From NCBI GenBank assembly GCA_963765495.1, contig CAVXWP010000008.1, positions 384,001-448,000 on the forward strand: a stretch of DNA of 64,000 nt, written 5' to 3'. The notes under the pieces were generated by a model. That model made no database searches. It worked only from the letters and a program-made list of their open reading frames with translations, and had not been told where the DNA came from. The DNA is from Blastocatellia bacterium. Lineage in GTDB: Bacteria; Acidobacteriota; Blastocatellia; UBA7656. The first letter of the stretch is position 1. Each line of letters starts with the position of its first letter. The position numbers and the translations under genes were made by a program. This document shows, in pieces, positions 1 to 64,000 of the stretch.

Positions 1-217
1 TCGTGTCGGCTCGCTTTCGCAGTGTGCCCAGTTCGCTGAGCAATTCGACCTCGGCCGGGATAAATCCGCTGTTTTTGAGAATCCCAAACCCGATCCTCAA
101 ATCCTCGGGCGTGTTGAAATACTCATCAAGATTGAGAGGCTTCCCCTTCCCCGGCAGATTGTCAAACTCACCTCTGTCCATGGCCTCGCGAATAAGCTGA
201 TCGACTACTCTCTCCAT
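1..217 (-). CDS. DUF1992 family protein (3' end beyond window)
   Basis: Not in ORF track. My translation from ATG at 217: MERVVDQLIREAMDRGEFDNLPGKGKPLNLDEYFNTPEDLRIGFGILKNSGFIPAEVE, carrying the DUF1992 signature (I.EA..RGEFDNLPGKGKPL); GGAGG upstream. Confidence 0.85.
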   Translation of the reverse strand, partial: MERVVDQLIREAMDRGEFDNLPGKGKPLNLDEYFNTPEDLRIGFGILKNSGFIPAEVELLSELGTLRKRADT

Positions 218-236
218 CTCAGAAGCGCCTCCATTC

Positions 237-2165
237 TCACAGATTTTCAATCTGAACCGGCTCGACCTCTTCCGCCAGATCGAAACCGAAGACCTTTGAA
301 TAGAAATACAGCTCCGCGTCGAGCGAGCGCTTTATGTTTTCAGCGCGACGAAACCCGTGCTGCTCACCTTCAAACGGAACATAGGCTACGGGCAAGCCTT
401 TCGCGCGGACCGCTTCAAACATCATCTCCGCCTGATTCGGTGGAACCACCTTATCTTCAAGCCCCTGGAAGAGGATCATCGGACACGACAGCCTCTCAGT
501 GAAATGGATAGGAGATCGCTCGCGATACAGTTCCACCGCCTGAGGGTATGGACCGATCAGGCTGTGATTGTATTGCGATTCAAATTTATGACAATCCTGC
601 TCAAGCGCCGCCAGATCACTGATACCATAATAACTGGCTCCCGCCTTGAATACATCACGGAAGGTCAGCGCGGCAAGCGTGGTGTAGCCGCCTGCGCTGC
701 CGCCCCTTATGATGAGCCTTTCGGGGTCGGCCTCGCCCTGCTCGACCAGAAATTGCGCGCCGTTTATGCAATCGTCTACATCGACAATTCCCCATCCTCC
801 GTTTAGCCTCTCTCTGTATGCGCGTCCAAACCCTGTGCTGCCGCCATAGTTTACATCGAGCACCCCGATTCCCCGACTCGTCCAGTATTGAATGCTCAGG
901 CTAAGAGTGTTTGTCGCCGCGCTTGTTGGCCCTCCGTGGCTGATTACAAGAAGCGGCGGGCGTTCAGATGCCGGGGCTTCGAAATCCGGGTTTAAGGGCG
1001 GATAATAAAACGCGTGGGCAGTCAGTCCGTTTGATGTCGGAAACTCGATTTCCTGAGGGACCGAAAGGTATGAAGAATCAATCTGTATTTCGCTCGATTT
1101 CCGCAAGATTTTATCCTGGCGGGTATCGAGTTCCAATCGCACGACCGAAGGCGGGCTGGTTGGTGATCCGCCTGCGAAATAGACCTTTCCGGTCGTCGCT
1201 TTCAAACTCGAAATCTGTGTAAATCTCGTTTCGAGAGGCACGAGCCTCGACGTTTCGGTCTCGATCATGGCGAGATGCCAGTCCCCTCCCCTCGTGTATG
1301 AACAGATGATTCGCTCCGGGGATTCAAAGGCATAGGTCGACATTCCAAAGACCCATTGCGGTCTGCCAAACTCGGCATCCATCTCCGCCATCGGCTCATA
1401 GCCTTCGCCCCCGAGCCTGTAAAGGTTCCACCAGCCGGTGCGATCAGAAATAAAGTAAAGCGTCCCATCCGGCGACCATTCGGGCTGAAAGATGGATTCG
1501 CTCGGCCCCCCTCCTACCTGCTCGACTGCCTCGAGCGAACCTGTATCCGTCAGTTCTCCAACCCACAACCGGGTGCCGTCCCAGGGCATGTCGGGCAGAT
1601 TCCACGACAACCACGTCAGTCGTTTTCCATCGGGGCTGAGTCTTGGAGACGAATAAAAATCTTCGCCCGATCTAAGCAAAAGGTTTTCGCCGCTTTCAAG
1701 GTCTATACAGACAAGCGTGTTTGTAGGCAAACTCTCCGGTGTGGAGTGATCTTCCCTTACGCATATCAGGCGATTTCCGGCCTTATCAAGCGCAAAGTCG
1801 GCAAAGCGCTTGCCCGGTTCCCGAGTGAGCGCCTTCGGGTCTGAGCCGGGATGTTGCACATATATCTGCTGATCCGCGAAATTAGAAAAATAGATAACGC
1901 CATCATTGACCGTAAATGCGCCTCCGCCGTATTCGTGGACTGTCGTTCGAGCGTTAAAGGGCGCGGGCGTCATATCTTCGGCTCGGCCATTTGGAGTCAG
2001 GCGAGCAATTACATAACGACCAGCTTCGGAGGGCCGCGCCTCTACCCAGTAGACATCCTCGCCATCCAGCACGATTTCACCAAGCCCGACCGTGGCTGAT
2101 ACTATCAAATCGGAGGTGATTGGCGACCTCCATGAACCGTAGGGAGCTATCTCTTTTTGAGCCAT
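237..2165 (-). CDS. S9 family prolyl oligopeptidase / acylaminoacyl peptidase
   Basis: N-terminal APYGSWRSPI, beta-propeller region, GGSAGG nucleophile motif, DKVVP and EGEQHGF catalytic Asp/His motifs. Confidence 0.93.
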   Translation of the reverse strand: MAQKEIAPYGSWRSPITSDLIVSATVGLGEIVLDGEDVYWVEARPSEAGRYVIARLTPNGRAEDMTPAPFNARTTVHEYGGGAFTVNDGVIYFSNFADQQIYVQHPGSDPKALTREPGKRFADFALDKAGNRLICVREDHSTPESLPTNTLVCIDLESGENLLLRSGEDFYSSPRLSPDGKRLTWLSWNLPDMPWDGTRLWVGELTDTGSLEAVEQVGGGPSESIFQPEWSPDGTLYFISDRTGWWNLYRLGGEGYEPMAEMDAEFGRPQWVFGMSTYAFESPERIICSYTRGGDWHLAMIETETSRLVPLETRFTQISSLKATTGKVYFAGGSPTSPPSVVRLELDTRQDKILRKSSEIQIDSSYLSVPQEIEFPTSNGLTAHAFYYPPLNPDFEAPASERPPLLVISHGGPTSAATNTLSLSIQYWTSRGIGVLDVNYGGSTGFGRAYRERLNGGWGIVDVDDCINGAQFLVEQGEADPERLIIRGGSAGGYTTLAALTFRDVFKAGASYYGISDLAALEQDCHKFESQYNHSLIGPYPQAVELYRERSPIHFTERLSCPMILFQGLEDKVVPPNQAEMMFEAVRAKGLPVAYVPFEGEQHGFRRAENIKRSLDAELYFYSKVFGFDLAEEVEPVQIENL

Positions 2166-2263
2166 CCTGATCTTTCTCCTTTAAGCCCGCTTGCCTGCGG
2201 ACGCACATTTATTCTAACTTTTTATTGCCTGATGTCGAAAGTCGGTCCTGGACAAGAATATCA

Positions 2264-3208
2264 TTATGGAAGGTGAAATGAATCAACCTCGCCCTCGCGC
2301 CTGATTGCGATCCGCCCTTCGGCGACCGCGTAATCCAGATGGGCTACGGTTTCAGAGACGGCCAGAAACCTGTGATACCCGTGCGCGTTTGGGAAGAGAA
2401 GCAGCGAGGCATCCCAGGCCGTCACCCCGTCTTTTGGTATTAACTTGAGGAGCTTTGACTGTCTTAATTCTGTAAATCTGTAGAGGCGGCTGAAGTGCTC
2501 GTCATAATCCGTCACATCGCCCCCATGCCCGCCCTTGAGGATCGTAGGCGCAAGTGTTTTGATCCTGGCCATGGAGACCAGATATTCACCAAGCGATTGA
2601 AATCTCTGGGTTTCCTTTATCGGATCGGGACTCAGGACTGGATTGGGCGTTATGTTTTTCAAGACCGTGTCTGATGCGAAGACAAGTCGATTGCTTGCGC
2701 GAAGCAAACAGATAGAGCCGGGCGTATGACCCGGTGTATGCACTACCATTAGACTCTCGTGGTCAAATATGACCTCATCGCCGTCTTCAAGCGTCTCCAC
2801 CTCATCAAGCGGATACGCGAAACCGCGAAACCTGTCGTATCCAGCCTCCATACGATCAACCACATCAGGTGGAACCCCGACCGATGCAAGTATCCTGCGG
2901 TATGCCCTGTAATCGACACAGGGCTTCACGGCGGGCGCATCCCAGGAATGTATGTAAACCTTTGCGCCCGATTCTTCTACTATCAATCGCGCCAGCCCGT
3001 AGTGATCGGCGTGGGCGTGGGAAATGATTATCCTCTCAATGCTTGAGAATTTGTGCCCCCGTCGGGCGAGCCCCTGCCTGAGGGCCTCGATGGATTCGTC
3101 ATCTCGCGGCCCCGCATCTATAAGGGTCAGTGGGTCCTGCTCTATCAGGTAGACGTTGACCGGGCCTACGTAGAATGGAGTGGGTACGGCGATGCATTGA
3201 ATGTTCAT
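2264..3208 (-). CDS. MBL-fold metallo-hydrolase with C-terminal helical extension
   Basis: SHAHADHYG (HxHxDH), HTPGHTPG and GHG motifs. Start moved to ATG 3208 (MNIQCIAVPTPF) to avoid overlap with the upstream gene. Confidence 0.88.
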   Translation of the reverse strand: MNIQCIAVPTPFYVGPVNVYLIEQDPLTLIDAGPRDDESIEALRQGLARRGHKFSSIERIIISHAHADHYGLARLIVEESGAKVYIHSWDAPAVKPCVDYRAYRRILASVGVPPDVVDRMEAGYDRFRGFAYPLDEVETLEDGDEVIFDHESLMVVHTPGHTPGSICLLRASNRLVFASDTVLKNITPNPVLSPDPIKETQRFQSLGEYLVSMARIKTLAPTILKGGHGGDVTDYDEHFSRLYRFTELRQSKLLKLIPKDGVTAWDASLLLFPNAHGYHRFLAVSETVAHLDYAVAEGRIAIRREGEVDSFHLP

Positions 3209-3234
3209 CTTCTTGACACGGGGGATGCGGAGAG

Positions 3235-3262
3235 GAGGCAGGGAGACACGGCTCCCTGCCTC
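3235..3262. other. GC-rich intergenic hairpin (possible mRNA stabiliser or attenuator)
   Basis: GAGGCAGGGAG-ACACGG-CTCCCTGCCTC: perfect 11-bp stem, 6-nt loop, no U-tract on the coding strand. Confidence 0.5.
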
Positions 3263-3269
3263 GATAAAA

Positions 3270-5063
3270 CTATGAAAGGTTGTAGCGGCTGGCGGCGACC
3301 AGTGAATCTGCAATTCTGCGACGGGCGCTAACTGTGTCTGATGGAATGAAACGCATGTAACGCTTCAAGACCGATAACATAGTCCGCAATTCATCGCCTT
3401 CGGTCATGGTTGCGAGCGCCTTTTTCGCCTGCGCCTCGATCCTTTGAAGAGCATCATTGGCAAAGACACGGGTCGCGTCAATCTGGTTTGAGCACGACTC
3501 TTCACCGCGAGAAGAGATCAACTTCTCAGTGCGGAGGATTGCGCTCTCCATACCGTAGATGTCCATGATCATGTCGCTTGCCGAGGCGAGCACTTCTTGC
3601 TGGTCCTGAATTTTATCCCTGTATTTCTGGGCCGCAGACCCGAGAACCGCGACAACCACCTGCTTTGCGTTAGAGAGTGCCTGGCGCTCTCTGGCAAAAG
3701 TCTCATCGCCCGGCTCTTCGGGCATCGAAGGTGAGAGGATGTCATCCATCAGCTTTTTAGCTGCCTGAAATAGCGGCAATTCGCCTTTGGTGGCCTTGCG
3801 CAACATCTGCCCGGAAATTATCAGCCTGTTGATCTCGTTTGTGCCCTCATAGATGCGGCTTATCCTGGCATCTCGATATGCGCGCTCGACCGGGTAGTCT
3901 TTCGAGTAGCCGTTGCCGCCAAATACCTGAACACCTTCATCTGCGCAATAGCTCAGGAATTCACTGCCGACAACCTTGATGATCGAGCATTCGATTGCGT
4001 AATCCTCTATCGCCTTCAAGACATCCGCCGGTATGTCCCGGTCAACCGTGGTCAACCCTACTTCTATCATGCCCACCGTGCGGTAGATCATGCACTCGCC
4101 TACATAAGAACGGATAGCCATCTCGGCAAGCTTGTGCTTGATCAGTCCGAATGAGGCGATGGGAACTCCGAATTGATGACGCTCTGCCGCATATGTCGTT
4201 GCGGTCGTTGTAAGCGATTTGCATCCGGTGATTGAGCTAACGCCAAGCTTTAGCCGCCCGATGTTCAGGATGTTAAATGCTATTTTGTGCCCTTTGCCGA
4301 TCTCGCCCAGGACATTTTCTACGGGCACCTTTGCATCTTCCAGATTTACTGCGCAGGTAGATGAACCCTGGAGCCCCATCTTATGTTCTTCGGGCGCGAC
4401 AGTCACACCGGGGAAGGTCCGCTCGACTATGAAAGCCGTGAATTTCTCGCCGTCCACTTTGGCGAAGACTATAAACAGATCGGCAAACCCGGCATTTGTA
4501 ATCCACATCTTCTGACCGTTCAGGATGTAATGCTTTCCATCCTCCGTAAGAACGGCCTTTGTCTTTGCCCCGAGCGCATCCGACCCCGACCCGGATTCGG
4601 TAAGGGCATACGCGCCGATCATCTCGGCAGTGGCGAGCTTTGGAAGATATTTCTTCTTCTGCTCTTCTGTCCCGAAATAGACTATCGGCAGAGTGCCGAT
4701 GGTCGTATGTGCGCCGAGCGACCCGGAGAAGGACGCCTGCCCCGACATCTGCTCGGAGGCGACTAGCGAACTGAGCAGATCGAGCCCCATACCGCCGAAT
4801 TTTTCCGGTATATCTATCGAGAGCAATCCCAGTTCTCCTGCCTTCCTCAATAACTCCACCGTCAGTTTATAATCTTTTGCTTCAATCTCTTCATCCCTCG
4901 GCAGTATCTCCTTCTCGGTAAACTCTCGGGCAGTCTGAGCGATCATTCTATGTTCATCGCTAATATCTTCGGGCGTAAAAATTTCTTGGGGATCGTGATC
5001 CTCAAGCAGGAAGCTCCCGCCTTTGAGCACCTTCTTTGTTTCAACAGTGCTTGTCATTTTCAT
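3270..5063 (-). CDS. fadE: Acyl-CoA dehydrogenase (long, ACAD9/VLCAD-like type)
   Basis: GAYALTESGSGSDA, KMWITNA, LNIGR, QVFGGNGY, RIYEGTNEI; 597 aa with C-terminal extension. Confidence 0.93.
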   Translation of the reverse strand: MKMTSTVETKKVLKGGSFLLEDHDPQEIFTPEDISDEHRMIAQTAREFTEKEILPRDEEIEAKDYKLTVELLRKAGELGLLSIDIPEKFGGMGLDLLSSLVASEQMSGQASFSGSLGAHTTIGTLPIVYFGTEEQKKKYLPKLATAEMIGAYALTESGSGSDALGAKTKAVLTEDGKHYILNGQKMWITNAGFADLFIVFAKVDGEKFTAFIVERTFPGVTVAPEEHKMGLQGSSTCAVNLEDAKVPVENVLGEIGKGHKIAFNILNIGRLKLGVSSITGCKSLTTTATTYAAERHQFGVPIASFGLIKHKLAEMAIRSYVGECMIYRTVGMIEVGLTTVDRDIPADVLKAIEDYAIECSIIKVVGSEFLSYCADEGVQVFGGNGYSKDYPVERAYRDARISRIYEGTNEINRLIISGQMLRKATKGELPLFQAAKKLMDDILSPSMPEEPGDETFARERQALSNAKQVVVAVLGSAAQKYRDKIQDQQEVLASASDMIMDIYGMESAILRTEKLISSRGEESCSNQIDATRVFANDALQRIEAQAKKALATMTEGDELRTMLSVLKRYMRFIPSDTVSARRRIADSLVAASRYNLS

Positions 5064-5144
5064 TCTCCTTTTATGATTTGAAACCCGGATGCGTTGCGCG
5101 TGATTTCTCGAGCGGTCTTATCACGCACTACCGATCACCCTTCA

Positions 5145-6323
5145 CTAAACCAATTCAAATATACCGGCTGCGCCCATCCCGCCTCCGACACACATGGTCA
5201 CCATACCGTAGCGTGACCCACGCCGTTGCATCTCGTGGAGGATGGTTGCCGTGAGTTTCGCGCCGGTACAACCGAGTGGATGCCCGAGCGCAACCGCGCC
5301 CCCGTTTACGTTCAATCTGTCCTGGTTTATGCCAAGCTCTTTTATTACTGAAAGAGCCTGCGCGGCAAACGCCTCATTTAGCTCGATCAGGTCGATATCA
5401 TCAAGAGAAAGGCCAGCGATTTTCAACGCCTTCGGCACCGCTTCGACCGGCCCGATCCCCATCATATCGGGAGATACTCCGGCTGTGGCGTAGGCGATAA
5501 ATCTGGCAACAGGCTTGATGCCAAGCTCGCTTGCCCGCTTCGAAGACATAACGATGGCCGCAGCCGCTCCGTCAGATGTCTGTGAAGAATTTCCCGCCGT
5601 AACAGTCCCCCGCGCGTGAAATACAGGTCTCAGTTTCCCAAGCGCCTCCACCGATGTATCGGCGCGAGGGCCTTCATCCGTCTCAAACGCGATTTCATTC
5701 GTAACACGTTTTCCTTTTGAATCAAGCTCTACAGTGTGTATATTCAGAGGGATTATCTCATCCTTAAATTTGCCTGACTTGATAGCCTCGACCGCCTTCT
5801 GGTGCGAGCGAAAAGAAAACTCATCGGCCTCCTCGCGAGAAATCCCGTACTTTTGCGAGAGGTTTTCAGCCGTCAAACCCATGTTCAAATAATAATCCGG
5901 CCAGGATTCTACAAGCGAAGGATTTGGCACTATCTTGTTGCCGCCCATCGGAATCATGCTCATCGTTTCAGTGCCGCCCGCGACTATGCAATCAGACCAC
6001 CCGCACATAATTCGCTCGGCCGCAAACGCAATCGCCTGCAAACCCGATGAACAGAACCGGTTGATCGTGACCGCGGAAGCCCCCTTTGGAATCCCCGCAA
6101 GCCACGAAGCCTGCCGGGCTACATTCATCCCCGCTTCCGCCTCGGGCATAGCGCAACCCAAGATCACATCCTCCACCATATCGGCTTCAAGCCCCGAGGT
6201 GCGCTCTATCGCCTCCCTGATCACCGCCCCGGCCATGTCGTCCGGCCTCGTGTCCTTTAATGTCCCTCTGGGCGCTTTCCCTACCGCTGTCCTCAGCGCT
6301 TGAACTATTACTGCGTCTCCCAT
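5145..6323 (-). CDS. fadA: Acetyl-CoA C-acyltransferase (3-ketoacyl-CoA thiolase)
   Basis: [20 protein letters not shown] and CVGGGMG thiolase motifs. Confidence 0.96.
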
Positions 6324-6422
6324 TCCTTTTTCTCCCTTTTCTAATTACACCTATATACATTTCGTTATCAGACTCGCATCGCTCTTTATCCACGCTCGGG
6401 GCCGGGAACAGAAAAACGGATG

Positions 6423-8829
6423 TCAGTTTCTGAGCGGCTTGCCGGTTTTTAGCATGTATTGGATGCGCTCCTGTGTCTTGCGCTCGCCGCAAAGCGATAC
6501 AAACGCTTCGCGTTCGAGGTCGAGGAGATACTGTTCGGATACAAGGGTCTTGTGCGAAAGGTCGCCCCCTGTTATCACATACGCCAGTTTCCCGGCTACC
6601 TTTGCGTCGTACTCGCTTATGAACTGGCCACGAACCATCATATGGAGAGCAAGCTTTATTGTCGTAAGCGCGGATTCGCCAAGCACGGGAATATCGGAAC
6701 GAGGTTGCGGGGGTACGTAACCTTCGCCCACCATCGCCAGCGCCGTCTGTTTCGCGTCCTCTATCAATCGGTCACCGTTCATCGTTATCTGATCGCTGTC
6801 GCGGAGGAAACCCAGTTCTTTCGCTTCCATCGCAGAGGTCGAGACACGCGCCGTCGCGATAGTCTCAGACACTTTCTTTATCCGGGGGAACAGGTCTTCT
6901 TCGGGCAAAACATTCTCTGTCGCCCTCATCACCAGTTCCTTCACCCCGCCACCTGCCGGTATCAACCCGACCCCAACTTCGACAAGCCCGAGATATGTCT
7001 CTCCGGCCGCCCTCGCCCTGTCGCCGTGCATAGAGATTTCGCAACCGCCTCCAAGAGCCATGCCGTGTGGGGCCGTGACCACCGGCTTGCCCGAATAACG
7101 AAGCGACATGTTGGCGTTCTGGAACTGCCTTACGGAAAGGGCTATCTCATCCCATTCACCCTCCTGCGCCCCCAATAGCAGCATCATGATATTTGCGCCC
7201 ACTGAAAAATTCTCTGCCTGATTGCCTACAACGAGCGCCTCAAAGTTCTCTCCTACTTCCCTTACCGCGTAGTTGATCATCGCGACCGTGTCGCCGCCTA
7301 TCGAATTCATCTTTGAGTGAAATTCCAGACACGCGACACCATCTCCGAGGTCTATCAATGATGCTGCCGCGTTTTTCTTTACTATCCCCGTTCTCTCTTT
7401 CAGAGATTTTAGGATAGTCACACCCGGGCGAGGTTCGACCTCTTTGTACTCACCTGACATTTGATCGAAATAGTATTTTCGCCCTTCGCGCTTTCTCATA
7501 AAAACTCTTCTTGCCGCTTGAGAGCAGGCTCTCAACAAGGGGCGGGATCGCCTGTCCGTCTTCACGCATTCTCGCAACGGATTTCTCTACTCCGATCACG
7601 TCCCATAATTCGAATGTTCCAAATTCGTGATTAAAGCCCCACTTCACCGCGTTATCCACGCTGACGATTGTATCTGCAATCTCCGGGATGCGATTGGCGG
7701 TATAGATCAAATTCTGGCTGATTGTTTTCCAAAGAAATTCACCCACGCGGTCCTTACCGTAAACAAGTGTCCTGATCCTTTCGGCGGTGTCTTCGATACC
7801 CTTCACTGCTTCGATTGAGGGTATTCTCACCTTTTGCGGCGGGCGGTGTTGCATCTCGACATAATCCAATACCCAGAATTCTGTCTTCCCGCTTTCGCCC
7901 CTCTGTTTCTTATAAAAACCCTGCCCGGCCTTATTTCCGATCCATCCGCGCTTGACCATCTCTCGTAAAAAATCGGGTGGAATCAATACGTCTCGTCTCT
8001 CATCGTCCGGCACTGCTTTGTAGAGGTTTTCAGCGACATAAAGCGCCGTGTCGAGGCCCACTATATCGGTGGTTCGAAAGGATGCCGATTTCGGACGACC
8101 CACAATCGGTCCCGTCATAGCGTCTATCTCTTCGATGCTATAGCCGCCTTCTTCCATTACCTTGATCGCATTCAGTGAACTGAAGGTTGCTATGCGATTG
8201 GCAATAAAATTGGGCGTATCCTTTGCGATGACAATTCCCTTCCCGAGCCTGCGGTCGCAAAAATCCGAAATGAAATCGGTGACTTCCTGTTTCGTTTCGT
8301 CTGTCGGGATGACTTCCAATAGTTTTAAGTACCGTGGAGGGTTAAAGAAATGAGTCCCCAGAAAATGGCTTCGAAAATCATCAGGCATCCCCTCGGCCAT
8401 TGCCTTTATCGAGATACCCGAAGTATTCGAACTTATTATCGTACCCGGCTTGCGAAATCTATTGACCTTCTCAAATAAACCCCGCTTTATCTCAAGCTTC
8501 TCAACAACTGCCTCGATGATCCAATCCACCTCTGACAGCCTTTGCAAATCATCTTCAAAATTCCCGGTCGTTATCAGACTCTTTTGCGAAGAAGAGAAGA
8601 AAGCCGCTGGCTTGATCTTGCTCGCGGCTTCAAGTCCTGCGTTGGCAATTCGATTTCTGACCTGACGGCTCTCAAGCGTCAAACCGCGAGACTTCTCCTG
8701 CTCAGTAAGCGCCACAGGCGCGATGTCTAACAGCAAGACTTTGACCCCGGCGTTTGCCAGATGCGCGGCAATCTGCGCGCCCATTGTGCCCGCTCCAAGT
8801 ACAGCGGCTCTCTCTACCTTATAATCCAC
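6423..8829 (-). pseudogene. fadN: 3-hydroxyacyl-CoA dehydrogenase / enoyl-CoA hydratase (FadN type), split by one extra base near 7492-7494 (real frameshift or sequencing error)
   Basis: 5' part has VLGAGTMG, SSNTS, HFFNPP; 3' part has crotonase motifs (ALGGGCE, GLVEVGVG). Removing one A from GAG AAA GCG joins them as SGKKSFYEKREGRKYYFD, about 801 aa. GTG start at 8829 with GAGGAG RBS. Confidence 0.85.
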
Positions 8830-8854
8830 TATCGCTCCTCCATCATTATTGCAA

Positions 8855-10678
8855 TCAGACGGCGACCGCCGCCCGTGTGTCGTCATAAACGCGGTCAATC
8901 AACTTCTCGTACTTCTTCTCGATCACGTTGCGCCGGGGCTTAAGAGTCGGTGTCAACTCTTCGGCCTCTACCGTCAACTCGTGATCCAACAGGATCACCT
9001 TTTTTACTTTCTCGAACCTGGCAAGACCGGGAGTGAATTTGTCTACCTGCCGCTCCATCAAATCCAATATCAGCGGATCAGCCGTCAAATCGGTTTTCTT
9101 TGAATATGCGATTCCCTTTAAGTCTGCGTAATTCTTTAACATCTCCATGTTGGGAACGATAAGCGCCGAGACGAATTTGCGACCATTACCCACGACTACT
9201 ACCTGAGAAACAAATCGGCTTGATTTGATAAGGCTTTCGAGTTGCTGTGGAGCTACGTATTTGCCGCCGCTCGTCTTTATCAGGTCTTTCTTGCGGTCGG
9301 TTATCACAAGAAACCCGTCCGAATCTATGTGACCTATGTCGCCTGTTTTGAACCAGCCATCATCGGTGAAAGCCCTCTCATTTTCCGCCGGGCGGTTATA
9401 ATAGCCCGTCATCACCGTATCGCCTTTGACCAGTATCTCTCCATCTGAGGCAATCTGAACCTGGACATTATCCATGACGGGGCCGACCGTTCCGATTCGA
9501 TTGCGCTCAATTGTGTTACAGGAAATTGAAGGGGATGTTTCGGTCAATCCATACCCTTGCAGTATCGAAAGACCTGCCCCTGCAAACAGGTAGGCTATCT
9601 CAGGCGCAAGAGATGCGCCGCCCGAGATAAAGAGCCGTATCCTTCCTCCCATCACATCTCGCCATTTCACAAAAACAAGTTTGTCGGCGATCTTATGCTC
9701 AAGCGTAAGCAGCAACCCTATCGTTTGCCCCCTGTCTTTTCGCTCTGCCCATTGCTTGCCTATACCCAGCGACCAGGCAAAAATCTGCTTTCGTGGAAAC
9801 CCGGCTGCCATTCCGCGTTCGACGATCTTTGCGTAAATTTTCTCAAACATGCGCGGCACACTCGTCATCACAGTCGGGCGCGCTTCGAGAAGATTTCTTG
9901 CGACCGCGTCAATGCTTTCCGCATAAACGATGACCGTGCCCGAATGCGCATAAAGATACCAGACCGACCGCTCGAAAATGTGTGTGAAGGGCAAATACGT
10001 CAGCGCAATATCATGTTCATCGCCTCGATAGAGCCAGTGATATGAATTCAAAGCGTTTGTCGTTAGGTTTTTGTGCGTCAAGACCACGCCTTTGGGGTCG
10101 CCGGTCGTTCCCGATGTGTAGAGCAATGTAGCCGTATCTTCAGCTTCAACAGCCTGCCACAATTTCTCGTAAAGTCCGGGTTGATGCTCCCCTAATCTGT
10201 GCCCCCTCTCGACAAGCGAGGGTGAGTCTGACGAGGATTGATCACCATTCAGAATAGACCATTTTCTTAAAACGATAACGCAGTCGAGCGACCCCACACG
10301 CTGTTTCAATTCCAGTGCATCCTGAAGAAAGGTTTCCGATACGAAAATGGCGCGAGCACCTGAATCCTTGAGAATGAACTCGACTTGATTTCGAGTTTGA
10401 GTCGCGTAAATCGGAATATCAATCCCGCCTATGGCCAGGGTTGCCAGATCAGCCAGATTCCACTCCGGGCAGTTTTCCGACCAGATTGCGAGTTTGTCGC
10501 CCGCTTGAAAATTCAAATCGTGCAGCCCGAGCGCGAGTACCCGGATATTCTCGGCGACTTCGTTGAATGTGAGCGATTGCCATTCACCGGATACTTTAAA
10601 ACGCAGAAATTCGGATTCGCCCGCACGCTTGACCGCGTCTCTGAAAAGCTCGTTCAGTGTCGTGGGCTCGGTCCCCAT
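8855..10678 (-). CDS. fadD: Long-chain fatty acid-CoA ligase (AMP-dependent synthetase)
   Basis: YTSGTTGDPKG, QGYGLTE, GWFKTGD, RKKDLIKTSGGKY, ELTPTLK; start at ATG 10678 with AGGAG RBS. Confidence 0.92.
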   Translation of the reverse strand: MGTEPTTLNELFRDAVKRAGESEFLRFKVSGEWQSLTFNEVAENIRVLALGLHDLNFQAGDKLAIWSENCPEWNLADLATLAIGGIDIPIYATQTRNQVEFILKDSGARAIFVSETFLQDALELKQRVGSLDCVIVLRKWSILNGDQSSSDSPSLVERGHRLGEHQPGLYEKLWQAVEAEDTATLLYTSGTTGDPKGVVLTHKNLTTNALNSYHWLYRGDEHDIALTYLPFTHIFERSVWYLYAHSGTVIVYAESIDAVARNLLEARPTVMTSVPRMFEKIYAKIVERGMAAGFPRKQIFAWSLGIGKQWAERKDRGQTIGLLLTLEHKIADKLVFVKWRDVMGGRIRLFISGGASLAPEIAYLFAGAGLSILQGYGLTETSPSISCNTIERNRIGTVGPVMDNVQVQIASDGEILVKGDTVMTGYYNRPAENERAFTDDGWFKTGDIGHIDSDGFLVITDRKKDLIKTSGGKYVAPQQLESLIKSSRFVSQVVVVGNGRKFVSALIVPNMEMLKNYADLKGIAYSKKTDLTADPLILDLMERQVDKFTPGLARFEKVKKVILLDHELTVEAEELTPTLKPRRNVIEKKYEKLIDRVYDDTRAAVAV

Positions 10679-10691
10679 AGTGCTCCTATGC

Positions 10692-11309
10692 TCAGACTGC
10701 TTCACCCTGCTCACGCTCCGTGATTCCATTAAAGATGATGTCAACAATCTGGTCAGCCATCGCTGTCAGGCTGTATCGCCTGCGGGTCAAAACCCAGTTT
10801 GTCACCATTTCGTCGAGCGCCCCAAATAATACCTTTGCCACGATCTTCGTATTCAGCCCCTGCCTGAACACGCCGCGCTTCTGCCCCTCGTCAATCGCGG
10901 TCCTTATCAGTTCCAGATATTCTGTTACCTTTGTGGCTGAAAACTGCTCCATGAATTTGCTCGACGATCTAAGCTCAACCTGAAAGACCACGGCAAGGTC
11001 CCGGTCATCTTCAAACCTCTCCAGATGCCTCTTTATGACGCGCTTCAATTTCTCTACCGGATCATCTATCTCGGCAAGGCTCGCCCGGCCTCTCGCAAGC
11101 GCCTCTTCCATAACGTGGTTGAAGATCGAAACGAGTATGTCGTCTTTATTCTTGAAATAGAGATAAACCGTGCCGTCGGCCACCCCGGCTTCCCGAGCCA
11201 CGTCGGCTACTTTCGAATTAAAAAAACCGCTGCGGGCGAAAACCTTTATCGCCGCGCGGAGTATTACCTCGTATTTCCCGTTGGACTTCTCTCTTGATTG
11301 CGATGACAT
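10692..11309 (-). CDS. fadR: TetR-family regulator, Bacillus FadR(YsiA)-like
   Basis: TetR HTH (VADVAREAGVADGTVYLYFKNKDD), C-terminal LAVVFQVELR and FGALDEMVTNW; first gene of the beta-oxidation operon. Confidence 0.85.
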   Translation of the reverse strand: MSSQSREKSNGKYEVILRAAIKVFARSGFFNSKVADVAREAGVADGTVYLYFKNKDDILVSIFNHVMEEALARGRASLAEIDDPVEKLKRVIKRHLERFEDDRDLAVVFQVELRSSSKFMEQFSATKVTEYLELIRTAIDEGQKRGVFRQGLNTKIVAKVLFGALDEMVTNWVLTRRRYSLTAMADQIVDIIFNGITEREQGEAV

Positions 11310-11327
11310 GCCGGCCTCAAATAAAAA

Positions 11328-11347
11328 ATGAATGATGGTTCATTCAT
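11328..11347. promoter_or_regulatory. Putative FadR operator
   Basis: Perfect inverted repeat ATGAATGA-TGGT-TCATTCAT, 18 bp upstream of the TetR start codon and just downstream of a candidate -10. Confidence 0.8.
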
Positions 11348-11351
11348 CTTA

Positions 11352-11381
11352 TTTATACATCCTAAATGAACCGGGTTGCAA
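11352..11381 (-). promoter_or_regulatory. Putative sigma70 promoter of the fad operon
   Basis: TTGCAA-18 bp-TATAAA on the minus strand, directly upstream of the operator. Confidence 0.5.
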
Positions 11382-11402
11382 GGATATTTTTTGAAGTGGA
11401 AG

Positions 11403-14400
11403 TTATTGTTCTACATCGGGGGGGATCTGATTGAGAATTGCAGCGGCCTCTTCCTTTGTGGATGCGCGCCAGAGTCTTATCGTGTTGTCGAGCCCGCCCG
11501 TCGCCAGAGTATCGCCCGACTTTGAAAACGCTACCGAACGCCCTCCCCACGCGTCCCGGATCGTCATAATATCCTGCCAGGTAGTAGTATCCCAGAGCTT
11601 TACCGATCTGTCATAGCTGCCCGAAGCAAGCCGCTTCCCATCCGGTGAATAGACCAGCGAACCAATGCCGTTTGCGTGTCCTTCGAGTCTGGCTATTTCC
11701 TGCCTCCCTGCCACGCGCCAGATCCGTATGGTCCTGTCCTTGCTCCCCGCCGCAAGCGTGCTCCCGTCAGGGGAAAACGCGACCGAGAGAAAATCCTCGC
11801 CATTTCCACTAAAGGTGCCGATATCTTTCCCACTGGCCGCGTCCCAGAGCTTGACAGTTTCGTCAGCGCTTGCAGTCGCGATTATCCTGCCGTCAGGGGA
11901 AAATGCCAGGCAGTAAATTCTGTCCCCGTGCGCCGAAATTGAAGCTATGCTTCCGCCGGTCGCAACATCCCAGAGCCTCAAAAACCCGTCGCTTCCTCCG
12001 GCTGCAAGCAACCTTCCGTCGGGAGAAAACCTGACACAGAGAATTTCAGCGTTCTCAGTATTTAAGATTTTCAGGCATTGACCATCGGCTACCTGCCAGA
12101 CCCTCGCTGTCTTGTCATCGCTCCCCGAAGCTATAAGCTTTCCGTCGGGAGAAAAGACTACGGATAACACCTTGCCCTGATGTCCATTTAGCGTATTCAG
12201 TACGCCACCGGATCGCTTTTCCCATATTTTTATAGATTGGTCGTCGCTTGCCGAGGCCAATTCATTGCCGTCCGGCGAGAAGGCGACTGACTCCACCCAG
12301 TCGGTATGGCCGCGTAAGATTCCAAGCCCTCGCCCCGCCGATACATCCCACAACTTGGCTGTATTGTCGTCGCTTCCAGAGGCAAGCAGGTTTCCGTCCG
12401 GCGAGAAGGCTACCGATTCCACCCAGTCATTGTGGTCGCCAAGCAGCACCAACTCTTCGTGCAGAGAAACATCCCAGATTCTTATGGTTTTGTCCTGCCC
12501 CCCGCTGGCAAGCCTTCTGCCGTCGGGTGAAAATACAAGCGATTCTACCGCTCCCTCATGACCTTCAAGAGCCTCAAGCTCGGTCCACGTAGCGACATCC
12601 CACAACCTGATCCTCGAATCGGGACTGCCCGATGCCAGAGTCTTTCCGTCGGGTGAAAAAGCAATCGGAGGAAACGATTTCGCCAGGCTTTCGCTCCTGA
12701 CGCCTTTGAGTGTGGCCAGTTCCCTTCCCGATAAGACATCCCATATTCGAACGTCGTGATCATAACTCCCCGTGGCAACGAGCCTTCCATCGGGCGAAAA
12801 TACGGCTGTCTCGACAGCATCCTGATGCCCTAACAAAGCAAATAATTCGCGTCCTGTAGCCACGTCCCATAGCCTTGCCGTCTTATCCTTGCTCCCGGAA
12901 AGTAGTGTCCGACCGTCGGGCGATAAAACAGTAATTTCAACATCCCCTTCGTGCCCCCGGAAAACTTTCAGACGCTCGTTTGAGGTTACATCCCATAATT
13001 CGATGACCCCACTTGAATTTATAAGCGCAAGCGGCCTCCCGTCGGGGGTAAAGCTGATCGATGTCACGCTGCAACTCTTTCGATTAAACCGGCTCTTCTC
13101 TTTCCGCGAGGCAACGTCCCACAACTTCACCGTTCCGTCTACTGACCCCGTAGCCACCGTCTTCCCATCAGGAGAAAATATAGTCGCGTAAATCCAGCCA
13201 TCGTGATCCATCGTGAAGAGTTCACTGTGAGAAAGATGCCACAGGTAATACCACTCAAATCCACGAAAATCCTCCTGGCCGGGCTTTGGGCTTGTGTGAT
13301 TACCCAATAGATCGAGAAGCCGCTTTGTATTCGCCATCTCCCAGGCCTGCTGTGCCCTGCTTATGTTTGCCAGATATTGCAGTCTTCGATTTGCCTTCTC
13401 TTCATTTATTGCGCGGTTTCTCTCGCGGTAGGCAAAGACCAGGAGGGCGGCCATTATGATTACGATTACGGCTCCAACTGATGCGGCCTGAATAAGGCCG
13501 CGCCTGAATGCCGCCCGTTGTCGCCTCAACTCCGCATCCGGCATGTTTGAGATGATCCACTCTTTGTCAAATACGTTTTCGTAAATCCGGTTCCTGACCT
13601 TTAGATATCCATCCTGGACGCGAACGATCCCCGCCAGCCGCAAATGGTTTACTATCGGGCTGGTCTCATCATCGATTACACGCTTGCCTGACCGCACGTT
13701 CCCGTAGGAGTCGAGCACGGTGGCCACATCCGTCCGTCCGCGCACCATCCTATCCCGCACAAACAGAAGGTTGTCATCCTGTTGTCTGGCCGAGGTGCTC
13801 AAAAACATGCTTTTGCAGAGTCGATCTACGTCTGCCTTTGTTTTGACGCTTTCGTCTTCGGCAATCGCCCGGCAGAGCCGTTGCGTGAGGTATGGATGAC
13901 CACCCGTCCAGTAAAGTGCGCGACTTGCAAGTTCTAATCCTGTGGTGCCGTTTTTTCCAAGACCCTGGCTCAACTGTTTGGCGTCATCTTCGATAAAATC
14001 AGACAACTCTATGCGGCGGCCGATGTTGAAGGGAGTAGTGCGGGTGTCGCGGATCAAATCGCCGGGCGTTGCTACACCAAGAAGACAGAAGGTCACTCGC
14101 AACAACTCCGAGTCTTCGGTGCGCCGATTATAGAGTTCCCGTATCGCGGCAAAAAATTCGTCTGTTGAAAAGGGGAGGCTGCGGACCGCGTCTATCTCGT
14201 CAATAAAGATCACGACCCGCTTATCAATTGTTTCAAGGACAACTTCGCGGATGGCTCGCATCCATCGTTGTAGAGGAGCTACACGCTCGTTATCGAGCCA
14301 GAAATCTTCGAGTTCGTCTTCAAGGTCGAGTTGCTGGCCTACCCTCGCAAGCAGGCCGTCATACCACTGTTCCGGGGCCAGATTCTGACCGATTGCCGTC

Positions 14401-14627
14401 AGGTCCACGACGGCTACGGCAGCCCCTTCCTCCCTCAGCCGGACAGCTGTTCGCACCATCAAGGAAGACTTCCCCATCTGCCTTGATGTAAGCACATAGC
14501 AAAAGTCTCCCCCTGATAGAAATCTGTAAAGGTCGAGGTCCGCCTCTCGCTGTACATAGCTTGGCGCGTCGCGCGCAAGCGTGCCGCCGACTACGTAAAA
14601 GCTCGATTGCTGGCCATAGCCGGTCAT
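11403..14627 (-). CDS. AAA-like (AAA_35/STAND-type) NTPase - TM helix - 14 WD40 repeats
   Basis: SYVQREAD, Walker A variant TSRQMGKS, Walker B IFIDEID, TPFNIG, WTGGHPYLTQ; hydrophobic segment ASVGAVIVIIMAALLVFAY; 14 GH...FSPDG...WD repeats counted. Confidence 0.9.
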   Translation of the reverse strand: MTGYGQQSSFYVVGGTLARDAPSYVQREADLDLYRFLSGGDFCYVLTSRQMGKSSLMVRTAVRLREEGAAVAVVDLTAIGQNLAPEQWYDGLLARVGQQLDLEDELEDFWLDNERVAPLQRWMRAIREVVLETIDKRVVIFIDEIDAVRSLPFSTDEFFAAIRELYNRRTEDSELLRVTFCLLGVATPGDLIRDTRTTPFNIGRRIELSDFIEDDAKQLSQGLGKNGTTGLELASRALYWTGGHPYLTQRLCRAIAEDESVKTKADVDRLCKSMFLSTSARQQDDNLLFVRDRMVRGRTDVATVLDSYGNVRSGKRVIDDETSPIVNHLRLAGIVRVQDGYLKVRNRIYENVFDKEWIISNMPDAELRRQRAAFRRGLIQAASVGAVIVIIMAALLVFAYRERNRAINEEKANRRLQYLANISRAQQAWEMANTKRLLDLLGNHTSPKPGQEDFRGFEWYYLWHLSHSELFTMDHDGWIYATIFSPDGKTVATGSVDGTVKLWDVASRKEKSRFNRKSCSVTSISFTPDGRPLALINSSGVIELWDVTSNERLKVFRGHEGDVEITVLSPDGRTLLSGSKDKTARLWDVATGRELFALLGHQDAVETAVFSPDGRLVATGSYDHDVRIWDVLSGRELATLKGVRSESLAKSFPPIAFSPDGKTLASGSPDSRIRLWDVATWTELEALEGHEGAVESLVFSPDGRRLASGGQDKTIRIWDVSLHEELVLLGDHNDWVESVAFSPDGNLLASGSDDNTAKLWDVSAGRGLGILRGHTDWVESVAFSPDGNELASASDDQSIKIWEKRSGGVLNTLNGHQGKVLSVVFSPDGKLIASGSDDKTARVWQVADGQCLKILNTENAEILCVRFSPDGRLLAAGGSDGFLRLWDVATGGSIASISAHGDRIYCLAFSPDGRIIATASADETVKLWDAASGKDIGTFSGNGEDFLSVAFSPDGSTLAAGSKDRTIRIWRVAGRQEIARLEGHANGIGSLVYSPDGKRLASGSYDRSVKLWDTTTWQDIMTIRDAWGGRSVAFSKSGDTLATGGLDNTIRLWRASTKEEAAAILNQIPPDVEQ

Positions 14628-14643
14628 AGCGAATCCTCTAAAA

Positions 14644-16656
14644 TCAAAGCAGGTGGCGTCCGAGGTAGGTAGCGTAAAGCCTGCAACGTGGCCTCGCGTC
14701 GTTTGATGAGGCCCCCGTCATCAGCCCGGCACTCCTCAATCTGTAAAAACTCTCATCATCAGGCGAGGGCTTCCCGCGAAGCAGTTCCCGCACAACATCG
14801 CAAAGCTCTTCATCCTGAGCAAGAAGCACGAGAAAACGTCGCAGGTGATCGCCAAACGGCCCTTCGTCACGGTCCGCGACAGCCTCAAATTGCGCGAGCC
14901 CAATCCCTTCGTTTACAAGCTCGTAAAGACCTCGCCTCACAAGGTAAGGCTGCCCGCCTACAAGTCCGTGAAAACGCGATACCTCATCCCCACTCCCGAG
15001 AGGTGAACCATACCGATCATTCAGGTCGGCGATCTGCTCCCTAGTAAAATCTTCGATCACAAGCCTTGTCCCCACATTGAAGGGGGATTGATTCAAATCG
15101 GTGATGAAAAGATGAGCCTCCGTCGCATAGGATATGGCAAGCGTAAGACGCTGCCACGGGCCTGTTGGGTCAAGCGATCTCTCGTTATGCCAGGACCGGA
15201 ACAACCCGAATACCTCGCTGCCGTAATCGGTTGTGAAAAGTCGGTCCACCTCATCCAATCCCCAGACTATATGCTCGGGGATTTTATTTAGCACTTCTCT
15301 TCTGATGTATCGCTCGAAATTGATGCTTGGGCCTCGGCGGGTGTTCCACACATCCTCGGGCGAGACATCGAGGTCAAGCTGATCTTCGACCATCTCTGCA
15401 AGCGTCAGAAAGAATGATTCAACAGACTCCATGTGCTCGGCGTTAAACCGCTGGAAATCGGTCAGGACTATCTTCGCTCCTTCCTTTCGCGCCTGCTGAA
15501 GACCTCGTGCCAGCAGAGAGGTTTTCCCCATCTGTCGTGCCCCTTTTACCAGCACTATAGAATCGTGACGGGCGATGGCTGAACAGAAGTCATCGTCGGT
15601 CTCTCTGACGATATAGAACTCCGAATCGAGCGGGACCGCGCCCCCGATAGATTCGAGCCGCTGCCGCTTGCGCTCGGCGACGGGTGGATGACGAAGGCTG
15701 TTTATCAGTTCGGAAACCATCCGTTCAGTATCTTCCGGGCCTTCCCACAGCGCGTATTGCAGGGGCGCGAGTATGCTCCCTATAGGATCTGAAATCGGCC
15801 CTTCATACCCAACCCTTATTGGCAGCAACCTCGGCTTGCCATGCCTTTTTTGTGCTTCGTCGTGAGCTATCTGGATTTCATAGGCCACCATTTCACTCAC
15901 CATAGAAGCAGGAGAAAGCAAGGGAATAACAGCCTCGGAATTGCGAACCTGCTGCTCGATCTCCTTCGCCCATTCGACCCCGATTGACATGTGACGGTCG
16001 ATGAACACATTGAACCCCTCTTCTGATAACCTCACTTCAAGCTGTTGGAGCAAATCCTCATCGGGCTTCGCATTTCGCTTATACAATAGTGCAATCTTCA
16101 TAGCGTCAGTCTCGACAGCTGCTGCGCTACCCTGAGATGCAGATGCCACCACAGACTCGGAAGGCACTGCGGCAACAGGGGCTCGTGCGATTGGTGCTGG
16201 TGGGGGCTCGGCCTCCCTCTCCATCGCCGCTTTTACGCGTTCGACGATCTTCACCAGCGCCACATTCATCTGTGAGGGGCTCAAACTGTCGAGAGGTTCA
16301 GTGGGGTTGTTTGCGGCCTGATAATTTCCTATTTCGGTCTCGTTATAAAGCGACGCGCTGACTGCAATCCACAATATCGTCAAGCCTTCATTTTCAGCGG
16401 CCTGCAAAAGAGGCAACAACTCTTCATTTGCAATAAAATCGGAAGCAAGGAAATTCGGGCTTACAAGCAGGATGGCCACCTTTGCCGATGCGAGCGCGTT
16501 TGTTATCGTATCTTTCCACTTCGCCCCGGAAAGGATTCGGGTGTCATCCCAGACCGATATACTGCTTTTGCGTTCGAGCGGTTTGAGATGGATTTGAAGT
16601 CGATCCAACCATTCCCTGTCACTATGACTGTAGCTGATGAAGACCTGATTTCGCAT
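14644..16656 (-). CDS. TIR - Pro/Ala linker - TIR - AAA-like (AAA_35) NTPase
   Basis: TIR1 VFISYSHSD...[17 protein letters not shown]; TIR2 FNVFID...[15 protein letters not shown]; Walker A GARQMGKT, Walker B LDEVD, SPFNVG, GGQPYL. Confidence 0.9.
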
Positions 16657-16700
16657 AACTGCGGAAATTACCCTCGCAAGGTTGAAGATGATCGGGGCGG

Positions 16701-16729
16701 ATATTACAACAAGGGGGTTGGTCTGTCAA
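16701..16729 (-). promoter_or_regulatory. Putative sigma70 promoter of the TIR/AAA pair
   Basis: TTGACA-17 bp-TAATAT on the minus strand, 44 bp upstream of the TIR gene start. Confidence 0.55.
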
Positions 16730-16917
16730 TGGGGGTAACCGGCGTAACAGACATCCGTATGCGATGTGCCGATTAATATTCACTTCCCCAGATGAAAACG
16801 TGTGAATGGTTGAATATTTAGATAGAATTAACAGGAGGGTTGAGATATGGCTGGAACAATCCTGTTAATCTTGCCAAATTCTATCTCGCTTTTCTCGGAT
16901 CACGAATTATCTTAAAT

Positions 16918-17379
16918 TTAACCATCGATCGGCCGGAGTCTTTCAAGCGCATGCATGACCAGGGCGCGGACATGGATTGATTCTTCTATCTCTTGTCTGA
17001 ACTTCAGCGGTTCTATCGCTCGCAAATCACCCAGGCTCGCCAGTGCGATGGCCACAGCGCCTCGAACCGAGGCGTCATTATCATCGAGCGCGTTGACCAG
17101 GGAGGAAAACATTCGCGGGTCCCTGCGGCCTTCCTCGCACATCCTAGTCAGCCCCTCCGCGGCTCGCTGTCGCGCAAAGGGGGAAATATCTCTCAGGGAC
17201 TCGATAAGGCTGAACAGACGCGCGTCGCCAGATACTGGCTGTCGGGGTTGTAGAGGCTCACCAGGGTCATATCCTCGCCGCCTTAGATACAGTTTTTCGT
17301 TGAGGCTCATTGCCCGGTTGGAGTTGAACCACCATACGGAGGCAAAGATGATCACTGCGATAAAAATGACCAGAAACAT
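16918..17379 (-). CDS. Membrane-anchored HEAT-repeat protein
   Basis: N-terminal hydrophobic anchor; HEAT/PBS-lyase-like repeats (SPFARQRAAEGL, LDDNDASVRGAVAIALASLGD). Confidence 0.75.
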   Translation of the reverse strand: MFLVIFIAVIIFASVWWFNSNRAMSLNEKLYLRRRGYDPGEPLQPRQPVSGDARLFSLIESLRDISPFARQRAAEGLTRMCEEGRRDPRMFSSLVNALDDNDASVRGAVAIALASLGDLRAIEPLKFRQEIEESIHVRALVMHALERLRPIDG

Positions 17380-17458
17380 ATCAAATCGAGGTTAAGGTTT
17401 GTGCGCGCTTTCAAGATTTCTGTATTGCGACAGCGTTTGAGGGGCGCGCAGCCGAATG

Positions 17459-20017
17459 TCAATTATAACCATTCTTAGTCCGTTTTTTCTTCTCTTTCCC
17501 TCCGTCATTGTCGTCTCCAGTCTTGTTGTCGGGCTTTGGAGGCCGGTCCTTATTTCGGTCGGTATTACTTCGCGGCTTCTCTTCGCCGTATCGCGGAGGT
17601 TGGCCCCGCTCGGGTTCTACCATACGGGGCGTCGGCGGAGCGCCCGGAGCACTCGGAGTTTCGCCCTCTTTGGCCGCATCTTTAGCCGCATCTGCATTCT
17701 CATCTTCGATTTGCGTCGCGGCTTCTTCGGCTGCGGCCTTTCGGATCGCGGCTGCGGCTGCGGCCCGACGAGCGACGATCTCCTTGTCTGGCGGCGGAGC
17801 CTTCGGGAACTTGTCGTTTGGCTTGTCCTTCAGGAACTTCTCCATGAACTGCATCCACATCGGGAGGGCGGCGACACCTCCCGCTTCTTTGTTCCCAAGC
17901 GTTCGCTTCAGCCCCGGATACCCGAGCCAGACACCCGCCGTGTAGCTTGGCGTATACCCTATGAACCAGGCATCTGTGAAGTCGTTTACCGTACCAGTCT
18001 TCCCGCAAATCATACGGGAAGCCAGCTCCTTGTTTCCCATTATCGCGCCCGCCGTTCCGCCTGTAACCACTCCTCTCATCATGTCCTGCATCTGCGAGGC
18101 GACATAGGGCGAAATGACTTTGAAACTCTCAGGCTGATTGTCTTGAATTACGTTCCCATCAGCGTCTGTGACGCGGGAGATCAGATGGGGTTTTACCCTT
18201 GTCCCGTTGTTCGAAAAGACGGAGTACGCGCTTACCATGTCTACAAGCGGCTCTTCGGTTGCGCCAAGAGCCGACGGCAGCACCCGCTTCATCGGATTCG
18301 ACAGACCGAACCGCTTTACAACCTCCGCGCCCTTGTCTACACCAACCATCGAAAGCAGCCGGACAGCCACCACGTTGAGCGATTTTTGTAGCGCGGCCCT
18401 CATCGGCAACATCCCGCTGCCGAGCGAACCGTCATAATTATGCGGGGACCAGCCAGTGGCAGGGTCTACAAATTGCCCCCCGCTTACTATCGTGTCGGGC
18501 GTAAATCCCTCCTCAATCGCGGCTGTGTATATAAAGGGTTTGAAACACGAACCTGTCTGCCTTTCGGCCTGCGTGGCGTTGTTGAATTTTCGAGTGGAAA
18601 AATCGTATCCGCCAACCATCGCTTTCACATCGCCCGTCTTCGATTCTACGCAAATCAGCGCCCCATCCACTCGCGGAAGCTGATCGAGCGAGACATCGAG
18701 CACATGGGTTTCCTCTTCAACCTTATTAACCCTGAAGATGGCTAAATCGCCTCTCTTCAGCAATTTTGAAGGAGGCCCCCCGGCCCAGCGACTGCCCTCC
18801 TCCGTAAGTTTGGCTTTGTAGTCGCCAAAGCCTATGTCCGCTCCATCGGCTCCTACTTTTAAGACAAGCCCGTAAATATAATCGCCGGGGACATAATCGC
18901 CTATCCAATCCGGGTGAGAGTAGTGCGAAAGATCATTGGTCACATTATCGGTCAGGACGTTTGTAAGGTTGCCACGCCACCGCCTGCCGTGACGGTTCTC
19001 GTAGGCGTGCAGACCTCGTCGGACGGCGCGAACCGCCTCGCGCTGCGCGCCCATGTCTATCGTGGTGTATATGTTCATTCCGCCCGTCTGTGTCTGCCGC
19101 GTGCCAAACGTCTCTTCGGCCTCCTGGCGCACCTCTTCGACGAAATAACCAAAGATCGAATCATTGTTCCCCTGCTGAGGATTGAGATTCAGATTTATCC
19201 CTGTTTGCCTCGCGCGATTATATTCATCCTCGGTGATATAGCCTTCTTCACGCATGCGGTAAAGCACTACGTTACGACGGTCGAGCGCGGCCTTTTCATC
19301 ACGAGTGGGCGAGTAAAGGCTTGGGGCCTGCGGCAAACCGGCAAGCAACGCGCACTCTTCCAGCGAAAGCTCCTTGAGCGATTTTGAGAAATAATACTGC
19401 GAGGCGGCTTCAAAACCATAGGAGCCGCCTCCAAGAAATATCTGATTGCAGTACATCTCCATTATCTGCTCTTTTGTGTAGTAGCGTTCGATCTGCAACG
19501 AGAGCAGGACCTCTTTTATCTTTCGTGTGTATGTCTTTTCAGGCGTGAGAAAGAGAGCGCGCGCAAGTTGCTGTGTCAGGGTCGAAGCGCCTTGCGCCTT
19601 GCGCCCGGTCGTGACGTTTTTCAATGCTGCCATCGTGATTCGAATGGGGTCAACACCTATGTGCTGAAAAAAGCGATCATCTTCAATGGCCCAGATGGCC
19701 TGCTTCATTTGATCCGGGATTTGATCGTATGTGACCGGGATGCGGCGTTCGAGCGAGAATTCCCCCACTACGGACTTCCCATCGGCCGCTATCACGCGAG
19801 TCACGAGGTTTGGGCGATAGCTGGCGAGGGCGGCCACCTGTTGCGCTTCTTCGGTCATACTGGCCTGATAGGCGACTGTCGCGCCAAACATGATGCCTGC
19901 TACGACCGAAAGAGCCAACAGCGCTAGAAAGGTATATTCGCGGAAGAAATCCTGTAGCCAGTTACGCGAACCGCTCGATGTGTGCTTGAAGGATTTCGTG
20001 TTGAGATTAAAACGCAT
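17459..20017 (-). CDS. mrcA: Class A penicillin-binding protein (PBP1A family)
   Basis: Transglycosylase EDDRF, GASTLTQQL, RKIKE; OB-like insert; transpeptidase SCFK, SLN, KTGT; charged low-complexity tail. Confidence 0.93.
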   Translation of the reverse strand: MRFNLNTKSFKHTSSGSRNWLQDFFREYTFLALLALSVVAGIMFGATVAYQASMTEEAQQVAALASYRPNLVTRVIAADGKSVVGEFSLERRIPVTYDQIPDQMKQAIWAIEDDRFFQHIGVDPIRITMAALKNVTTGRKAQGASTLTQQLARALFLTPEKTYTRKIKEVLLSLQIERYYTKEQIMEMYCNQIFLGGGSYGFEAASQYYFSKSLKELSLEECALLAGLPQAPSLYSPTRDEKAALDRRNVVLYRMREEGYITEDEYNRARQTGINLNLNPQQGNNDSIFGYFVEEVRQEAEETFGTRQTQTGGMNIYTTIDMGAQREAVRAVRRGLHAYENRHGRRWRGNLTNVLTDNVTNDLSHYSHPDWIGDYVPGDYIYGLVLKVGADGADIGFGDYKAKLTEEGSRWAGGPPSKLLKRGDLAIFRVNKVEEETHVLDVSLDQLPRVDGALICVESKTGDVKAMVGGYDFSTRKFNNATQAERQTGSCFKPFIYTAAIEEGFTPDTIVSGGQFVDPATGWSPHNYDGSLGSGMLPMRAALQKSLNVVAVRLLSMVGVDKGAEVVKRFGLSNPMKRVLPSALGATEEPLVDMVSAYSVFSNNGTRVKPHLISRVTDADGNVIQDNQPESFKVISPYVASQMQDMMRGVVTGGTAGAIMGNKELASRMICGKTGTVNDFTDAWFIGYTPSYTAGVWLGYPGLKRTLGNKEAGGVAALPMWMQFMEKFLKDKPNDKFPKAPPPDKEIVARRAAAAAAIRKAAAEEAATQIEDENADAAKDAAKEGETPSAPGAPPTPRMVEPERGQPPRYGEEKPRSNTDRNKDRPPKPDNKTGDDNDGGKEKKKRTKNGYN

Positions 20018-20230
20018 AATTTTCTCGCCTTGTGTAAATGATTATCGCATTTGAGGGCCTGATTCACGATCATAGGAAACAATTCAATTCAAAAAATCCG
20101 ATCCGTAACCCGTGATTTAAGGGTACAGTAGCGCCCCTCGCCTTGTAAAGCATGCCCCCCGTGCGGCAAACCCGAAGAGCTTCGATGCCGGTTATCCTCA
20201 AAAGGTTGAACCGAAAATAGAATGTAATCA

Positions 20231-21367
20231 TCAAATGATCTCCTCATTCACCCTTTCCGATACTTCGCTCTCTCCGGGCAGGGGCAGCGCTATCTGGGGT
20301 TGCTCACCGCTATAGGATAGGAGCCACGTTCTCCCTTCGTCCCTGAGCATCTTCAGAAGTGTTATCGTCACTGCCAGAATTACAGGCCCTACAAAGAGGC
20401 CGAGAAATCCGAATGCCTGAACGCCCCCGAATACTGCAAAGAAAATAAGCAGCGTATGCATCTGTACACGACCGCTTATCAAGTATGGACGGAGTATATT
20501 GTCAATCGTTCCGACTACCCCGGCTCCCCAGCCAAGCAGTATCAAACCTCTCACCCAGTCCCCGCTCGCAAAGAAGAAGAGAACCGCCGGGAACCATACG
20601 ATGGCCGAACCTACAAGCGGAATCAGAGAGAGAAAGGAGGCTGCGACTCCCCAGAGCACAAAAGAAGGGAGGCCGAGCGCCCAGAATGCTACCCCCGTCA
20701 GAAAACCCTGTGCCCCCGCTACTACAAGCCCGCCGTACACGGTTGCGATTATTGTGTTTTCAATACCCTCAAAAAGCGTGGTTACCTGTTCCTTCGAAAG
20801 CGGCAGTATTGCCACAGCCCTGCGGCGGAAAGTTCGCCCTTCTCTAAAGAGAAAGAAGAGCGTAAATATTGTGATCGCCACATTCAAAACAAAGGAGGTG
20901 ATATTCCCCACTATCATCCCCGCCTCAGAAAGCATAAACGTGCTTATCTCCTGCAATCTGGAGAGCAGGGCCGCGCGAAGATCAATCTTTGATGTATCGA
21001 CATAGCGGCCAAGCCATTCGAGAGGACGGTCTAAGAGGTTCATCACAAAAGGGCTGAGGCCGCCGCTTTCTGAGCTTCTCTGACTGAGAAAGGAATAGAG
21101 GTGTTTGACCTCATTTGTGATTGCCGCCCCGATCATAAGTGCAGGCACAACGACTATCAGGATAACGAGGGATGTCGAGAGGAAAGCGGCGACACTCGGA
21201 TTACGCACTACGCTGAGCATCTTCTTTTGCACCGGAAAGAAGACAACCGCGATAACGACGGCCGAAAGCAGGGGGCTCAGAAAAGGGCGGAAGAGGATGT
21301 AACAGAATATGATTGAAAGCGCGGCCAGCGACAACAAGAAGATGAGAGTTAGACGATTCTTTTTCAT
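20231..21367 (-). CDS. AI-2E family transporter
   Basis: Multiple TM segments, IPLVGSAIVW.P, IDNILRP, GGVQAFGFLGLFVGP. Confidence 0.9.
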   Translation of the reverse strand: MKKNRLTLIFLLSLAALSIIFCYILFRPFLSPLLSAVVIAVVFFPVQKKMLSVVRNPSVAAFLSTSLVILIVVVPALMIGAAITNEVKHLYSFLSQRSSESGGLSPFVMNLLDRPLEWLGRYVDTSKIDLRAALLSRLQEISTFMLSEAGMIVGNITSFVLNVAITIFTLFFLFREGRTFRRRAVAILPLSKEQVTTLFEGIENTIIATVYGGLVVAGAQGFLTGVAFWALGLPSFVLWGVAASFLSLIPLVGSAIVWFPAVLFFFASGDWVRGLILLGWGAGVVGTIDNILRPYLISGRVQMHTLLIFFAVFGGVQAFGFLGLFVGPVILAVTITLLKMLRDEGRTWLLSYSGEQPQIALPLPGESEVSERVNEEII

Positions 21368-21419
21368 ACCACTCAAACCCTCTGACATCGCGCTTCCACT
21401 GCTCTGAACAGATGTCTAT

Positions 21420-23912
21420 TCAGGCGCGGACATGCGTTGGTTCATGTTGCGAATCGGCCTTCCCCGCATCGCCAAGCGGCTGGCTGTAGTTGCAGCCTTC
21501 TTCCCGGCAAACAAGCTTGCGGCTGCCGTCTTTGCTTGTCTTCTCAAGCAGAAACCTCGCTCCGCACTGTGGACAGGCCTCGGCTACAGGTTTATCCCAT
21601 AAGGCGAATTTGCATTTTGGATAGTTGGAGCAACCATAGAAGGATTTACCGCGTTTGCCCTTCTTTACGACTATCTCGCCCCCGCATTCAGGACAGGAGA
21701 CGCCGGTCGTCTCCTGCTTTATATACTTACACTCGGGATAATTCGAGCAGGCGGTGAACGGGCCGAATCGTCCAGCCTTCACTACAAGGTGTTTGCCGCA
21801 CTGTGGGCACAATTCCTCAAGCGCCACATCGGGCGAGGCGATCTTCCCACCCTGCTGAATCTTTCGCGTAGTCTTGCATTCGGGATAGCCCGTGCAGGCC
21901 AGAAACTGACCAAACCGCCCCCGCTTCAATGCCATCGGCTTGCCGCAGTTCTCGCAAAGTTCCTCTGCCGCCTCGACTTTTGCCTCTCCCCCGGCTTCAT
22001 CATTTGCCTTTGGTATGTCGCGTGTGGTCTTGCAATCGGGATAGTTTGTACAGGCGAGGAACTGACCATATTTGCCGAATTTTATTGCCATTGGAGAGCC
22101 GCAGTTTTCGCACTTTTCGTCGGTGATGATCTCCTGTCGTTTGACATCCCGCATGTGGTGTTTTGCTGCGTCCAGGTCTTTTGTAAACTTCTCGTAGAAT
22201 TCGGCGAGCGCATCCCGCCACTCCATCTTCCCCTCTTCGATCTCGTCGAGTTCCTGCTCCATGTGAGCCGTGTAGGTCACATTGAACAATCCCTCAAAAC
22301 TGTCCACAAGCAGATCGTTTACGATGAATCCGAGTTCTGTCGGCAAAAACCGCCCTTCCTTTCTCGCCACATACTCCCGGTCCTGAATAACGGTCATAAT
22401 CGAAGCATAGGTTGAGGGTCGCCCGATGCCCTTCTCTTCAAGCACCTTGACGAGCGTGGCCTCCGTAAATCGCGGCGGAGGTTCTGTAAAATGCTGATCC
22501 GGCGTCAGCTTGTTGAGCTTCAGTCTCTCGCCTTCCTGCACAAGAGGAAGACTGCGCCCCTGCTCGTCGTCGTCCTCGTCCTTTTCGTCTTTCCCTTCCT
22601 CATAAACGGCGAGAAACCCGTTGAATTTCAAGACCGACCCCGTGGCGCGGAATAGATAGCGCGGGCCTGCCTGTATATCAATAGTCGTCTGATCGAAAAT
22701 TGCGGGGTTCATCTGCGAGGCCACAAACCTCTGCCATATCAACTTGTAAAGCGCGAGTTCATCCTTGCTCAGATAGTGCGCAATTGAATCAGGAGTGCGT
22801 ACGACCGACGTTGGCCTTATAGCCTCGTGCGCGTCCTGGGCATCTTTTTTCGACCTATAAAAGACAGCTTTTTCAGGCAGATAATTCGCGCCGTATTGAT
22901 CCCCTACGAAATCTCGCACTTCACTGATGGCGCTGTCGGCCACACGGGTGGAGTCGGTTCTCATGTATGTGATGAGCCCGGCAAGCCCCTCCTTTCCTAA
23001 CTCTATCCCTTCATAAAGCCGCTGGGCGATCTGCATGGTTTTCTTTACTGGGAAACGGAGTTTGCGCGAGGCCTCCTGTTGAAGTTTGGATGTTATGAAA
23101 GGCGGAACCGGGTTTCGGCGCTTCTCTTTTGTTGTGACCGATGCCACTACAAACTCCTGCCCCTTTATGTCTCCCACGAGATCCGAGGCCTGTTTTTGAT
23201 CCTTGATGTGAATCTCTTTTTTCTTCACATCCTGATCGAAGTCGCCGGTCTTTATGGTCTGCTCCTCAATTTTGAAGAGCCGCGCGTCGAATGAAGGAGG
23301 CAGCTTTGCCGAAAGATTTGCCGTGATGGTCCAGTACTCTGTGGTCACAAAGGCCAGAATCTCGCGCTCGCGCTCGACCACAAGCCTCAAGGCAACCGAT
23401 TGAACACGCCCGGCCGAAAGTCCGCGTCTCACCTTGTCCCAGAGCAGCGGGCTGACCTGATAGCCGACTATGCGGTCAAGCAGGCGGCGCGCTTGCTGGG
23501 CATCAACCAGATGCTTGTCAATCTCTGTGGGATGCTTGAAAGACTCCTGGATCGCCTTCTTTGTAATCTCGTTGAACATCACGCGGCGTACCGGCTTTCG
23601 ACTCTTGCCGCGTCCTTCAAGCTCCTCTTTTATGTGCCACCCGATGGCTTCGCCTTCGCGATCCGGGTCGGTCGCGACATAAATCATGTCGGCTTCCCTG
23701 GCGGCTGACTTGAGTTGCTTTATGACTTTCTCTTTGCCCGGGATCACTTCATATGTAGGCTCGAAATTATTGTCAAAATCTATACCGATCCCTTTCTTCG
23801 GAAGGTCCTTGACGTGCCCGACCGAAGCCATGACCTTATAATCCGGGCCAAGATATTTGTTTATAGTTTTTGCTTTTGAAGGTGATTCTACTACTACAAG
23901 TGCTTTTGCCAT
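21420..23912 (-). CDS. topA: DNA topoisomerase I (type IA) with C-terminal zinc ribbons
   Basis: VVESPSKAKTI, ATDPDREGEAI, SAGRVQS, catalytic ITYMRTD, AHEAIRPT, repeated C4 zinc ribbons. Confidence 0.97.
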   Translation of the reverse strand: MAKALVVVESPSKAKTINKYLGPDYKVMASVGHVKDLPKKGIGIDFDNNFEPTYEVIPGKEKVIKQLKSAAREADMIYVATDPDREGEAIGWHIKEELEGRGKSRKPVRRVMFNEITKKAIQESFKHPTEIDKHLVDAQQARRLLDRIVGYQVSPLLWDKVRRGLSAGRVQSVALRLVVEREREILAFVTTEYWTITANLSAKLPPSFDARLFKIEEQTIKTGDFDQDVKKKEIHIKDQKQASDLVGDIKGQEFVVASVTTKEKRRNPVPPFITSKLQQEASRKLRFPVKKTMQIAQRLYEGIELGKEGLAGLITYMRTDSTRVADSAISEVRDFVGDQYGANYLPEKAVFYRSKKDAQDAHEAIRPTSVVRTPDSIAHYLSKDELALYKLIWQRFVASQMNPAIFDQTTIDIQAGPRYLFRATGSVLKFNGFLAVYEEGKDEKDEDDDEQGRSLPLVQEGERLKLNKLTPDQHFTEPPPRFTEATLVKVLEEKGIGRPSTYASIMTVIQDREYVARKEGRFLPTELGFIVNDLLVDSFEGLFNVTYTAHMEQELDEIEEGKMEWRDALAEFYEKFTKDLDAAKHHMRDVKRQEIITDEKCENCGSPMAIKFGKYGQFLACTNYPDCKTTRDIPKANDEAGGEAKVEAAEELCENCGKPMALKRGRFGQFLACTGYPECKTTRKIQQGGKIASPDVALEELCPQCGKHLVVKAGRFGPFTACSNYPECKYIKQETTGVSCPECGGEIVVKKGKRGKSFYGCSNYPKCKFALWDKPVAEACPQCGARFLLEKTSKDGSRKLVCREEGCNYSQPLGDAGKADSQHEPTHVRA

Positions 23913-24186
23913 AATCGTCGTCTCTTATCAATCAATCAACCGAGCTATCACGGAGAGGATTCTACGCATAGCCCCAAAAGACCGAATTTAACGTTGCATT
24001 TCCTATCGTGTCAAGTAGGCTTGATTTATGCCTCGTCAGTTTCGAATCAAAATTCGGGTCTGAACACGCGGTCTGAACCTCAAAAAAGCGACCACAGGTG
24101 AGCCCCCAACAACACCGGCTCCGAATACGATTCCAGGCATCGGACTTCGGATTTGGAATTATCGACGATACCGTAAAACGTTCGGA

Positions 24187-25311
24187 TCAAATTCTGCGAA
24201 TAAAGCTTTTTCCCGGCAACTGCCGTATTCGGTCGAGCATTTCCAACCTCAACAGCGCGCTCATTAATTCTCCCGCGCTTAGATCGGACTCTTTGATCAA
24301 GCGGTCGACGTGAACCGATTCGTCAGGTTTTAGCAGTTTCAAAATCCGACGCTCGGCGTCTGAAAGCGCCACTTCATCCATTGATAACTGTTCACTATTA
24401 TTTTCTTCAAGTTCAGAAGAAAAAATAGCCGTCCTTAATTCGAGAGGGAATTCTTCGACAACATCACGCCACGTCTGAATAAGCTTTGCTCCGTCTTTTA
24501 TTAAAAAATTCGGTCCAAAACTCTTTGATGATGTTATGTTGCCCGGAACGGCGAAAACATCCCGCCCCTGCTCATAGGCCATGCGGGCAGTTATTAGTGA
24601 CCCGCTCCGTTCTGCCCCCTCAATTACCAGAACCCCAAGCGCCAGACCGCTGATTACACGGTTTCGAAACGGGAAGTTGTGAGCAACCGGCGGGGTAGAA
24701 ATCGGGAACTCGGTAAGAAGCGCGCCCTCGGCAGCGATTTGCCGGGCAAGTTTCCGATTCTCCTTCGGATAAGTATCATCAAGCCCCGTCGCCATGACGG
24801 CTATTGTCAGCCCTCGCCCCTCGAGTGCCCCGCGATGCGCAGCAGTATCAATACCACGCGCCAGACCGGAAACTATAGTCACTCCCCGGCTTGCCATATC
24901 ACGCGAAAGTGTCTCGGCTACATTCCTGCCGTAAGTCGAGCAACGTCTCGAACCGACTATGGCTACCGTCGGACGCGAAAGCGCCGCATCCAGATCGCCC
25001 GTAAAATAGAGCACTATCGGCGGGTCATAGGTCTCTTTTAGCAGAGCCGGGTAACGCGGGTCTGAAAGCGGCAATGCCTCCCCGCCCAGTTCTCCGAGTG
25101 CTTTTAATTCGACAAGCGCTCGCTCGCGCGGCTCATCGCTTTTCAATGCGGATATGGTATCGCGTTTTAAACCCGCCGATTCAAGCCCGCCCCGGCTCGC
25201 ATCCAGACATGCGGTGGGCGAGCCGAATCTGTCGATCAGATGAACGGCCGTCCGCGACCCAACCCCGGTAACGAATGTCAGCGCCACCCAATCGAGAAGA
25301 GAGTTTTCCAA
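24187..25311 (-). CDS. dprA: DNA-processing protein DprA
   Basis: AIVGSR, IVSGLARGID, FPFRNRVISGL, SGSLITA, C-terminal winged helix. Confidence 0.95.
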   Translation of the reverse strand: MENSLLDWVALTFVTGVGSRTAVHLIDRFGSPTACLDASRGGLESAGLKRDTISALKSDEPRERALVELKALGELGGEALPLSDPRYPALLKETYDPPIVLYFTGDLDAALSRPTVAIVGSRRCSTYGRNVAETLSRDMASRGVTIVSGLARGIDTAAHRGALEGRGLTIAVMATGLDDTYPKENRKLARQIAAEGALLTEFPISTPPVAHNFPFRNRVISGLALGVLVIEGAERSGSLITARMAYEQGRDVFAVPGNITSSKSFGPNFLIKDGAKLIQTWRDVVEEFPLELRTAIFSSELEENNSEQLSMDEVALSDAERRILKLLKPDESVHVDRLIKESDLSAGELMSALLRLEMLDRIRQLPGKSFIRRI

Positions 25312-25568
25312 TTTACCAGTCTTTCGTCATCTGTTTCTGATTGTGGGAGCCTGGAGGCGGACCCAACTACCTGGGGCTTTGATTTTATCCTCTCCTTCTC
25401 CTTAGTCAAGCTTCGCGCGGGGTCTTTCATCCTGGTCTCAAGTATTTGGAACCACTATTCCCTTTATTAAAGATCGAAGTTTCAAAGAATTGAACTCCCG
25501 AGCGCCCGCATGTAGAATGCTTTCTCCGAGGCAGTAAATTCAAGATTGTACTCGCCGGAGGTTTGCAG

Positions 25569-25811
25569 ATGGAAAACGTTAGTAAGGTCATTGCCAGGGT
25601 TGAAGCAATCATCCATAAGCTGGACCCTGATTGTATCGTGCAAGGCACATTCTATGATGAAGTGAGCAACCGCCTTTTTGTGACCGTAGTCAAAGGCTCA
25701 CGAAAGAAAAATATAACTTTACTCGGGCGCTATTTCGAAAACGGTTTTGATGCCCTGAGCAAGACTATAAAGACCGGCATCGAGGAACTACAGACAGAAC
25801 CCATCGGATGA
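25569..25811 (+). CDS. Small hypothetical protein (80 aa)
   Basis: GGAGG RBS before ATG 25569; stop overlaps the next start (ATGA). Confidence 0.6.
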   Translation: MENVSKVIARVEAIIHKLDPDCIVQGTFYDEVSNRLFVTVVKGSRKKNITLLGRYFENGFDALSKTIKTGIEELQTEPIG

Positions 25812-26095
25812 AAATGAAGAGGTGGGAACAGACCGCACATACCATGTTTTACAAGTACAGACAGTCGGTTCTATCCGAACTCGCCCGGCACGGGGTCTCT
25901 CCAAAACCGAGCACGCCTCCTGAATTCGTACGAGAGTTTGTCAATGACCTATATGTATACGAGATTCGCGCTTTGCGGAACCGGATGCGTTCCGGGGCCA
26001 TAGCAAAAACCGAATACGCGAGCCGGGTAACAGAGTTGAGGCGGCGCTATCCTGTGCTTTCATTATCTCTCAACCACTGGATCGAATCCGATTAA
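25808..26095 (+). CDS. Small hypothetical helical protein
   Basis: Coupled to the previous ORF; protein-like composition (ELARHGV.P...[18 protein letters not shown]). Confidence 0.65.
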
Positions 26096-27636
26096 GCCCA
26101 GAAATTTCTGTCAAGCGTGCGGTATTGGATTGCCTCGCTGACGTGCTCTGATTCTATGGCTGGCTTTCCCTCAAGATCGGCAAGCGTTCGGCTGACTTTC
26201 AGGATGCGGTCATAGGCGCGGGCCGAAAGGCCCAGTCGGGTGATCACATTCTCAAGCAATGACTTTGATTCCGAATCTATCGAGCAGTATTTTCTGATCA
26301 GCCTCGGTGTCATCTGTGCATTGCAAAAAAGGCCCTCGCCCCGCAGTCTCTCGAGTTGAATTTGTCGTGTCCTTACCACCCTTTGTCGAATCTCATCCGA
26401 AGACTCGCTCGGCGTCTCGCTTGATAGTTCTTTGAATTTTACCGCCGGAACATCTACATGAATATCGATTCGGTCGAGAAGAGGACCCGAGATTTTTGAG
26501 ATGTATCGTTGTATCTGCATCGGAGTACATTTGCACTCTCTGGTATGGTCGTTGAAATGGCCGCATGGACAGGGATTCATAGCCGCTGCGAGCATGAAAC
26601 GCGAGGGAAATGTAAGTGAGAGCGCCGCCCGGCTGATGGTTACACGTCCGTCTTCGAGAGGCTGGCGGAGCACTTCCAAAACATTGCGCTCAAATTCGGG
26701 CAGTTCGTCCAGGAACAACAACCCGTTATGCGCAAGCGATACCTCGCCGGGTCGCGGGATGCTTCCCCCTCCAATCAACCCGGCATCGGAAATCGTGTGG
26801 TGGGGTGCGCGAAAAGGCCGTGTGGTCACAAGCCCTTTTTTTTCTGTGAGCCCGGCGACGGAATGAATCTTTGTGCATTCGATGGCCTCTTCAAATTCGA
26901 GGGGCGGCAGGATGGTTGGAATCCGCCTCGCTAGCATCGTCTTCCCGGAACCGGGCGGCCCGATCATCATAATGTTGTGACCGCCCGCGGTCGAAACCTC
27001 TATCGCTCGCTTTGCGTGAAGTTGACCACGCACCTCCTTGAAATCGACTGTATACTGATCCGGGTTTGCGAGCATCGAGTTTGTCTCGACCAGGACCGGC
27101 GTTGAAGTAACTTCACCATTTATGAACTGGGCTACCTGTTTGAGCGCAGAAAGCGGGTAGACATCAAGCCCGGCTACAACCGCTGCCTCTTGCGCATTCT
27201 CTTCGGGGAGGAGCAACCTCCTGACGCCCGATTCACGCGCCGCAACGGCTATGGGTAGCGCTCCCTTGACAGGTCGGACTCGCCCGTCAAGCGACAGTTC
27301 ACCGACTATCATAGTGTCATTCAATTCTTCGCAGCGCAGGTCGCCGTTTGCGCCGAGTATCCCAACGGCGATGGGGAGATCAAAACTCGATCCCTCTTTC
27401 TTTATGTCGGCGGGGGCCAGATTGACGGTCACGCGATGGATGGGAAAGTAGAAACCGCAGTTATTTATTGCGGCTCTTATTCGCTCGCGGCTCTCGCGCA
27501 CAGCCGCATCGGGAAGCCCTACCATTGTAAATGCGGAACCAGTGCTGTCGCCTGAGCGCGGAGTCAGGTCTACTTCTACGTCTACGATAAAAGCGTCAAT
27601 CCCAAAAACGGCAGAGCTCAACGTCCTGAAAAGCAT
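26092..27636 (-). CDS. comM: ComM/YifB Mg-chelatase-related AAA+ ATPase (competence helicase)
   Basis: [70 protein letters not shown]. Confidence 0.93.
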
Positions 27637-27729
27637 TCCGGGTCTCCAGGGCACACCTATTGTGCAAATGAATTTTACCCGGGGGAACATGCCTTTGCGG
27701 CTGAGTCCGCCTGAGATACTAGACCCAAA

Positions 27730-29001
27730 TCAACCGGCTTGCAATTCAGATAGCCTAATCGCGGGCAGGCACGGTTGCAGGGGCAGGTTTGAATCCGCGC
27801 AAGGCTCAGATTTGCAGTGCGCTTTTCGAGCTTGCTTCCGCATATACATCGCAGTGTCTGCCTGTTCGATGGCTCCTCTGATTTGAGGCACATCATCAAA
27901 GGCGGCAAATCCATGCGATACTATTGTCTTTATGCTTGCGGGCAATTCCGGGAGTGTGGTTTCAGACAGAATTTTGTCGAGTCGAACCGTTCGGCCCCAG
28001 ACATCCAGTTCAGAGCCCTCGAAAATTAGTAACAGGAATTCATCACCTCCCCAACGAAACAACATTCCGTCATTGCTTGAGATGGAGCGGATGCTTGAGG
28101 CGACGGCCTTGATCGCCTTGTCACCTGCCGAGTGCCCATAAGAGTCGTTTATCGGCTTGAGATTGTCTATGTCGATCACGACCGCCCACCCGCTCTTTTT
28201 ATCCCTGCTCTCTTCACGATGGTCTTCAACCAGCGAATAAAAAGCGTGGCGATTCAGCGCCCCTGTGAGGGGGTCTATCCGGGCCAGATTCTCAAGTCGA
28301 TCTCGTGCGGCAATCAGTTCACTGTTGGTTATCTCTACATCACTTCTCACTTTATCCATTACAGCCATTACCGAACCAAATCCGAGCAGGATTTCAAGGA
28401 TCAGATCATAAAGTGAAGTGAATTTGAGATAGCTGACATTGGTGATATGGAAGACTTCAACCGCCGTCATTACCGGGACATAATGAAAAAAGTCTATGGC
28501 TAGCGAGGCAAGCGCGATTGTCATTACCCAATAACCTGGACCTGAACTCATATTGCGCCTGGCGGGTCTGAGCGCATCGAAGGCTTTCGCGAAGAGTATC
28601 CCCATTATCGCTGCGTGAGGGATGAAGATGCGATTGAAGTTCGAGGAGACGGTCGGAAGCGCAACCGCCACAATCACAAGTGCTGATATCCAGTACCAAC
28701 TCCTCCGGTCAAAATCCTGATCGCTCGAATGATTTCGACATCCGGCTATCAGCATCAACCCGAACATGTATTCCCCAAGAAAATAGATGGAGAACATGAA
28801 TGACCGGCAGGCTTCAACCCGGAAACCGACCGAGAGGGCTATGAGGGCAACCGACAGACTCACCCAGGCTATGGACCAGTAATTTAGCGCCTTTCGCCTG
28901 AATGATCTGATCATGAAAAGAGTGAGCACCATTATGAGGATGATCCCCGCGCACTGAACTGTGAGGCCAATGATGCTTTGAATATCCATTGAATCCGCCA
29001 A
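27730..29001 (-). CDS. Membrane diguanylate cyclase (about 7 TM + GGDEF)
   Basis: Hydrophobic N-terminal ~215 aa, DPLTGALNR, DIDNLKPINDSYGHSAGD, RWGGDEF. Confidence 0.88.
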   Translation of the reverse strand: MADSMDIQSIIGLTVQCAGIILIMVLTLFMIRSFRRKALNYWSIAWVSLSVALIALSVGFRVEACRSFMFSIYFLGEYMFGLMLIAGCRNHSSDQDFDRRSWYWISALVIVAVALPTVSSNFNRIFIPHAAIMGILFAKAFDALRPARRNMSSGPGYWVMTIALASLAIDFFHYVPVMTAVEVFHITNVSYLKFTSLYDLILEILLGFGSVMAVMDKVRSDVEITNSELIAARDRLENLARIDPLTGALNRHAFYSLVEDHREESRDKKSGWAVVIDIDNLKPINDSYGHSAGDKAIKAVASSIRSISSNDGMLFRWGGDEFLLLIFEGSELDVWGRTVRLDKILSETTLPELPASIKTIVSHGFAAFDDVPQIRGAIEQADTAMYMRKQARKAHCKSEPCADSNLPLQPCLPAIRLSELQAG

Positions 29002-29420
29002 GATGAATTCTCCAAACCGGGGAAAGGAATTCTAAGGGGCTTACCGTTAGCGATACACAAGGACTTCAACCACGCTATGGCAAACCCTGTGCCTCTCCAC
29101 TTCCCTGATCAAATTGTCATTTCCGAATTCGATCAGACCACAAAAAAGTAGATCCGTTCCCTGCCTGACTCCTCCCTTGAAAGGGGTATATATCTGCCGG
29201 ATAATCAAAATCTCCTGATTCAGTCCCCTCCCGAACGGTCCTCTCCACTCGTCTGAGAGTGATAAAAAAACAAGGTGGAAAGAGTCTTTCGTTTCCGCAT
29301 CAGGGTCTGAGCTTCATCAATTTCGGTATCTAGACCACCGAATTGACTGAATGACCCGTTCATTTTGATTGAAGTTGTAACCGTGATAATCTTGCTTGCA
29401 GAAGTCGATGGAGGGCAATA

Positions 29421-29642
29421 ATGAATAAACGAATGACCGGGGTCTTAAAAATTTTCTCAGAGATGAAGAGTGATTCACTCGATTTGCACACACTGTTTGA
29501 AGCCGGGGGAAACGACACCGAAGCGCGCAAGGAGATTGTCGACATCGTGGCACACCTCGCTTGCGAGGGATATCTTGAAGGCCAGGGCAGTGACTTTTAT
29601 TCGCTGACCGAAAAGGGTCGGCGGGCAATCAAAAAGACATGA
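29421..29642 (+). CDS. Small winged-helix-like hypothetical protein
   Basis: GGAGG RBS; ends with L..EGYL.....DFYSLTEKGR, typical of a wHTH wing. Confidence 0.6.
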   Translation: MNKRMTGVLKIFSEMKSDSLDLHTLFEAGGNDTEARKEIVDIVAHLACEGYLEGQGSDFYSLTEKGRRAIKKT

Positions 29643-29830
29643 AATCAATCACCGATGCGCTGCTCACGATTGCCGTACTCGGCGGGATTTTGATCGCGAG
29701 CGCGATATTTACAAACATGTTTACGCGCGCAATGTATTTTCAGTGCGGGGCGTGTCGGGCGCTGAACGCCAAACGGAGAACTCATTGCAGGCTGTGCGGA
29801 GAAAAACTTAATACGGAGCGCAAATCGTGA
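29639..29830 (+). CDS. Small membrane-anchored zinc-ribbon protein
   Basis: N-terminal TM followed by CGAC-x10-CRLC; ATGA overlap with the previous gene. Confidence 0.6.
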   Translation: MKSITDALLTIAVLGGILIASAIFTNMFTRAMYFQCGACRALNAKRRTHCRLCGEKLNTERKS

Positions 29831-29838
29831 TGCGGAAA

Positions 29839-29944
29839 GACTGATTCGTGATGCGTGACTTGTGAAGACACGTCAGATTACAAGGCTATCGTTCATTTAT
29901 ATTGTATTTGGTTCGGATCACGCATCACGAATCACGCATCAGTC
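29839..29944. repeat. Heptamer-based intergenic inverted repeat
   Basis: TGATTCGTGATGCGTGA (29842-29858) pairs perfectly with TCACGCATCACGAATCA (29918-29934); lies between convergent genes. Confidence 0.75.
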
Positions 29945-29945
29945 A

Positions 29946-32117
29946 TTACAGATTCAAGGAACGGGCTTTTTCCTCTATTGCCTCGTATAACTGCGATTTC
30001 TCACTTTCGCTCACGGCCTGGCGGTATGAGGTGAGCAGGTCTTTTATCGAAATAAGCTCTTTATATAATCCGGCATTTTCAATAGGCGGGGTCAGATATG
30101 AAATCAGTTCGCCGTATGACCGCCGTTTGGCGATTGTTCCCTCCGAGGGATTGTTTACGCTGTAAATGTATATGTTCGGCATCTCGCCGATCAGCCGATC
30201 AGGCCAGCACCGCGATGATAGACCAACTTGCTTGCCGGGCATAAATTCCGTAGCTCCGTGTGTCCCTACGTGGATCAGCGCATCCGCGCGAAATATCTTT
30301 TCAATGTATGTGTAAAGCCCCATAAAGGCGTGGTGGGGCGCTCCGCTTTCGGCGGCAAGCAATCGCATCGGATCGCCTTCATACCCAAACGTAGGCTGGA
30401 CCCCTATAAAGATGTTTCCCAATCTCAGGCCAGGGATCAATATCTCTCGCCCGTTGGAGTTTATCATCCCCGGCGGACGCCCCCATTCATCTTCAATCTC
30501 CGAGACATAAGGGCAAAAGGATCGGTATTCGTCTACGCTCATTCGATATGCAATGTTGGCGACCGATCCAAAATCCGATGAGTTACCATCAAGCAACAAA
30601 CCGCGCAAATGGTCGGGGCTATCGGGAATTTCAAGATCGTAACCTTCAACCTTTAACCGCTTAAGTATCTCAAAGAGGCTCCTGAATACATCCAGGTCGG
30701 CTGCGGTTCCTATGTTTCCTTTGTTTGGCGGGAAGCAAAACAGGATGTATGCGAGCCTCAAATCTTTTCTTTCCGCAATCCGCAGATGATTCCATCGCGC
30801 CAGTCTCCGAGCGATCCTTGCGCACCTGTCTTCAATGGGCTCGGGTTGAATGCCGCTTTCTGTAATACCGCCAAAGACAAACCCTTCGGTCGCTCCGTCT
30901 ATTTCTGGAATCGCAACCTGCATCGCCGTTTGCACGGGGTTGAGTCCCAATCTGCTTGCCTCCCAGCTTTCAACCGTTTGAACATCGAGCGACACCATCG
31001 ACCGATAAGGCAAATTGAATTCCTTAAAGAATTCAACCGCAGCCGATGAATCGTTCATAGCCGGCCCCCCGACAAAACTGAAGCCCGTGAGCGAGAGTAT
31101 TTCACTTACACGCGGGCTCGGTTTTTCACTCCCCCCACGATCAAGGAAGAATTCGCGGCACGCTTCCCGGTTGTCCATAAAGGTAGAGATTGCAGGGATT
31201 ATGGAAAGCCCCTCTGCCTCGATTGCCCGCATCAAGCCGTCGTAATGCAGCCGCGACCCGCTGACAATTTGCGGCCTCATCAGCAATAAACCGAGAGTCT
31301 TCTCCGGGTCCAGTCGTCTACCTTTTACCTGCTGATACCATCCCCTGTACTCTTCGAAGGTTTCAAACAGCCCATCGGCATCCGGGTGATAAATTGCTAC
31401 TGTTGGAGCACGTTCGAACGCTCCCGGTTCGATTACTTCCTTCCCGTCAGGTGAATAATGCTTGACGGCATAAAGCAGCATTGACCGTATGTTTCCGGGT
31501 GTCGGTTGCAGGAAATAACAGAACAGATTCAGATAGTGCTTGATGTCTTTGAGTTTGCCCGCGCCGGGGACAAATTTAAGTATCGCGGGCAATCTGTTTA
31601 CGAGCTTTAGATATGCCCCGGCGTTGCGGGGTGCGGCGTGCCCGTTTTGTTTGCCGCCGTTTGAGGAGGCTGATTTTGTGTTCGCCCCCTTTACCTGTTC
31701 TGCCATCCACGAGCCAATTCTCTTCACGAGATTCCGGCTCGATTCAACATCCCCTGTCTTACTCCCGCTCGCCCGAGATTTCATCAGGCTCGCGAAATCA
31801 AGCCTCCCCATTCGCGTCCGCCGCATCAGTTCGGGCATACAATTGAAGGCGATGACGGTCCTGGATGCATTACTCATCTGGTCAAGGATTTCACCTATCC
31901 GCAGAGCGTTTTCGCCTTCTGTAACATGTATGATGAAGATGATTTCAGACCCGATTAAATCTCTTTCCGCCCCCTGCCATTCATCTTCCGTGAGCGGCAG
32001 CCCACAATTATGAGCCGCTACTGTGAGGCCAAGCTCGTACTGACGGTTGATGTCCTGCTCGGCCTGTCTTAGTGGGACAAGCAGACTGGACCCGACATAA
32101 AGGACGGTTATTTTCAA
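29946..32117 (-). CDS. Mg-chelatase H (BchH/ChlH)-like subunit, N-terminal half
   Basis: FNCMPELMRRTRMG, LTGFSFVGGPA, MQVAIPEIDGA, FCFPPNKGNIGTAA, GVQPTFGYEGDPMRLL, HVGTHGATEFMPGKQ, NNPSEGTIAKRR, ISYLTPP; TTG start overlaps the upstream TGA. Confidence 0.88.
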   Translation of the reverse strand: MKITVLYVGSSLLVPLRQAEQDINRQYELGLTVAAHNCGLPLTEDEWQGAERDLIGSEIIFIIHVTEGENALRIGEILDQMSNASRTVIAFNCMPELMRRTRMGRLDFASLMKSRASGSKTGDVESSRNLVKRIGSWMAEQVKGANTKSASSNGGKQNGHAAPRNAGAYLKLVNRLPAILKFVPGAGKLKDIKHYLNLFCYFLQPTPGNIRSMLLYAVKHYSPDGKEVIEPGAFERAPTVAIYHPDADGLFETFEEYRGWYQQVKGRRLDPEKTLGLLLMRPQIVSGSRLHYDGLMRAIEAEGLSIIPAISTFMDNREACREFFLDRGGSEKPSPRVSEILSLTGFSFVGGPAMNDSSAAVEFFKEFNLPYRSMVSLDVQTVESWEASRLGLNPVQTAMQVAIPEIDGATEGFVFGGITESGIQPEPIEDRCARIARRLARWNHLRIAERKDLRLAYILFCFPPNKGNIGTAADLDVFRSLFEILKRLKVEGYDLEIPDSPDHLRGLLLDGNSSDFGSVANIAYRMSVDEYRSFCPYVSEIEDEWGRPPGMINSNGREILIPGLRLGNIFIGVQPTFGYEGDPMRLLAAESGAPHHAFMGLYTYIEKIFRADALIHVGTHGATEFMPGKQVGLSSRCWPDRLIGEMPNIYIYSVNNPSEGTIAKRRSYGELISYLTPPIENAGLYKELISIKDLLTSYRQAVSESEKSQLYEAIEEKARSLNL

Positions 32118-33865
32118 CCGAGCGCCCCCTCTAATTGATCTTCCAAATTTGCAAAGGCATCGCGGAGTCTGTCGAGCACATTTTGATCGGCAGCCCAGAG
32201 ACCGCGACCCGATGCCTCAAGCAAACGACCTACGAGCGTTCGCGTCGAATGCGGGTTCAGCGTCCGCAATCGTTCGAGCATCGCTTCATCCATCACGTAG
32301 GTTTCGGCCACCCTGTCGTATATCCACCCTTCCACTGCATCTGTTGTCGCCGACCATCCAAATGTGTTTGCCAACTGATGTTCGATTTCAGCCACCCCGC
32401 TAAATCCGTGCTTTAACATCCCTTCATACCACTTCGGGTTTAGAGCCTTGGTCCGCGTCTCAAGCTTGACCGTCTCTTCAAGCGACCTTATTTTCACCCC
32501 CGGCGAAAGCGTGTCTGAAAGGTAGATTCGGGGACGTGCGCCCGCGTGCCGTTCGACCGCTTTTGAGACTCCACCCAGATATTCAAAATAGTGGTCCACA
32601 TCTGTGATCCCCACTTCGGTCGTGTCGATGTTTTGATAGGTAACCTCTACCCTTGAGAGCGCCTTCTCAAGCAGTTGGCGGGCCTGGTTTCCTTCAAAGG
32701 TACGGCCTCTGGAATCGCGCCCATACGCAAAGCATTTGCGAGTTACAAACAGATCGCCCAGTTCCGCGCTGTCTTCCCACTGGCTGTCAAGCACCATGAA
32801 GTTTACGTTGGTGCCATAGTTGCCCGCAGCGTTTGAAAATACCCGAACAACCGCTTCGTCAAATGTGCAATCATTCTCGGCGCGATACTGCTCAACGTGC
32901 AGCTTTACAAAATTCTGATCCGACGGCTCGTCAAGAACGGCCACCCGTCTTACAGCGCGATCAAGCAAAGCCATGGTGGTCCCGAAGAGATCACGGAATA
33001 TTCCCGATACGGTCATCACTATGTCGATGCGGGGCCGTCCCAGTCGCTCAAGAGGGATTATCTCTACATCGGTTGCACGGTTCAGGTTGTCTCGTCGAGG
33101 CTCGACGCCAAGAAGCCAGAGCGCCTGCGCCACCGCTTCGCCCTCGGTCTTGATATTGTCTATTCCCCAGAGCACCATCGCTATAGTTTCAGGAAGCCGC
33201 CCCATCTCGTTTTGCAGGCGTTCCAGAAACGCCCGAGCGATTGGCTCTGCCCTGTGAATCGCGCCTGTCGATGGAACCAGGTAGGGGTTGACAGCATGCG
33301 TGTTGCGGCCCGTAGGCAATATCGAAGGGTTCTGAATTATATCGGCTCCTGGTCCCGGCTCGATGTATTCAGATCTAAGCGCGCGCATAAGCTGGTCTAC
33401 TTCTGAATTCCGTTCGAGATTGGCGCGGATGTCACACAGAACTCTGAAGACTTTCGAGGATTCTTCGGTCAAAACTCCTGCTCTATCCTCAAGATACTCG
33501 ACCGCCTTCTTAGAAGCTCCGTCTCCGGGCTGGGATAGAAAAATCTCAATCGAGTCTTCGAGTAAGGAATCTACTCGTTCTCGCTCCGCCATCCGTGTTT
33601 CCGAGGTGCTGCTCTCTTTTAACAGAGTTGCGTATGGTGGCAGGCTCAGTCCTTCGGCAATCAGGTCTGCCAGGGAACGGAGGCCGAGTTCGGGGCGGTC
33701 AAATGAACTGACCACCTTGAATAAACCGGCGACCTCACGATTGTCGGGAGGAAGGCCAAAGACGTGTAGCCCGGTTGGTATCAACCTCTGCTCGATCTCG
33801 AGCACACGCTCGTAAAGGTCGAGCACGCGGCTGTCTCTTTCATCGCTGCTCAGGTTATCCGCCAT
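32114..33865 (-). CDS. Mg-chelatase H (BchH/ChlH)-like subunit, C-terminal half
   Basis: EIEQRLIPTGLHVFG, PGPGADIIQNPSILPTGRN, ETIAMVLWGIDNIKTEGE, LGRPRID, SGIFRDLF, RVFSNAAGNYG, TDVDHYFEYLG, LNPKWYEGML. Confidence 0.88.
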   Translation of the reverse strand: MADNLSSDERDSRVLDLYERVLEIEQRLIPTGLHVFGLPPDNREVAGLFKVVSSFDRPELGLRSLADLIAEGLSLPPYATLLKESSTSETRMAERERVDSLLEDSIEIFLSQPGDGASKKAVEYLEDRAGVLTEESSKVFRVLCDIRANLERNSEVDQLMRALRSEYIEPGPGADIIQNPSILPTGRNTHAVNPYLVPSTGAIHRAEPIARAFLERLQNEMGRLPETIAMVLWGIDNIKTEGEAVAQALWLLGVEPRRDNLNRATDVEIIPLERLGRPRIDIVMTVSGIFRDLFGTTMALLDRAVRRVAVLDEPSDQNFVKLHVEQYRAENDCTFDEAVVRVFSNAAGNYGTNVNFMVLDSQWEDSAELGDLFVTRKCFAYGRDSRGRTFEGNQARQLLEKALSRVEVTYQNIDTTEVGITDVDHYFEYLGGVSKAVERHAGARPRIYLSDTLSPGVKIRSLEETVKLETRTKALNPKWYEGMLKHGFSGVAEIEHQLANTFGWSATTDAVEGWIYDRVAETYVMDEAMLERLRTLNPHSTRTLVGRLLEASGRGLWAADQNVLDRLRDAFANLEDQLEGALG

Positions 33866-33873
33866 TTCTAATT

Positions 33874-35820
33874 TCAGCCCCCTGATTCTCCTCTCACTTG
33901 TTTCACTCGGAGGGCTTTGGCCTCACTTGAGACAGCCTCATATATCGAGGCCGCGTCGGGTCGAGTGAGATAGATGTAGCGTGCTCCGATCAAATTGGCA
34001 AGCGCGCGAGCTTCGCCAACTGATGTGTATTTCGAGCGCGTGTCTACTACTACGCGATCAATCCCTTCCCTGGCCAAAAGAGCGCCGGTCTGTTTCAGTT
34101 CTTCGTTGATTGTTTCTTTCCGCTCGGCCATCGCCTCTACCGCGCTTTCTCGAAATAGAGTATTAGCCCGGCCATCGGTAAACAATACCAGCATAGCCTG
34201 TGCCTTATCCTGTGCTCGCGCAACCCTCGCTATATCAATTGCTCGCGCGAGCGCCGCCGCAATCGGTGTAGCGCCCCCGGATGGTATAGCATCGACCAGC
34301 CGTTTGGCCAGTTCCACGCTCCGGGTGGGAGGAAGCAGGACATCTGCCCTCTTGCCCCTGAAGCTTATCAGAGCGACGCGGTCGCGATGCAGATAGGCCG
34401 ACTGCAATAATCTCGTCAACGCCCCTTTAGCCTGCGCCATTCGGTTTGCAGCCATGCTGCCGCTTGCGTCTACCGCGAAGATAAAGAGCAAACCCGATTT
34501 TCGTTTGAACTGTTTGTATCGCAAATCATCGGTTGTCACCTTCAGGCGGGGGTTGTCTGTATTTTGGCCCGAAGCCGAGCGCCCGGCCCGCGCGGCCCGC
34601 TCCAATTGAAACGGAGCCGAGGCTCTTATAGTAGCGTCAACGGCTATACAACTAGCGCGATCAGATTTTTCAGTGCTCCTAACGTAGCGGCCTCTGTTCG
34701 AACTCCGTGACAGAGAGCGTTTCCCGGCAGCGGCTCGGTTATTACGCTTTTGATCGAACGGCAGAAAGTCATCCGGCAAGCGGGAATCCAGAGCCTGAAT
34801 TATCAATTCTCCGGCGGGTGATGGGCAGTTATTGGTCGAGGTGTCATCAGTGGCTTGTCCATCATCAACCGTTTTTTCCGGATCATCAGCAGGCGTGTCT
34901 GAACCTTGCTCTTCGGGTGCAGGAATAAGAGTGGCGCGAGGCAATAGCGTCGTCTCGATTGCAAATATGAGATCTTTTTCGGTTAGATGTAGTCGCCTTT
35001 CGTAAGCGGCGTTTGCTCTGGCCGCACATAGAGCAAAGAGGTCGGCTTGATTCCCTTCTACCCCGAGCATCACAGCGGCCTCACTGAGTTGCCTGATCTC
35101 ATCAATGGTAATTTCAACTCTCGGCAGCCATTCTCTTGCCTCTTCTATAGTCCAATTCATTTCCGCTGTATCAAGCTCGTAATCTTCAATAAATGAGCCG
35201 GGATCGTCCCGAAACTGAGTAGCTCGATTCATTATTTCCAAACGCGCTTCAATTGATCCGGCAGACTCGGCATCAATCAAAAGCCCGACGCGCTCTCGCA
35301 GCAATCGCGCCGGCTCACCCTCATCGCGGTCATAGGTTCCAATAAATAAGAAATTGGCCGGAAATGTCTTGCTCAACCCTTCACGCTCGGTGCGGAGACG
35401 GCCCGATTCGAGCGCCGATGCAAGATGACACACAATGATCGCATCAATCAGATTTACGTGATTGGCGAAGAGGAGTCCGCCGTCTGCCTGTGTCAGGAGA
35501 CCGGACAGAAATTTACGCTCTCCCGCGACAAGAGTCCGGCTAAAGTCTATCCCCCCGATCAAACGGTCTTCTGTGGAATTAATCGGAAGCTCTAGGAAGG
35601 GGGCAACGAATCTACGGAGCCCTCGGATCAACGTGCTCTTGCCCGTCCCGGGGCCGGATTGAATAAGCGCCCCCTTTAAACGGGGCTCGATCAGTGGCAA
35701 CAGGATTGCCCGCTTTAACAGGTCGAGACCTACAATTGCCGCGAAAGGGTAATCCGACGGCACACGATGTCTTTCCATTCTCGAACCTGAATCACCAGAT
35801 GGGTCAGAGTTTACCAACAA
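33874..35820 (-). CDS. Chelatase medium subunit ChlD/BchD (degenerate AAA+ - acidic linker - vWA)
   Basis: YPFAAIVG, GPGTGKS, TEDRLIGG, degenerate Walker B (FANHVN), acidic/Pro linker, IAVDATIRA, MIDAS VDASGSM, GGATP, LFTDGRAN. Confidence 0.88.
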   Translation of the reverse strand: MLVNSDPSGDSGSRMERHRVPSDYPFAAIVGLDLLKRAILLPLIEPRLKGALIQSGPGTGKSTLIRGLRRFVAPFLELPINSTEDRLIGGIDFSRTLVAGERKFLSGLLTQADGGLLFANHVNLIDAIIVCHLASALESGRLRTEREGLSKTFPANFLFIGTYDRDEGEPARLLRERVGLLIDAESAGSIEARLEIMNRATQFRDDPGSFIEDYELDTAEMNWTIEEAREWLPRVEITIDEIRQLSEAAVMLGVEGNQADLFALCAARANAAYERRLHLTEKDLIFAIETTLLPRATLIPAPEEQGSDTPADDPEKTVDDGQATDDTSTNNCPSPAGELIIQALDSRLPDDFLPFDQKRNNRAAAGKRSLSRSSNRGRYVRSTEKSDRASCIAVDATIRASAPFQLERAARAGRSASGQNTDNPRLKVTTDDLRYKQFKRKSGLLFIFAVDASGSMAANRMAQAKGALTRLLQSAYLHRDRVALISFRGKRADVLLPPTRSVELAKRLVDAIPSGGATPIAAALARAIDIARVARAQDKAQAMLVLFTDGRANTLFRESAVEAMAERKETINEELKQTGALLAREGIDRVVVDTRSKYTSVGEARALANLIGARYIYLTRPDAASIYEAVSSEAKALRVKQVRGESGG

Positions 35821-35868
35821 CCTGTTACTCCTGTTCGCTGTTCAAAAAAAAGAGATGGATAAAGCCCC

Positions 35869-36993
35869 TCACCGAAAAGAGACGACGCGAGCACCTGAAA
35901 CCGAAGCCGGGAAAATCTCATCCAAAACCTGTTGAATCCTGACGCCTGAATCAATCCGCTCAAGTGGGTCTTTTCGCAACCTGTGCTGCAATGACATTAC
36001 AGCCACTCTCTTTACATCCGAAGCAACCGCATCCTCTCTGCCCTCGAAGGCAGCAAGCGCCCGCGCGGTTCGCGCTATAGTCAATTCTCCGCGATGCCCG
36101 TCAATCTCGAGTGCCAGACACAGCCGGGCGATTGATTTAAGCAATGCCTGCTCAAGCCTGACTTTGTAATGCGTTTTTTTGGCGCGGACCAGTCGCCTTC
36201 GCAGACGGTTTTGCTCTGCCCTTTGCTCTGCTATAAACGCTTCCGGGTTGCGCTCGAAAGACTCTCTTCGTCTCACGATTTCAACGCGCTCGTCAAGATC
36301 AGTGATCGTTTTGATCTCTGTAAACAATCCGAAGCGGTCAAGCAACTGAGGTCTCAATTCCCCCTCTTCGGGATTACCTGAGCCTACAAGCACAAACCTC
36401 GCAGGATGGGTGATCGATATGCCCTCGCGCTCGACAACATTCCGGCCACTCGCCGCCGAATCGAGCAGGATGTCTACGAGGTGGTCGTCAAGCAGGTTTA
36501 CTTCATCAATGTAAAGAAAGCCCCGGTTAGCGCGGGCCAGCAACCCCGGCTCGAAAGCCTTCACCCCTTCAACCAGGGCGCGTTCTATGTCGAGCGATCC
36601 GCAAACGCGATCCTCGGTAGCTCCAAGCGGCAGATCGACTACCGGCACCTCGCCTCGTTCAACAGGGAGCCTGGATTTCTTTTTTAATCTGTCGGCACAA
36701 GCCAGGCAGAGTTCGCCGATTCGTTCGGGATCGCACCCAAATACGCACCCTCTCACTTTGCTGATCCCGGGGAGGAGGTCTGCAAGACCGCGCACCGCCG
36801 TAGACTTGCCCGTCCCGCGATGACCCATAATGATCACACCACCGATGTGAGGATCGATTATGGTCAATAGAAGCGCAAGCTTCATCTCTTCCTGGCCCAC
36901 AAGAGCGGTGAAAGGGTATACCGGGCGGTCGCCCGTACTGCTACGCTTCGATGTGCTGGAAACCGGAGGTTGACTCCCCGAAACTTTTCGCAT
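35869..36993 (-). CDS. bchI: Chelatase small ATPase subunit ChlI/BchI
   Basis: YPFTALVGQEEMKLAL, GHRGTGKST, LPLGATEDRVCG, FEPGLLARANRG, YIDEVNLL, GNPEEGELRPQLLDRFG. Confidence 0.92.
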   Translation of the reverse strand: MRKVSGSQPPVSSTSKRSSTGDRPVYPFTALVGQEEMKLALLLTIIDPHIGGVIIMGHRGTGKSTAVRGLADLLPGISKVRGCVFGCDPERIGELCLACADRLKKKSRLPVERGEVPVVDLPLGATEDRVCGSLDIERALVEGVKAFEPGLLARANRGFLYIDEVNLLDDHLVDILLDSAASGRNVVEREGISITHPARFVLVGSGNPEEGELRPQLLDRFGLFTEIKTITDLDERVEIVRRRESFERNPEAFIAEQRAEQNRLRRRLVRAKKTHYKVRLEQALLKSIARLCLALEIDGHRGELTIARTARALAAFEGREDAVASDVKRVAVMSLQHRLRKDPLERIDSGVRIQQVLDEIFPASVSGARVVSFR

Positions 36994-37042
36994 CCCTAAT
37001 CCTTACAGTCACAATAAATAGACCCGGCACGGGCCTGGAAGC

Positions 37043-37072
37043 AATATAAGGATTGTGGTTTCACAGAGTCAA
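37043..37072 (-). promoter_or_regulatory. Putative sigma70 promoter of the chelatase operon
   Basis: TTGACT-18 bp-TATATT on the minus strand, 49 bp upstream of the chlI/bchI ATG. Confidence 0.5.
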
Positions 37073-37151
37073 CCTGAACCGGATGTGAAGACGTGGGATC
37101 ATCTGGGAATTCAGAAATAGTTACAATCAATTTCAAAATTGGAAGAGAGGA

Positions 37152-37240
37152 AATAGGCCGCGGATGACGCGGATGGGGCGGATTTTCGCGGATTTGATAA
37201 TATCGGTTCAGATCCGCCTAGATCCGCCGCACCAACGGCC
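37152..37240. repeat. CGGAT-periodic REP-like element, copy 1
   Basis: CGGAT at 9-10 nt period followed by ATCCG units; first 32 nt match 44400-44431 with 5 mismatches. Confidence 0.7.
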
Positions 37241-37269
37241 GGGACGGCCAATTCTTGGGTGCGGTTCAT

Positions 37270-37824
37270 TCAATTCGCTACGGTTAAAGGGTCTCCGGTC
37301 TGGTGGTCCTGAATCTGGAATTTCAGGAAATCGTGGATTGCGCTTAAGGCCTCCGAATTCGATGTCGAGATCCGCACGCGCCCGCCTCTTTCTGTCTCTT
37401 CGAATGTATATGCGATTTCTGATGCGAGCCGCTTCATCGTAGGAACACCGGGCGGAACCTGTGAATGGATAAGCATGGGCATTTCGAAATCGCCTTTGGC
37501 AAAGGCTCGCGCGATTATAGCCAGATGCTCTCTGATCTGATCGCGGGTCGTTGTGTCATTTGAATCGTTGGTTTCGACCTGTATATAGCCTCCGTCTCCG
37601 GTCATGCGGAAGTGATGCGTTGCGGCTTCCTGAGAAAACCCCATCACGTGATCTCCTCTCTTATTCACCTCCGACAGATGATTATGATCACCCCCTGTAG
37701 CCTCTTTCTCCTTCTCCATGTGCTGCTTATGCATCGGACAGGTAGCGGCTTTCTCCTGAGCGACACCCACAGTCCCACAGGCAACCAGCAGAACGATAAC
37801 CTGTATTGCCAATCGGTTTCTCAT
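37270..37824 (-). CDS. Exported His/Met-rich hypothetical protein (putative metal-binding)
   Basis: Signal-peptide-like N-terminus, CPMHKQHM, DHNH, MGFSQEAATHHF, IREHL, LIHS, AIHDFL.FQI.DH. Confidence 0.75.
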   Translation of the reverse strand: MRNRLAIQVIVLLVACGTVGVAQEKAATCPMHKQHMEKEKEATGGDHNHLSEVNKRGDHVMGFSQEAATHHFRMTGDGGYIQVETNDSNDTTTRDQIREHLAIIARAFAKGDFEMPMLIHSQVPPGVPTMKRLASEIAYTFEETERGGRVRISTSNSEALSAIHDFLKFQIQDHQTGDPLTVAN

Positions 37825-38321
37825 TTCCTTTTACCTCTTTTCTGATTTAATCCATGCGATGCAAGCGAAGGACGCGCGCTTTTTGTACCCGGTTCGTTTG
37901 ATGCAAGGGCTTCCAACAGCCCGGCTCTTGTATCAGGCGGCGTATCCGAAAGTCTCTGCTGCCAGTCCGCAAGAAGACCGTGCAACTCATTCCTGAAATC
38001 GGAAAGCTCTTTTAGCCTCTCTTCAATCTCTTGAAGTTTGGTCTGAGCCAGTGAAAAGACATTCCGGCAGGGTGCGTCTCCACGGTCCCGAACTTTGAGG
38101 ATTTGCGAAAGCTCCTCTAGCGTAAAGCCGATTGCAATCGCTCGCCTGACGAGCCGGACGCGTTCGAGAGTTTCGGGCGGATACTCCCTGTACCCGTTCC
38201 TTGATCGGTGGGGCGCGGGAAGAACTCCTTTACGTTCATAGTGGCGCAAGGTATCCGTGCTCACGCCAGCCAGCCGTGCCAGTTCACCTGATCTCAGTTT
38301 TCCGTTAAGCGATCTGTCCAT
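37821..38321 (-). CDS. MerR-family transcriptional regulator
   Basis: SGELARLAGVSTDTLRHYERKG, NGYREY, GFTLEE, APC; start moved to ATG 38321, downstream of the promoter. Confidence 0.92.
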   Translation of the reverse strand: MDRSLNGKLRSGELARLAGVSTDTLRHYERKGVLPAPHRSRNGYREYPPETLERVRLVRRAIAIGFTLEELSQILKVRDRGDAPCRNVFSLAQTKLQEIEERLKELSDFRNELHGLLADWQQRLSDTPPDTRAGLLEALASNEPGTKSARPSLASHGLNQKRGKRK

Positions 38322-38333
38322 ACTTGCAGACGG

Positions 38334-38365
38334 ATTATAAACCCCGGAACGAATTCCAGGGTCAA
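38334..38365 (-). promoter_or_regulatory. MerR-type long-spacer promoter with operator dyad
   Basis: TTGACC-20 bp-TATAAT with dyad ACCCTGGAA-TTCG-TTCCGGGGT; A8 tract just upstream of the -35. Confidence 0.85.
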
Positions 38366-38444
38366 GCACTTTTTTTTGAGCAAAGCTCCGAGACTCTTAC
38401 GAACGGGTGGTATGAGTGGTCAGCCTGCTCGCGTTCCCACTCGA

Positions 38445-40214
38445 TCAGTGCTTGATGTCAAATTCGGGCATTGAAAGAACTCCGCGACTCGAACCGCCTT
38501 CAAGCATTCTGACCTTGCGAGCCGCCGGTTGAACGATTTCGATGGCGCGAATCAGGGCTTCATCCATCCCTTTTCGCTGACTGTTGTCGGGCTCTCCGCC
38601 AAAAAGAACATCGAATGTGCTCTTCTTGGATGGAAAAACCTGTATACGCACATCCTCGCCTTCATCTATCTGAGCCGCCGATTTTGCCAGCCTCAATGCG
38701 GTGGGGAACCCGCCGAGTTCGTCTACGAGGCCGAGTTTCTTCGCGTCTTCCCCGGACCAGATTCGACCCCTGGCTATCTCAAGGACTCTTTCCTTTGGCA
38801 GCTTTCGACCCTCGGCTACCTTGTCAGTGAAATCGGTGTAAACCCTGTCGAGCCCTGCCTCGAAGCGCGCCCACTCTTCCGGTGAATAATCCTGTGTTCC
38901 GCTCCACATCGTAGCGTTTGCTCCCGTATGAACCTCATCCCAGGAAATCCCGACCTTGTCCCATAAACCCGTTGTGATCAGCTTTCCGCCAAGCACTCCG
39001 ATAGATGCCGTGATAGTACCCGGTTGAGCGACGATCTTGTCGGCGGCCATCGCTACGAAATAGCCTCCCGACCCTGCGAGATCACCCATCGTTACGATCA
39101 CAGGTTTGCCCGCCTCCTTCGCCCTGATGGTCTCGCGCCAGATCGCATCCGATGCCACGTAAGAGCCTCCGGGGCTGTCTACGCGAAAGATTATCGCCTT
39201 TACATCTTTGTCATCGATGGCGGCGCGGAAAGCCGCCGCGACCGTATCCGACCCCATCGAGACATCTCCGAAAACCGGGTCATAACCGCTTTCGCCGCGC
39301 TGGACTGCGCCTACGCCGTAGATCAGGGCAATGGTCTTTCCGCTCGAATGCGGGCGACCGGCGCGTTCGAGATACTTATCAAGAAAGAGAAACTCCGCCG
39401 AATCACCTGCCTGCTGTTTTGCATCTTTGTAGACCTCGTCACGGTAAGCGAGGCCGTCAACCAGCCCCGCGTCCACGGCTTCCTTCCCGAGAAACGGCCC
39501 CTTGTCTACGAGAGCGCGAACCTGTTCCTCCGACATATTGCGCGCCCCGGCAATATCGCGCGTCATCTGAGAAAACCATGAGTTCATAATCGCTTCCATC
39601 TCTTCTTTGTGGGGCGGAAGATATTTCTTCTCCGTATACTGGTACATCGCGGCCTTATATTCCTTCCGATTATCCATGTGCGGGGTGACGCCAAGTTTAT
39701 CGAGAGCCCCGCGAAGGAAAAAGCTCTCCATTATTACTCCGGTCAACCCTATGTCGCCCGACGGTTGCAGGTAGACCTTATCAAAGGCGGTTGCAAGATA
39801 ATAAGAGCTTCCACCCGGCCCGGCCTCGCCAAAGGTTTCGGCGAATGCGATGGCAAATTTGTTCTTGGCTCGAAAGCTCGCAACAGCATCCCGGAGTTCC
39901 TGCACCTGCGCCATCCCCATTGTCGAAGAGCCCAAACGCGCTACGAGGCCCGCCACTCTTGCGTCGTTCCCTGCCCTTTCGAGAGCGTCAACAATGTCTC
40001 TGACTGTAGGCCGCCCGCCCATAACCGCCTTCGCAACCGAGTTGTCAGGGACATCTTCGGCCAGCTCGGTTTCAAGATTTACCTCAAGGACTGTCTTGCC
40101 GGGAACGCCCGGTTTTGAAAGCCACACAACAAAGAGGAAACCAAGAGCTATCACCGACACCAATACGGCAAGCGCCCCGATCACAGCCAGCAACCGCACA
40201 ATGAACCTTCGCAT
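38445..40214 (-). CDS. sppA: Signal peptide peptidase SppA (67K type)
   Basis: Two S49 domains; KEYKAA, RVDSPGGS, LAGSGGY, GRIWSG, GLVDELGG. Confidence 0.93.
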   Translation of the reverse strand: MRRFIVRLLAVIGALAVLVSVIALGFLFVVWLSKPGVPGKTVLEVNLETELAEDVPDNSVAKAVMGGRPTVRDIVDALERAGNDARVAGLVARLGSSTMGMAQVQELRDAVASFRAKNKFAIAFAETFGEAGPGGSSYYLATAFDKVYLQPSGDIGLTGVIMESFFLRGALDKLGVTPHMDNRKEYKAAMYQYTEKKYLPPHKEEMEAIMNSWFSQMTRDIAGARNMSEEQVRALVDKGPFLGKEAVDAGLVDGLAYRDEVYKDAKQQAGDSAEFLFLDKYLERAGRPHSSGKTIALIYGVGAVQRGESGYDPVFGDVSMGSDTVAAAFRAAIDDKDVKAIIFRVDSPGGSYVASDAIWRETIRAKEAGKPVIVTMGDLAGSGGYFVAMAADKIVAQPGTITASIGVLGGKLITTGLWDKVGISWDEVHTGANATMWSGTQDYSPEEWARFEAGLDRVYTDFTDKVAEGRKLPKERVLEIARGRIWSGEDAKKLGLVDELGGFPTALRLAKSAAQIDEGEDVRIQVFPSKKSTFDVLFGGEPDNSQRKGMDEALIRAIEIVQPAARKVRMLEGGSSRGVLSMPEFDIKH

Positions 40215-40494
40215 GATAAATCCCTCCATAAAGAATGGTTTGAGTTACAAGAACTTCTTCGAATGATACCAATACCTCGCTCGCGATTGAAATGCTATTG
40301 CCCCGCAGCCCTCTAAATGGCCCTGCTATTTGGTCTCATGTCTTTCAAGGGCTTTCGACAACAGCGCTCGACGGGGTATATTATTTTTCTTTAAGACTTA
40401 TCAAAAGAGATGGATTTGCCTGATAAACGGGAAGGCAAGAAATACTTGTAAGTCCTGCGGCATCGTGTAAGTCCTCTCATAAGAGGAGGCGTGA

Positions 40495-42408
40495 ATGAGA
40501 GCATTTGTAATGCGGGCAGTGTCGCCGGGTATTCCGTACCTGAGCATAATATTGATAGTTTCGATGCCGTTTTTCTTAACTGCATGTGCGGTTGATAAGC
40601 AGGCTCCAACCGCTGAAAAGGTGAAGATGGAAGAAGACATTCATTCGTTTGCAAAGCCGTCTTATGCGGTGGTCACTCATCTTGATCTCGACGCAAATGT
40701 AGACTTTGACAAGAAACAGATCACAGGCAAGGCCGGTCTGGATTTTACAAATAAGACCGGAGCACAACAGATATTTCTCGACACCCGAGACCTGACTATA
40801 AATCGCGTAACGCTCGACGACGGCGCGCAGGAGGCTAAATATACCCTCGGCGATGAAGTGAAATACCTTGGACGGCCACTTGTGATAGACATCCTCCCCG
40901 AGACAAAGCGGGTCAATGTCGAGTACACGACAAGCCCCGATGCGGCGGCCCTGCAATGGCTTGACCCCGCTCAGACAGCGGGTGGAAAGAAGCCGTTTCT
41001 CTTTACGCAATCCGAAGCCATTCTTGCGCGCACATGGGTTCCCTGCCAGGACTCTCCCGGCGTGAGGATGACCTATAAGGCAAAGATCAAAACACGCCCC
41101 GATTTGATGGCCATCATGAGCGCGACAAACGCAACAAAGAAGAATGACACGGGCGTTTATGATTTCGAGATGCCGCAGCCGATTCCCTCTTACCTGCTTG
41201 CGCTCGCCGTGGGCGATATAGATTTTCGACCCCTCGGCGCTCGCTCGGGCGTATACGCCGAACCTTCCGTGGTCGATAAAGCGGCCAATGAATTCGTAGA
41301 CCTCGAAAAGATGATCTCCGCAGCCGAATCGCTTTACGGGCCATACAGATGGGAGCGATATGACGTGATAGTGCTGCCTCCGAGCTTTCCATTCGGCGGG
41401 ATGGAAAATCCCCGGCTCACGTTTGCGACGCCGACGGTTATAGCCGGTGACCGCTCGCTCGTCTCCCTGATCGCTCACGAACTGGCGCACTCGTGGTCGG
41501 GCAATCTGGTGACAAACGGAACGTGGAATGATTTCTGGCTAAACGAAGGGTTTACGGTCTATTTCGAGCGCCGGATAATGGAAGCGATTGAGGGGAGAAA
41601 TTACTCGGAGATGCTTGCCGAACTTGGGCATCAGGACCTTGTCAGCACTATAGACGAGATAGGAAAGACCAGCCCCGACACGGCGCTCCATCTCGATCTT
41701 GCGGGGCGTGACCCCGATGACGGCATGTCGGACATTGCATATGAAAAAGGCTATTTCTTTCTTCGCCTGATCGAGGAAACCGTAGGCCGCGAAAAGTGGG
41801 ACGCCTTTCTAAAAGAGTACTTCAATACCCACGCTTTTCAGAGCATGACGACAAGCCGGTTTCTTGATTACCTGCGGGAACATCTACTGAAAAACGATAA
41901 GGCTACAGAGGACAAACTCCAGATAGACAACTGGGTTTACAAACCGGGTCTGCCCGATAACTGCCCGGTGGTCAATTCCACAGAGTTTGCAAGAGTCGAA
42001 ACACAGGCAAAGGCATTTCTTGCAAGTACTCCTCCGGCTGAGCTTGATACGAAGGGATGGACAAGCCATCACTGGCTACATTTCCTGCGCCAGCTTCCCG
42101 CAAAAATGAGCATAGAACAACTTTCAGCACTCGACGCCGCGTATCATTTCACAGACACGGGCAATTCTGAAATCCTGAACGAGTGGCTTCTGCACGCGAT
42201 CCCGAGCAATTACGAACCGGCCTATCCCGCCCTTGAAAGATTTCTTACAAGCATGGGACGCAGAAAATTTCTCAAGCCGCTTTATACAAAGCTTGCGGAG
42301 ACGCCCGAGGGATTGGAACGCGCTCGTCGGATTTATAAGAAGGCCAGACCCGGTTATCATTCGGTCTCTTTCAAGACGATTGATGAGATACTGAAATGGA
42401 ATCAATGA
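40495..42408 (+). CDS. M1 aminopeptidase (leukotriene A4 hydrolase-like), probable lipoprotein
   Basis: GGMENP, HELAH-x18-E (WLNEG), AYEKG, LTA4H-like C-terminal domain (GRRKFLKPLY); lipobox-like LTAC. Confidence 0.92.
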   Translation: MRAFVMRAVSPGIPYLSIILIVSMPFFLTACAVDKQAPTAEKVKMEEDIHSFAKPSYAVVTHLDLDANVDFDKKQITGKAGLDFTNKTGAQQIFLDTRDLTINRVTLDDGAQEAKYTLGDEVKYLGRPLVIDILPETKRVNVEYTTSPDAAALQWLDPAQTAGGKKPFLFTQSEAILARTWVPCQDSPGVRMTYKAKIKTRPDLMAIMSATNATKKNDTGVYDFEMPQPIPSYLLALAVGDIDFRPLGARSGVYAEPSVVDKAANEFVDLEKMISAAESLYGPYRWERYDVIVLPPSFPFGGMENPRLTFATPTVIAGDRSLVSLIAHELAHSWSGNLVTNGTWNDFWLNEGFTVYFERRIMEAIEGRNYSEMLAELGHQDLVSTIDEIGKTSPDTALHLDLAGRDPDDGMSDIAYEKGYFFLRLIEETVGREKWDAFLKEYFNTHAFQSMTTSRFLDYLREHLLKNDKATEDKLQIDNWVYKPGLPDNCPVVNSTEFARVETQAKAFLASTPPAELDTKGWTSHHWLHFLRQLPAKMSIEQLSALDAAYHFTDTGNSEILNEWLLHAIPSNYEPAYPALERFLTSMGRRKFLKPLYTKLAETPEGLERARRIYKKARPGYHSVSFKTIDEILKWNQ

Positions 42409-42478
42409 TTGACCCAAAGAGATAAGCCGACTTTATCAGTGGACTTTGGGAACCAACCATTCACGTTTAGGAGGAAGG

Positions 42479-44371
42479 ATGATTAACAGCCCCGGATCGC
42501 GTATTTCAGCGGTCAAGTTCTTTTTGTTTATAAACACATTTCTTGTTTTTGCGGTCATTGCCCCCTCTGACATCCGGGCGCAGCCGCCGGACCCGATCAG
42601 TTATTCGTTGCGATTCCCGGCCCCACATACACACTATGTCACGGTAGAGGCCATGGTGCCTACAGACAAGCGGCCACGAATCGAAATGATGATGGCTGTC
42701 TGGACGCCGGGCTCTTATCTTGTGAGAGAGTTTGAACGCAATGTTGAGGACTTGAAGGCCAGGACATTCGAGGGCAAGCCTCTTGATGTTCATAAAACGT
42801 TAAAGAACAGGTGGGTTTTTGAGACCGGCGGCTCACCGTCGATCATCATCTCTTACAGGGTCTATTGCCACGAAATGTCGGTTCGAACCAACTGGGTAGA
42901 TGCGGGATTCGCGCTTCTCAACGGCGCTCCGACCTTCATGACGCTGGTCGAGGATGGAAAGCGGCCACACGATGTACAGGTATACCTGCCGCCGGGATGG
43001 ACCCAGTCGCTTACGGGACTGCCCGAGATGCCGGGCGGGGGAGTCAATCATTACATCGCAAAGGATTTCGACACGCTCGTCGATTCCCCAATAGTTGCGG
43101 GCAATCCGGCTGTCTACGAATTTGAAGTGGCGGGTAAGAAACACTTTCTTGTAAACGTAGGCGAGGGGGGAGTGTGGGACGGCCCCAGATCGGCAAAGGA
43201 TGTTGAGAAAATAGTCCGCGAAAACCTCAAGTTATGGGGATTTCTCCCTTACGACAAATATCTTTTCCTGAACATGATTGTCGAATCGGGCGGAGGTCTT
43301 GAGCACAAGAATTCTACGGTGATGATGACCAGCCGGTGGGCGACGAGGACCGAGCGGCGCTATAAGGGATGGCTCGGACTGGTGAGTCACGAATATTTCC
43401 ACGCCTGGAATGTGAAGCGACTGAGGCCGGTCGAGCTTGGCCCGTTCAATTATGAAACCGAGGTCTACACAAAGAGCCTTTGGATAGCCGAGGGAATCAC
43501 AAGCTATTACGGTGAGCTTCTATTGCGGCGCGCCGGGCTGATCACACAGGATGATTATCTTGAGGGCCTTTCAAATGACGTTGCCCAGTTGCAAAACACA
43601 CCGGGCCGGCTGGTTCAGCCCGTTGAGATGGCATCATACGACGCGTGGATAAAGGCCTACCGCCCGGATGAAAATTCGACAAACACCGAGATCAGTTATT
43701 ACACAAAAGGATCGGTGCTTGGGTTTCTGCTCGACGCCAGGATAAGACACGCAACCAATGGTGCTAAGAGCCTCGACGACGTGATGAGACTGGCCTATCA
43801 GCGATATTCCGGCGAGCACGGATATACGCCGCAGGATTTTCAAAAGACAGCTTCCGAAGTTGCCGGGACTGATTTGAGTAGCTGGTTTAAGAAGTCCCTT
43901 GAGACCACCGAGGAACTGGACTATACAGAGGCTCTCGACTGGTTTGGATTGGAGTTCAAGAATCCTTCGGAGACCAAAAAACAGGAGGCTGCCGGTAAGG
44001 AGGAGCCCGCCGAAAACAACGCGCCTGAGAAAAAGGGGAAGGCGTGGCTCGGGGTGAACACAAGAGTTAATGACGGCCGCATAGTGGTGACTCAGATTCG
44101 ACGAGAGACACCGGCATACGACGCCGGGTTTAACGTGGACGATGAAATCCTCGCAGTAGATGATTATCGAGTCACGGCATCTCAGTGGCCATCGAGGCTC
44201 GAGCAGTACAAACCGGGCGACAAGATTTCGGTACTGGTCGCGAGGCGAGACCTTTTGATGAGAATAGAGACCACGCTCGGGACCGAACCTCTCAATCAGT
44301 GGAAACTTCAGGTAAAACCAAAAGCCACGGATGCGGACAAAATGCATTCAAAGGGATGGCTCGGGGCCTGA
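42479..44371 (+). CDS. M61 glycyl aminopeptidase with PDZ domain
   Basis: WTPGSYLVREF, GGGLEH, HEYFHAWNVKR, WIAEGITSYY, SYYTKG, C-terminal PDZ; AGGAGG RBS before ATG 42479. Confidence 0.93.
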   Translation: MINSPGSRISAVKFFLFINTFLVFAVIAPSDIRAQPPDPISYSLRFPAPHTHYVTVEAMVPTDKRPRIEMMMAVWTPGSYLVREFERNVEDLKARTFEGKPLDVHKTLKNRWVFETGGSPSIIISYRVYCHEMSVRTNWVDAGFALLNGAPTFMTLVEDGKRPHDVQVYLPPGWTQSLTGLPEMPGGGVNHYIAKDFDTLVDSPIVAGNPAVYEFEVAGKKHFLVNVGEGGVWDGPRSAKDVEKIVRENLKLWGFLPYDKYLFLNMIVESGGGLEHKNSTVMMTSRWATRTERRYKGWLGLVSHEYFHAWNVKRLRPVELGPFNYETEVYTKSLWIAEGITSYYGELLLRRAGLITQDDYLEGLSNDVAQLQNTPGRLVQPVEMASYDAWIKAYRPDENSTNTEISYYTKGSVLGFLLDARIRHATNGAKSLDDVMRLAYQRYSGEHGYTPQDFQKTASEVAGTDLSSWFKKSLETTEELDYTEALDWFGLEFKNPSETKKQEAAGKEEPAENNAPEKKGKAWLGVNTRVNDGRIVVTQIRRETPAYDAGFNVDDEILAVDDYRVTASQWPSRLEQYKPGDKISVLVARRDLLMRIETTLGTEPLNQWKLQVKPKATDADKMHSKGWLGA

Positions 44372-44399
44372 TTTCTAAAATGTCATTCAGGAAATTTGG

Positions 44400-44487
44400 A
44401 ATAGGGTACGGATGACACGGATCGGGCGGATAAACACGGGGTAGACCTTATTTGATTTAGTCCGCGTAATTCCACCCAATCCGTGGT
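44400..44487. repeat. CGGAT-periodic REP-like element, copy 2
   Basis: AATAGGGTACGGATGACACGGATCGGGCGGAT...AATCCGTGG between convergent genes. Confidence 0.7.
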
Positions 44488-44493
44488 CTGTTT

Positions 44494-45477
44494 CTATTCG
44501 CCATTTTTTGGATTTCCCGCCTGTCTTGACTTTCGCTGTAACTCCCGGAGCCTTCGGTATCCAATCCGTTTTATCCCCTGAGATTCAAGCAAGCGACGTA
44601 TCCCTTCATCGGTTGTAAAGAGCCTGTGTTCGGTGGCACGCATCTGCCAGGAACCAGTAATGTGCTGCATCTCTTCGCCAGCAAGCGCAGCGTGGATATA
44701 GAGTTCGGTGACTCCGGGTTTCAACTCGCTCAGTATGCGGGGCCAGTAGGCTTCGACCGACTCTCCGGGTTTTCGCATGTCGTGAATCAGGTAGTCAGGA
44801 TAGATAATCCCATCTTCATCGAGCTGGCCACGCTGATGTCCCCCGCCCCCGGCAACCAGTTGGTCCTGAGACGCCATCCTGATCGGCAGATCAAACTCCT
44901 TCGCAAGCCGCCTGTACATCTGGAAATACTGCTCGTTGTACTGCATGGTGCCCATGTGCGAATCCAGATGCGTGACATCTATCCCTGCGGCCAGCGCTTT
45001 TTGAATCTGCGCGCGAGCTTCGATATAAGCCTGCTCGGGTGTGGAATTCTTATAAACTCTTTCGACATCAGGCCACAAATATCCCTGCGGATCAACGAGG
45101 CCGGGCACCTCCGATTTAGAAGCAACAGGTCCCCACTTGTAATGCTTCCACTCGCTTGTCTGAACGAGGTGTAATCCAAAATCAGCCTCCGGGTGAGTCA
45201 CGGCGTAATCCGCAATCTCAAGAAACCACGGGCACGGAACCATAATGCTCCCGCTTGTGATCAGCCCGTGCTCCATCCCGTCAATAGTCGCGGCATTCGA
45301 CGCGTGGCTCATGCCTACATCATCGCCGTTGACGATCAGAATTTTATCGTTCTTGTTAAAGCCCAGACGCTCGGCCAGGGTCAATTTGCCGGATTGGGGA
45401 TCTTTCTTATTCTGGAAGGCAAAAGCCGATAACAGGGGCGTGAGGACAAGGAAAATCAGTAAAGCCAGGATTCTCAT
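44494..45477 (-). CDS. ChbG/YdjC-family deacetylase, exported
   Basis: Signal peptide; LIVNGDDVG, GLHL, THLDSHMG, GVTELYIH. Confidence 0.88.
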   Translation of the reverse strand: MRILALLIFLVLTPLLSAFAFQNKKDPQSGKLTLAERLGFNKNDKILIVNGDDVGMSHASNAATIDGMEHGLITSGSIMVPCPWFLEIADYAVTHPEADFGLHLVQTSEWKHYKWGPVASKSEVPGLVDPQGYLWPDVERVYKNSTPEQAYIEARAQIQKALAAGIDVTHLDSHMGTMQYNEQYFQMYRRLAKEFDLPIRMASQDQLVAGGGGHQRGQLDEDGIIYPDYLIHDMRKPGESVEAYWPRILSELKPGVTELYIHAALAGEEMQHITGSWQMRATEHRLFTTDEGIRRLLESQGIKRIGYRRLRELQRKSRQAGNPKNGE

Positions 45478-45527
45478 CTTTCAATATCCTTTCTTCTAAT
45501 ATTTCCGTTCATTCACCGCAGTGATGC

Positions 45528-46007
45528 TTACTCCTGAGGTCGCGCGGGAACAAGCAACCTGAGCATCCAGAGCATCAGACAACCCGTTGCCGCTCCAAAC
45601 AGAGTGCCGGCACCGATGCCAAGCGTCAGATGCCCCAGTATGTGACGCACGTGGTATATATCATCTCCGGGCGCGGAAAATTCGGGCGCGGTGTAGATAT
45701 TATTTATCCCGGTAATGACTGCAAAGAGTATCGCAAGAATAACAAGCACCTGCCCCCAGGCGACCAGGAGAAAGGATGAGAGAACAACGCTCGGATAGCT
45801 GCCATACACCTTCATGTGGATAATGAATACGGCGAGCAGGACCGAAAGCGAAGCCGCTCCGGTCACGCTGAACAGGTGCACGAGCCCCGGCGATACGCCT
45901 GCCGAGTCAAGCACGAGCCTCAAAATCCAGACCGCCGCGATAAACCCAAAAAGAGGCGTCAGCATATGTAAATGGTCGGCCAGCCCGTGCTCTCCGATTC
46001 TCATCAT
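45528..46007 (-). CDS. Four-TM hypothetical membrane protein
   Basis: Four hydrophobic segments; 10 bp downstream of the PP2C gene. Confidence 0.7.
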   Translation of the reverse strand: MMRIGEHGLADHLHMLTPLFGFIAAVWILRLVLDSAGVSPGLVHLFSVTGAASLSVLLAVFIIHMKVYGSYPSVVLSSFLLVAWGQVLVILAILFAVITGINNIYTAPEFSAPGDDIYHVRHILGHLTLGIGAGTLFGAATGCLMLWMLRLLVPARPQE

Positions 46008-46017
46008 ATCCCCCTAT

Positions 46018-46959
46018 TCAGCTTTCAATCGCCCTCACAATCAAGAGCGTCATATCATCTTCAAGTTCTTTGCCCGACCAGCTACTGACTGCGTCAAGCA
46101 CAAGCCTCTGGATTGCAGCAAGCGGCTTTTTCGCATGGGCTTCGATCAAGGCCGCAAGCCTCTGTTCCCCGAATTCATCTCCGATTGCCGATGTCGCCTC
46201 CGTTATGCCGTCAGAGTATAACACCACGATGTCTCCCGGCAGCATTTCAACCGTCCCGGTCTCGAATTGCGCTTCCGGGAACATACCAAGCGGCATGCCC
46301 CCTTTATCCAGTTGCTGGCCGCGACACGAACCCGCAAGGATGGGCAAGAGGTGCCCGGCATTTATGTAGGAGAGCCGTCGCCGGGAAGGGTCGAACTCGG
46401 CATAGAAGAACGTCGCGAACTTTGAATCATCAGTCACCTGATGAAGGTGACGATTCAGCCGCGAGCAGACTTCACAAGGCGTCTGAGATGATTGAGCCAG
46501 CGTGCGCAGAACCGCCTGTAGGTTGGCCATGATTATCGCCGCCGATATTCCTTTTCCGCTTATGTCGGCGATGGCAAAGATAAGCCTGCCGTCGGGCAAT
46601 TGCATCACATCATAATAATCCCCGCTTATCCCTCGGGCAGGGATGCAGATGGCTGAAAACTCAAGCCCTTCGCTTGGCAAATGTCTGGGAAAGAGCGCCC
46701 TCTGCACCTCCCTCGCAAAATTCAACTCTGCTTCCTTCCGCGCAAGCTGGTGACGGCTCGCCTGGAGTTCCAGCCTCACTCGATAGAGCGATGCAAGAAG
46801 AACAGCCGCCGCCGTCGTGCCGCCAAATGTCAGCCCCCACGTAATCAGCACCGATTGTTGAAGAAGATTCCGCCCCAGAAAAAGGAGCAGGCCCGCGCCC
46901 AGCAGAAAGCCGATCAAATAAACTCTGTCTCTATTCTCTTTTACCAGGGAGTTTTCCAT
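46018..46959 (-). CDS. Membrane-anchored PP2C/SpoIIE (RsbU-like) phosphatase
   Basis: Two TMs, coiled coil, AREVQ, ISGDYYD, ADISGKG, YSDGITEA, EDDMT. Confidence 0.9.
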   Translation of the reverse strand: MENSLVKENRDRVYLIGFLLGAGLLLFLGRNLLQQSVLITWGLTFGGTTAAAVLLASLYRVRLELQASRHQLARKEAELNFAREVQRALFPRHLPSEGLEFSAICIPARGISGDYYDVMQLPDGRLIFAIADISGKGISAAIIMANLQAVLRTLAQSSQTPCEVCSRLNRHLHQVTDDSKFATFFYAEFDPSRRRLSYINAGHLLPILAGSCRGQQLDKGGMPLGMFPEAQFETGTVEMLPGDIVVLYSDGITEATSAIGDEFGEQRLAALIEAHAKKPLAAIQRLVLDAVSSWSGKELEDDMTLLIVRAIES

Positions 46960-46974
46960 AACCGTAGATTCGGG

Positions 46975-49347
46975 CTAAAACCTTCGCTTCTCTTCATCCA
47001 ACACCTGCGCTACGAGTTCAAACTCTTCTCTTAGCCGCTTGATGAGGGATACTGCTTCGGGTCCTACAGTGATCGAGTGTTCATCTTCAAGGGCTTCGCA
47101 AATCTCCTTCATTCGCCCGGCCCCAAGTGTCAGGCAACTGCCCTTTAGCGCGTGGGCCGCCTGTTTTATAGTCTTCCCATCCCGGTCAGCAAGCGCGCTC
47201 TCAAGAGTCGCTATCCGTTTTGGCGCGTCCGCAAGAAAAATGTTTAGCAACTCGATCACAAGTCCACGGTTGCCTGCGCCTGCAAACTTTGAAAATTCAT
47301 CCAGGACGGCAAGATCAACCGCCTGCTCTTTTGCCGTCCCTTTGATTGCTTGATCGGGTCTCTCTTGAGGTTTGTCCGCCACAGACGCACCCCATCGGCC
47401 AAGCACCCGCATCAAGTCTGCGGGCCGTATAGGTTTGCTGATGTAGTCATCCATGCCCGCTTCAAGACACCTCTCCCGATCACCCTGCATAGCGTTTGCC
47501 GTCATCGCTATTATCGGGATATGGCCTAAATCGCCTTCACGGCTTCGAATTTCAGCCGTAGCTTCATAACCATCCATCACAGGCATCTGACAATCCATCA
47601 AGATTAGATCAAAGGTTTCATTCTCAAACGCACCAAGCGCATCCGAGCCGTTTGACGCGGCGCGGACGCTGTGGCCAAGTTTCTGAAGTTGCACAAGCGC
47701 GATCTGCTGGTTGACCGGATTATCTTCGACAAGAAGGATGCGCGCGGGTCGTGAATTCGCGCTCTCAATGTAGGCGGAGACGGCAGCGGCTGCGCGCTCT
47801 TCCTCAAGTGCCGGGTCAGTGATTGATCGTTCCTCAAACAATACCGTGAACCAGAATGTGGCCCCCTCACCCGGCTTGCTGATGACGCCGATCTCGCCTC
47901 CCATCATCTCGACAAGCTGCTTTGAGATTGCGAGTCCAAGCCCGGTTCCTCCAAACTTGCGAGTCGTGGAAGTGTCCGCCTGAATAAAGGGTTGGAACAA
48001 TCGTTTACAAGCCTCTTCGGAAATCCCTATGCCGGTATCTTTGACCTCAAACCTTATTCGGATTTGAGAATCGAGCGTTTCAGTGGGCTCGACGCGGAGG
48101 ATGATCTCTCCCTTCTGGGTGAATTTTATGGCGTTTCCCAGCAGATTCATGAGCACCTGCCGCAATCGAGTAGGGTCACCGCCTACGATCATCGGCACGT
48201 CCTCGTGGATCTGCGGCCACATCTCGACCCCTTTTATGTGGGCCTGCTCTCTCAAAAGAGTTATGACGCTTTCAATGGTTTCGCGCAGGTTGAATGTCAC
48301 AGTTTCGAGCGATAGCTTTCCTGCCTCTATCTTTGAAAAATCGAGAATGTCGTTGATTATGGTCAAAAGCGTCTCGGCGCTTGTTTGTGCTGTCTCAGCA
48401 TACTTGCGCTGTTGTTCGTCAAGACCGGTTTCAAGCAATAGGTCGGTCATCCCAATGACGCCGTTCATCGGGGTGCGTATCTCGTGGCTCATCATGGCTA
48501 GAAACCCTGACTTTGCGCGACTCGCTTCGAGCGCGACCTCTCTTGCGGAGATCAAATCTCGTTCAAGGTTCTTTCTCCGTGTAATGTCGCGGACAATCGC
48601 AAGAACCTCTTCGCGCCCGCATCCTGCTATCCTGATTTCATAATCGCGCAACTCATCGCGTCTTGGGAATCGGAATTCGAATAACTCAAGCAGATTACCT
48701 TCAAGCACTCGAACCACACATTCCATTATCTGATCTGAGAGCTCTTCCGGCAGGACAGACGATATATTTTTCCCCACTACCCCCGACAATAAAGAGAGAT
48801 GATCGCCCCCCTTTCTCATTCTGCAATCAAGGATGTTTCCGTCCCTGCTCAATTGCAACATTATGTCCGGGATCGCATCCAACAGGGCGCGGTTACGCGC
48901 TTCGGCCCGGCGAAGCGCTTCTTCGGCGCGGGCGAGTCGCTCATAATCGAGGCTTTTCTCCCTCGCCTTCTGAGCCAGTGGCTGCACCTCTTCGTAATCG
49001 AATCTGAGCGGCTCGATGACAAGTATGTCTTTCCCATCCAGGTAAAGAGCCGACAATTCGATCTGTCTCTCATTGCCTTCTGTATCATTCTCTGCCCACG
49101 CGCCGGATTTTATACGGCCTTCAACCTTTTTCTTCCAGAAAGAATCAGCCTCTTCGAGAAAATATTCCACGAAGTAAAACTTCTCCTGTGGCCTTAATCC
49201 GTGACGGCTGGCACGACTCTCCGGGTAGAGGCGGACAAACCAGTCCGGGATCGCACTGATCGCATTGAAAGAGCCGTCATCATTGCGTTCAAATACAACC
49301 ATGTCGAAGGCGGCCAAAACGTTTTCAAGCTTGGTTTCGTCTGTCAT
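46975..49347 (-). CDS. Soluble hybrid histidine kinase (unknown N-domain - PAS - HisKA - HATPase - REC - HPt)
   Basis: [48 protein letters not shown], HPt AHALKG. Confidence 0.93.
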
Positions 49348-49427
49348 GCTATTTTGAGCTCTAATCATGCCGCAAGAGATCAGTAGTGATGAAAAGTTGT
49401 ATAGGGAAACCTGCTATGACAGCTTGA

Positions 49428-49922
49428 TCATTCGATCATCTTCCCGGCGAGTGCCGTAAAAAGGTCTTCAACACCCTCTCCCGACTTCGCGCTTGTCCGA
49501 ATAACTGACCATCCATTCTGCACCAGATTCTCGATAGAGTCTGAAGGCAGATCCCATTCCTCGTCCAGATCAATCTTGTTGATGGCAAGGATAAACGGGG
49601 CAGTCGCTATTGCCTCGCTTGCCTTCTCTTGAAGCTCCATAGCTTTGTCGAGCGTCCCCCTCCGGGTCGCATCTGCGACGAGCAGATACCCGGATGTCCC
49701 ACGCAGATATGATACTTTCAACTGCGAATACTCATCATCCCCGGCAAGGTCCCATAAGATCAAAGTCACTTCCTTCTGAGAGAGCTGGACCACTTTCTTC
49801 TCAATTTTCACCCCGACTGTCGTATGGTATTTTTCCGAGAAAATGCTCTTTACGTATCGAGCCACAAGGCTCGTCTTTCCAACCCCGGATGCACCTAGCA
49901 TACAGATTTTTTTCTGGAACAA
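49428..49922 (-). CDS. Single-domain Ras/Rab-like small GTPase (Rup type)
   Basis: G1 GASGVGKT, G2 YHTTVGV, G3 WDLAG, G4 NKID, G5 TSAK; TTG start with AAGGAG RBS. Confidence 0.92.
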   Translation of the reverse strand: MFQKKICMLGASGVGKTSLVARYVKSIFSEKYHTTVGVKIEKKVVQLSQKEVTLILWDLAGDDEYSQLKVSYLRGTSGYLLVADATRRGTLDKAMELQEKASEAIATAPFILAINKIDLDEEWDLPSDSIENLVQNGWSVIRTSAKSGEGVEDLFTALAGKMIE

Positions 49923-49934
49923 GGGTTAGCTCCT

Positions 49935-51701
49935 TTAGCGTGAGCCATCGGGTCTGTCCGCAAGGACTACTTTAACCCTGGCTTCCCGACCGTACCGTCT
50001 GTTTTGCGGCTCGGACGACGTTGCTCCATCATTGCCGTCGTCAACGTTGTTTGTATCAATACCCTTTGAGGAGAGCGCCGAGGTCAGGGCCTGAGCGCGG
50101 TCCTGACTAAGTCTCTGGTTTATGGCGTCGGGACCGCTCTTGTCGGTGTTGCCTGTCGTATTGATGCGAAGGCTCTTTCCTATTGAAGGGACTATCGCCT
50201 CAAGCCTTTTTATGTCCGTTATGAGCGCATCAAGTTCGATTTCCTGATCCGAAGGGAGTTCGGCGCTGCCGACAGCGAATTGGATGGCTCGACCCTCGAT
50301 CTGCTCTTTGAGTCTGTTGATCTCTCTCGTTATCCGCTCTCGATCAATCAGGTTGTCGTCTTTGTAGCCGTAAACCGAAGAGAGCACCTGAGAGAGCCTG
50401 CGCGATTCGGCAATCCAAGCTTCGGGGGCATTACCTTCGGCTACGAGGAATCCATCCTCGACCTTTAAGGTTACGGTGGGGGGAGGCTGGAGCAGTTTTG
50501 AAGCCCTCGCAAGAACAAATTCCGGGTTGGATGCCTGAAACGGTTCCCACCTGCTCACAACCTTGTCGGGCTCGACATTCGTCCCGTTTAAGAGAGCTAG
50601 GGGGTCGGCGGCAAGCGGATCTCTAAGCCCCGAGACAAGATGTTTCCCTCCCCGCTTCTCATCAGAAATCAGTATAATGCCGGGCTCGGATTTCAATTTT
50701 GCCAGATAGGCATCCCAGCGCCAGGCATCGCGAAAGTAAAAAAATGCCCAGAGACCGATTGCGAGGATCACCATCGCGGCCAGCACCCAGAAAAACGGGC
50801 TGCTCTTTTTCTCCTCTTCGACTATCGGAGTTTCGAGGCAGGCTTCAAGTCTGGGGCGGCAGGCTTCAAAGGGCTCGGTCTCTCCATCAAACATCTCAAA
50901 TGCATCGCGTTGTTCGACCTGGATGGCATCAAGCGTATCCTGTAACAGGTCCTGAAATCTTCGGGGCGCATTTCCTCGTACAGCCGCTGCGAGCATCGCC
51001 TGTGGTCCCTGCTCCAGCCAGCCCGTAAACTCACCAACCTTGAATTCATCGAGCGATTCGGACTCTCTCGCCCATTTTGAATCGTGGGCGAAATCCTGAA
51101 GCGCCGTAAGAAGCCCCGATAACATCTCAGGGTCCTGATCGCCTTCGGATTCTATCGGTACCTTTTGCAGCAGCAGTCCCGTCTCTCTGTGAATCAACAG
51201 GACGTGCTCTACCTTGTAGCGCATCGTGTGACTCAGGACCACTTCGGCAAATGACTTCCCCGATCTCAGGGCCTCGAGCCGCCATTTCAGTCCTTTGATT
51301 GAAATGCTGTATTCCAGGGTCTTATTCAGTGACTGAACCATCTCGCTGAAGGCGTTAGAGATGGCTTTGCGAATCGCCGGCCCCATGACTGGAAAGATCG
51401 CGTCTACGAGTCTCTGGGGATTCTTTTTTACAGATACAGAGATGGCTTCTTCGACCGAAGGCATAATCGCTCTGGTCAATTTATCATCTCTATCCGTACG
51501 CAATTTGACCGCGTCCGGCAACACGCGGCTCACATCCCGGGCATATTGCACGGGGTCGTCAAGCCTCTGCTGTAGTCTTCTGACCTGATTCAACTCCGGC
51601 CCGATCAGCAGACTGCGAAGCTCATCGAATTCCTCGGAGGCCGAGTCGGGTCTGTCTGCGCCGGTCTCTTCCGGGGAGGCCGGTGCAACTCTCTCAGCCA
51701 T
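49935..51701 (-). CDS. Helical domain - alpha/beta domain - TM - BON-like - OmpA-C-like fusion protein
   Basis: TM FFWVLAAMVILAIGLWAFFYF; C-terminal IQFAVGSAEL...GNTDKSG...NQRLSQDRA (OmpA-like peptidoglycan binding). Start at ATG 51701. Confidence 0.82.
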   Translation of the reverse strand: MAERVAPASPEETGADRPDSASEEFDELRSLLIGPELNQVRRLQQRLDDPVQYARDVSRVLPDAVKLRTDRDDKLTRAIMPSVEEAISVSVKKNPQRLVDAIFPVMGPAIRKAISNAFSEMVQSLNKTLEYSISIKGLKWRLEALRSGKSFAEVVLSHTMRYKVEHVLLIHRETGLLLQKVPIESEGDQDPEMLSGLLTALQDFAHDSKWARESESLDEFKVGEFTGWLEQGPQAMLAAAVRGNAPRRFQDLLQDTLDAIQVEQRDAFEMFDGETEPFEACRPRLEACLETPIVEEEKKSSPFFWVLAAMVILAIGLWAFFYFRDAWRWDAYLAKLKSEPGIILISDEKRGGKHLVSGLRDPLAADPLALLNGTNVEPDKVVSRWEPFQASNPEFVLARASKLLQPPPTVTLKVEDGFLVAEGNAPEAWIAESRRLSQVLSSVYGYKDDNLIDRERITREINRLKEQIEGRAIQFAVGSAELPSDQEIELDALITDIKRLEAIVPSIGKSLRINTTGNTDKSGPDAINQRLSQDRAQALTSALSSKGIDTNNVDDGNDGATSSEPQNRRYGREARVKVVLADRPDGSR

Positions 51702-52323
51702 TGCCGAGTTCCTCCGAACCGGGGATCGTAAACTCATTATTCAGCCGCATCGCAAGCTCGTTAAACATCGCCGCAAGCGCCGACCGATCAGTCTTATCCG
51801 ATCTAAGCTCGGTCGCTTCGCGGTCGAGCGAGGCCCGTATCTCGTCGTGTTTTCGGCGGAGGTCGTCCGACAGGGTCTTTGACTGGTCGAGAATCTGGTC
51901 TCTCAGTTCGCGATGGCTCTGGTTTATCTGATCATCGATCTGCGCCGTCCTTTTCTCGAAATTCCTGGTCAACTCGCCAAGTTCGCGCGATAGTTGCTGG
52001 TCTGATCCGTCGCGTTCATCCCGTTCGGCCCTCAGCCGGTCGCCTAAAGAGGCCATCTCTCCCTTTATGTAAGCCTCCAGCGAATCGAGGCGCTGCCTTA
52101 CTTCGTCCCTGAGATCGGCAGAATCTTTTGCGAGTCGCTCTTCGAGACGGGCAAAACGCCTGTCGATCTCTTTTGCCTGCGATCCAAACAGAATATCTCT
52201 AATCTTGTCGAGGCTCCCAACATTTTGCTGTTCGCCACGATTCTCCACGTTTGGAGAAGAGGGGGCAGGCACAGCACTCTGCCCGTCCTGTGATGAAGGT
52301 TCCAGCATGCTTTCTTCTGTCAT
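51694..52323 (-). CDS. Coiled-coil protein
   Basis: LDKIRDILFG then a long heptad-rich region ending DRSALAAMFNELAMRL; AAGGAG RBS; 8-nt overlap with the next gene. Confidence 0.8.
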   Translation of the reverse strand: MTEESMLEPSSQDGQSAVPAPSSPNVENRGEQQNVGSLDKIRDILFGSQAKEIDRRFARLEERLAKDSADLRDEVRQRLDSLEAYIKGEMASLGDRLRAERDERDGSDQQLSRELGELTRNFEKRTAQIDDQINQSHRELRDQILDQSKTLSDDLRRKHDEIRASLDREATELRSDKTDRSALAAMFNELAMRLNNEFTIPGSEELGNG

Positions 52324-53110
52324 TGGAAATTGCTCCTTGGTTTTACTTGTATCGAGGGGTTTGGCGCTCGATTCTTACTCGTCGAGCGATGCACCCGAAA
52401 TCGAGCTATTTCAAAACTGCTCTTCCCTGTTCGTCTGTTCCCTGATTAGAGCGAACCCAATATATCACAAAACAATTCTCTTAGGAATTTTGGTTATTTG
52501 ATTCCGCTCCCCAGAAACAGACGATGAAGAAGACGGGTATCGAGCGTAAGGGGAAGAATAGAAAGGATTCTGATGCAAAATCAGATTGGCAGGCCGGGTG
52601 AGTTTCGTTTTTCACAGGTGTGTTTTGCAACGGGAATGCCCCTTTAACAGGTCCAGTTAGAAAGAATAAGTATGAGAGCGCGTTCCACGCGCGGGCGTGT
52701 AGAGCTTTTGCCTGTACATGCAAGGGCATTTCAACACGAGGCCCTTATCAATACCGCGCCCTCATAACGTGGAACATTAGACCATAACTCCAGTTTGTAC
52801 ACATCGGACCAGAATGCCTTTTTTCAGGCATCTTTGTACTATTTCTATTCCGCCCGTATTGGCCCTATTGTGCCAGTGTGAAGGGTCACCCCTGCCAGAT
52901 CACTGCTATCAACGCCGCTTTTACAACTTGATCTTGTGACGAGGGAATATGCTTGCGTCAGGGCCATTCAGTTTTCAAGATATATTTAGGGAAAAAGGAT
53001 ACCGTTTGATTGCTAAGAATAATTCTCTTATAATCTGCGCGGATTTTCATTTCGCATTTTTTGCATAAGACATTTTCATTGACTAACCAAGAGGTTTCAA
53101 AATACACGCC

Positions 53111-53545
53111 ATGTCGACAAACGAGGCCCATCCGATCCGCATCATCATCGTAGACGATCACCCTGTAGTACGAGCCGGTTTAAAGTTGATCGTAAACAGT
53201 CAATCGGGGTTGCAAATAGTCGGGGAAGCCGAAGATCGGGCGGGAGCACTCGAACTGGCAGGACGCGAAAAACCGGACATCATTTTGCTGGACCTCGATC
53301 TGGGTGAAGACAACGGCCTTGAACTTATGCCGGAGTTGCAACGCCTTGCCGAATCGGCAAGGGTCGTGATTTTGACCGGGCTCAACGATCCTGAAATGCA
53401 TCGCCGCGCGGTTCGGCTCGGAGCGATGGGCGTAGTGCTTAAGGAGAGCGCCAATCAGTCGATCCTTGCGGCCATCAGGTCCGTGAGCGAGGGCGAAATC
53501 TATCTGGATCGAACTCTGATGTCTAGTTTGATGGATGAGGGGTGA
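53111..53545 (+). CDS. NarL-type receiver domain lacking the LuxR HTH
   Basis: IVDDHPVVRAGL, ILLDL, ILTG, VVLK; ends after the linker GEIYLDRTLMSSLMDEG. Confidence 0.82.
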   Translation: MSTNEAHPIRIIIVDDHPVVRAGLKLIVNSQSGLQIVGEAEDRAGALELAGREKPDIILLDLDLGEDNGLELMPELQRLAESARVVILTGLNDPEMHRRAVRLGAMGVVLKESANQSILAAIRSVSEGEIYLDRTLMSSLMDEG

Positions 53546-53716
53546 TTCCACTAAGGGAGATGCGTGACGGGTGAAGAGAGAGAAAGAATCAGATCACGCT
53601 CTCATCTCTAACAATTGAACTCGCGGGATTGATTCGTTTCTCACCGCGCCGTATTATTGTATTCCCTCTTGGCGAACGTACTATTCCCACTATCGAAGGT
53701 AGAAGGAGTGCATCAC

Positions 53717-55354
53717 ATGCAAGCTCAACGACCTAAAAAGGTAGTCATACTCGGCGGAGGATTTGCAGGGGTCTATACAGCACAGTATCTGGAAAAGGCG
53801 CTCGGAAAGAATGAGGATTTTGAAATAACCCTCATAAATAAGGAGAACTACTTTGTTTTCCAGCCGATGTTGCCCGAAATAATCTCCGGCAGCATAGGTA
53901 TTCTCGACACCGTAAGTCCGATTCGACGCCTGCTGCCTCGTACATCGCTTCACGTACGCGACATCGAATCAATAGATTTGAAGAATCGCGTAATCACTAC
54001 CAGTCCCGGATTTCGGCCACACGCCCACCTGATCCCTTTTGATTATCTGGTCATCGCGCTCGGCAATGTGACCGATTTTCGTGGATTGCGCGGGCTGCCC
54101 GAACACGCCATACCTTTCAAGAATCTCGCCGACGCGCTCTATATCAGAAACCACCTCATCCGAGCCCTTGAAGAGGCTGCAATTGAGCACGATGACCTGG
54201 ATTTGCGTAAGCAATTGCTTACTTTTGTGGTGGCCGGTGGGGGCTTTTCAGGCGTGGAGGCCGTCGCGGAATTAAACGATTTTGTTCGAGAGATTGCGCG
54301 CAGCTATCGCGGGATCGACCCGGCGGAAATACGCGTTGTACTTGTCCACTCACAGGATCGCATCCTTCCCGAGGTCTCAGAAAAGCTGGCCCTGTTTGCG
54401 CAGAATCTTCTGAAAAAGCGAGGCGTAGAGGTTCTGCTAAACACGAGGCTTGAGGCTGCCACCGGGGAAGAGGCTATCCTGAAGGGTGGTATCCAAATCC
54501 CTACGCGTACGCTGATTTCGACCGTGCCGTCTTCTCCTCACCCGATTGTCGATAGCCTCGATTTGCCAAAGGGTAAGAACGGCAGGTTGATAACAAACCG
54601 GCACCTTGAAGTGGAGGGGACAGACCACATCTGGGCGCTGGGCGATTGCGCGCTTGTTCCAGAACCGGGAAGCGAAGGATTCTGCCCGCCTACGGCTCAG
54701 CACGCAATCCGACAGGGGCGAACGGCCGCACACAACATCATCGCGAAGATTAGAGGAGGAGAGAAACGGACCTTCGATTTCAAGGGGCTGGGGAAGATGG
54801 GGGCGCTCGGCCATCGCTCGGCAGTAGCTGAAATCTTTGGAATCAACATATCCGGTTTTGTAGCCTGGTGGATGTGGCGTTCAATCTATCTGATGAAACT
54901 GCCGGGATGGGGGCGAAGATTGAGAGTCGCTACAGATTGGACGCTCGATCTGTTGCTGCCTGCCGAACTGGTCCAATTAAAACTCGCGGGGTCGATGGGA
55001 ATCACACAGGAACATTTTGAACCCGGTGAAGAAATCTTTCGACAGGGCGATCTTGGGGACAGGATTTACATTATCGTCAGCGGGAAGGCTGATGTGATAC
55101 GAGAAGAAGAGGGCGGCGAGATAAAACTTGCCCAGCTTGAAATGGGCCAGTATTTCGGTGAGATGGCATTGCTAAAGAAGGCCACGCGCAGCGCGACCAT
55201 AAGGTGTACAGCCCCGATGGACACCCTGAGCTTGCCTAAACGCGAATTCAGCCTGCTTACCGCTTACCTCCCCGAGTTGCGGGCAAATTTTGAACAGGTA
55301 ATGGAAGAACGCAATCGCGCAAACACCGAGAAGGTTATGCACGCCGATGAATAG
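53717..55354 (+). CDS. Type II NADH dehydrogenase fused to a C-terminal cNMP-binding domain
   Basis: GGGFAG, FQPMLPE, VAGGGFSGVE, WALGDCA, PPTAQHA; then IFRQGDLGDRIYIIVSG...YFGEMALL...RSATI; AAGGAG RBS before ATG 53717. Confidence 0.9.
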   Translation: MQAQRPKKVVILGGGFAGVYTAQYLEKALGKNEDFEITLINKENYFVFQPMLPEIISGSIGILDTVSPIRRLLPRTSLHVRDIESIDLKNRVITTSPGFRPHAHLIPFDYLVIALGNVTDFRGLRGLPEHAIPFKNLADALYIRNHLIRALEEAAIEHDDLDLRKQLLTFVVAGGGFSGVEAVAELNDFVREIARSYRGIDPAEIRVVLVHSQDRILPEVSEKLALFAQNLLKKRGVEVLLNTRLEAATGEEAILKGGIQIPTRTLISTVPSSPHPIVDSLDLPKGKNGRLITNRHLEVEGTDHIWALGDCALVPEPGSEGFCPPTAQHAIRQGRTAAHNIIAKIRGGEKRTFDFKGLGKMGALGHRSAVAEIFGINISGFVAWWMWRSIYLMKLPGWGRRLRVATDWTLDLLLPAELVQLKLAGSMGITQEHFEPGEEIFRQGDLGDRIYIIVSGKADVIREEEGGEIKLAQLEMGQYFGEMALLKKATRSATIRCTAPMDTLSLPKREFSLLTAYLPELRANFEQVMEERNRANTEKVMHADE

Positions 55355-55355
55355 G

Positions 55356-55504
55356 CTCTGATAGTAGGCAGTAGGCAGTAGGCAGTTAAGCTGGAGGCGG
55401 GTACCAACTATTCACATCTATATATTGCATTGCTGAGTTTAGCCCTTTGGCTTTGATCTTGATTATCAGCTTAACTGCCTACTGCCTACTGCCTACTATC
55501 AGAG
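55356..55504. repeat. Perfect 38-bp inverted repeat containing tandem AGTAGGC heptamers
   Basis: CTCTGATAGTAGGCAGTAGGCAGTAGGCAGTTAAGCTG (55356-55393) and its exact reverse complement (55467-55504), 73-nt spacer. Confidence 0.92.
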
Positions 55505-56464
55505 TTGTCGGGCAATCTCGCGGGCATAATAGGTCAGAATCAAATCGGCTCCCGCACGTTTTATTGAGGTCAGCGACTCGAGGGCTACTCGTTGTTCGTC
55601 AATCCAACCCATTTTCGCAGCCGCCTTTATCATCGCGTATTCGCCCGAGACCTGATAAGCCGCTACCGGAAGATCGAATCGTTCGCGAACGGCGCGAATG
55701 ACATCCAGATAAGGGAGTGCGGGTTTAACCATGAGGATATCGGCACCCTGCTCCCAATCGAGTTCGGCTTCGCGCATGGCTTCGCGCGAATTGGCAGGGT
55801 CCATCTGATACCCTCGACGGTCGCCAAACTGAGGGGCCGATTGCGCCGCCTCTCGGAACGGGCCATAGAAGGCCGACGCGTATTTGACGGCATACGACAT
55901 TATCGGTATCTGATCAAATCCAGATTCATCAAGTGCCTGACGGATCGCCTCAACAAAACCATCCATCATATTGGAGGGGGCTATAATATCTGCCCCCGCC
56001 TCTGCCTGAGATACAGCCGTTTGCGCAAGCAAATCGAGCGTAGGGTCATTTAGAACTTCGCCGTCTTCGATAACGCCGCAATGGCCGTGATCCGTATACT
56101 CGCACAGACAATTATCCGCGATGAGAAGTACATCTCCTGTCTCGCGCTTTAGGGCTCGTATTGCCCTCTGCGTGATGCCGTCTTCGGCATAACCCTGAGA
56201 GCCGGTAGGGTCTTTTTCATCAGGTACACCAAATAAGATTACCGCGCGCACGCCCTCTGTACGCGCGGCCTCGACCTCTCGAACCAGCTCATCAATCGAC
56301 ATGTTATAACAACCCGGCATTGCCGAAATCTCGCGGCGCACGCCCTCGCCTTCGCAAACAAAGAGCGGGTAGATGAAATCGTCCGGCGACAGCCGTGTCT
56401 CACGCACCATCGCACGTATCGTCTCAGTGCGCCGCAACCTTCGGGGCCTCTGAATCAAATTCAT
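55499..56464 (-). CDS. hemB: Porphobilinogen synthase (ALA dehydratase), Zn type
   Basis: [42 protein letters not shown]. Confidence 0.97.
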
Positions 56465-56740
56465 AGGTTGGACTCCTGGTAAAATAATGATTTTCCAGCC
56501 TGCCCGGTGCTAATTGTCACTTCCCTGTTCCGTACCAAAGAAGAAAATTTGAGCGCACTCTTCACTGCAAAAAGGCCGGGCATATCGCCGTATTGCGCAG
56601 TCCTCACAAAGCGACTTATAGCACGTTGCGCATTTCAGCAATCGAAATACCTGAGGCTCCTGATTGCATTTCGAGCAAACTGTCATTACAAGTGCAAAGT
56701 ATATCAGATTGCGCCAGAGGGTTAATAGTTTTCACGAGGG

Positions 56741-56965
56741 TTAGAGCGCGTCTGAAAAGTGAAGAAAAGCCCCGAAGGGGCGAGATTCAATAGCCCGGCG
56801 CGTTGCGCCGGGTAGAGGCAGCCAAAGTCGCGCAAGCCCTGAAAGGGCGCAATATCGGGGCCTATCTCCCACTTTCAGGGCTCGGGGGATTTTGGCCTCG
56901 GTTCCTGGGGCGATGCCCCAGGCTATTGGATTGCGTCCTTTCAGGGCTTTTCAGACGCGCTCTAA
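56741..56965. mobile_element. MITE-like element with terminal inverted repeats and internal REP-like hairpins
   Basis: TTAGAGCGCGTCTGAAAAG ... CTTTTCAGACGCGCTCTAA (19-bp perfect IR); internal AGCCCCGAAGGGGC, AGCCCTGAAAGGGC, CTTTCAGGGCT x2, CCCGGCGCGTTGCGCCGGG. Confidence 0.72.
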
Positions 56966-57039
56966 GGTACGCACTGATCGTTTGGTGCAGGGCTATCTTA
57001 TTCTCAGGAAATACTTTGAGAATTTAATCCTTCTGTGCC

Positions 57040-58110
57040 TCACCTTGAGTTGCTCTTCGGGAACATTACGCGGTCCGGCTCGGCGTTCAGTCTTTCCAGC
57101 ATCTTTTTTATCAGCCTCGTTTTGACCTGCCCGGCTCGTTTCGGCTCTACCAGATACCGAACGATTGCCTCGATCCAGGTGTTTTCATTCACCCTGAAAA
57201 TGACCGTAGGGTGCTCCCTCACCTCAAGCTCATCAACCGGCGTTTTCTCAAGCAAATTGCGAAAAACCCTCACCCGCTCAAGCATGTCTTCGCCCAGTTC
57301 CACCTCAGCCGTCTCCTGCATGGCCTTCGCCACAAATTCGAGATCGCTTTCGTAAGCGATGTTGAAAGAGATTTCGTTCCAGATATAAGGGAAAAGAGGC
57401 CAGGAATAGTTGTAGACCGCAGACCCTAAGACATCAGAGTTTGGAAATTTGATTATCCTTCCGCTCGGGTGATCCGTAGAGAGGTACTGCCCGCCAAATT
57501 CCCATAGCGTCGTGTCGAGGTAGCTCACATCAATAACATCGCCTGTCGCATCCCCGATCTTTATTCTGTCGCCAACCCGGTACGGCTCCCTGACAAGAAT
57601 GTATACCCATCCGATAAAACTCGTTATCGGTGTCTGAAGAGCGAAGCCCAGTACCAGCGAGATCAACCCGAGCGACACTACAGCCGTATACCAGTTCACA
57701 AAGATTACGGAAATGATGATAAATCCCAGTATCAGACCGACCATCAGTCTCAGGACCCGTTTCAGGTTGTACCGAGACGCGCCATCCAAAACTCGACCGA
57801 TCAAATATATCTTCACAATCTGTGAGGCCGTCAGGACCAAAGTGATGAGGATGCCCCCCCGGGTGGTCCTCAAGAGAAAATTCTTTATACGTTCCGGTAA
57901 TCCGAAATAAGAGAGACCGAAAAGATAGTAAAGGATGGCCAGCCCGAGCAGGACAAGAACATAGGTGCCGAGCAATACCCGGTCGCCGGTTTCAGCTATT
58001 GGCTTTGCAGGCTCCCGGATGTTTGATGTCTGCCTTAAAGCCTTCTTTACATCCTCTCGCTGCTCTAACTGGTGCGCGGCGGCTTCCTCTTGTTTCCCCA
58101 TAACGCTCAT
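57040..58110 (-). CDS. MscS-family mechanosensitive channel
   Basis: SLGLISLVLGFALQ, PYRVGDRIKIG, GDVIDV, IKFPNS. Confidence 0.9.
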   Translation of the reverse strand: MSVMGKQEEAAAHQLEQREDVKKALRQTSNIREPAKPIAETGDRVLLGTYVLVLLGLAILYYLFGLSYFGLPERIKNFLLRTTRGGILITLVLTASQIVKIYLIGRVLDGASRYNLKRVLRLMVGLILGFIIISVIFVNWYTAVVSLGLISLVLGFALQTPITSFIGWVYILVREPYRVGDRIKIGDATGDVIDVSYLDTTLWEFGGQYLSTDHPSGRIIKFPNSDVLGSAVYNYSWPLFPYIWNEISFNIAYESDLEFVAKAMQETAEVELGEDMLERVRVFRNLLEKTPVDELEVREHPTVIFRVNENTWIEAIVRYLVEPKRAGQVKTRLIKKMLERLNAEPDRVMFPKSNSR

Positions 58111-58185
58111 TTAAAGGTAGGAAAAAAATATGAGCGCCACGAAGTAAACACTAATCCATGATCCGTGAATATTCAACGGCGAGTA

Positions 58186-58584
58186 TCACGGCAATTGATA
58201 ACTGAGGACGCGAACCGTAGCATTGGCTGGGTTCTGGCTGAAAATGAGAACTCCCTCAACTGTCGAATGGGCTGGAATGAAATCGAAGGTTGTATCCGAT
58301 CTCTCTTCCTGACCGCTGGAAGCAAGTAGGCCTTCAACCTTTACCTCTGTGGCTGTGACCTCACCATCATTCGTAATATGAACAGGGAGGTAGAACTGCC
58401 CCCGCTCATTGCGTACCGCACCTTGCTCGACCCTGAAAGAAGCGGGCATGCCCGAAGAGTTCAGCCAGAGCCAGGCTACTATTGCAATCAACCCGGCAAG
58501 CAGAATGAGTGAAACTGCCAGAGACACCCATTCGGCAGATGACCGGGGCGAGTCACTATTCTCATTTTGCTTATTCCCGTTCAT
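58186..58584 (-). CDS. TIGR02588-like membrane-anchored protein
   Basis: AEWVSLAVSLIL TM, FYLPV.ITNDG..TA..V.V, FDFIP, SYQ.P; ATGA overlap with the upstream partner. Confidence 0.75.
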   Translation of the reverse strand: MNGNKQNENSDSPRSSAEWVSLAVSLILLAGLIAIVAWLWLNSSGMPASFRVEQGAVRNERGQFYLPVHITNDGEVTATEVKVEGLLASSGQEERSDTTFDFIPAHSTVEGVLIFSQNPANATVRVLSYQLP

Positions 58585-59438
58585 AACGCCAGCCTGCCCG
58601 CTGCCCCGCCAAGGCTTGAAGGCAAACCCAGTACAATTGCGTAGCTGACCCATTGTTCAAGTGGGTCTGTCGTTCTGACGAGTTGAAACAACCAGAGCAT
58701 CCCTGCGGCCATCAAGAGAGAGAGTAAATAAGAGATGACCGTTTCTGTGATCGGGCTCTGGAAAATGCCGGGCTGGTTCATTCGCGCCTCCTGAGAACCG
58801 AAATTCGCTTCGAACACTATTATGTAGGAAAGACCCAGAGATGCCGCTATTATTACAAGCAGCCATAGGGGCGACATTCCACTGGCAATTTTTGGAATCT
58901 CATCGGTCGGGGCTATGTTGAAGGCTATGATCGTCGCCCCAAATACCGTCGCAGCCGCATCGAGCAGAGTCCCTTTCCACGCGTGGTCAGCAAATCTGAC
59001 TCCGCCCTTTTCCTGGTTTTCGTCACTGTAGAGAAAAGTATTCGTAATTCCTACACCAATGCCAAAGGGAACGGTTTCCATAACTATTCGTCCGAGTGTG
59101 ACCTGGAGTCCTGCCTCGAATGTTAAGACCCTGATCAGAAATAGCCCTACGGTTGCCGACACAAGAGCTATAGCAAGCCCTTCGAAACTGTCGAGTATAG
59201 TCCTGCTCCAGGGACTTGCGCCTTCTTTGCGGAATCCTTCAAAACGATTCAGCGCCAACAGTGACAGATAAGTTAGCAGAAGGGCGATAATCATCCGAGG
59301 CACTGATGTAAAGTTCCCCTTCCACCAAACCTCCATAGTAAAAAGGAACGGAACTCCGAAAAGAAAGGCTCCCGATGAGCCCCGAAGAAAATCGTTTATC
59401 TCAGTTCGCAGCCCGGTTTGTTCGCGATTGCTCTTCAT
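58581..59438 (-). CDS. TIGR02587/DUF2391-like integral membrane protein
   Basis: GAFLFGVPFLFTMEVWW, FNIAPTDEI, ETVISY, LGGAAGRL. Confidence 0.82.
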   Translation of the reverse strand: MKSNREQTGLRTEINDFLRGSSGAFLFGVPFLFTMEVWWKGNFTSVPRMIIALLLTYLSLLALNRFEGFRKEGASPWSRTILDSFEGLAIALVSATVGLFLIRVLTFEAGLQVTLGRIVMETVPFGIGVGITNTFLYSDENQEKGGVRFADHAWKGTLLDAAATVFGATIIAFNIAPTDEIPKIASGMSPLWLLVIIAASLGLSYIIVFEANFGSQEARMNQPGIFQSPITETVISYLLSLLMAAGMLWLFQLVRTTDPLEQWVSYAIVLGLPSSLGGAAGRLAL

Positions 59439-60109
59439 GACGCTTTATTCTTGCCGAGTGGGGACGAATCATATTGCTTTAGGAGATCAGCCGGACCATC
59501 ATATATCGCAAGTGCGCCTGTGAGATGAGCATCCCTCCACCCACCTGAGCGAAATGCTATGCACTCGATTCCCGCTCGGTTTGCGGCTTCTATATCATAA
59601 GGCGTATCCCCGATCATCAGGATTCGTTCGCGCGGATGGGCCGCCCTGGAAAGCGCGGCTTCAACAATGTCCGGGTCAGGCTTGGAATCTTCCGCATCAT
59701 CGGATGAGGTCTTCCTTTCGATCAAATCATCTGCCCGAGCAATTTTCAGTAGCGCCTTCAGTTCATCCTCCTTTGCTGAACTTGCAACCATCAACCTGAT
59801 GCCATCGGTGCGCATGCGAAGAAGCAATTCTCTGGTGCCGGGAAATGCCTCTAATTCGGGAAGATATCGTGACGTAAAAATTTCGCCTCTAAGTCGGGAG
59901 ATTTCCTTCCCTTCGGCAGAATCATCCCGAAGGCCTGACACTTCGGGCAGCAATTTATCTCCCCCTTTTCCAATTAGCGACCGAATTTTTTCATACTGTA
60001 TGTCAAAGCCTCGCCTGGCCAGCGCCTCCTGCCATGCCCTGGTATGCGCGTCGTTGCTGTCTACAAGAGTCCCGTCAATATCGAGTATGACCTCACGGAT
60101 GGAATGCAT
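59435..60109 (-). CDS. HAD-superfamily hydrolase
   Basis: DIDGTLVDS, ASS, SKPDPD, IGDTPYD. Confidence 0.92.
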   Translation of the reverse strand: MHSIREVILDIDGTLVDSNDAHTRAWQEALARRGFDIQYEKIRSLIGKGGDKLLPEVSGLRDDSAEGKEISRLRGEIFTSRYLPELEAFPGTRELLLRMRTDGIRLMVASSAKEDELKALLKIARADDLIERKTSSDDAEDSKPDPDIVEAALSRAAHPRERILMIGDTPYDIEAANRAGIECIAFRSGGWRDAHLTGALAIYDGPADLLKQYDSSPLGKNKAS

Positions 60110-60239
60110 GTTTGATAAACCCCTGTGGTGTGTGAAAGAGTTTGAGTTTGGAAAGTGCGTCCCTGATGATTTTAGTAGATATGATCAACTACACGTCAAA
60201 TGAAAATATCAGAATTTGAGATTGCCTGCCCCATTTGCG

Positions 60240-61892
60240 TCAATCCACCTCGATCCATTTCGTGACCGGAATAAACCTCATCTCCTTTTTGTTTACGGAA
60301 ACGATATGCGCTCCAGATGAGCCGACCCTTCGATTCGGGCCAAAGGTGATCGGAGGAGTGACACCTGTTTCAAACTGGTAGAACTGGTCGAGCGTTTCAA
60401 TCAATTTCTGCCTTGTCAGGTCTCTGCCCGCGCGTTTTAACCCCTCGACCAGTATTTTCGCCGCCGCAAAGGCCGTCAACTGGCTTTCCAATTCCGTAGT
60501 CGGAAGGCTATAGGTCTCAGCCAGCCCCTTGTACTCACTTATTGATTCCCGGCTCAAATCCGAAGGCAGGGTAGAAAGCGAAATGAACAGGTGGGAAGTA
60601 ACCGATTCGGGCGCGTCAAGGGATTCTCTGGCCAGAAGAGGACCCGGGATCAGAATATCAGGGAACCAGTTTATGTTTCCTGCCTGATCGAGAAACTCTC
60701 TTTGCATATCTTTTGGCCCCAGATAAAAGACCGAACTGATCTTATTTCTCATCAGTTCTTGAACCATCTCCTTTATTCCTGCACTAGATCGGGGGATTTC
60801 AATCGACCCCAGAGTGCCCCATTTCAACCGGCGACATTCGCTCTTTATCGCCTCTGCCGCTTCGCGCGATTCCCTGTCACCCGAATTTATTATTACCGCC
60901 TGCTCGGACTGTGAAGACTTACGGCCAGCGGCAAATATCGCGAGTGACCGGGCCTGATCCTGTAGCCCGGCATGGATATAGAAGACGTAGCGGTTTATTG
61001 GGAAACCGGCGTCGGGCGTCTCTGTGATCGCCCCAACAAGGGGAAGTTCCCTGTCGCTTGCGAGCAGGGCAATCTCTCGGTCCGCCCCGGATGTGAATGC
61101 GCCTGTGAGCGCAAAGATATTCCCGTCCTCCAGGAGGGTTCGCAGGGCCTGAACCCTCTGCTCAGGCAAACCGTCGGATTCAGCTATCTGTAGATTGATT
61201 TCACGATTAAAGATTCCGCCGCTTTTATTGATTGAATCGAAGTATGCGCGAAGCAAAACATTGATGGAGCGAGTCGTTTCCGCAAAGGGGCCGCTCTTTA
61301 TTAGGAGAGTCCCGACTCTTATGCTCGATTGGTTCAGACCCGGTTCCGGGGCTTCATCTATCTTTTTGATGTAGGCGATCAGATCGGTTATGTCTGTTTG
61401 AGACAGGCGGAATCGCGGCATCGCAGGATGTAACTGATTGCCCGCCGGATCAAGCCCCATCGTAATTGCTCGCTTCAATGTCTTCTCTGTGTAAGGCGGG
61501 TGGTTGCGACCGCTTTCATGAGACACGCCATAAGGCTTGGTCAAGCCATTCCACGTAATGTCGGACGGTGTTACTCCTCCTTCCGGTTTTCCGCGTCCGT
61601 CGCGCCCGTGGCAGTTCACACAGGCCATTGCCTCACCGGGTATCTCAAGCCCGGAGTTGCCCATAACTGCGGTGATCTTTTGGCCTGTCGGACTGGTTCC
61701 GCGTAAATATATTTGACGGCCCCGATCTTCTTCCTGCTGAATAGTTGATGGCGTTGTGTTTCCGATCTGTCCTGTGCCCAATGATACAAGTCCGAGCATT
61801 GCCGTAAAAAGAAGTAGTGTATGTTTCACCCGTCTATTCAAGTGGCCCTTTGATTCCCGTTGTGATTGAGTCATTGAAACCGAGGTTCGCAT
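60240..61892 (-). CDS. c-type cytochrome fused to a type I (Leu/Ile/Val-like) periplasmic binding domain
   Basis: Signal-like segment, CVNCH heme motif, distal AMPRF, then PBP1-like fold (INKSGGIFNREI, GLKRAGRDLTR, ITFGPNRR). Exact start uncertain. Confidence 0.83.
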   Translation of the reverse strand: MRTSVSMTQSQRESKGHLNRRVKHTLLLFTAMLGLVSLGTGQIGNTTPSTIQQEEDRGRQIYLRGTSPTGQKITAVMGNSGLEIPGEAMACVNCHGRDGRGKPEGGVTPSDITWNGLTKPYGVSHESGRNHPPYTEKTLKRAITMGLDPAGNQLHPAMPRFRLSQTDITDLIAYIKKIDEAPEPGLNQSSIRVGTLLIKSGPFAETTRSINVLLRAYFDSINKSGGIFNREINLQIAESDGLPEQRVQALRTLLEDGNIFALTGAFTSGADREIALLASDRELPLVGAITETPDAGFPINRYVFYIHAGLQDQARSLAIFAAGRKSSQSEQAVIINSGDRESREAAEAIKSECRRLKWGTLGSIEIPRSSAGIKEMVQELMRNKISSVFYLGPKDMQREFLDQAGNINWFPDILIPGPLLARESLDAPESVTSHLFISLSTLPSDLSRESISEYKGLAETYSLPTTELESQLTAFAAAKILVEGLKRAGRDLTRQKLIETLDQFYQFETGVTPPITFGPNRRVGSSGAHIVSVNKKEMRFIPVTKWIEVD

Positions 61893-62362
61893 AGACCAGT
61901 GTTTAAACTCGATATGACATCAAAGTCAACCGATCTTTGCGCTCTGTACCTGCCCCCGTGTTCTCATATACAAGTCACAATCCACATACCTGGGTAAAAT
62001 TGGTTTATGACTCACGTAAATTGTCTTGTGTTGGTTACCACATTCAATTATTATCCGCACAGTGAGAAGGATTACCGTTCTGTTATGATGCAGTCAGCAG
62101 GCTGAGACGATATTTGAGGGGAAAGATTCAAGCCGAGATTGAGCCATAACGGGAGGTGTTCTTATTGACGCCTGAGTGAATTGAGAGGGCATTCAGACTA
62201 TTTTGACGGTATGACTTGAAGGGCTTACCAGCGCCTCTTCTTGTCAGATGCTGGTTCACAGATGAAGGGTACAACTTCGCTTTTCCTTACATTCCCGATT
62301 GGAACATGGGTCCCAGATAGCCAGCCTGTGTTAGAAGCGCACTCACAAAGGAGATGTGCATT

Positions 62363-64000
62363 ATGAAATCCAAACCGATTAATCTCTTTATAATCGACCC
62401 CCAACCCGAAGCATCTGAAATGGCTCATTTCCTGGACAGGGTAACCTCAAAAAGTCTCGCATTGACCAGAATGACCCGAATTGAAGAAGCCCTGTATCGC
62501 CTGAAACATCGACCATTCGATTTGATCCTTCTGTGCATACATCCGGCAAGTGGCGCAGATTTGGGCATACTCTCGGATTTCAGGTCAGCCTCCCCCGACC
62601 TGCCTGTCATAGTCTTGAGTGACAGAGACGATGATGCCCTTGCTTTGAAAGCGATCAATGGAGGGGCTCAGGATTTCCTGTTTATTGACGGACTTGACCA
62701 GAGAGGTTTCCTTCGCTCCATCCACATTGCAATCGAACGTAAGCGACTTGAGAAGGCCACGCGCGAAGAAGCTGAAAGCTATCTTTTCACATTCGAGCAG
62801 TCCCCTAAGGCAATGGCCCATGTTTCACCGGGAGGGAGCTATTTAAGAGTAAATCGGAGTTTTTGCGAGATGTTTGGGTGCACGGGTAAAGATATTGTTG
62901 GGTTACGGATCGCAAATCATACGCATAAAGATGACCTCGTTGCAGAGAATGAAACTATAAATCAGATGCTTTCAGGAGGAGGGCAGACAGTTGTATACGA
63001 AAGGCGGTCAATTCTAGGCGATGGCTCTCAAATCAGGACCCGGGTCTCCCTTTCGCCCGTCTGCGACACAGATGGAACCGCTAAAGTTGTTCTCGCGATC
63101 TTTGAAGATATTACAAGACGCGGGCAAACTTCGGATGAAGTTGCTCTGCTTGGCTCTATTGTCGAGAATTCGAATGATTCAATCATTGGTGTAAGCCTCG
63201 AAGGCTCGATCTTCAGTTGGAGCCGGGGGTCTGAGAGGATTTACGGATATACCGCAGAGGAAGTTATTGGTCTCGACATCTCTGTAATCATTCCTCAGGA
63301 ACGATTAGATGAGTTTCGGCAAATCTCTGAAGATATCAGGAAGGGGAAAAGCATCTCGATATTTGAAACCCTGAGAAAGAGGAAGGACGGCAAGTTGCTG
63401 GATATATGCCTGACGGCATCTCCTTTGTGTGATGAGGCGGGAAGGATCATAGGGGTCTCAGTTATCGGACGGGATATAACTGAACAGAAATATCTGGAAC
63501 AACAACTGCGACAGGCCCAGAAGATGGAGGCAATAGGCAGGCTAGCCGGCGGTATAGCCCATGACTTTAACAACCTGCTCACGGCCATTATTGGTTATAG
63601 TCAGGTTCTGCAAGCCAGGCTTGGGCCTGGAGCCCCCGGTAAAAAGGAGGTTGCAGAGATCCTGAGCGCCGGTCAACGTGCTGCTCGACTGACAAACCAG
63701 CTCCTTGTCTTTAGTCGCAATCGTCCGCGTCAGACAAAAAATATTAATCTGAACAACCACGTTTCAGAAATAAAGAAGATGCTGGTCCGTCTGATTGGGG
63801 AAGATATTACGCTCGAGACGATCCTGGCCCCGGAGATTGCCCAGGTCAGGGCTGATCCCGGTCAGATCGATCAGGTAATAATGAATCTGGTTATAAATGC
63901 CCGCGATGCGATGCCTGATGGGGGCAAGCTGACTATTGAAACCACAAATGTCGAGTTGAGCGAAGCGTATGTGGCAAAACACATAGGGATTTCAAAAGGT
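62363..64000 (+). CDS. Sensor histidine kinase: pseudo-receiver - PAS - PAS - HisKA - HATPase (3' end beyond window)
   Basis: Not in ORF track (no stop in window). AAGGAG RBS; my translation MKSKPINLFIID...FDLILLCIH...GAQDFLFI...; in frame QAQKMEAIGRLAGGIAHDFNN and NLVINARDAM. Confidence 0.88.
   Translation, partial: MKSKPINLFIIDPQPEASEMAHFLDRVTSKSLALTRMTRIEEALYRLKHRPFDLILLCIHPASGADLGILSDFRSASPDLPVIVLSDRDDDALALKAINGGAQDFLFIDGLDQRGFLRSIHIAIERKRLEKATREEAESYLFTFEQSPKAMAHVSPGGSYLRVNRSFCEMFGCTGKDIVGLRIANHTHKDDLVAENETINQMLSGGGQTVVYERRSILGDGSQIRTRVSLSPVCDTDGTAKVVLAIFEDITRRGQTSDEVALLGSIVENSNDSIIGVSLEGSIFSWSRGSERIYGYTAEEVIGLDISVIIPQERLDEFRQISEDIRKGKSISIFETLRKRKDGKLLDICLTASPLCDEAGRIIGVSVIGRDITEQKYLEQQLRQAQKMEAIGRLAGGIAHDFNNLLTAIIGYSQVLQARLGPGAPGKKEVAEILSAGQRAARLTNQLLVFSRNRPRQTKNINLNNHVSEIKKMLVRLIGEDITLETILAPEIAQVRADPGQIDQVIMNLVINARDAMPDGGKLTIETTNVELSEAYVAKHIGISKG

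Follow-up and report, generated by a model that had tools for sequence, protein, structure and literature searches.

The catalytic H subunit of Mg-chelatase (BchH/ChlH) is normally a single polypeptide of roughly 1200-1400 aa with domains I-VI in order, and its closest described relatives are CobN, the large subunit of the aerobic cobaltochelatase CobNST, which belongs to the same superfamily (Pfam PF02514), and HmuS, the heme dechelatase of Bacteroidota (PDB 9D26), which shares the six-domain fold family. As described in parts of PMC13297055, the D subunit binds the H body through its MIDAS-bearing VWA domain, and metal insertion is powered by the ATPase activity of the I subunit. Sections of PMC12583661 divide the body into two halves, domains III+IV and V+VI. 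BchH-type genes are also found outside chlorophototrophy: portions of PMC11194577 report "vestigial" BchH paralogues, branching within phototroph sequences, in non-phototrophic Terrabacteria (Actinobacteria, Limnochordia and Dehalococcoidia), and state there that such vestiges are exclusive to Terrabacteria.

Here, we describe an H subunit encoded as two open reading frames in reversed order in a soil acidobacterium, Blastocatellia bacterium GCA_963765495.1. The stretch analysed (hereafter the window) comprises 64,000 nt of contig CAVXWP010000008.1, positions 384,001-448,000 of the forward strand. The gene for the C-terminal half (Hc) lies upstream of that for the N-terminal half (Hn), behind bchI- and bchD-type genes (Table 1), and the two products (583 + 723 aa) sum to 1306 aa. 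The transcription order I, D, Hc, Hn given in a preliminary description, along with its coordinates, lengths and end sequences (Hc starts MADNLSSDERD, Hn ends KARSLNL), was reproduced without change. The bchI-bchD-Hc-Hn operon likely specifies an ATP-driven tetrapyrrole chelatase of class I in which two polypeptides make up the catalytic subunit, and the best reading of H here is an obligate two-chain subunit of an active enzyme.

Table 1 Features of the split chelatase locus, in window coordinates.
Feature	Position	Strand	Description
bchI-type AAA+ motor subunit	35869..36993	-	374 aa; Walker A GHRGTGKS at residue 57
bchD-type bridging subunit	33874..35820	-	648 aa; AAA+-like N-part, acidic/Pro-rich linker, VWA domain
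Spacer, bchD stop to Hc ATG	33866..33873	-	8 nt; direct sequence reading
Hc, H subunit C-half	32114..33865	-	583 aa; domain V motif and remaining C-terminal body
Hn, H subunit N-half	29946..32117	-	723 aa; DUF3479 head region and N-terminal body with domain III motif
TTGA overlap, Hn TTG start over Hc TGA stop	32114..32117	-	direct sequence reading
Long stem-loop right after Hn stop	29832..29941	-	RNA fold
Promoter-like site	37043..37072	-	TTGACT, 18 nt, TATATT; consensus scan, 10/12 matches

Both motor genes exceeded their curated cut-offs. The bchI product scored 523.7 bits on TIGR02030 (BchI-ChlI; cut-off 466.95) and contains Pfam Mg_chelatase and AAA_lid_2, and the bchD product scored 539.8 bits on TIGR02031 (BchD-ChlD; cut-off 499.55), with Pfam VWA_2 at residues 447-550 and the MIDAS motif DASGS at residue 451. 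The TTG start of Hn is preceded by GAGGGGG at 8-14 nt. The stem-loop behind Hn (-39.2 kcal/mol, z -3.68), which none of 200 shuffled sequences folded equally well, is likely the end of the transcription unit. The promoter-like site sits 50 nt upstream of bchI; the region holds four such sites versus 6.2 expected from shuffles, i.e., no excess, and the site is weak evidence for a putative bchI promoter.

The position of the cut was consistent across references. Hc covers positions 696-1271 of the NCBIfam BchH model TIGR02025 and Hn positions 2-688, while Pfam CobN-Mg_chel is divided into profile positions 551-1089 in the upstream gene (Hc) and 3-538 in the downstream gene (Hn), which also carries DUF3479. 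On Synechocystis ChlH (4zhj chain numbering), Hn aligns up to residue 744 and Hc from residue 755, the combined halves being collinear with chain residues 146-744 and 755-1350; against Chloracidobacterium BchH, Hn residue 723 corresponds to residue 693 and Hc residue 5 to residue 694. Because the halves abut with neither loss nor overlap, the cut is clean and falls within a short linker, with the domain III motif on one side and the domain V motif on the other. The preliminary description had likewise noted little apparent loss and proposed a cut at a domain boundary. Hc and Hn are the only H pieces in their own genome, where a tblastn search at E values up to 10 for relics of the missing H halves returned only chance matches (E ≥ 0.46).

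The cut also distributes the active-site motifs over the two chains, HVGTHG and NNPSE on Hn and DVDHYFEYLGG on Hc. Residues H620, E624, Y650, Y652 and E659 of Hn (codons 30141-30260) are equivalent to H621, E625, Y651, Y653 and E660 of ChlH and were invariant in 23 Hn sequences; H425 of Hc (codon 32591-32593) is equivalent to ChlH H1174 and lies in the stretch D424-G432, invariant in 26 Hc sequences. These ChlH residues are named as essential in parts of PMC13297055 (Synechocystis numbering), and the invariant residues match the motifs that sections of PMC12583661 delineate in domains III and V. In the proposed enzyme, Hn would supply the DUF3479 head region and the body part with the domain III motif, while the remaining body part, with its domain V motif, and the C-terminus would come from Hc. 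Non-covalent binding of the two would restore the closed body around a cavity lined by the motifs of both chains, and the I/D motor would be expected, from family knowledge, to act as in Mg-chelatase.

Both halves fall within the BchH/ChlH family, although each piece alone stays under the curated cut-offs for the full-length protein. On TIGR02025 (cut-off 829), Hc and Hn scored 664.9 and 697.9 bits, their summed score of 1362.8 exceeding it, and on NF009140 they scored 688.1 and 728.1 versus a cut-off of 1300. Scores on the CobN model TIGR02257 (341.7 and 244.1 bits; cut-off 822.05) were about half the BchH scores for both halves, and the two halves scored 476.7 and 507.8 bits against the ChlH chain versus 232.9 and 143.4 against the HmuS chain. 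Hc is 45-51% identical to Chloroflexota and Chloracidobacterium BchH. In trees of each half (61 rows each, 26 split and 35 full-length; quick LG+G4), the split forms grouped as a single clade (SH-aLRT 100) that falls among the phototroph BchH/ChlH rows and away from the CobN row, and the branch dividing BchH/ChlH, split clade included, from the intermediate and CobN rows had an SH-aLRT of 99. Judged from both trees, the split has a single origin. The split clade was not clearly sister to Chloracidobacterium BchH, though both belong to the same class.

CobN identity was rejected on scores, tree position, the lack of a detected cobalamin (corrin) pathway in the 97.9% complete genome (only two TP_methylase genes and no CobB match) and the lack of a cobalamin riboswitch in the window. 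HmuS-family identity was likewise rejected. Split H does have the His pair that, in the description given in sections of PMC12583661, is conserved on opposite sides of the cavity, but similarity to HmuS is much weaker than to ChlH. Moreover, both halves align to ChlH without a break, so that the 120-residue Met-rich insertion characteristic of HmuS domain IV is missing. The locus combines the marks of BchH/ChlH (end-to-end collinearity, shared catalytic residues and NNPSE, adjacent BchI and BchD partners) with an order-swapped pair of chains, single pieces that score under the family cut-off and a host in which the tested chlorophyll-pathway genes were not detected.

That host background, which the preliminary description did not notice, is the more puzzling part. 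In the window's own genome, the best BchM match reached 68.4 bits (cut-off 158.9), the best BchL match 41.9 (cut-off 345), and a PsaA/PsaB-type reaction centre had no match. BchH normally commits protoporphyrin IX to (bacterio)chlorophyll synthesis together with BchM and later enzymes, of which the tested ones were not found here. Elsewhere in the window's family BchM likewise never passed its cut-off (0 of 15 genomes), nor did it in family f4 (0 of 17) or family f7 (0 of 3), but it did in 8 of 12 genomes of the phototrophic family f6. Since the sequence is BchH/ChlH, insertion of Mg2+ into protoporphyrin IX would be the most likely reaction, to which we give about an even chance. The protoporphyrin route is plausible because the genome encodes ferrochelatase and ChdC was not found in it. 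Given that BchM, BchL, a reaction centre of the PsaA/B type and a cobalamin pathway were not found, the product would have a non-photosynthetic role. We know of no use for Mg-porphyrin in a cell without BchM, which counts against the Mg2+ reading.

The strongest alternative keeps the same two-chain architecture and changes the chemistry: the enzyme might insert Zn, Co or Ni, act on another tetrapyrrole, or remove iron from heme as HmuS does. We regard this as a serious possibility, if on balance less likely than not. It would account for the failure to find the tested chlorophyll-pathway genes, including BchM in the split-carrying families, and the checked catalytic His, Glu and Tyr residues, NNPSE aside, are conserved across the CobN/BchH/HmuS superfamily and therefore do not fix the metal. 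Moreover, in Pyrinomonadaceae-type loci the cluster has cytochrome c maturation genes on one side and a Rieske/cytochrome b/multiheme cytochrome cluster on the other, and, as parts of PMC12583661 indicate, HmuS demonstrates that the fold can run the reverse reaction. However, the window's own genome lacks this heme-rich neighbourhood, both halves match BchH and ChlH about twice as well as the CobN model or the HmuS chain and nest among phototroph sequences, and NNPSE, found in 26 of 28 BchH/ChlH rows (NNPAE in the other two) and different in the CobN and intermediate rows, is retained. A cobalamin pathway was not found either, and HmuS is ATP-independent in the account given in sections of PMC12583661, whereas the I and D motor genes here are kept and selected.

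More speculatively, widespread non-phototrophic soil Blastocatellia and Pyrinomonadaceae might make Mg-protoporphyrin IX as an end product used outside photosynthesis, through a two-chain BchH either kept from the phototrophic lineage of their class or exchanged with it; we hold this to be less likely than not. Chlorophyll a is bound in cytochrome b6f, and the Mg-porphyrin could by the same token be a bound cofactor of the Rieske/split-cytochrome-b complex, or else the chromophore of a sensor. If true, this scenario would contradict the restriction of BchH vestiges to Terrabacteria stated in portions of PMC11194577. The present genes resemble those vestiges in branching within phototroph sequences in hosts without chlorophototrophy, and differ from the cases in those portions in belonging to Acidobacteriota, in the class of Chloracidobacterium, and in being split and order-swapped.

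A scan of genome contigs retained 80 loci, 61 acidobacterial and 19 from phototrophic outgroups (Chloroflexota, Cyanobacteriota and Pseudomonadota). Hc was a separate ORF in all 61 acidobacterial loci, with an Hn directly downstream in the same orientation in 55 of them, whereas the N-part preceded the C-part in 19/19 outgroup loci, the normal order. The Hc-Hn order recurs in relatives, with the I and D genes kept beside the halves. None of the 61 acidobacterial loci lacks a stop codon between the halves (in G173, a single in-frame TGA). By genome, Hc was a separate open frame in 21 of 24 members of the window's family and in the one genome of a second family. Across 22 closest pairs, dN/dS was 0.033-0.142 for Hc, 0.037-0.170 for Hn and 0.039-0.203 for the D gene; purifying selection is strong on both halves, and the relaxed selection that would have spoken against a functional pair was not seen. 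As the layout is kept in relatives under strong selection, the split chelatase probably still works.

A second alternative is that the halves no longer form one enzyme and have taken up separate roles, such as porphyrin binding, regulation or the anti-sigma activity reported for ChlH, their adjacency being historical. The halves lie on different contigs in four genomes (G013, G041, G042 and G043), inserts of 0.5-1.5 kb with unrelated genes stand between them in 11/55 loci, and a Chlorobi-type phototroph has a stand-alone 466-aa C-terminal H-like protein (a 47-member cluster). Against this, among 41 related genomes Hc occurs in 23, Hn in 24 and both in 23, so that both are present in 23 of the 24 holding either, the exception being an Hn fragment at a contig start, and the three members of the window's family without Hc are also the ones without Hn. 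The invariant catalytic motifs on both chains, the similarly low dN/dS and the retained I and D genes argue in the same direction. Finally, a modelled complex of Hn 330-723 with Hc scored 0.91, the best of three controls scoring 0.01. The pass mark was reached by 116/157 solved complexes and 2/215 mismatched pairs, counts that are only a rough guide because our own alignments were used here. The runs agreed in at least 95% of contacts with a partner pLDDT of at least 89, and the interface includes Hn 613-631, Hn 647-662 and Hc 415-423; given that the structure of ChlH is already solved, this pass may reflect likeness to ChlH instead of independent evidence of binding. Altogether, separate roles appear very unlikely. 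The heterodimeric H subunit cut at a domain boundary, as first proposed from this locus, is supported by the single origin, purifying selection, co-occurrence, divided active-site motifs and modelled interface.

The explanation that the layout is an assembly artefact or a recently broken, decaying gene, suggested by its oddity and by each half scoring under its equivalog cut-off, is negligible in view of 61 loci from many independent assemblies, 21/24 family genomes, and two open frames whose dN/dS values lie at 0.03-0.17. Recurrence of this order across independent assemblies rules out chance or misassembly, in agreement with the earlier argument against sequencing error. Contigs of a public run also agree with the stretch and show no alternative joints, and a 695-nt piece among them spans the bchD/Hc junction, although this run may be the source sample and is then not independent support. 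The translational coupling suggested earlier fits the window and the 14/55 loci in which the stop and start codons of Hc and Hn overlap by 1-5 nt, but it is not required: considering the intervening inserts and separate contigs, co-regulation of the halves is not guaranteed.

Transhydrogenases are a known case of an enzyme whose independent halves have genes of their own. The reversed order would most simply stem from a tandem duplication of H after which copy 1 lost its 5' half and copy 2 its 3' half, a route that we favour because a working gene is kept at every step; fission followed by transposition might also yield it. Tandem duplication with loss of both outer parts gives the C-part-then-N-part order, as in a circularly permuted protein, whose N- and C-parts are swapped within one polypeptide. 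A circularly permuted protein was rejected here, as the gene order is permuted and not the chain, with a stop at every locus, and longer homologous proteins (highest identity 51%) included no fused or circularly permuted H.

The two-chain H subunit offers a natural experiment on the least understood Mg-chelatase subunit, suggesting that two chains can together form its catalytic cavity, and provides smaller, separable constructs for porphyrin entry and coupling to the D subunit. A chlorophyll-type chelatase under strong purifying selection in a large soil-bacterial clade where the next pathway enzyme was not found points to new metalloporphyrin biology or to a reused photosynthesis gene. The split clade, which shares a class with Chloracidobacterium, is also relevant to how phototrophy evolved in Acidobacteriota. 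The pieces go by various names in database records, several as "cobaltochelatase subunit CobN" and others as subunit H; with such names and with scores under the curated cut-offs, split H is missed by length- or score-filtered surveys.

The minus strand of the window carries four genes head to tail, in the order bchI, bchD, Hc (the C-half of the chelatase H subunit) and Hn (its N-half), within a source genome of 7.3 Mb that is 97.9% complete on 17 contigs. A preliminary description had read them as a Mg-chelatase whose H subunit is split in two genes, C-half before N-half, forming an evolved heterodimer, and every detail of that observation (coordinates, halves, reversed order and overlap) was borne out by the open reading frames and by profile and structure alignments. 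Mapping of the breakpoint against Synechocystis ChlH (4ZHJ chain numbering) placed residues 146-744 on Hn and 755-1350 on Hc with the linker between them, and in the alignment with Chloracidobacterium BchH residue 693 pairs with Hn residue 723 and residue 694 with Hc residue 5. By these alignments H is cut within a short linker, with no part missing or doubled. The D subunit retains the MIDAS motif DASGS at residue 451. Between the stop of D and the ATG of Hc lie 8 bases, and the TTG start of Hn lies over the TGA stop of Hc (TTGA), with GAGGGGG a little upstream. A strong stem-loop (-39.2 kcal/mol, z -3.68) follows the Hn stop on its 3' side. An Rfam search near the operon returned neither a cobalamin riboswitch nor any other element.

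Features of the window and of related loci (locus numbers denote fetched loci from other genomes)
Feature	Location	Strand	Details
bchI-type gene	35869-36993	-	374 aa; BchI-ChlI 523.7 bits, curated cut-off 466.95
bchD-type gene	33874-35820	-	648 aa; BchD-ChlD 539.8 bits, curated cut-off 499.55
Hc	32114-33865	-	583 aa; Pfam CobN-Mg_chel 551-1089 of 1090; BchH model 696-1271 of 1271
Hn	29946-32117	-	723 aa; CobN-Mg_chel 3-538 plus DUF3479; BchH model 2-688
MerR-family regulator (182 aa) and 184-aa protein	37270-38369	-	4-nt overlap; 276 nt upstream of bchI
Acido-Lenti-1 RNA	56768-56812	-	convergent with the next; 44.3 bits, gathering score 37
Acido-Lenti-1 RNA	56904-56948	+	convergent with the previous; 37.9 bits, gathering score 37
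Inserted between Hc and Hn	L050:2700-3077
Inserted between Hc and Hn	L077:11882-12259
Inserted between Hc and Hn	L065:8791-9156
Inserted between Hc and Hn	L060:11747-12262
Inserted between Hc and Hn	L045:11810-13168

The same layout recurs among relatives. Among 41 related genomes, 21 of the 24 that belong to the window's family, and the single one from a second family, have Hc as an open frame of its own (583-666 aa). A locus scan using one genome per species kept 80 loci, 61 of them acidobacterial-type (L015-L072, L077, L079, L080), and the gene order sought in them was recovered: Hc was an ORF of its own in all 61, with Hn downstream on the same strand in 55. One of the remaining six stops at a contig edge, and five carry at least 1.2 kb of downstream sequence with no Hn. 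The N-part precedes the C-part in all 19 outgroup loci (Chloroflexota, Cyanobacteriota, Pseudomonadota; 41-49% identity), 17 of which are single frames of 918-1390 aa. Relaxed selection was looked for in both halves and dN/dS proved low instead, ranging over the 22 closest locus pairs from 0.033 to 0.142 for Hc and from 0.037 to 0.170 for Hn, comparable to the neighbouring D gene, with unsaturated dS (<1) in both halves for 6 of these pairs. An assembly artefact or a decaying gene is thus ruled out by the layout shared across genomes, the open frames and the low dN/dS. Contigs of a public DNA run, possibly from the source sample, covered 27 of 30 bins of the stretch at ≥99% identity; this check of assembly continuity revealed no joints and one piece bridging the bchD/Hc junction, but none across the Hc/Hn junction among the 8 pieces listed, and it contributes little once conservation across genomes is considered.

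The two halves also occur together. Hc was found in 23 and Hn in 24 of the 41 related genomes, both in 23; the exception holds an Hn fragment only, at a contig start, and the genomes of the family without Hc are the same three as those without Hn. Taken with the substitution rates, this co-occurrence indicates that both halves are needed and under selection.

Spacing between the halves varies widely. In the 55 loci, the Hc stop and the Hn start overlap by 1-5 nt (14 loci) or are 0-30 nt (13), 31-160 nt (17) or 527-1520 nt (11) apart, and the long gaps, in 11 MAGs, enclose small unrelated genes (PD-(D/E)XK nuclease, DUF2059, caspase-DUF2059). Four genomes (G013, G041, G042, G043) carry Hn on a different contig from Hc, with a GAF-PAS-GGDEF-EAL gene next after Hc. 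Such wide gaps and placement on different contigs mean that the halves are true, separable genes. Translational coupling, suggested earlier from the tight packing, is indeed common, including the TTGA overlap of the window, but is not required given the 11 long gaps and the four unlinked genomes. In locus L096, yifB comes next after Hn. In one genome (G173, L104:6380-6490), Hc and Hn lie in one frame, parted by a single TGA with a GTG directly after; a candidate 1379-aa open frame there resolved into two ORFs with one in-frame TGA between them, and read-through of this stop would join them into a circularly permuted chain of 1379 aa.

One tree was built for the C-part and another for the N-part (quick IQ-TREE runs, LG+G4). 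Each had 61 rows, made up of the window, 25 split loci chosen from the 61 for having both ORFs complete, 16 full-length ORFs of outgroup loci and 19 full-length database proteins; the partial L084, L093 and L094 and the remaining 36 split loci did not enter. Each tree unites the split rows in a single clade (SH-aLRT 100) that lies within phototroph BchH/ChlH, apart from the intermediate-protein group and the CobN row, and the topology thereby indicates that split H has a single origin, from a BchH. The full-length proteins closest to the split form are BchH of Chloroflexota (48-51%) and of Chloracidobacterium (46-47%). Vertical descent from the BchH of Chloracidobacterium, tested by constraining this genus and the split rows to be monophyletic, had a mixed outcome (AU P = 0.166 on the C-part, P = 0.026 on the N-part), and no conclusion is drawn from it. 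Four loci bear titles in conflict with their gene placement, two as 'uncultured Clostridia bacterium' (L019, L020) and two as 'Bryobacteraceae bacterium' (L041, L054). L020 stands in the tree beside the window's Blastocatellia relatives, L019, outside the tree, has an Hc 70% identical to the window's, and the split clade has L041 and L054 as its basal branch; either these MAGs are mislabelled, or Blastocatellia are not the only carriers of the split operon. Separately, Candidatus Thermochlorobacter aerophilum and its relatives encode, on long contigs, a 466-aa protein (cluster of P0150/P0281, 47 members) whose match is limited to Hc residues 141-581, a further C-terminal H piece that stands free.

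How the order came to be reversed may be read from the termini: the ancestral C-terminus (BchH model position 1271) is the end of Hc, the ancestral N-terminus (position 2) is the start of Hn, and the new termini lie at the linker. We infer that H was first doubled in tandem (H-H), after which loss of the 5' part of copy 1 and of the 3' part of copy 2 would leave exactly Hc-Hn, with function kept throughout. The available text of PMC3320104 describes this duplication route to permutation, which here would have proceeded without fusion. No intermediates of the route were found among the longer proteins scored or as relics in the source genome: none of the proteins of 1022-2915 aa was a fused permuted H (best identity 51%), those listed having Pfam domains in normal order or PF02514 alone, and relics of the missing halves did not appear in the source genome in a search to E 10. 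Fission of H followed by local transposition is still a viable alternative origin.

As to function, residues H621, E625, Y651, Y653, E660 and H1174 of Synechocystis ChlH are essential or line the proton path, according to the accessible part of a 2026 review (PMC13297055). Their equivalents by alignment, H620, E624, Y650, Y652 and E659 of Hn and H425 of Hc, are invariant in 23/23 Hn and 26/26 Hc sequences. In the HmuS-type fold, as far as the available sections of the structure paper describe it, the cavity lies between domains III, V and VI, and the His of the domain III motif HFG(T/A)HG stands opposite the domain V motif His across the active site (PMC12583661). HVGTHG is on Hn and DVDHYFEYLGG on Hc, and therefore the active site can form only between the two chains. 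A modelled complex of Hn 330-723 with Hc scored 0.91, the best of three controls 0.01. Of solved complexes, 116 of 157 attained the score mark, and of mismatched pairs 2 of 215, counts that apply only approximately because our own alignments were used. Contacts agree between runs to 95% or more, partner pLDDT is 89 or higher and the catalytic stretches are within the interface. This modelling of the halves as a pair may only recall a known fold, because ChlH itself is solved, and the predicted complex shows likeness to ChlH, not binding. The proposed evolved two-chain H subunit is supported by conservation, single origin, selection, co-occurrence and the divided active-site motifs, from which we infer association of the chains.

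Both halves score about twice as high with the BchH model as with the CobN model. The split form retains NNPSE, which is present in 26 of 28 BchH/ChlH rows (the other two have NNPAE) and not in CobN or intermediate rows. Of genes that would consume the product, the source genome had none: no BchM or BchL above cut-off (best matches 68.4 bits vs 158.9 and 41.9 bits vs 345, respectively), no match to a PsaA/PsaB-type reaction centre, and, of the cobalamin pathway, two TP_methylase genes only and no CobB. Ferrochelatase is present and ChdC was not found, so a supply of protoporphyrin IX is expected. Among 81 genomes from the class, BchM passed the cut-off only in the phototrophic family f6 (8/12), which also holds full-length BchH (1302-1306 aa) in 3.7-Mb two-contig genomes; the split-bearing families had none (window's family f1, 0/15; f4, 0/17; f7, 0/3). 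Sampling 401 genomes from the phylum showed the split form in f1 (2/2), f4 (7/27) and f7 (1/1), and matches in other families were CobN-like (29-39% identity). One genome of this sample, G090, carries an unpublished flag and supports none of the claims made here. We conclude that the split enzyme is a putatively active class I chelatase, BchH type, in non-phototrophs. Insertion of Mg into protoporphyrin IX would be the default chemistry by homology, to which we give about an even chance.

The finding is real and the preliminary reading is supported. Searches of the full-text literature, subscription journals and supplements aside, turned up no BchH, ChlH or CobN described as split or order-swapped. 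As far as the available part of PMC11194577 allows comparison with the 'vestigial' BchH paralogues of non-phototrophic Terrabacteria, the split clade represents a vestige-like BchH of comparable kind within Acidobacteriota, with the split and order swap in addition.

Genes around the chelatase differ between groups. Pyrinomonadaceae-type loci (L023-L080, e.g., L025:7975-9981, L024:7731-9968) have the motor as one gene of 654-754 aa, its N-part 58-70% identical to the window's BchI and fused to a VWA domain, whereas the window's group has I and D as separate genes; a separate bchI-like gene was not found in four of five genomes with the fused motor (G173, G395, G434, G435, G436). The fused motor may be connected with the chlD-only states that PMC9227772 discusses. 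After the chelatase genes, 36-43 of the 61 loci (e.g., L025, L028, L042, L049, L068) encode a Rieske protein, a cytochrome b split into N and C genes and a ~1170-aa multiheme cytochrome c, and in ~20 loci ccmA/B/C/F and a di-haem oxidoreductase gene come ahead of the chelatase genes. In the source genome this cluster is on another contig (C9:264494-270551), and ccmB/C/F gave no match with the queries used. Among five genomes without Hc, the subunit-IV-like gene of the cluster was present in two and absent from three, hence no strict dependence. A strict chelatase-Rieske/cytochrome b link was rejected, the two adjoining in Pyrinomonadaceae-type loci and being unlinked in the source genome. The MerR gene and its partner were likewise discarded as chelatase-system members, the pair being conserved in only two of the 61 loci (L017, L018); the 184-aa protein has a lipoprotein-like signal, a His/Met-rich stretch and no Pfam match. 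The Acido-Lenti-1 pair adjoins hemB (55499-56464). Finally, a TIR + AAA_35 protein (670 aa) is encoded beside a 1074-aa WD40-repeat protein at 11403-16656 (minus strand), and TIR genes also adjoin the chelatase operon in L018 and Hn in G013, possibly as defence or signalling modules.

Follow-up and report, generated by a model that had tools for sequence, protein, structure and literature searches.

The window, the whole 64-kb stretch of DNA that was analysed, comes from a soil acidobacterium with a 7.3 Mb genome (97.94% complete) and carries on its minus strand, at 29946-36993, genes for BchI, BchD and a BchH-type large subunit as judged from ORF calls and profile scores. The large subunit is divided between two ORFs which lie in reversed order. 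On the basis of sequence we consider it slightly better than an even bet (roughly 0.55) that these genes encode a working three-component class I (AAA+-driven) split chelatase of the Mg-chelatase lineage which acts on protoporphyrin for a non-chlorophyll purpose in this non-phototrophic member of the Blastocatellia. That the chelatase is retained without photosynthesis genes points to a non-photosynthetic job.

The region was found to be filled exactly by four co-directional minus-strand ORFs with NCBIfam matches to the I, D and H subunits, in keeping with the chelatase operon proposed in the first-pass annotation. The gene bchI/chlI (35869..36993) encodes the AAA+ motor subunit of 374 aa (TIGR02030, 523.7 bits, cut-off 466.95), and in its translation Walker A (GHRGTGKST), Walker B (FLYIDEVNLL) and the arginine-finger region are all intact. 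It is followed by bchD/chlD (33874..35820), encoding the bridging subunit of 648 aa (TIGR02031, 539.8 bits, cut-off 499.55; Pfam VWA_2 and AAA_lid_2), the translation of which contains a Walker A motif SGPGTGKST, a degenerate Walker B motif LLFANHVNLI where NH replaces DE, and a C-terminal VWA domain with the MIDAS motif DASGSM. Both proteins pass the equivalog cut-offs, with Walker A and B present in I and MIDAS in D, and the earlier description of intact Walker motifs in ChlI and of a dead Walker B with an intact MIDAS in ChlD was borne out. The remaining two ORFs encode the C-terminal half (Hc, 583 aa, 32114..33865, TIGR02025 positions 696-1271 of 1271) and then the N-terminal half (Hn, 723 aa, 29946..32117, TIGR02025 positions 1-688) of the BchH-type porphyrin-binding subunit, Hn comprising the head domain DUF3479 and the first half of the body (CobN-Mg_chel positions 3-538, Pfam). 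The H halves in the window lie adjacent to intact BchI and BchD, the partners expected of BchH/ChlH.

A sigma-70-like promoter candidate (TTGACT-18-TATATT, 10/12 positions matching, minus strand, 37043..37072) is located approximately 50 nt upstream of bchI. The site which had been put forward as the operon's own sigma70 promoter is thus present, but such sites were no commoner in the region than in shuffles (5 versus 6.6 +/- 2.3) and it stays a candidate only. Directly upstream of bchI (37270..38369) are two overlapping minus-strand genes which we list as context, their membership in the locus being unproven: a MerR-family regulator (37821-38369, Pfam MerR_1) and a secreted His/Met-rich protein of 184 aa without a Pfam match (37270-37824). 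This pair is found 5' of bchI in four loci (the window, L027, L042 and L043) and is absent upstream in other relatives.

The TTG start codon of Hn overlaps the stop codon of Hc by 4 nt (GGTTGA), with the C-terminal half upstream and the N-terminal half downstream. This arrangement differs from the one-chain BchH/ChlH form of approximately 1200-1400 aa with domains running N to C. The cut falls near the middle of H, at about residue 724-735 of Synechocystis ChlH, a position given as a ChlH residue number only since domain boundaries were not found in PMC6604950. Hc aligns to chain residues 755-1350 of Synechocystis ChlH, the solved chain used as the alignment reference having a numbering of native +20. 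When 61 related loci in assemblies of Blastocatellia and Pyrinomonadaceae were compared, 55 had Hn downstream of Hc, and the canonical order was observed in all 19 phototroph-type loci. No fused Hc-Hn junction was seen among 44 measured junctions; in one locus (L031) the Hc and Hn ORFs share a reading frame, with only one TGA between them. A fused, circularly permuted H was looked for and rejected, as Hc preceded Hn in none of the 118 two-half-bearing representatives among the best 150 matches. Relics of a tandem duplication were likewise rejected, whole-genome tblastn with Hc and Hn giving no further fragments at E < 0.4. A split or permuted BchH, or a BchH in non-phototrophic Blastocatellia, was not described in the literature searched, which lay mostly outside subscription journals and included passages of PMC10156173, PMC10576062 and PMC6664022.

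The two H pieces scored 664.9 and 698.7 bits with TIGR02025 (BchH) compared to 341.7 and 244.1 bits with TIGR02257 (CobN); the TIGR02025 cut-off of 829 bits applies to the whole protein and each half alone scores lower. Trees were built with 37 of 38 labelled representatives (chosen among the best 150) and 16 of 120 long homologues, leaving out P0218, an atypical 1573-aa CobN-type protein, and L035, which is truncated by its contig. In the trees of both Hc (66 rows) and Hn (64 rows) the split proteins formed one clade (support 100) which nested in core BchH with Chloroflexota, Chlorobi, Heliobacteria and the 1302-aa canonical BchH of genome G160 (support 97-99) and stood apart from CobN (support 99-100). 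The nearest full-length BchH proteins, 44-51% identical, were those of Candidatus Chlorohelix, Chloroflexus, Oscillochloris, Heliobacterium and Chlorobi and the 1302-aa BchH of a phototroph-like genus in the class. The four H motifs first read as closer to Mg-chelatase than to CobN are present in the translations, and both the HMM scores and the trees of the two halves agree with that reading.

A cobaltochelatase of aerobic cobalamin synthesis is scarcely credible for these genes. Several relatives do carry the NCBI automatic name 'cobaltochelatase subunit CobN', CobN/CobS/CobT has its superfamily, architecture and most catalytic residues in common with the window chelatase, and ChlI/ChlD are reported to serve CobN in some organisms (PMC9227772). 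However, both halves of H fall in a separate clade outside CobN and score about half as high on CobN models, CbiC/CobH was not found in the organism's own genome, nor was a corrin pathway, and no cobalamin riboswitch was detected in the 64-kb window (Rfam). The case raised at first pass against a Mg-chelatase assignment, that of a CobN-clade protein accompanied by a full cobalamin pathway, does not hold because CbiC is absent and the trees place H outside CobN.

The Hc and Hn ORFs were the only CobN/Mg-chelatase-family matches in the organism's own genome. BchM and BchG were not found over cut-off in this 97.94% complete genome, and neither were a BchL/NifH-like protein, AcsF or a reaction centre of type II (Photo_RC) or type I (PsaA/B). 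Within the window, no photosynthesis or cobalamin gene was present among the 42 ORFs (Pfam), as had been noted from the sequence. Since the chlorophyll genes, the reaction centre and CbiC are all absent, the window organism is neither a cryptic phototroph nor the bearer of a B12 chelatase. Two explanations had been offered by the first-pass annotation, and the cryptic phototroph is not upheld; the other, a chelatase repurposed in a non-phototroph, is compatible with all findings.

A very unlikely explanation is that the genome is that of a cryptic phototroph or holds a recent, decaying relic of phototrophy. The nesting of the H clade among phototroph BchH would fit such a history, as would the fact that other members of the class carry BchM (8 of 12 genomes in family f4), and a clade uniting split H with the canonical BchH of a phototroph-like genus of this class was not rejected (p-AU 0.39). 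Against this stand the missing pathway genes and reaction centre described above and the absence of BchM over cut-off from all sampled genomes of three families (0/15 in f1, 0/17 in f3 and 0/3 in f5). Decay in particular is not what was seen: 61 species-level assemblies retain the genes in intact, conserved form, with dN/dS of approximately 0.06-0.18. The window chelatase has in common with BchH/BchI/BchD of anoxygenic phototrophs the same three subunits, the same operon logic and the same active-site residues, but H of the split clade is made as two polypeptides in swapped order and the window host is without a chlorophyll pathway or reaction centre.

Ferrochelatase (PF00762) is present in the organism's own genome, and the coproporphyrin-dependent haem route was rejected as ChdC was not found there; together these would fit a protoporphyrin-dependent haem pathway supplying protoporphyrin IX. 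Replacement of ferrochelatase by H was also considered and rejected. A search of 17 split-H genomes found PF00762 in 16 (the exception being G291), and the split chelatase therefore does not replace HemH.

The catalytic residues of Synechocystis ChlH are H621, E625, E660 and H1174 (PMC13297055). By alignment Hn carries the equivalents of H621, E625, Y651, Y653 and E660, which are kept in 52/52 Hn, and Hc carries the H1174 equivalent as H425, kept in 61/61 Hc. This histidine was found in 29 of 32 BchH rows and in none of 15 CobN rows. Most of the conserved residues of the active site are common to the superfamily, the H, E, Y and E occurring in 14-15 of the 15 CobN rows as well, and they give no indication of the metal. 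When the 198 columns with at least 90% conservation in the 32 BchH rows were compared, 169 were kept in the split clade and six were fixed to another residue. Among these six are D193N in Hc and T670E in Hn, both within ranges assigned to the interface in the predicted complex (residues 185-195 of Hc and 670-685 of Hn). In 61/61 split Hc an Asn stands where at least 90% of the 32 BchH rows and 15/15 CobN rows have Asp; this Asp is situated two residues past the gun5 alanine. The exchange of this universally conserved Asp for Asn sets the split clade apart from phototroph Mg-chelatase, as does the loss of I and D in one sub-lineage, and the exchange may indicate altered chemistry.

The six fixed changes at BchH-conserved columns could also mean that the same ATP-driven machine has been retuned for another metal (Zn, Co, Ni or Fe) or for another porphyrin, e.g. 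coproporphyrin. This we regard as unlikely, though it would accommodate the absence of downstream Mg-porphyrin enzymes and the MerR-family regulator and secreted His/Met-rich protein directly upstream in four loci. The great majority of BchH-conserved columns is unchanged (169/198), ferrochelatase is retained in nearly all split-H genomes searched, and the MerR protein, with just one Cys, shows no evident pair of metal-binding residues.

A model of Hn 335-723 in complex with Hc 1-583 gave a score of 0.92 compared to 0.00 for the best of three controls. Among solved complexes, 116 of 157 attained the mark applied to this score, as against 2 of 215 mismatched pairs. The model runs agreed in at least 97% of contacts with partner pLDDT of at least 90. 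Because single-chain ChlH is solved, the pass may only reflect likeness to ChlH.

In the split protoporphyrin chelatase which we favour, Hc and Hn would be translated as separate polypeptides, probably coupled via the overlapping stop and start codons, and the two pieces would come together again as a ChlH-like cage of the usual kind. An active site spanning both pieces would result, with the H621/E625/E660 equivalents contributed by Hn and the H1174 equivalent by Hc. Powered by the BchI ATPase ring together with the BchD MIDAS domain, protoporphyrin IX drawn from the haem branch would be loaded with a divalent metal, Mg being the default guess from ancestry, and the product would feed neither chlorophyll nor cobalamin synthesis. 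We know of no use in bacteria for Mg-protoporphyrin outside chlorophyll synthesis.

In most Pyrinomonadaceae the chelatase genes are flanked by cytochrome c maturation genes on one side and by a Rieske/cytochrome b operon on the other. Of the 61 loci, 36 have Rieske, 34 cytochrome b, 35 a cytochrome-b-C-like protein of 368 aa and 21 a multihaem cytochrome c downstream in the same orientation; upstream on the opposite strand are CcmA (22), CcmC (21), CcmB (18), CcmE (17), CcmF (13) and a di-haem oxidoreductase (18). This neighbourhood is limited to related Pyrinomonadaceae-type loci, being absent from the window and its nearest relatives, and is thus not independent evidence. The Pyrinomonadaceae relatives have one gene of 650-750 aa that joins an AAA+ domain resembling BchI, its Walker motifs intact, to a linker and VWA/MIDAS domain resembling those of D, unlike the window where I and D are separate genes. 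Within the window organism's family, I and D were retained in 13 of 15 sampled genomes.

Ten Hc rows without an adjacent I-D gene formed a monophyletic clade (FastTree local SH-like support 100), and a BchI/BchD-type gene was wholly absent from 10 of the 11 genomes searched, so that in this H-only clade the usual partnership with BchI/BchD is missing. Both halves of H in this clade gave dN/dS of 0.077-0.144 (dS < 1.5), compared to 0.058-0.156 for split H with I-D present. As both halves are under purifying selection without I-D, H has a motor-independent function at least in the H-only lineage. The swapped order of H, the breadth of the clade, the haem/cytochrome neighbourhood in relatives and the motor-less lineage did not appear in the first-pass annotation.

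It is possible, if doubtful, that split H generally acts independently of the motor, as a porphyrin or haem carrier, sensor or regulator, or in ATP-independent metal exchange or removal in the manner of HmuS, for cytochrome or haem homeostasis and with I and D accessory where present. The H-only clade, in which all active-site residues are intact, speaks for such a role, as do the Rieske, cytochrome b, multihaem cytochrome c and Ccm genes flanking the relatives' loci. A precedent is the haem dechelatase HmuS of Bacteroidota, described in PMC12583661 as a class I large-subunit homologue which functions outside pigment and B12 synthesis without ATP, and as one membrane-anchored chain with a Met-rich insertion. 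Split H is nevertheless distant from HmuS (143 and 233 bits) and far closer to ChlH (508 and 477 bits), and no hmu-type neighbours were present in the window. Moreover, I and D are intact in the window and mostly kept in its family, and the cytochrome neighbourhood does not extend to the window or its nearest relatives. Given the ccm and bc-complex genes around the relatives' loci and the motor-less sub-lineage, the selected role may be porphyrin or haem handling rather than pigment synthesis. We tentatively suggest, with the odds somewhat against it, that in soil Blastocatellia a split, order-swapped BchH descendant serves respiratory cytochrome biogenesis or haem homeostasis by handling protoporphyrin, haem or some metalloporphyrin, even when motor-less. 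On this view the split H may have descended from the BchH of a common ancestor with Chloracidobacterium-type phototrophs.

BchH/ChlH is taken to indicate chlorophyll synthesis, and the split genes are labelled 'Mg chelatase H' or 'CobN' by automatic annotation, yet purifying selection maintains a BchH-clade enzyme in dozens of soil Acidobacteriota which are not phototrophs. The presence of bchH, bchI and bchD in metagenomes calls for caution against inferring phototrophy. The natural split and order swap would, as predicted from the alignments, place the active site across two chains, and one lineage has dispensed with the ATP motor. Follow-up could bring to light a function for a metalloporphyrin or a step in haem handling that is new, and could provide a natural two-piece system for studying ChlH cage opening and BchD docking. 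Follow-up could also add to the record of how phototrophy genes have come and gone within the class of Chloracidobacterium, and descent from a shared ancestral BchH, if true, would bear on how phototrophy entered or left the Acidobacteriota. If our reading is true, the Mg-chelatase lineage has a second, non-photosynthetic life.

The minus-strand interval 29946-36993, which the first-pass annotation had read as a BchH/ChlH-type chelatase operon, is occupied exactly by four ORFs. The first two encode BchI (35869-36993, 374 aa, 523.7 bits with TIGR02030 against a cut-off of 466.95) and BchD (33874-35820, 648 aa, 539.8 bits with TIGR02031 against a cut-off of 499.55). Translation bore out the earlier motif readings: both Walker motifs of BchI are intact, BchD has a degenerate (dead) Walker B (LLFANHVNLI) and an intact MIDAS motif (DASGSM), and the four motifs proposed for the large subunit (H) were all found. 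The arginine-finger region of BchI is intact too, and BchD has a Walker A. H is encoded in two pieces in swapped order, the natural C-terminus coming first and the natural N-terminus immediately after it. The upstream half, Hc (third ORF, 32114-33865, 583 aa), covers positions 696-1271 of the 1271 in the BchH model, and the downstream half, Hn (fourth ORF, 29946-32117, 723 aa), covers positions 1-688 with an N-terminal DUF3479 head domain; the TGA stop of Hc is overlapped by the TTG start of Hn (GGTTGA). The H subunit of this operon is naturally split with its gene order swapped, and we found no published account of such an arrangement, or of BchH in non-phototrophic Blastocatellia, in a search which had little reach into subscription journals and left supplements unopened.

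Both halves scored about twice as high with the BchH model as with the CobN model (NCBIfam). One tree was built for each half, with full-length relatives cut at the alignment boundaries, from the split proteins, 16 of 120 long homologues, 37 of 38 NCBIfam-labelled library representatives picked from the best 150 (P0218 was left out) and the two large-subunit genes of G160, a genome from a phototroph-like genus of the same class. The 11 split rows of the Hc tree (66 rows, 573 columns) formed one clade (SH-aLRT 100), nested in a 30-row clade (97) that also held Chloroflexota, Chlorobi, a proteobacterial-type BchH and G160's canonical BchH of 1302 aa; the 9 split rows of the Hn tree (64 rows, 686 columns) formed one clade (100) within a 37-row BchH clade (99). 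In both trees a branch with support of 99-100 set apart the CobN-labelled rows. The proposed affinity of H for the Mg-chelatase branch over CobN is thus upheld by the HMM scores and by the trees of both halves. The trees came from a quick search and leave the branching order within the BchH clade tentative; grouping the split proteins with G160 BchH was neither rejected nor shown (p-AU 0.39). The second 'BchH-like' gene of G160 (L038, contig C2, ORF 5985-9896, 1303 aa) grouped with CobN, not BchH, in both trees.

Hc and Hn were the only CobN/Mg-chelatase-family matches in the host genome (7,298,947 bases, 17 contigs, 97.94% complete, 0.19% contamination). Two other readings had been considered, a cryptic phototroph or a CobN protein in a genome with a full cobalamin pathway. 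The best matches in this genome were 68.4 bits for BchM (cut-off 158.9), 41.9 bits for BchL (cut-off 345.15) and 35.1 bits for BchG (cut-off 212.3), with no match to AcsF, Photo_RC or PsaA/PsaB, which argues against the former; as to the latter, H falls outside the CobN clade and CbiC had no match in the genome. The host lacks the chlorophyll and corrin pathways and is neither a phototroph nor a B12 maker. Within the 64 kb, no photosynthesis or cobalamin gene was found among the other 38 scanned ORFs and no cobalamin riboswitch by Rfam, in agreement with the first-pass annotation. Ferrochelatase is present in the genome and ChdC is absent, which would fit a haem route via protoporphyrin IX, and HemB is encoded in the window at 55499-56464. 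Two convergent Acido-Lenti-1 sRNA copies (56768-56812, minus strand, and 56904-56948, plus strand; 44.3 and 37.9 bits against a gathering score of 37) lie just upstream of hemB. Elsewhere on the minus strand, a TIR and AAA_35 protein (670 aa) and, next after it, a WD40 beta-propeller protein of 1074 aa (11403-16656) may constitute a STAND/TIR-type signalling or defence pair, and a small Ras-like GTPase of 164 aa (46018-51737, the whole group) has as its neighbours a hybrid histidine kinase carrying an Hpt domain, a SpoIIE-type phosphatase and an OmpA-like protein of 600 aa.

An Hc match was obtained in 30 of the 401 genomes of a phylum sample which included the host, one of them, in the unpublished G049, being CobN-like. 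High-identity split forms (57%-73%) occurred only in the same class, in families f1 (2/2), f3 (7/27) and f5 (1/1); family f4 has a canonical BchH of 1302-1306 aa, found in a genus whose genomes are 3.7 Mb in two contigs. Among the 81 genomes of a class sample BchM exceeded its cut-off only in f4 (8/12; f1 0/15, f3 0/17, f5 0/3), and BchI-type genes (E <= 1e-30) were present in 27, including 13 of 15 in f1. A protein collection held 3719 Hc-related proteins of 320-1021 aa, the best 120 of which were all 570-609 aa and, the window's own protein aside, 70%-75% identical; these 120 are named 'Mg chelatase H' by JGI and 'CobN' (Blastocatellia / Acidobacteriota) by NCBI. A scan of species-representative genomes gave 80 loci, 61 with Hc at 59%-80% identity, all from metagenome-assembled genomes, most of which carry the label Blastocatellia, Pyrinomonadaceae or Acidobacteriota. 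Hn lay downstream of Hc in 55 of these 61; three loci (L043, L044, L046) were without Hn in 4.7-10 kb of downstream sequence and three were too short to judge. The remaining 19 (41%-49% identity; Chloroflexus, cyanobacteria, Proteobacteria) all had the canonical order. The Hc-Hn junctions at 44 loci ran from overlaps up to 1.5 kb, with 12 at <=0 including 7 with a 4-nt overlap, and none of the 44 was fused; likewise, 118 of the best 150 library representatives hold both halves and none has Hc first. By its identity, clade, architecture and conservation, the operon genuinely belongs to the Mg-chelatase lineage and is conserved in non-phototrophs, and the original observation is confirmed and extended. 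In genome G221 the halves are on separate contigs, indicating that they can be unlinked; there a long perfect inverted repeat (REP-like hairpin, L027:10594-10720) directly follows Hc, where Hn is missing, and Hn adjoins a YifB gene on contig C90. Library protein P0129 (618 aa), 43%-44% identical to Hc and covering the C-half only (its residues 49-615), may represent an independent split in a different lineage, or else a gene call that was truncated.

Residues H621, E625, Y651, Y653, E660 and H1174 are described as essential in Synechocystis ChlH in PMC13297055. By alignment (the solved ChlH chain is numbered native +20) these map to Hn H620, E624, Y650, Y652 and E659 and Hc H425, and were invariant in 52/52 Hn and 61/61 Hc. 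Most are also kept in CobN and so do not indicate the metal; the H1174 equivalent differs in this, being, in an alignment-dependent count, His in 29/32 BchH rows and 0/15 CobN rows. The split clade keeps 169 of the 198 columns with at least 90% conservation across 32 BchH rows, and in 6 a different residue has become fixed. Two of these six are conspicuous: Hc position 193, Asp in at least 90% of those BchH rows and in 15/15 CobN rows, is Asn in 61/61 split Hc (D193N), and Hn position 670 is Glu in 44/52 (T670E). Both substitutions lie inside the interface ranges of the predicted complex (Hc 185-195, Hn 670-685) and may compensate for each other. Modelled together, Hn 335-723 and Hc 1-583 scored 0.92, the best of three controls scoring 0.00 (116 of 157 solved complexes attain this mark, as do 2 of 215 mismatched pairs), with contacts agreeing at least 97% between runs and partner pLDDT of at least 90. 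Since ChlH has been solved as a single chain, the model shows likeness to a known fold rather than binding of these copies. We infer that the halves reassemble, and that protoporphyrin IX would be the substrate of an ATP-driven metal insertion in the host organism.

The operon is preceded by overlapping genes (ATGA; 37270-38369, minus strand) for a MerR-family regulator and a secreted protein of 184 aa that is His/Met-rich and matched neither Pfam nor NCBIfam, a pair found upstream of bchI elsewhere only in L027, L042 and L043. On the downstream side is a GGDEF protein and then YifB/ComM (26092-27690, minus strand), a Mg-chelatase-like AAA+ protein of unrelated function about 2 kb from Hn; YifB also follows Hn in L040, L045 and contig C90 of G221, in what looks like conserved synteny within the family. 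At Pyrinomonadaceae-type loci the chelatase genes are flanked by a divergent ccm cluster (CcmA in 22 of the 61 loci, CcmC 21, CcmB 18, CcmE 17, CcmF 13, CcmH 7, with a di-haem oxidoreductase in 18) and an operon running in the same direction (Rieske 36, cytochrome b 34, a 368-aa protein resembling cytochrome-b-C 35, multihaem cytochrome c 21, a glutaredoxin-like gene 35). Being mutually related, these loci amount to a single case of conserved synteny; it offers a lead towards haem/cytochrome biology, short of demonstration, and the chelatase may be tied to cytochrome biogenesis. Ferrochelatase (PF00762) was found in 16 of 17 searched split-H genomes, so H is not a simple substitute for it. The remaining genome, G291 (L036, 99% complete), had no PF00762 match; its I-D, Hc and Hn genes adjoin those for Rieske, cytochrome b, UbiA and COX2.

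Separate I and D genes characterize the window's clade and the basal branches. Pyrinomonadaceae-type loci mostly have one motor gene of 650-750 aa (33 of the 61 loci by a coordinate rule), with an N-terminus 61% identical to the window BchI, Walker motifs intact, and a C-terminus consisting of a D-like linker and a VWA/MIDAS domain; at L050:7975-9981, as at 32 other loci, it stands in for the separate genes. Nine loci whose upstream sequence extends for at least 4 kb lacked any I or D gene. When the genomes of these loci were searched together with G386 and G346 (98% and 97% complete, the only two of the 11 with known completeness), BchI/BchD was found elsewhere in one, and in the other 10 the best BchI-model match was 45.6-59.3 bits against the cut-off of 466.95. 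The rows with Hc and Hn alone formed one clade in a further Hc tree (10 rows, FastTree local support 100, stem 0.26), which points to one loss of the motor followed by diversification. Both halves in this clade are under purifying selection, with dN/dS of 0.077-0.144 in six estimates with dS < 1.5 (two more had dS > 2.4 and two an undefined dS through saturation), and I-D-bearing relatives gave 0.058-0.156 (twelve estimates). H persists without its motor in one lineage and, since it remains under purifying selection there, serves at least in that setting a function for which the ATP motor is not required.
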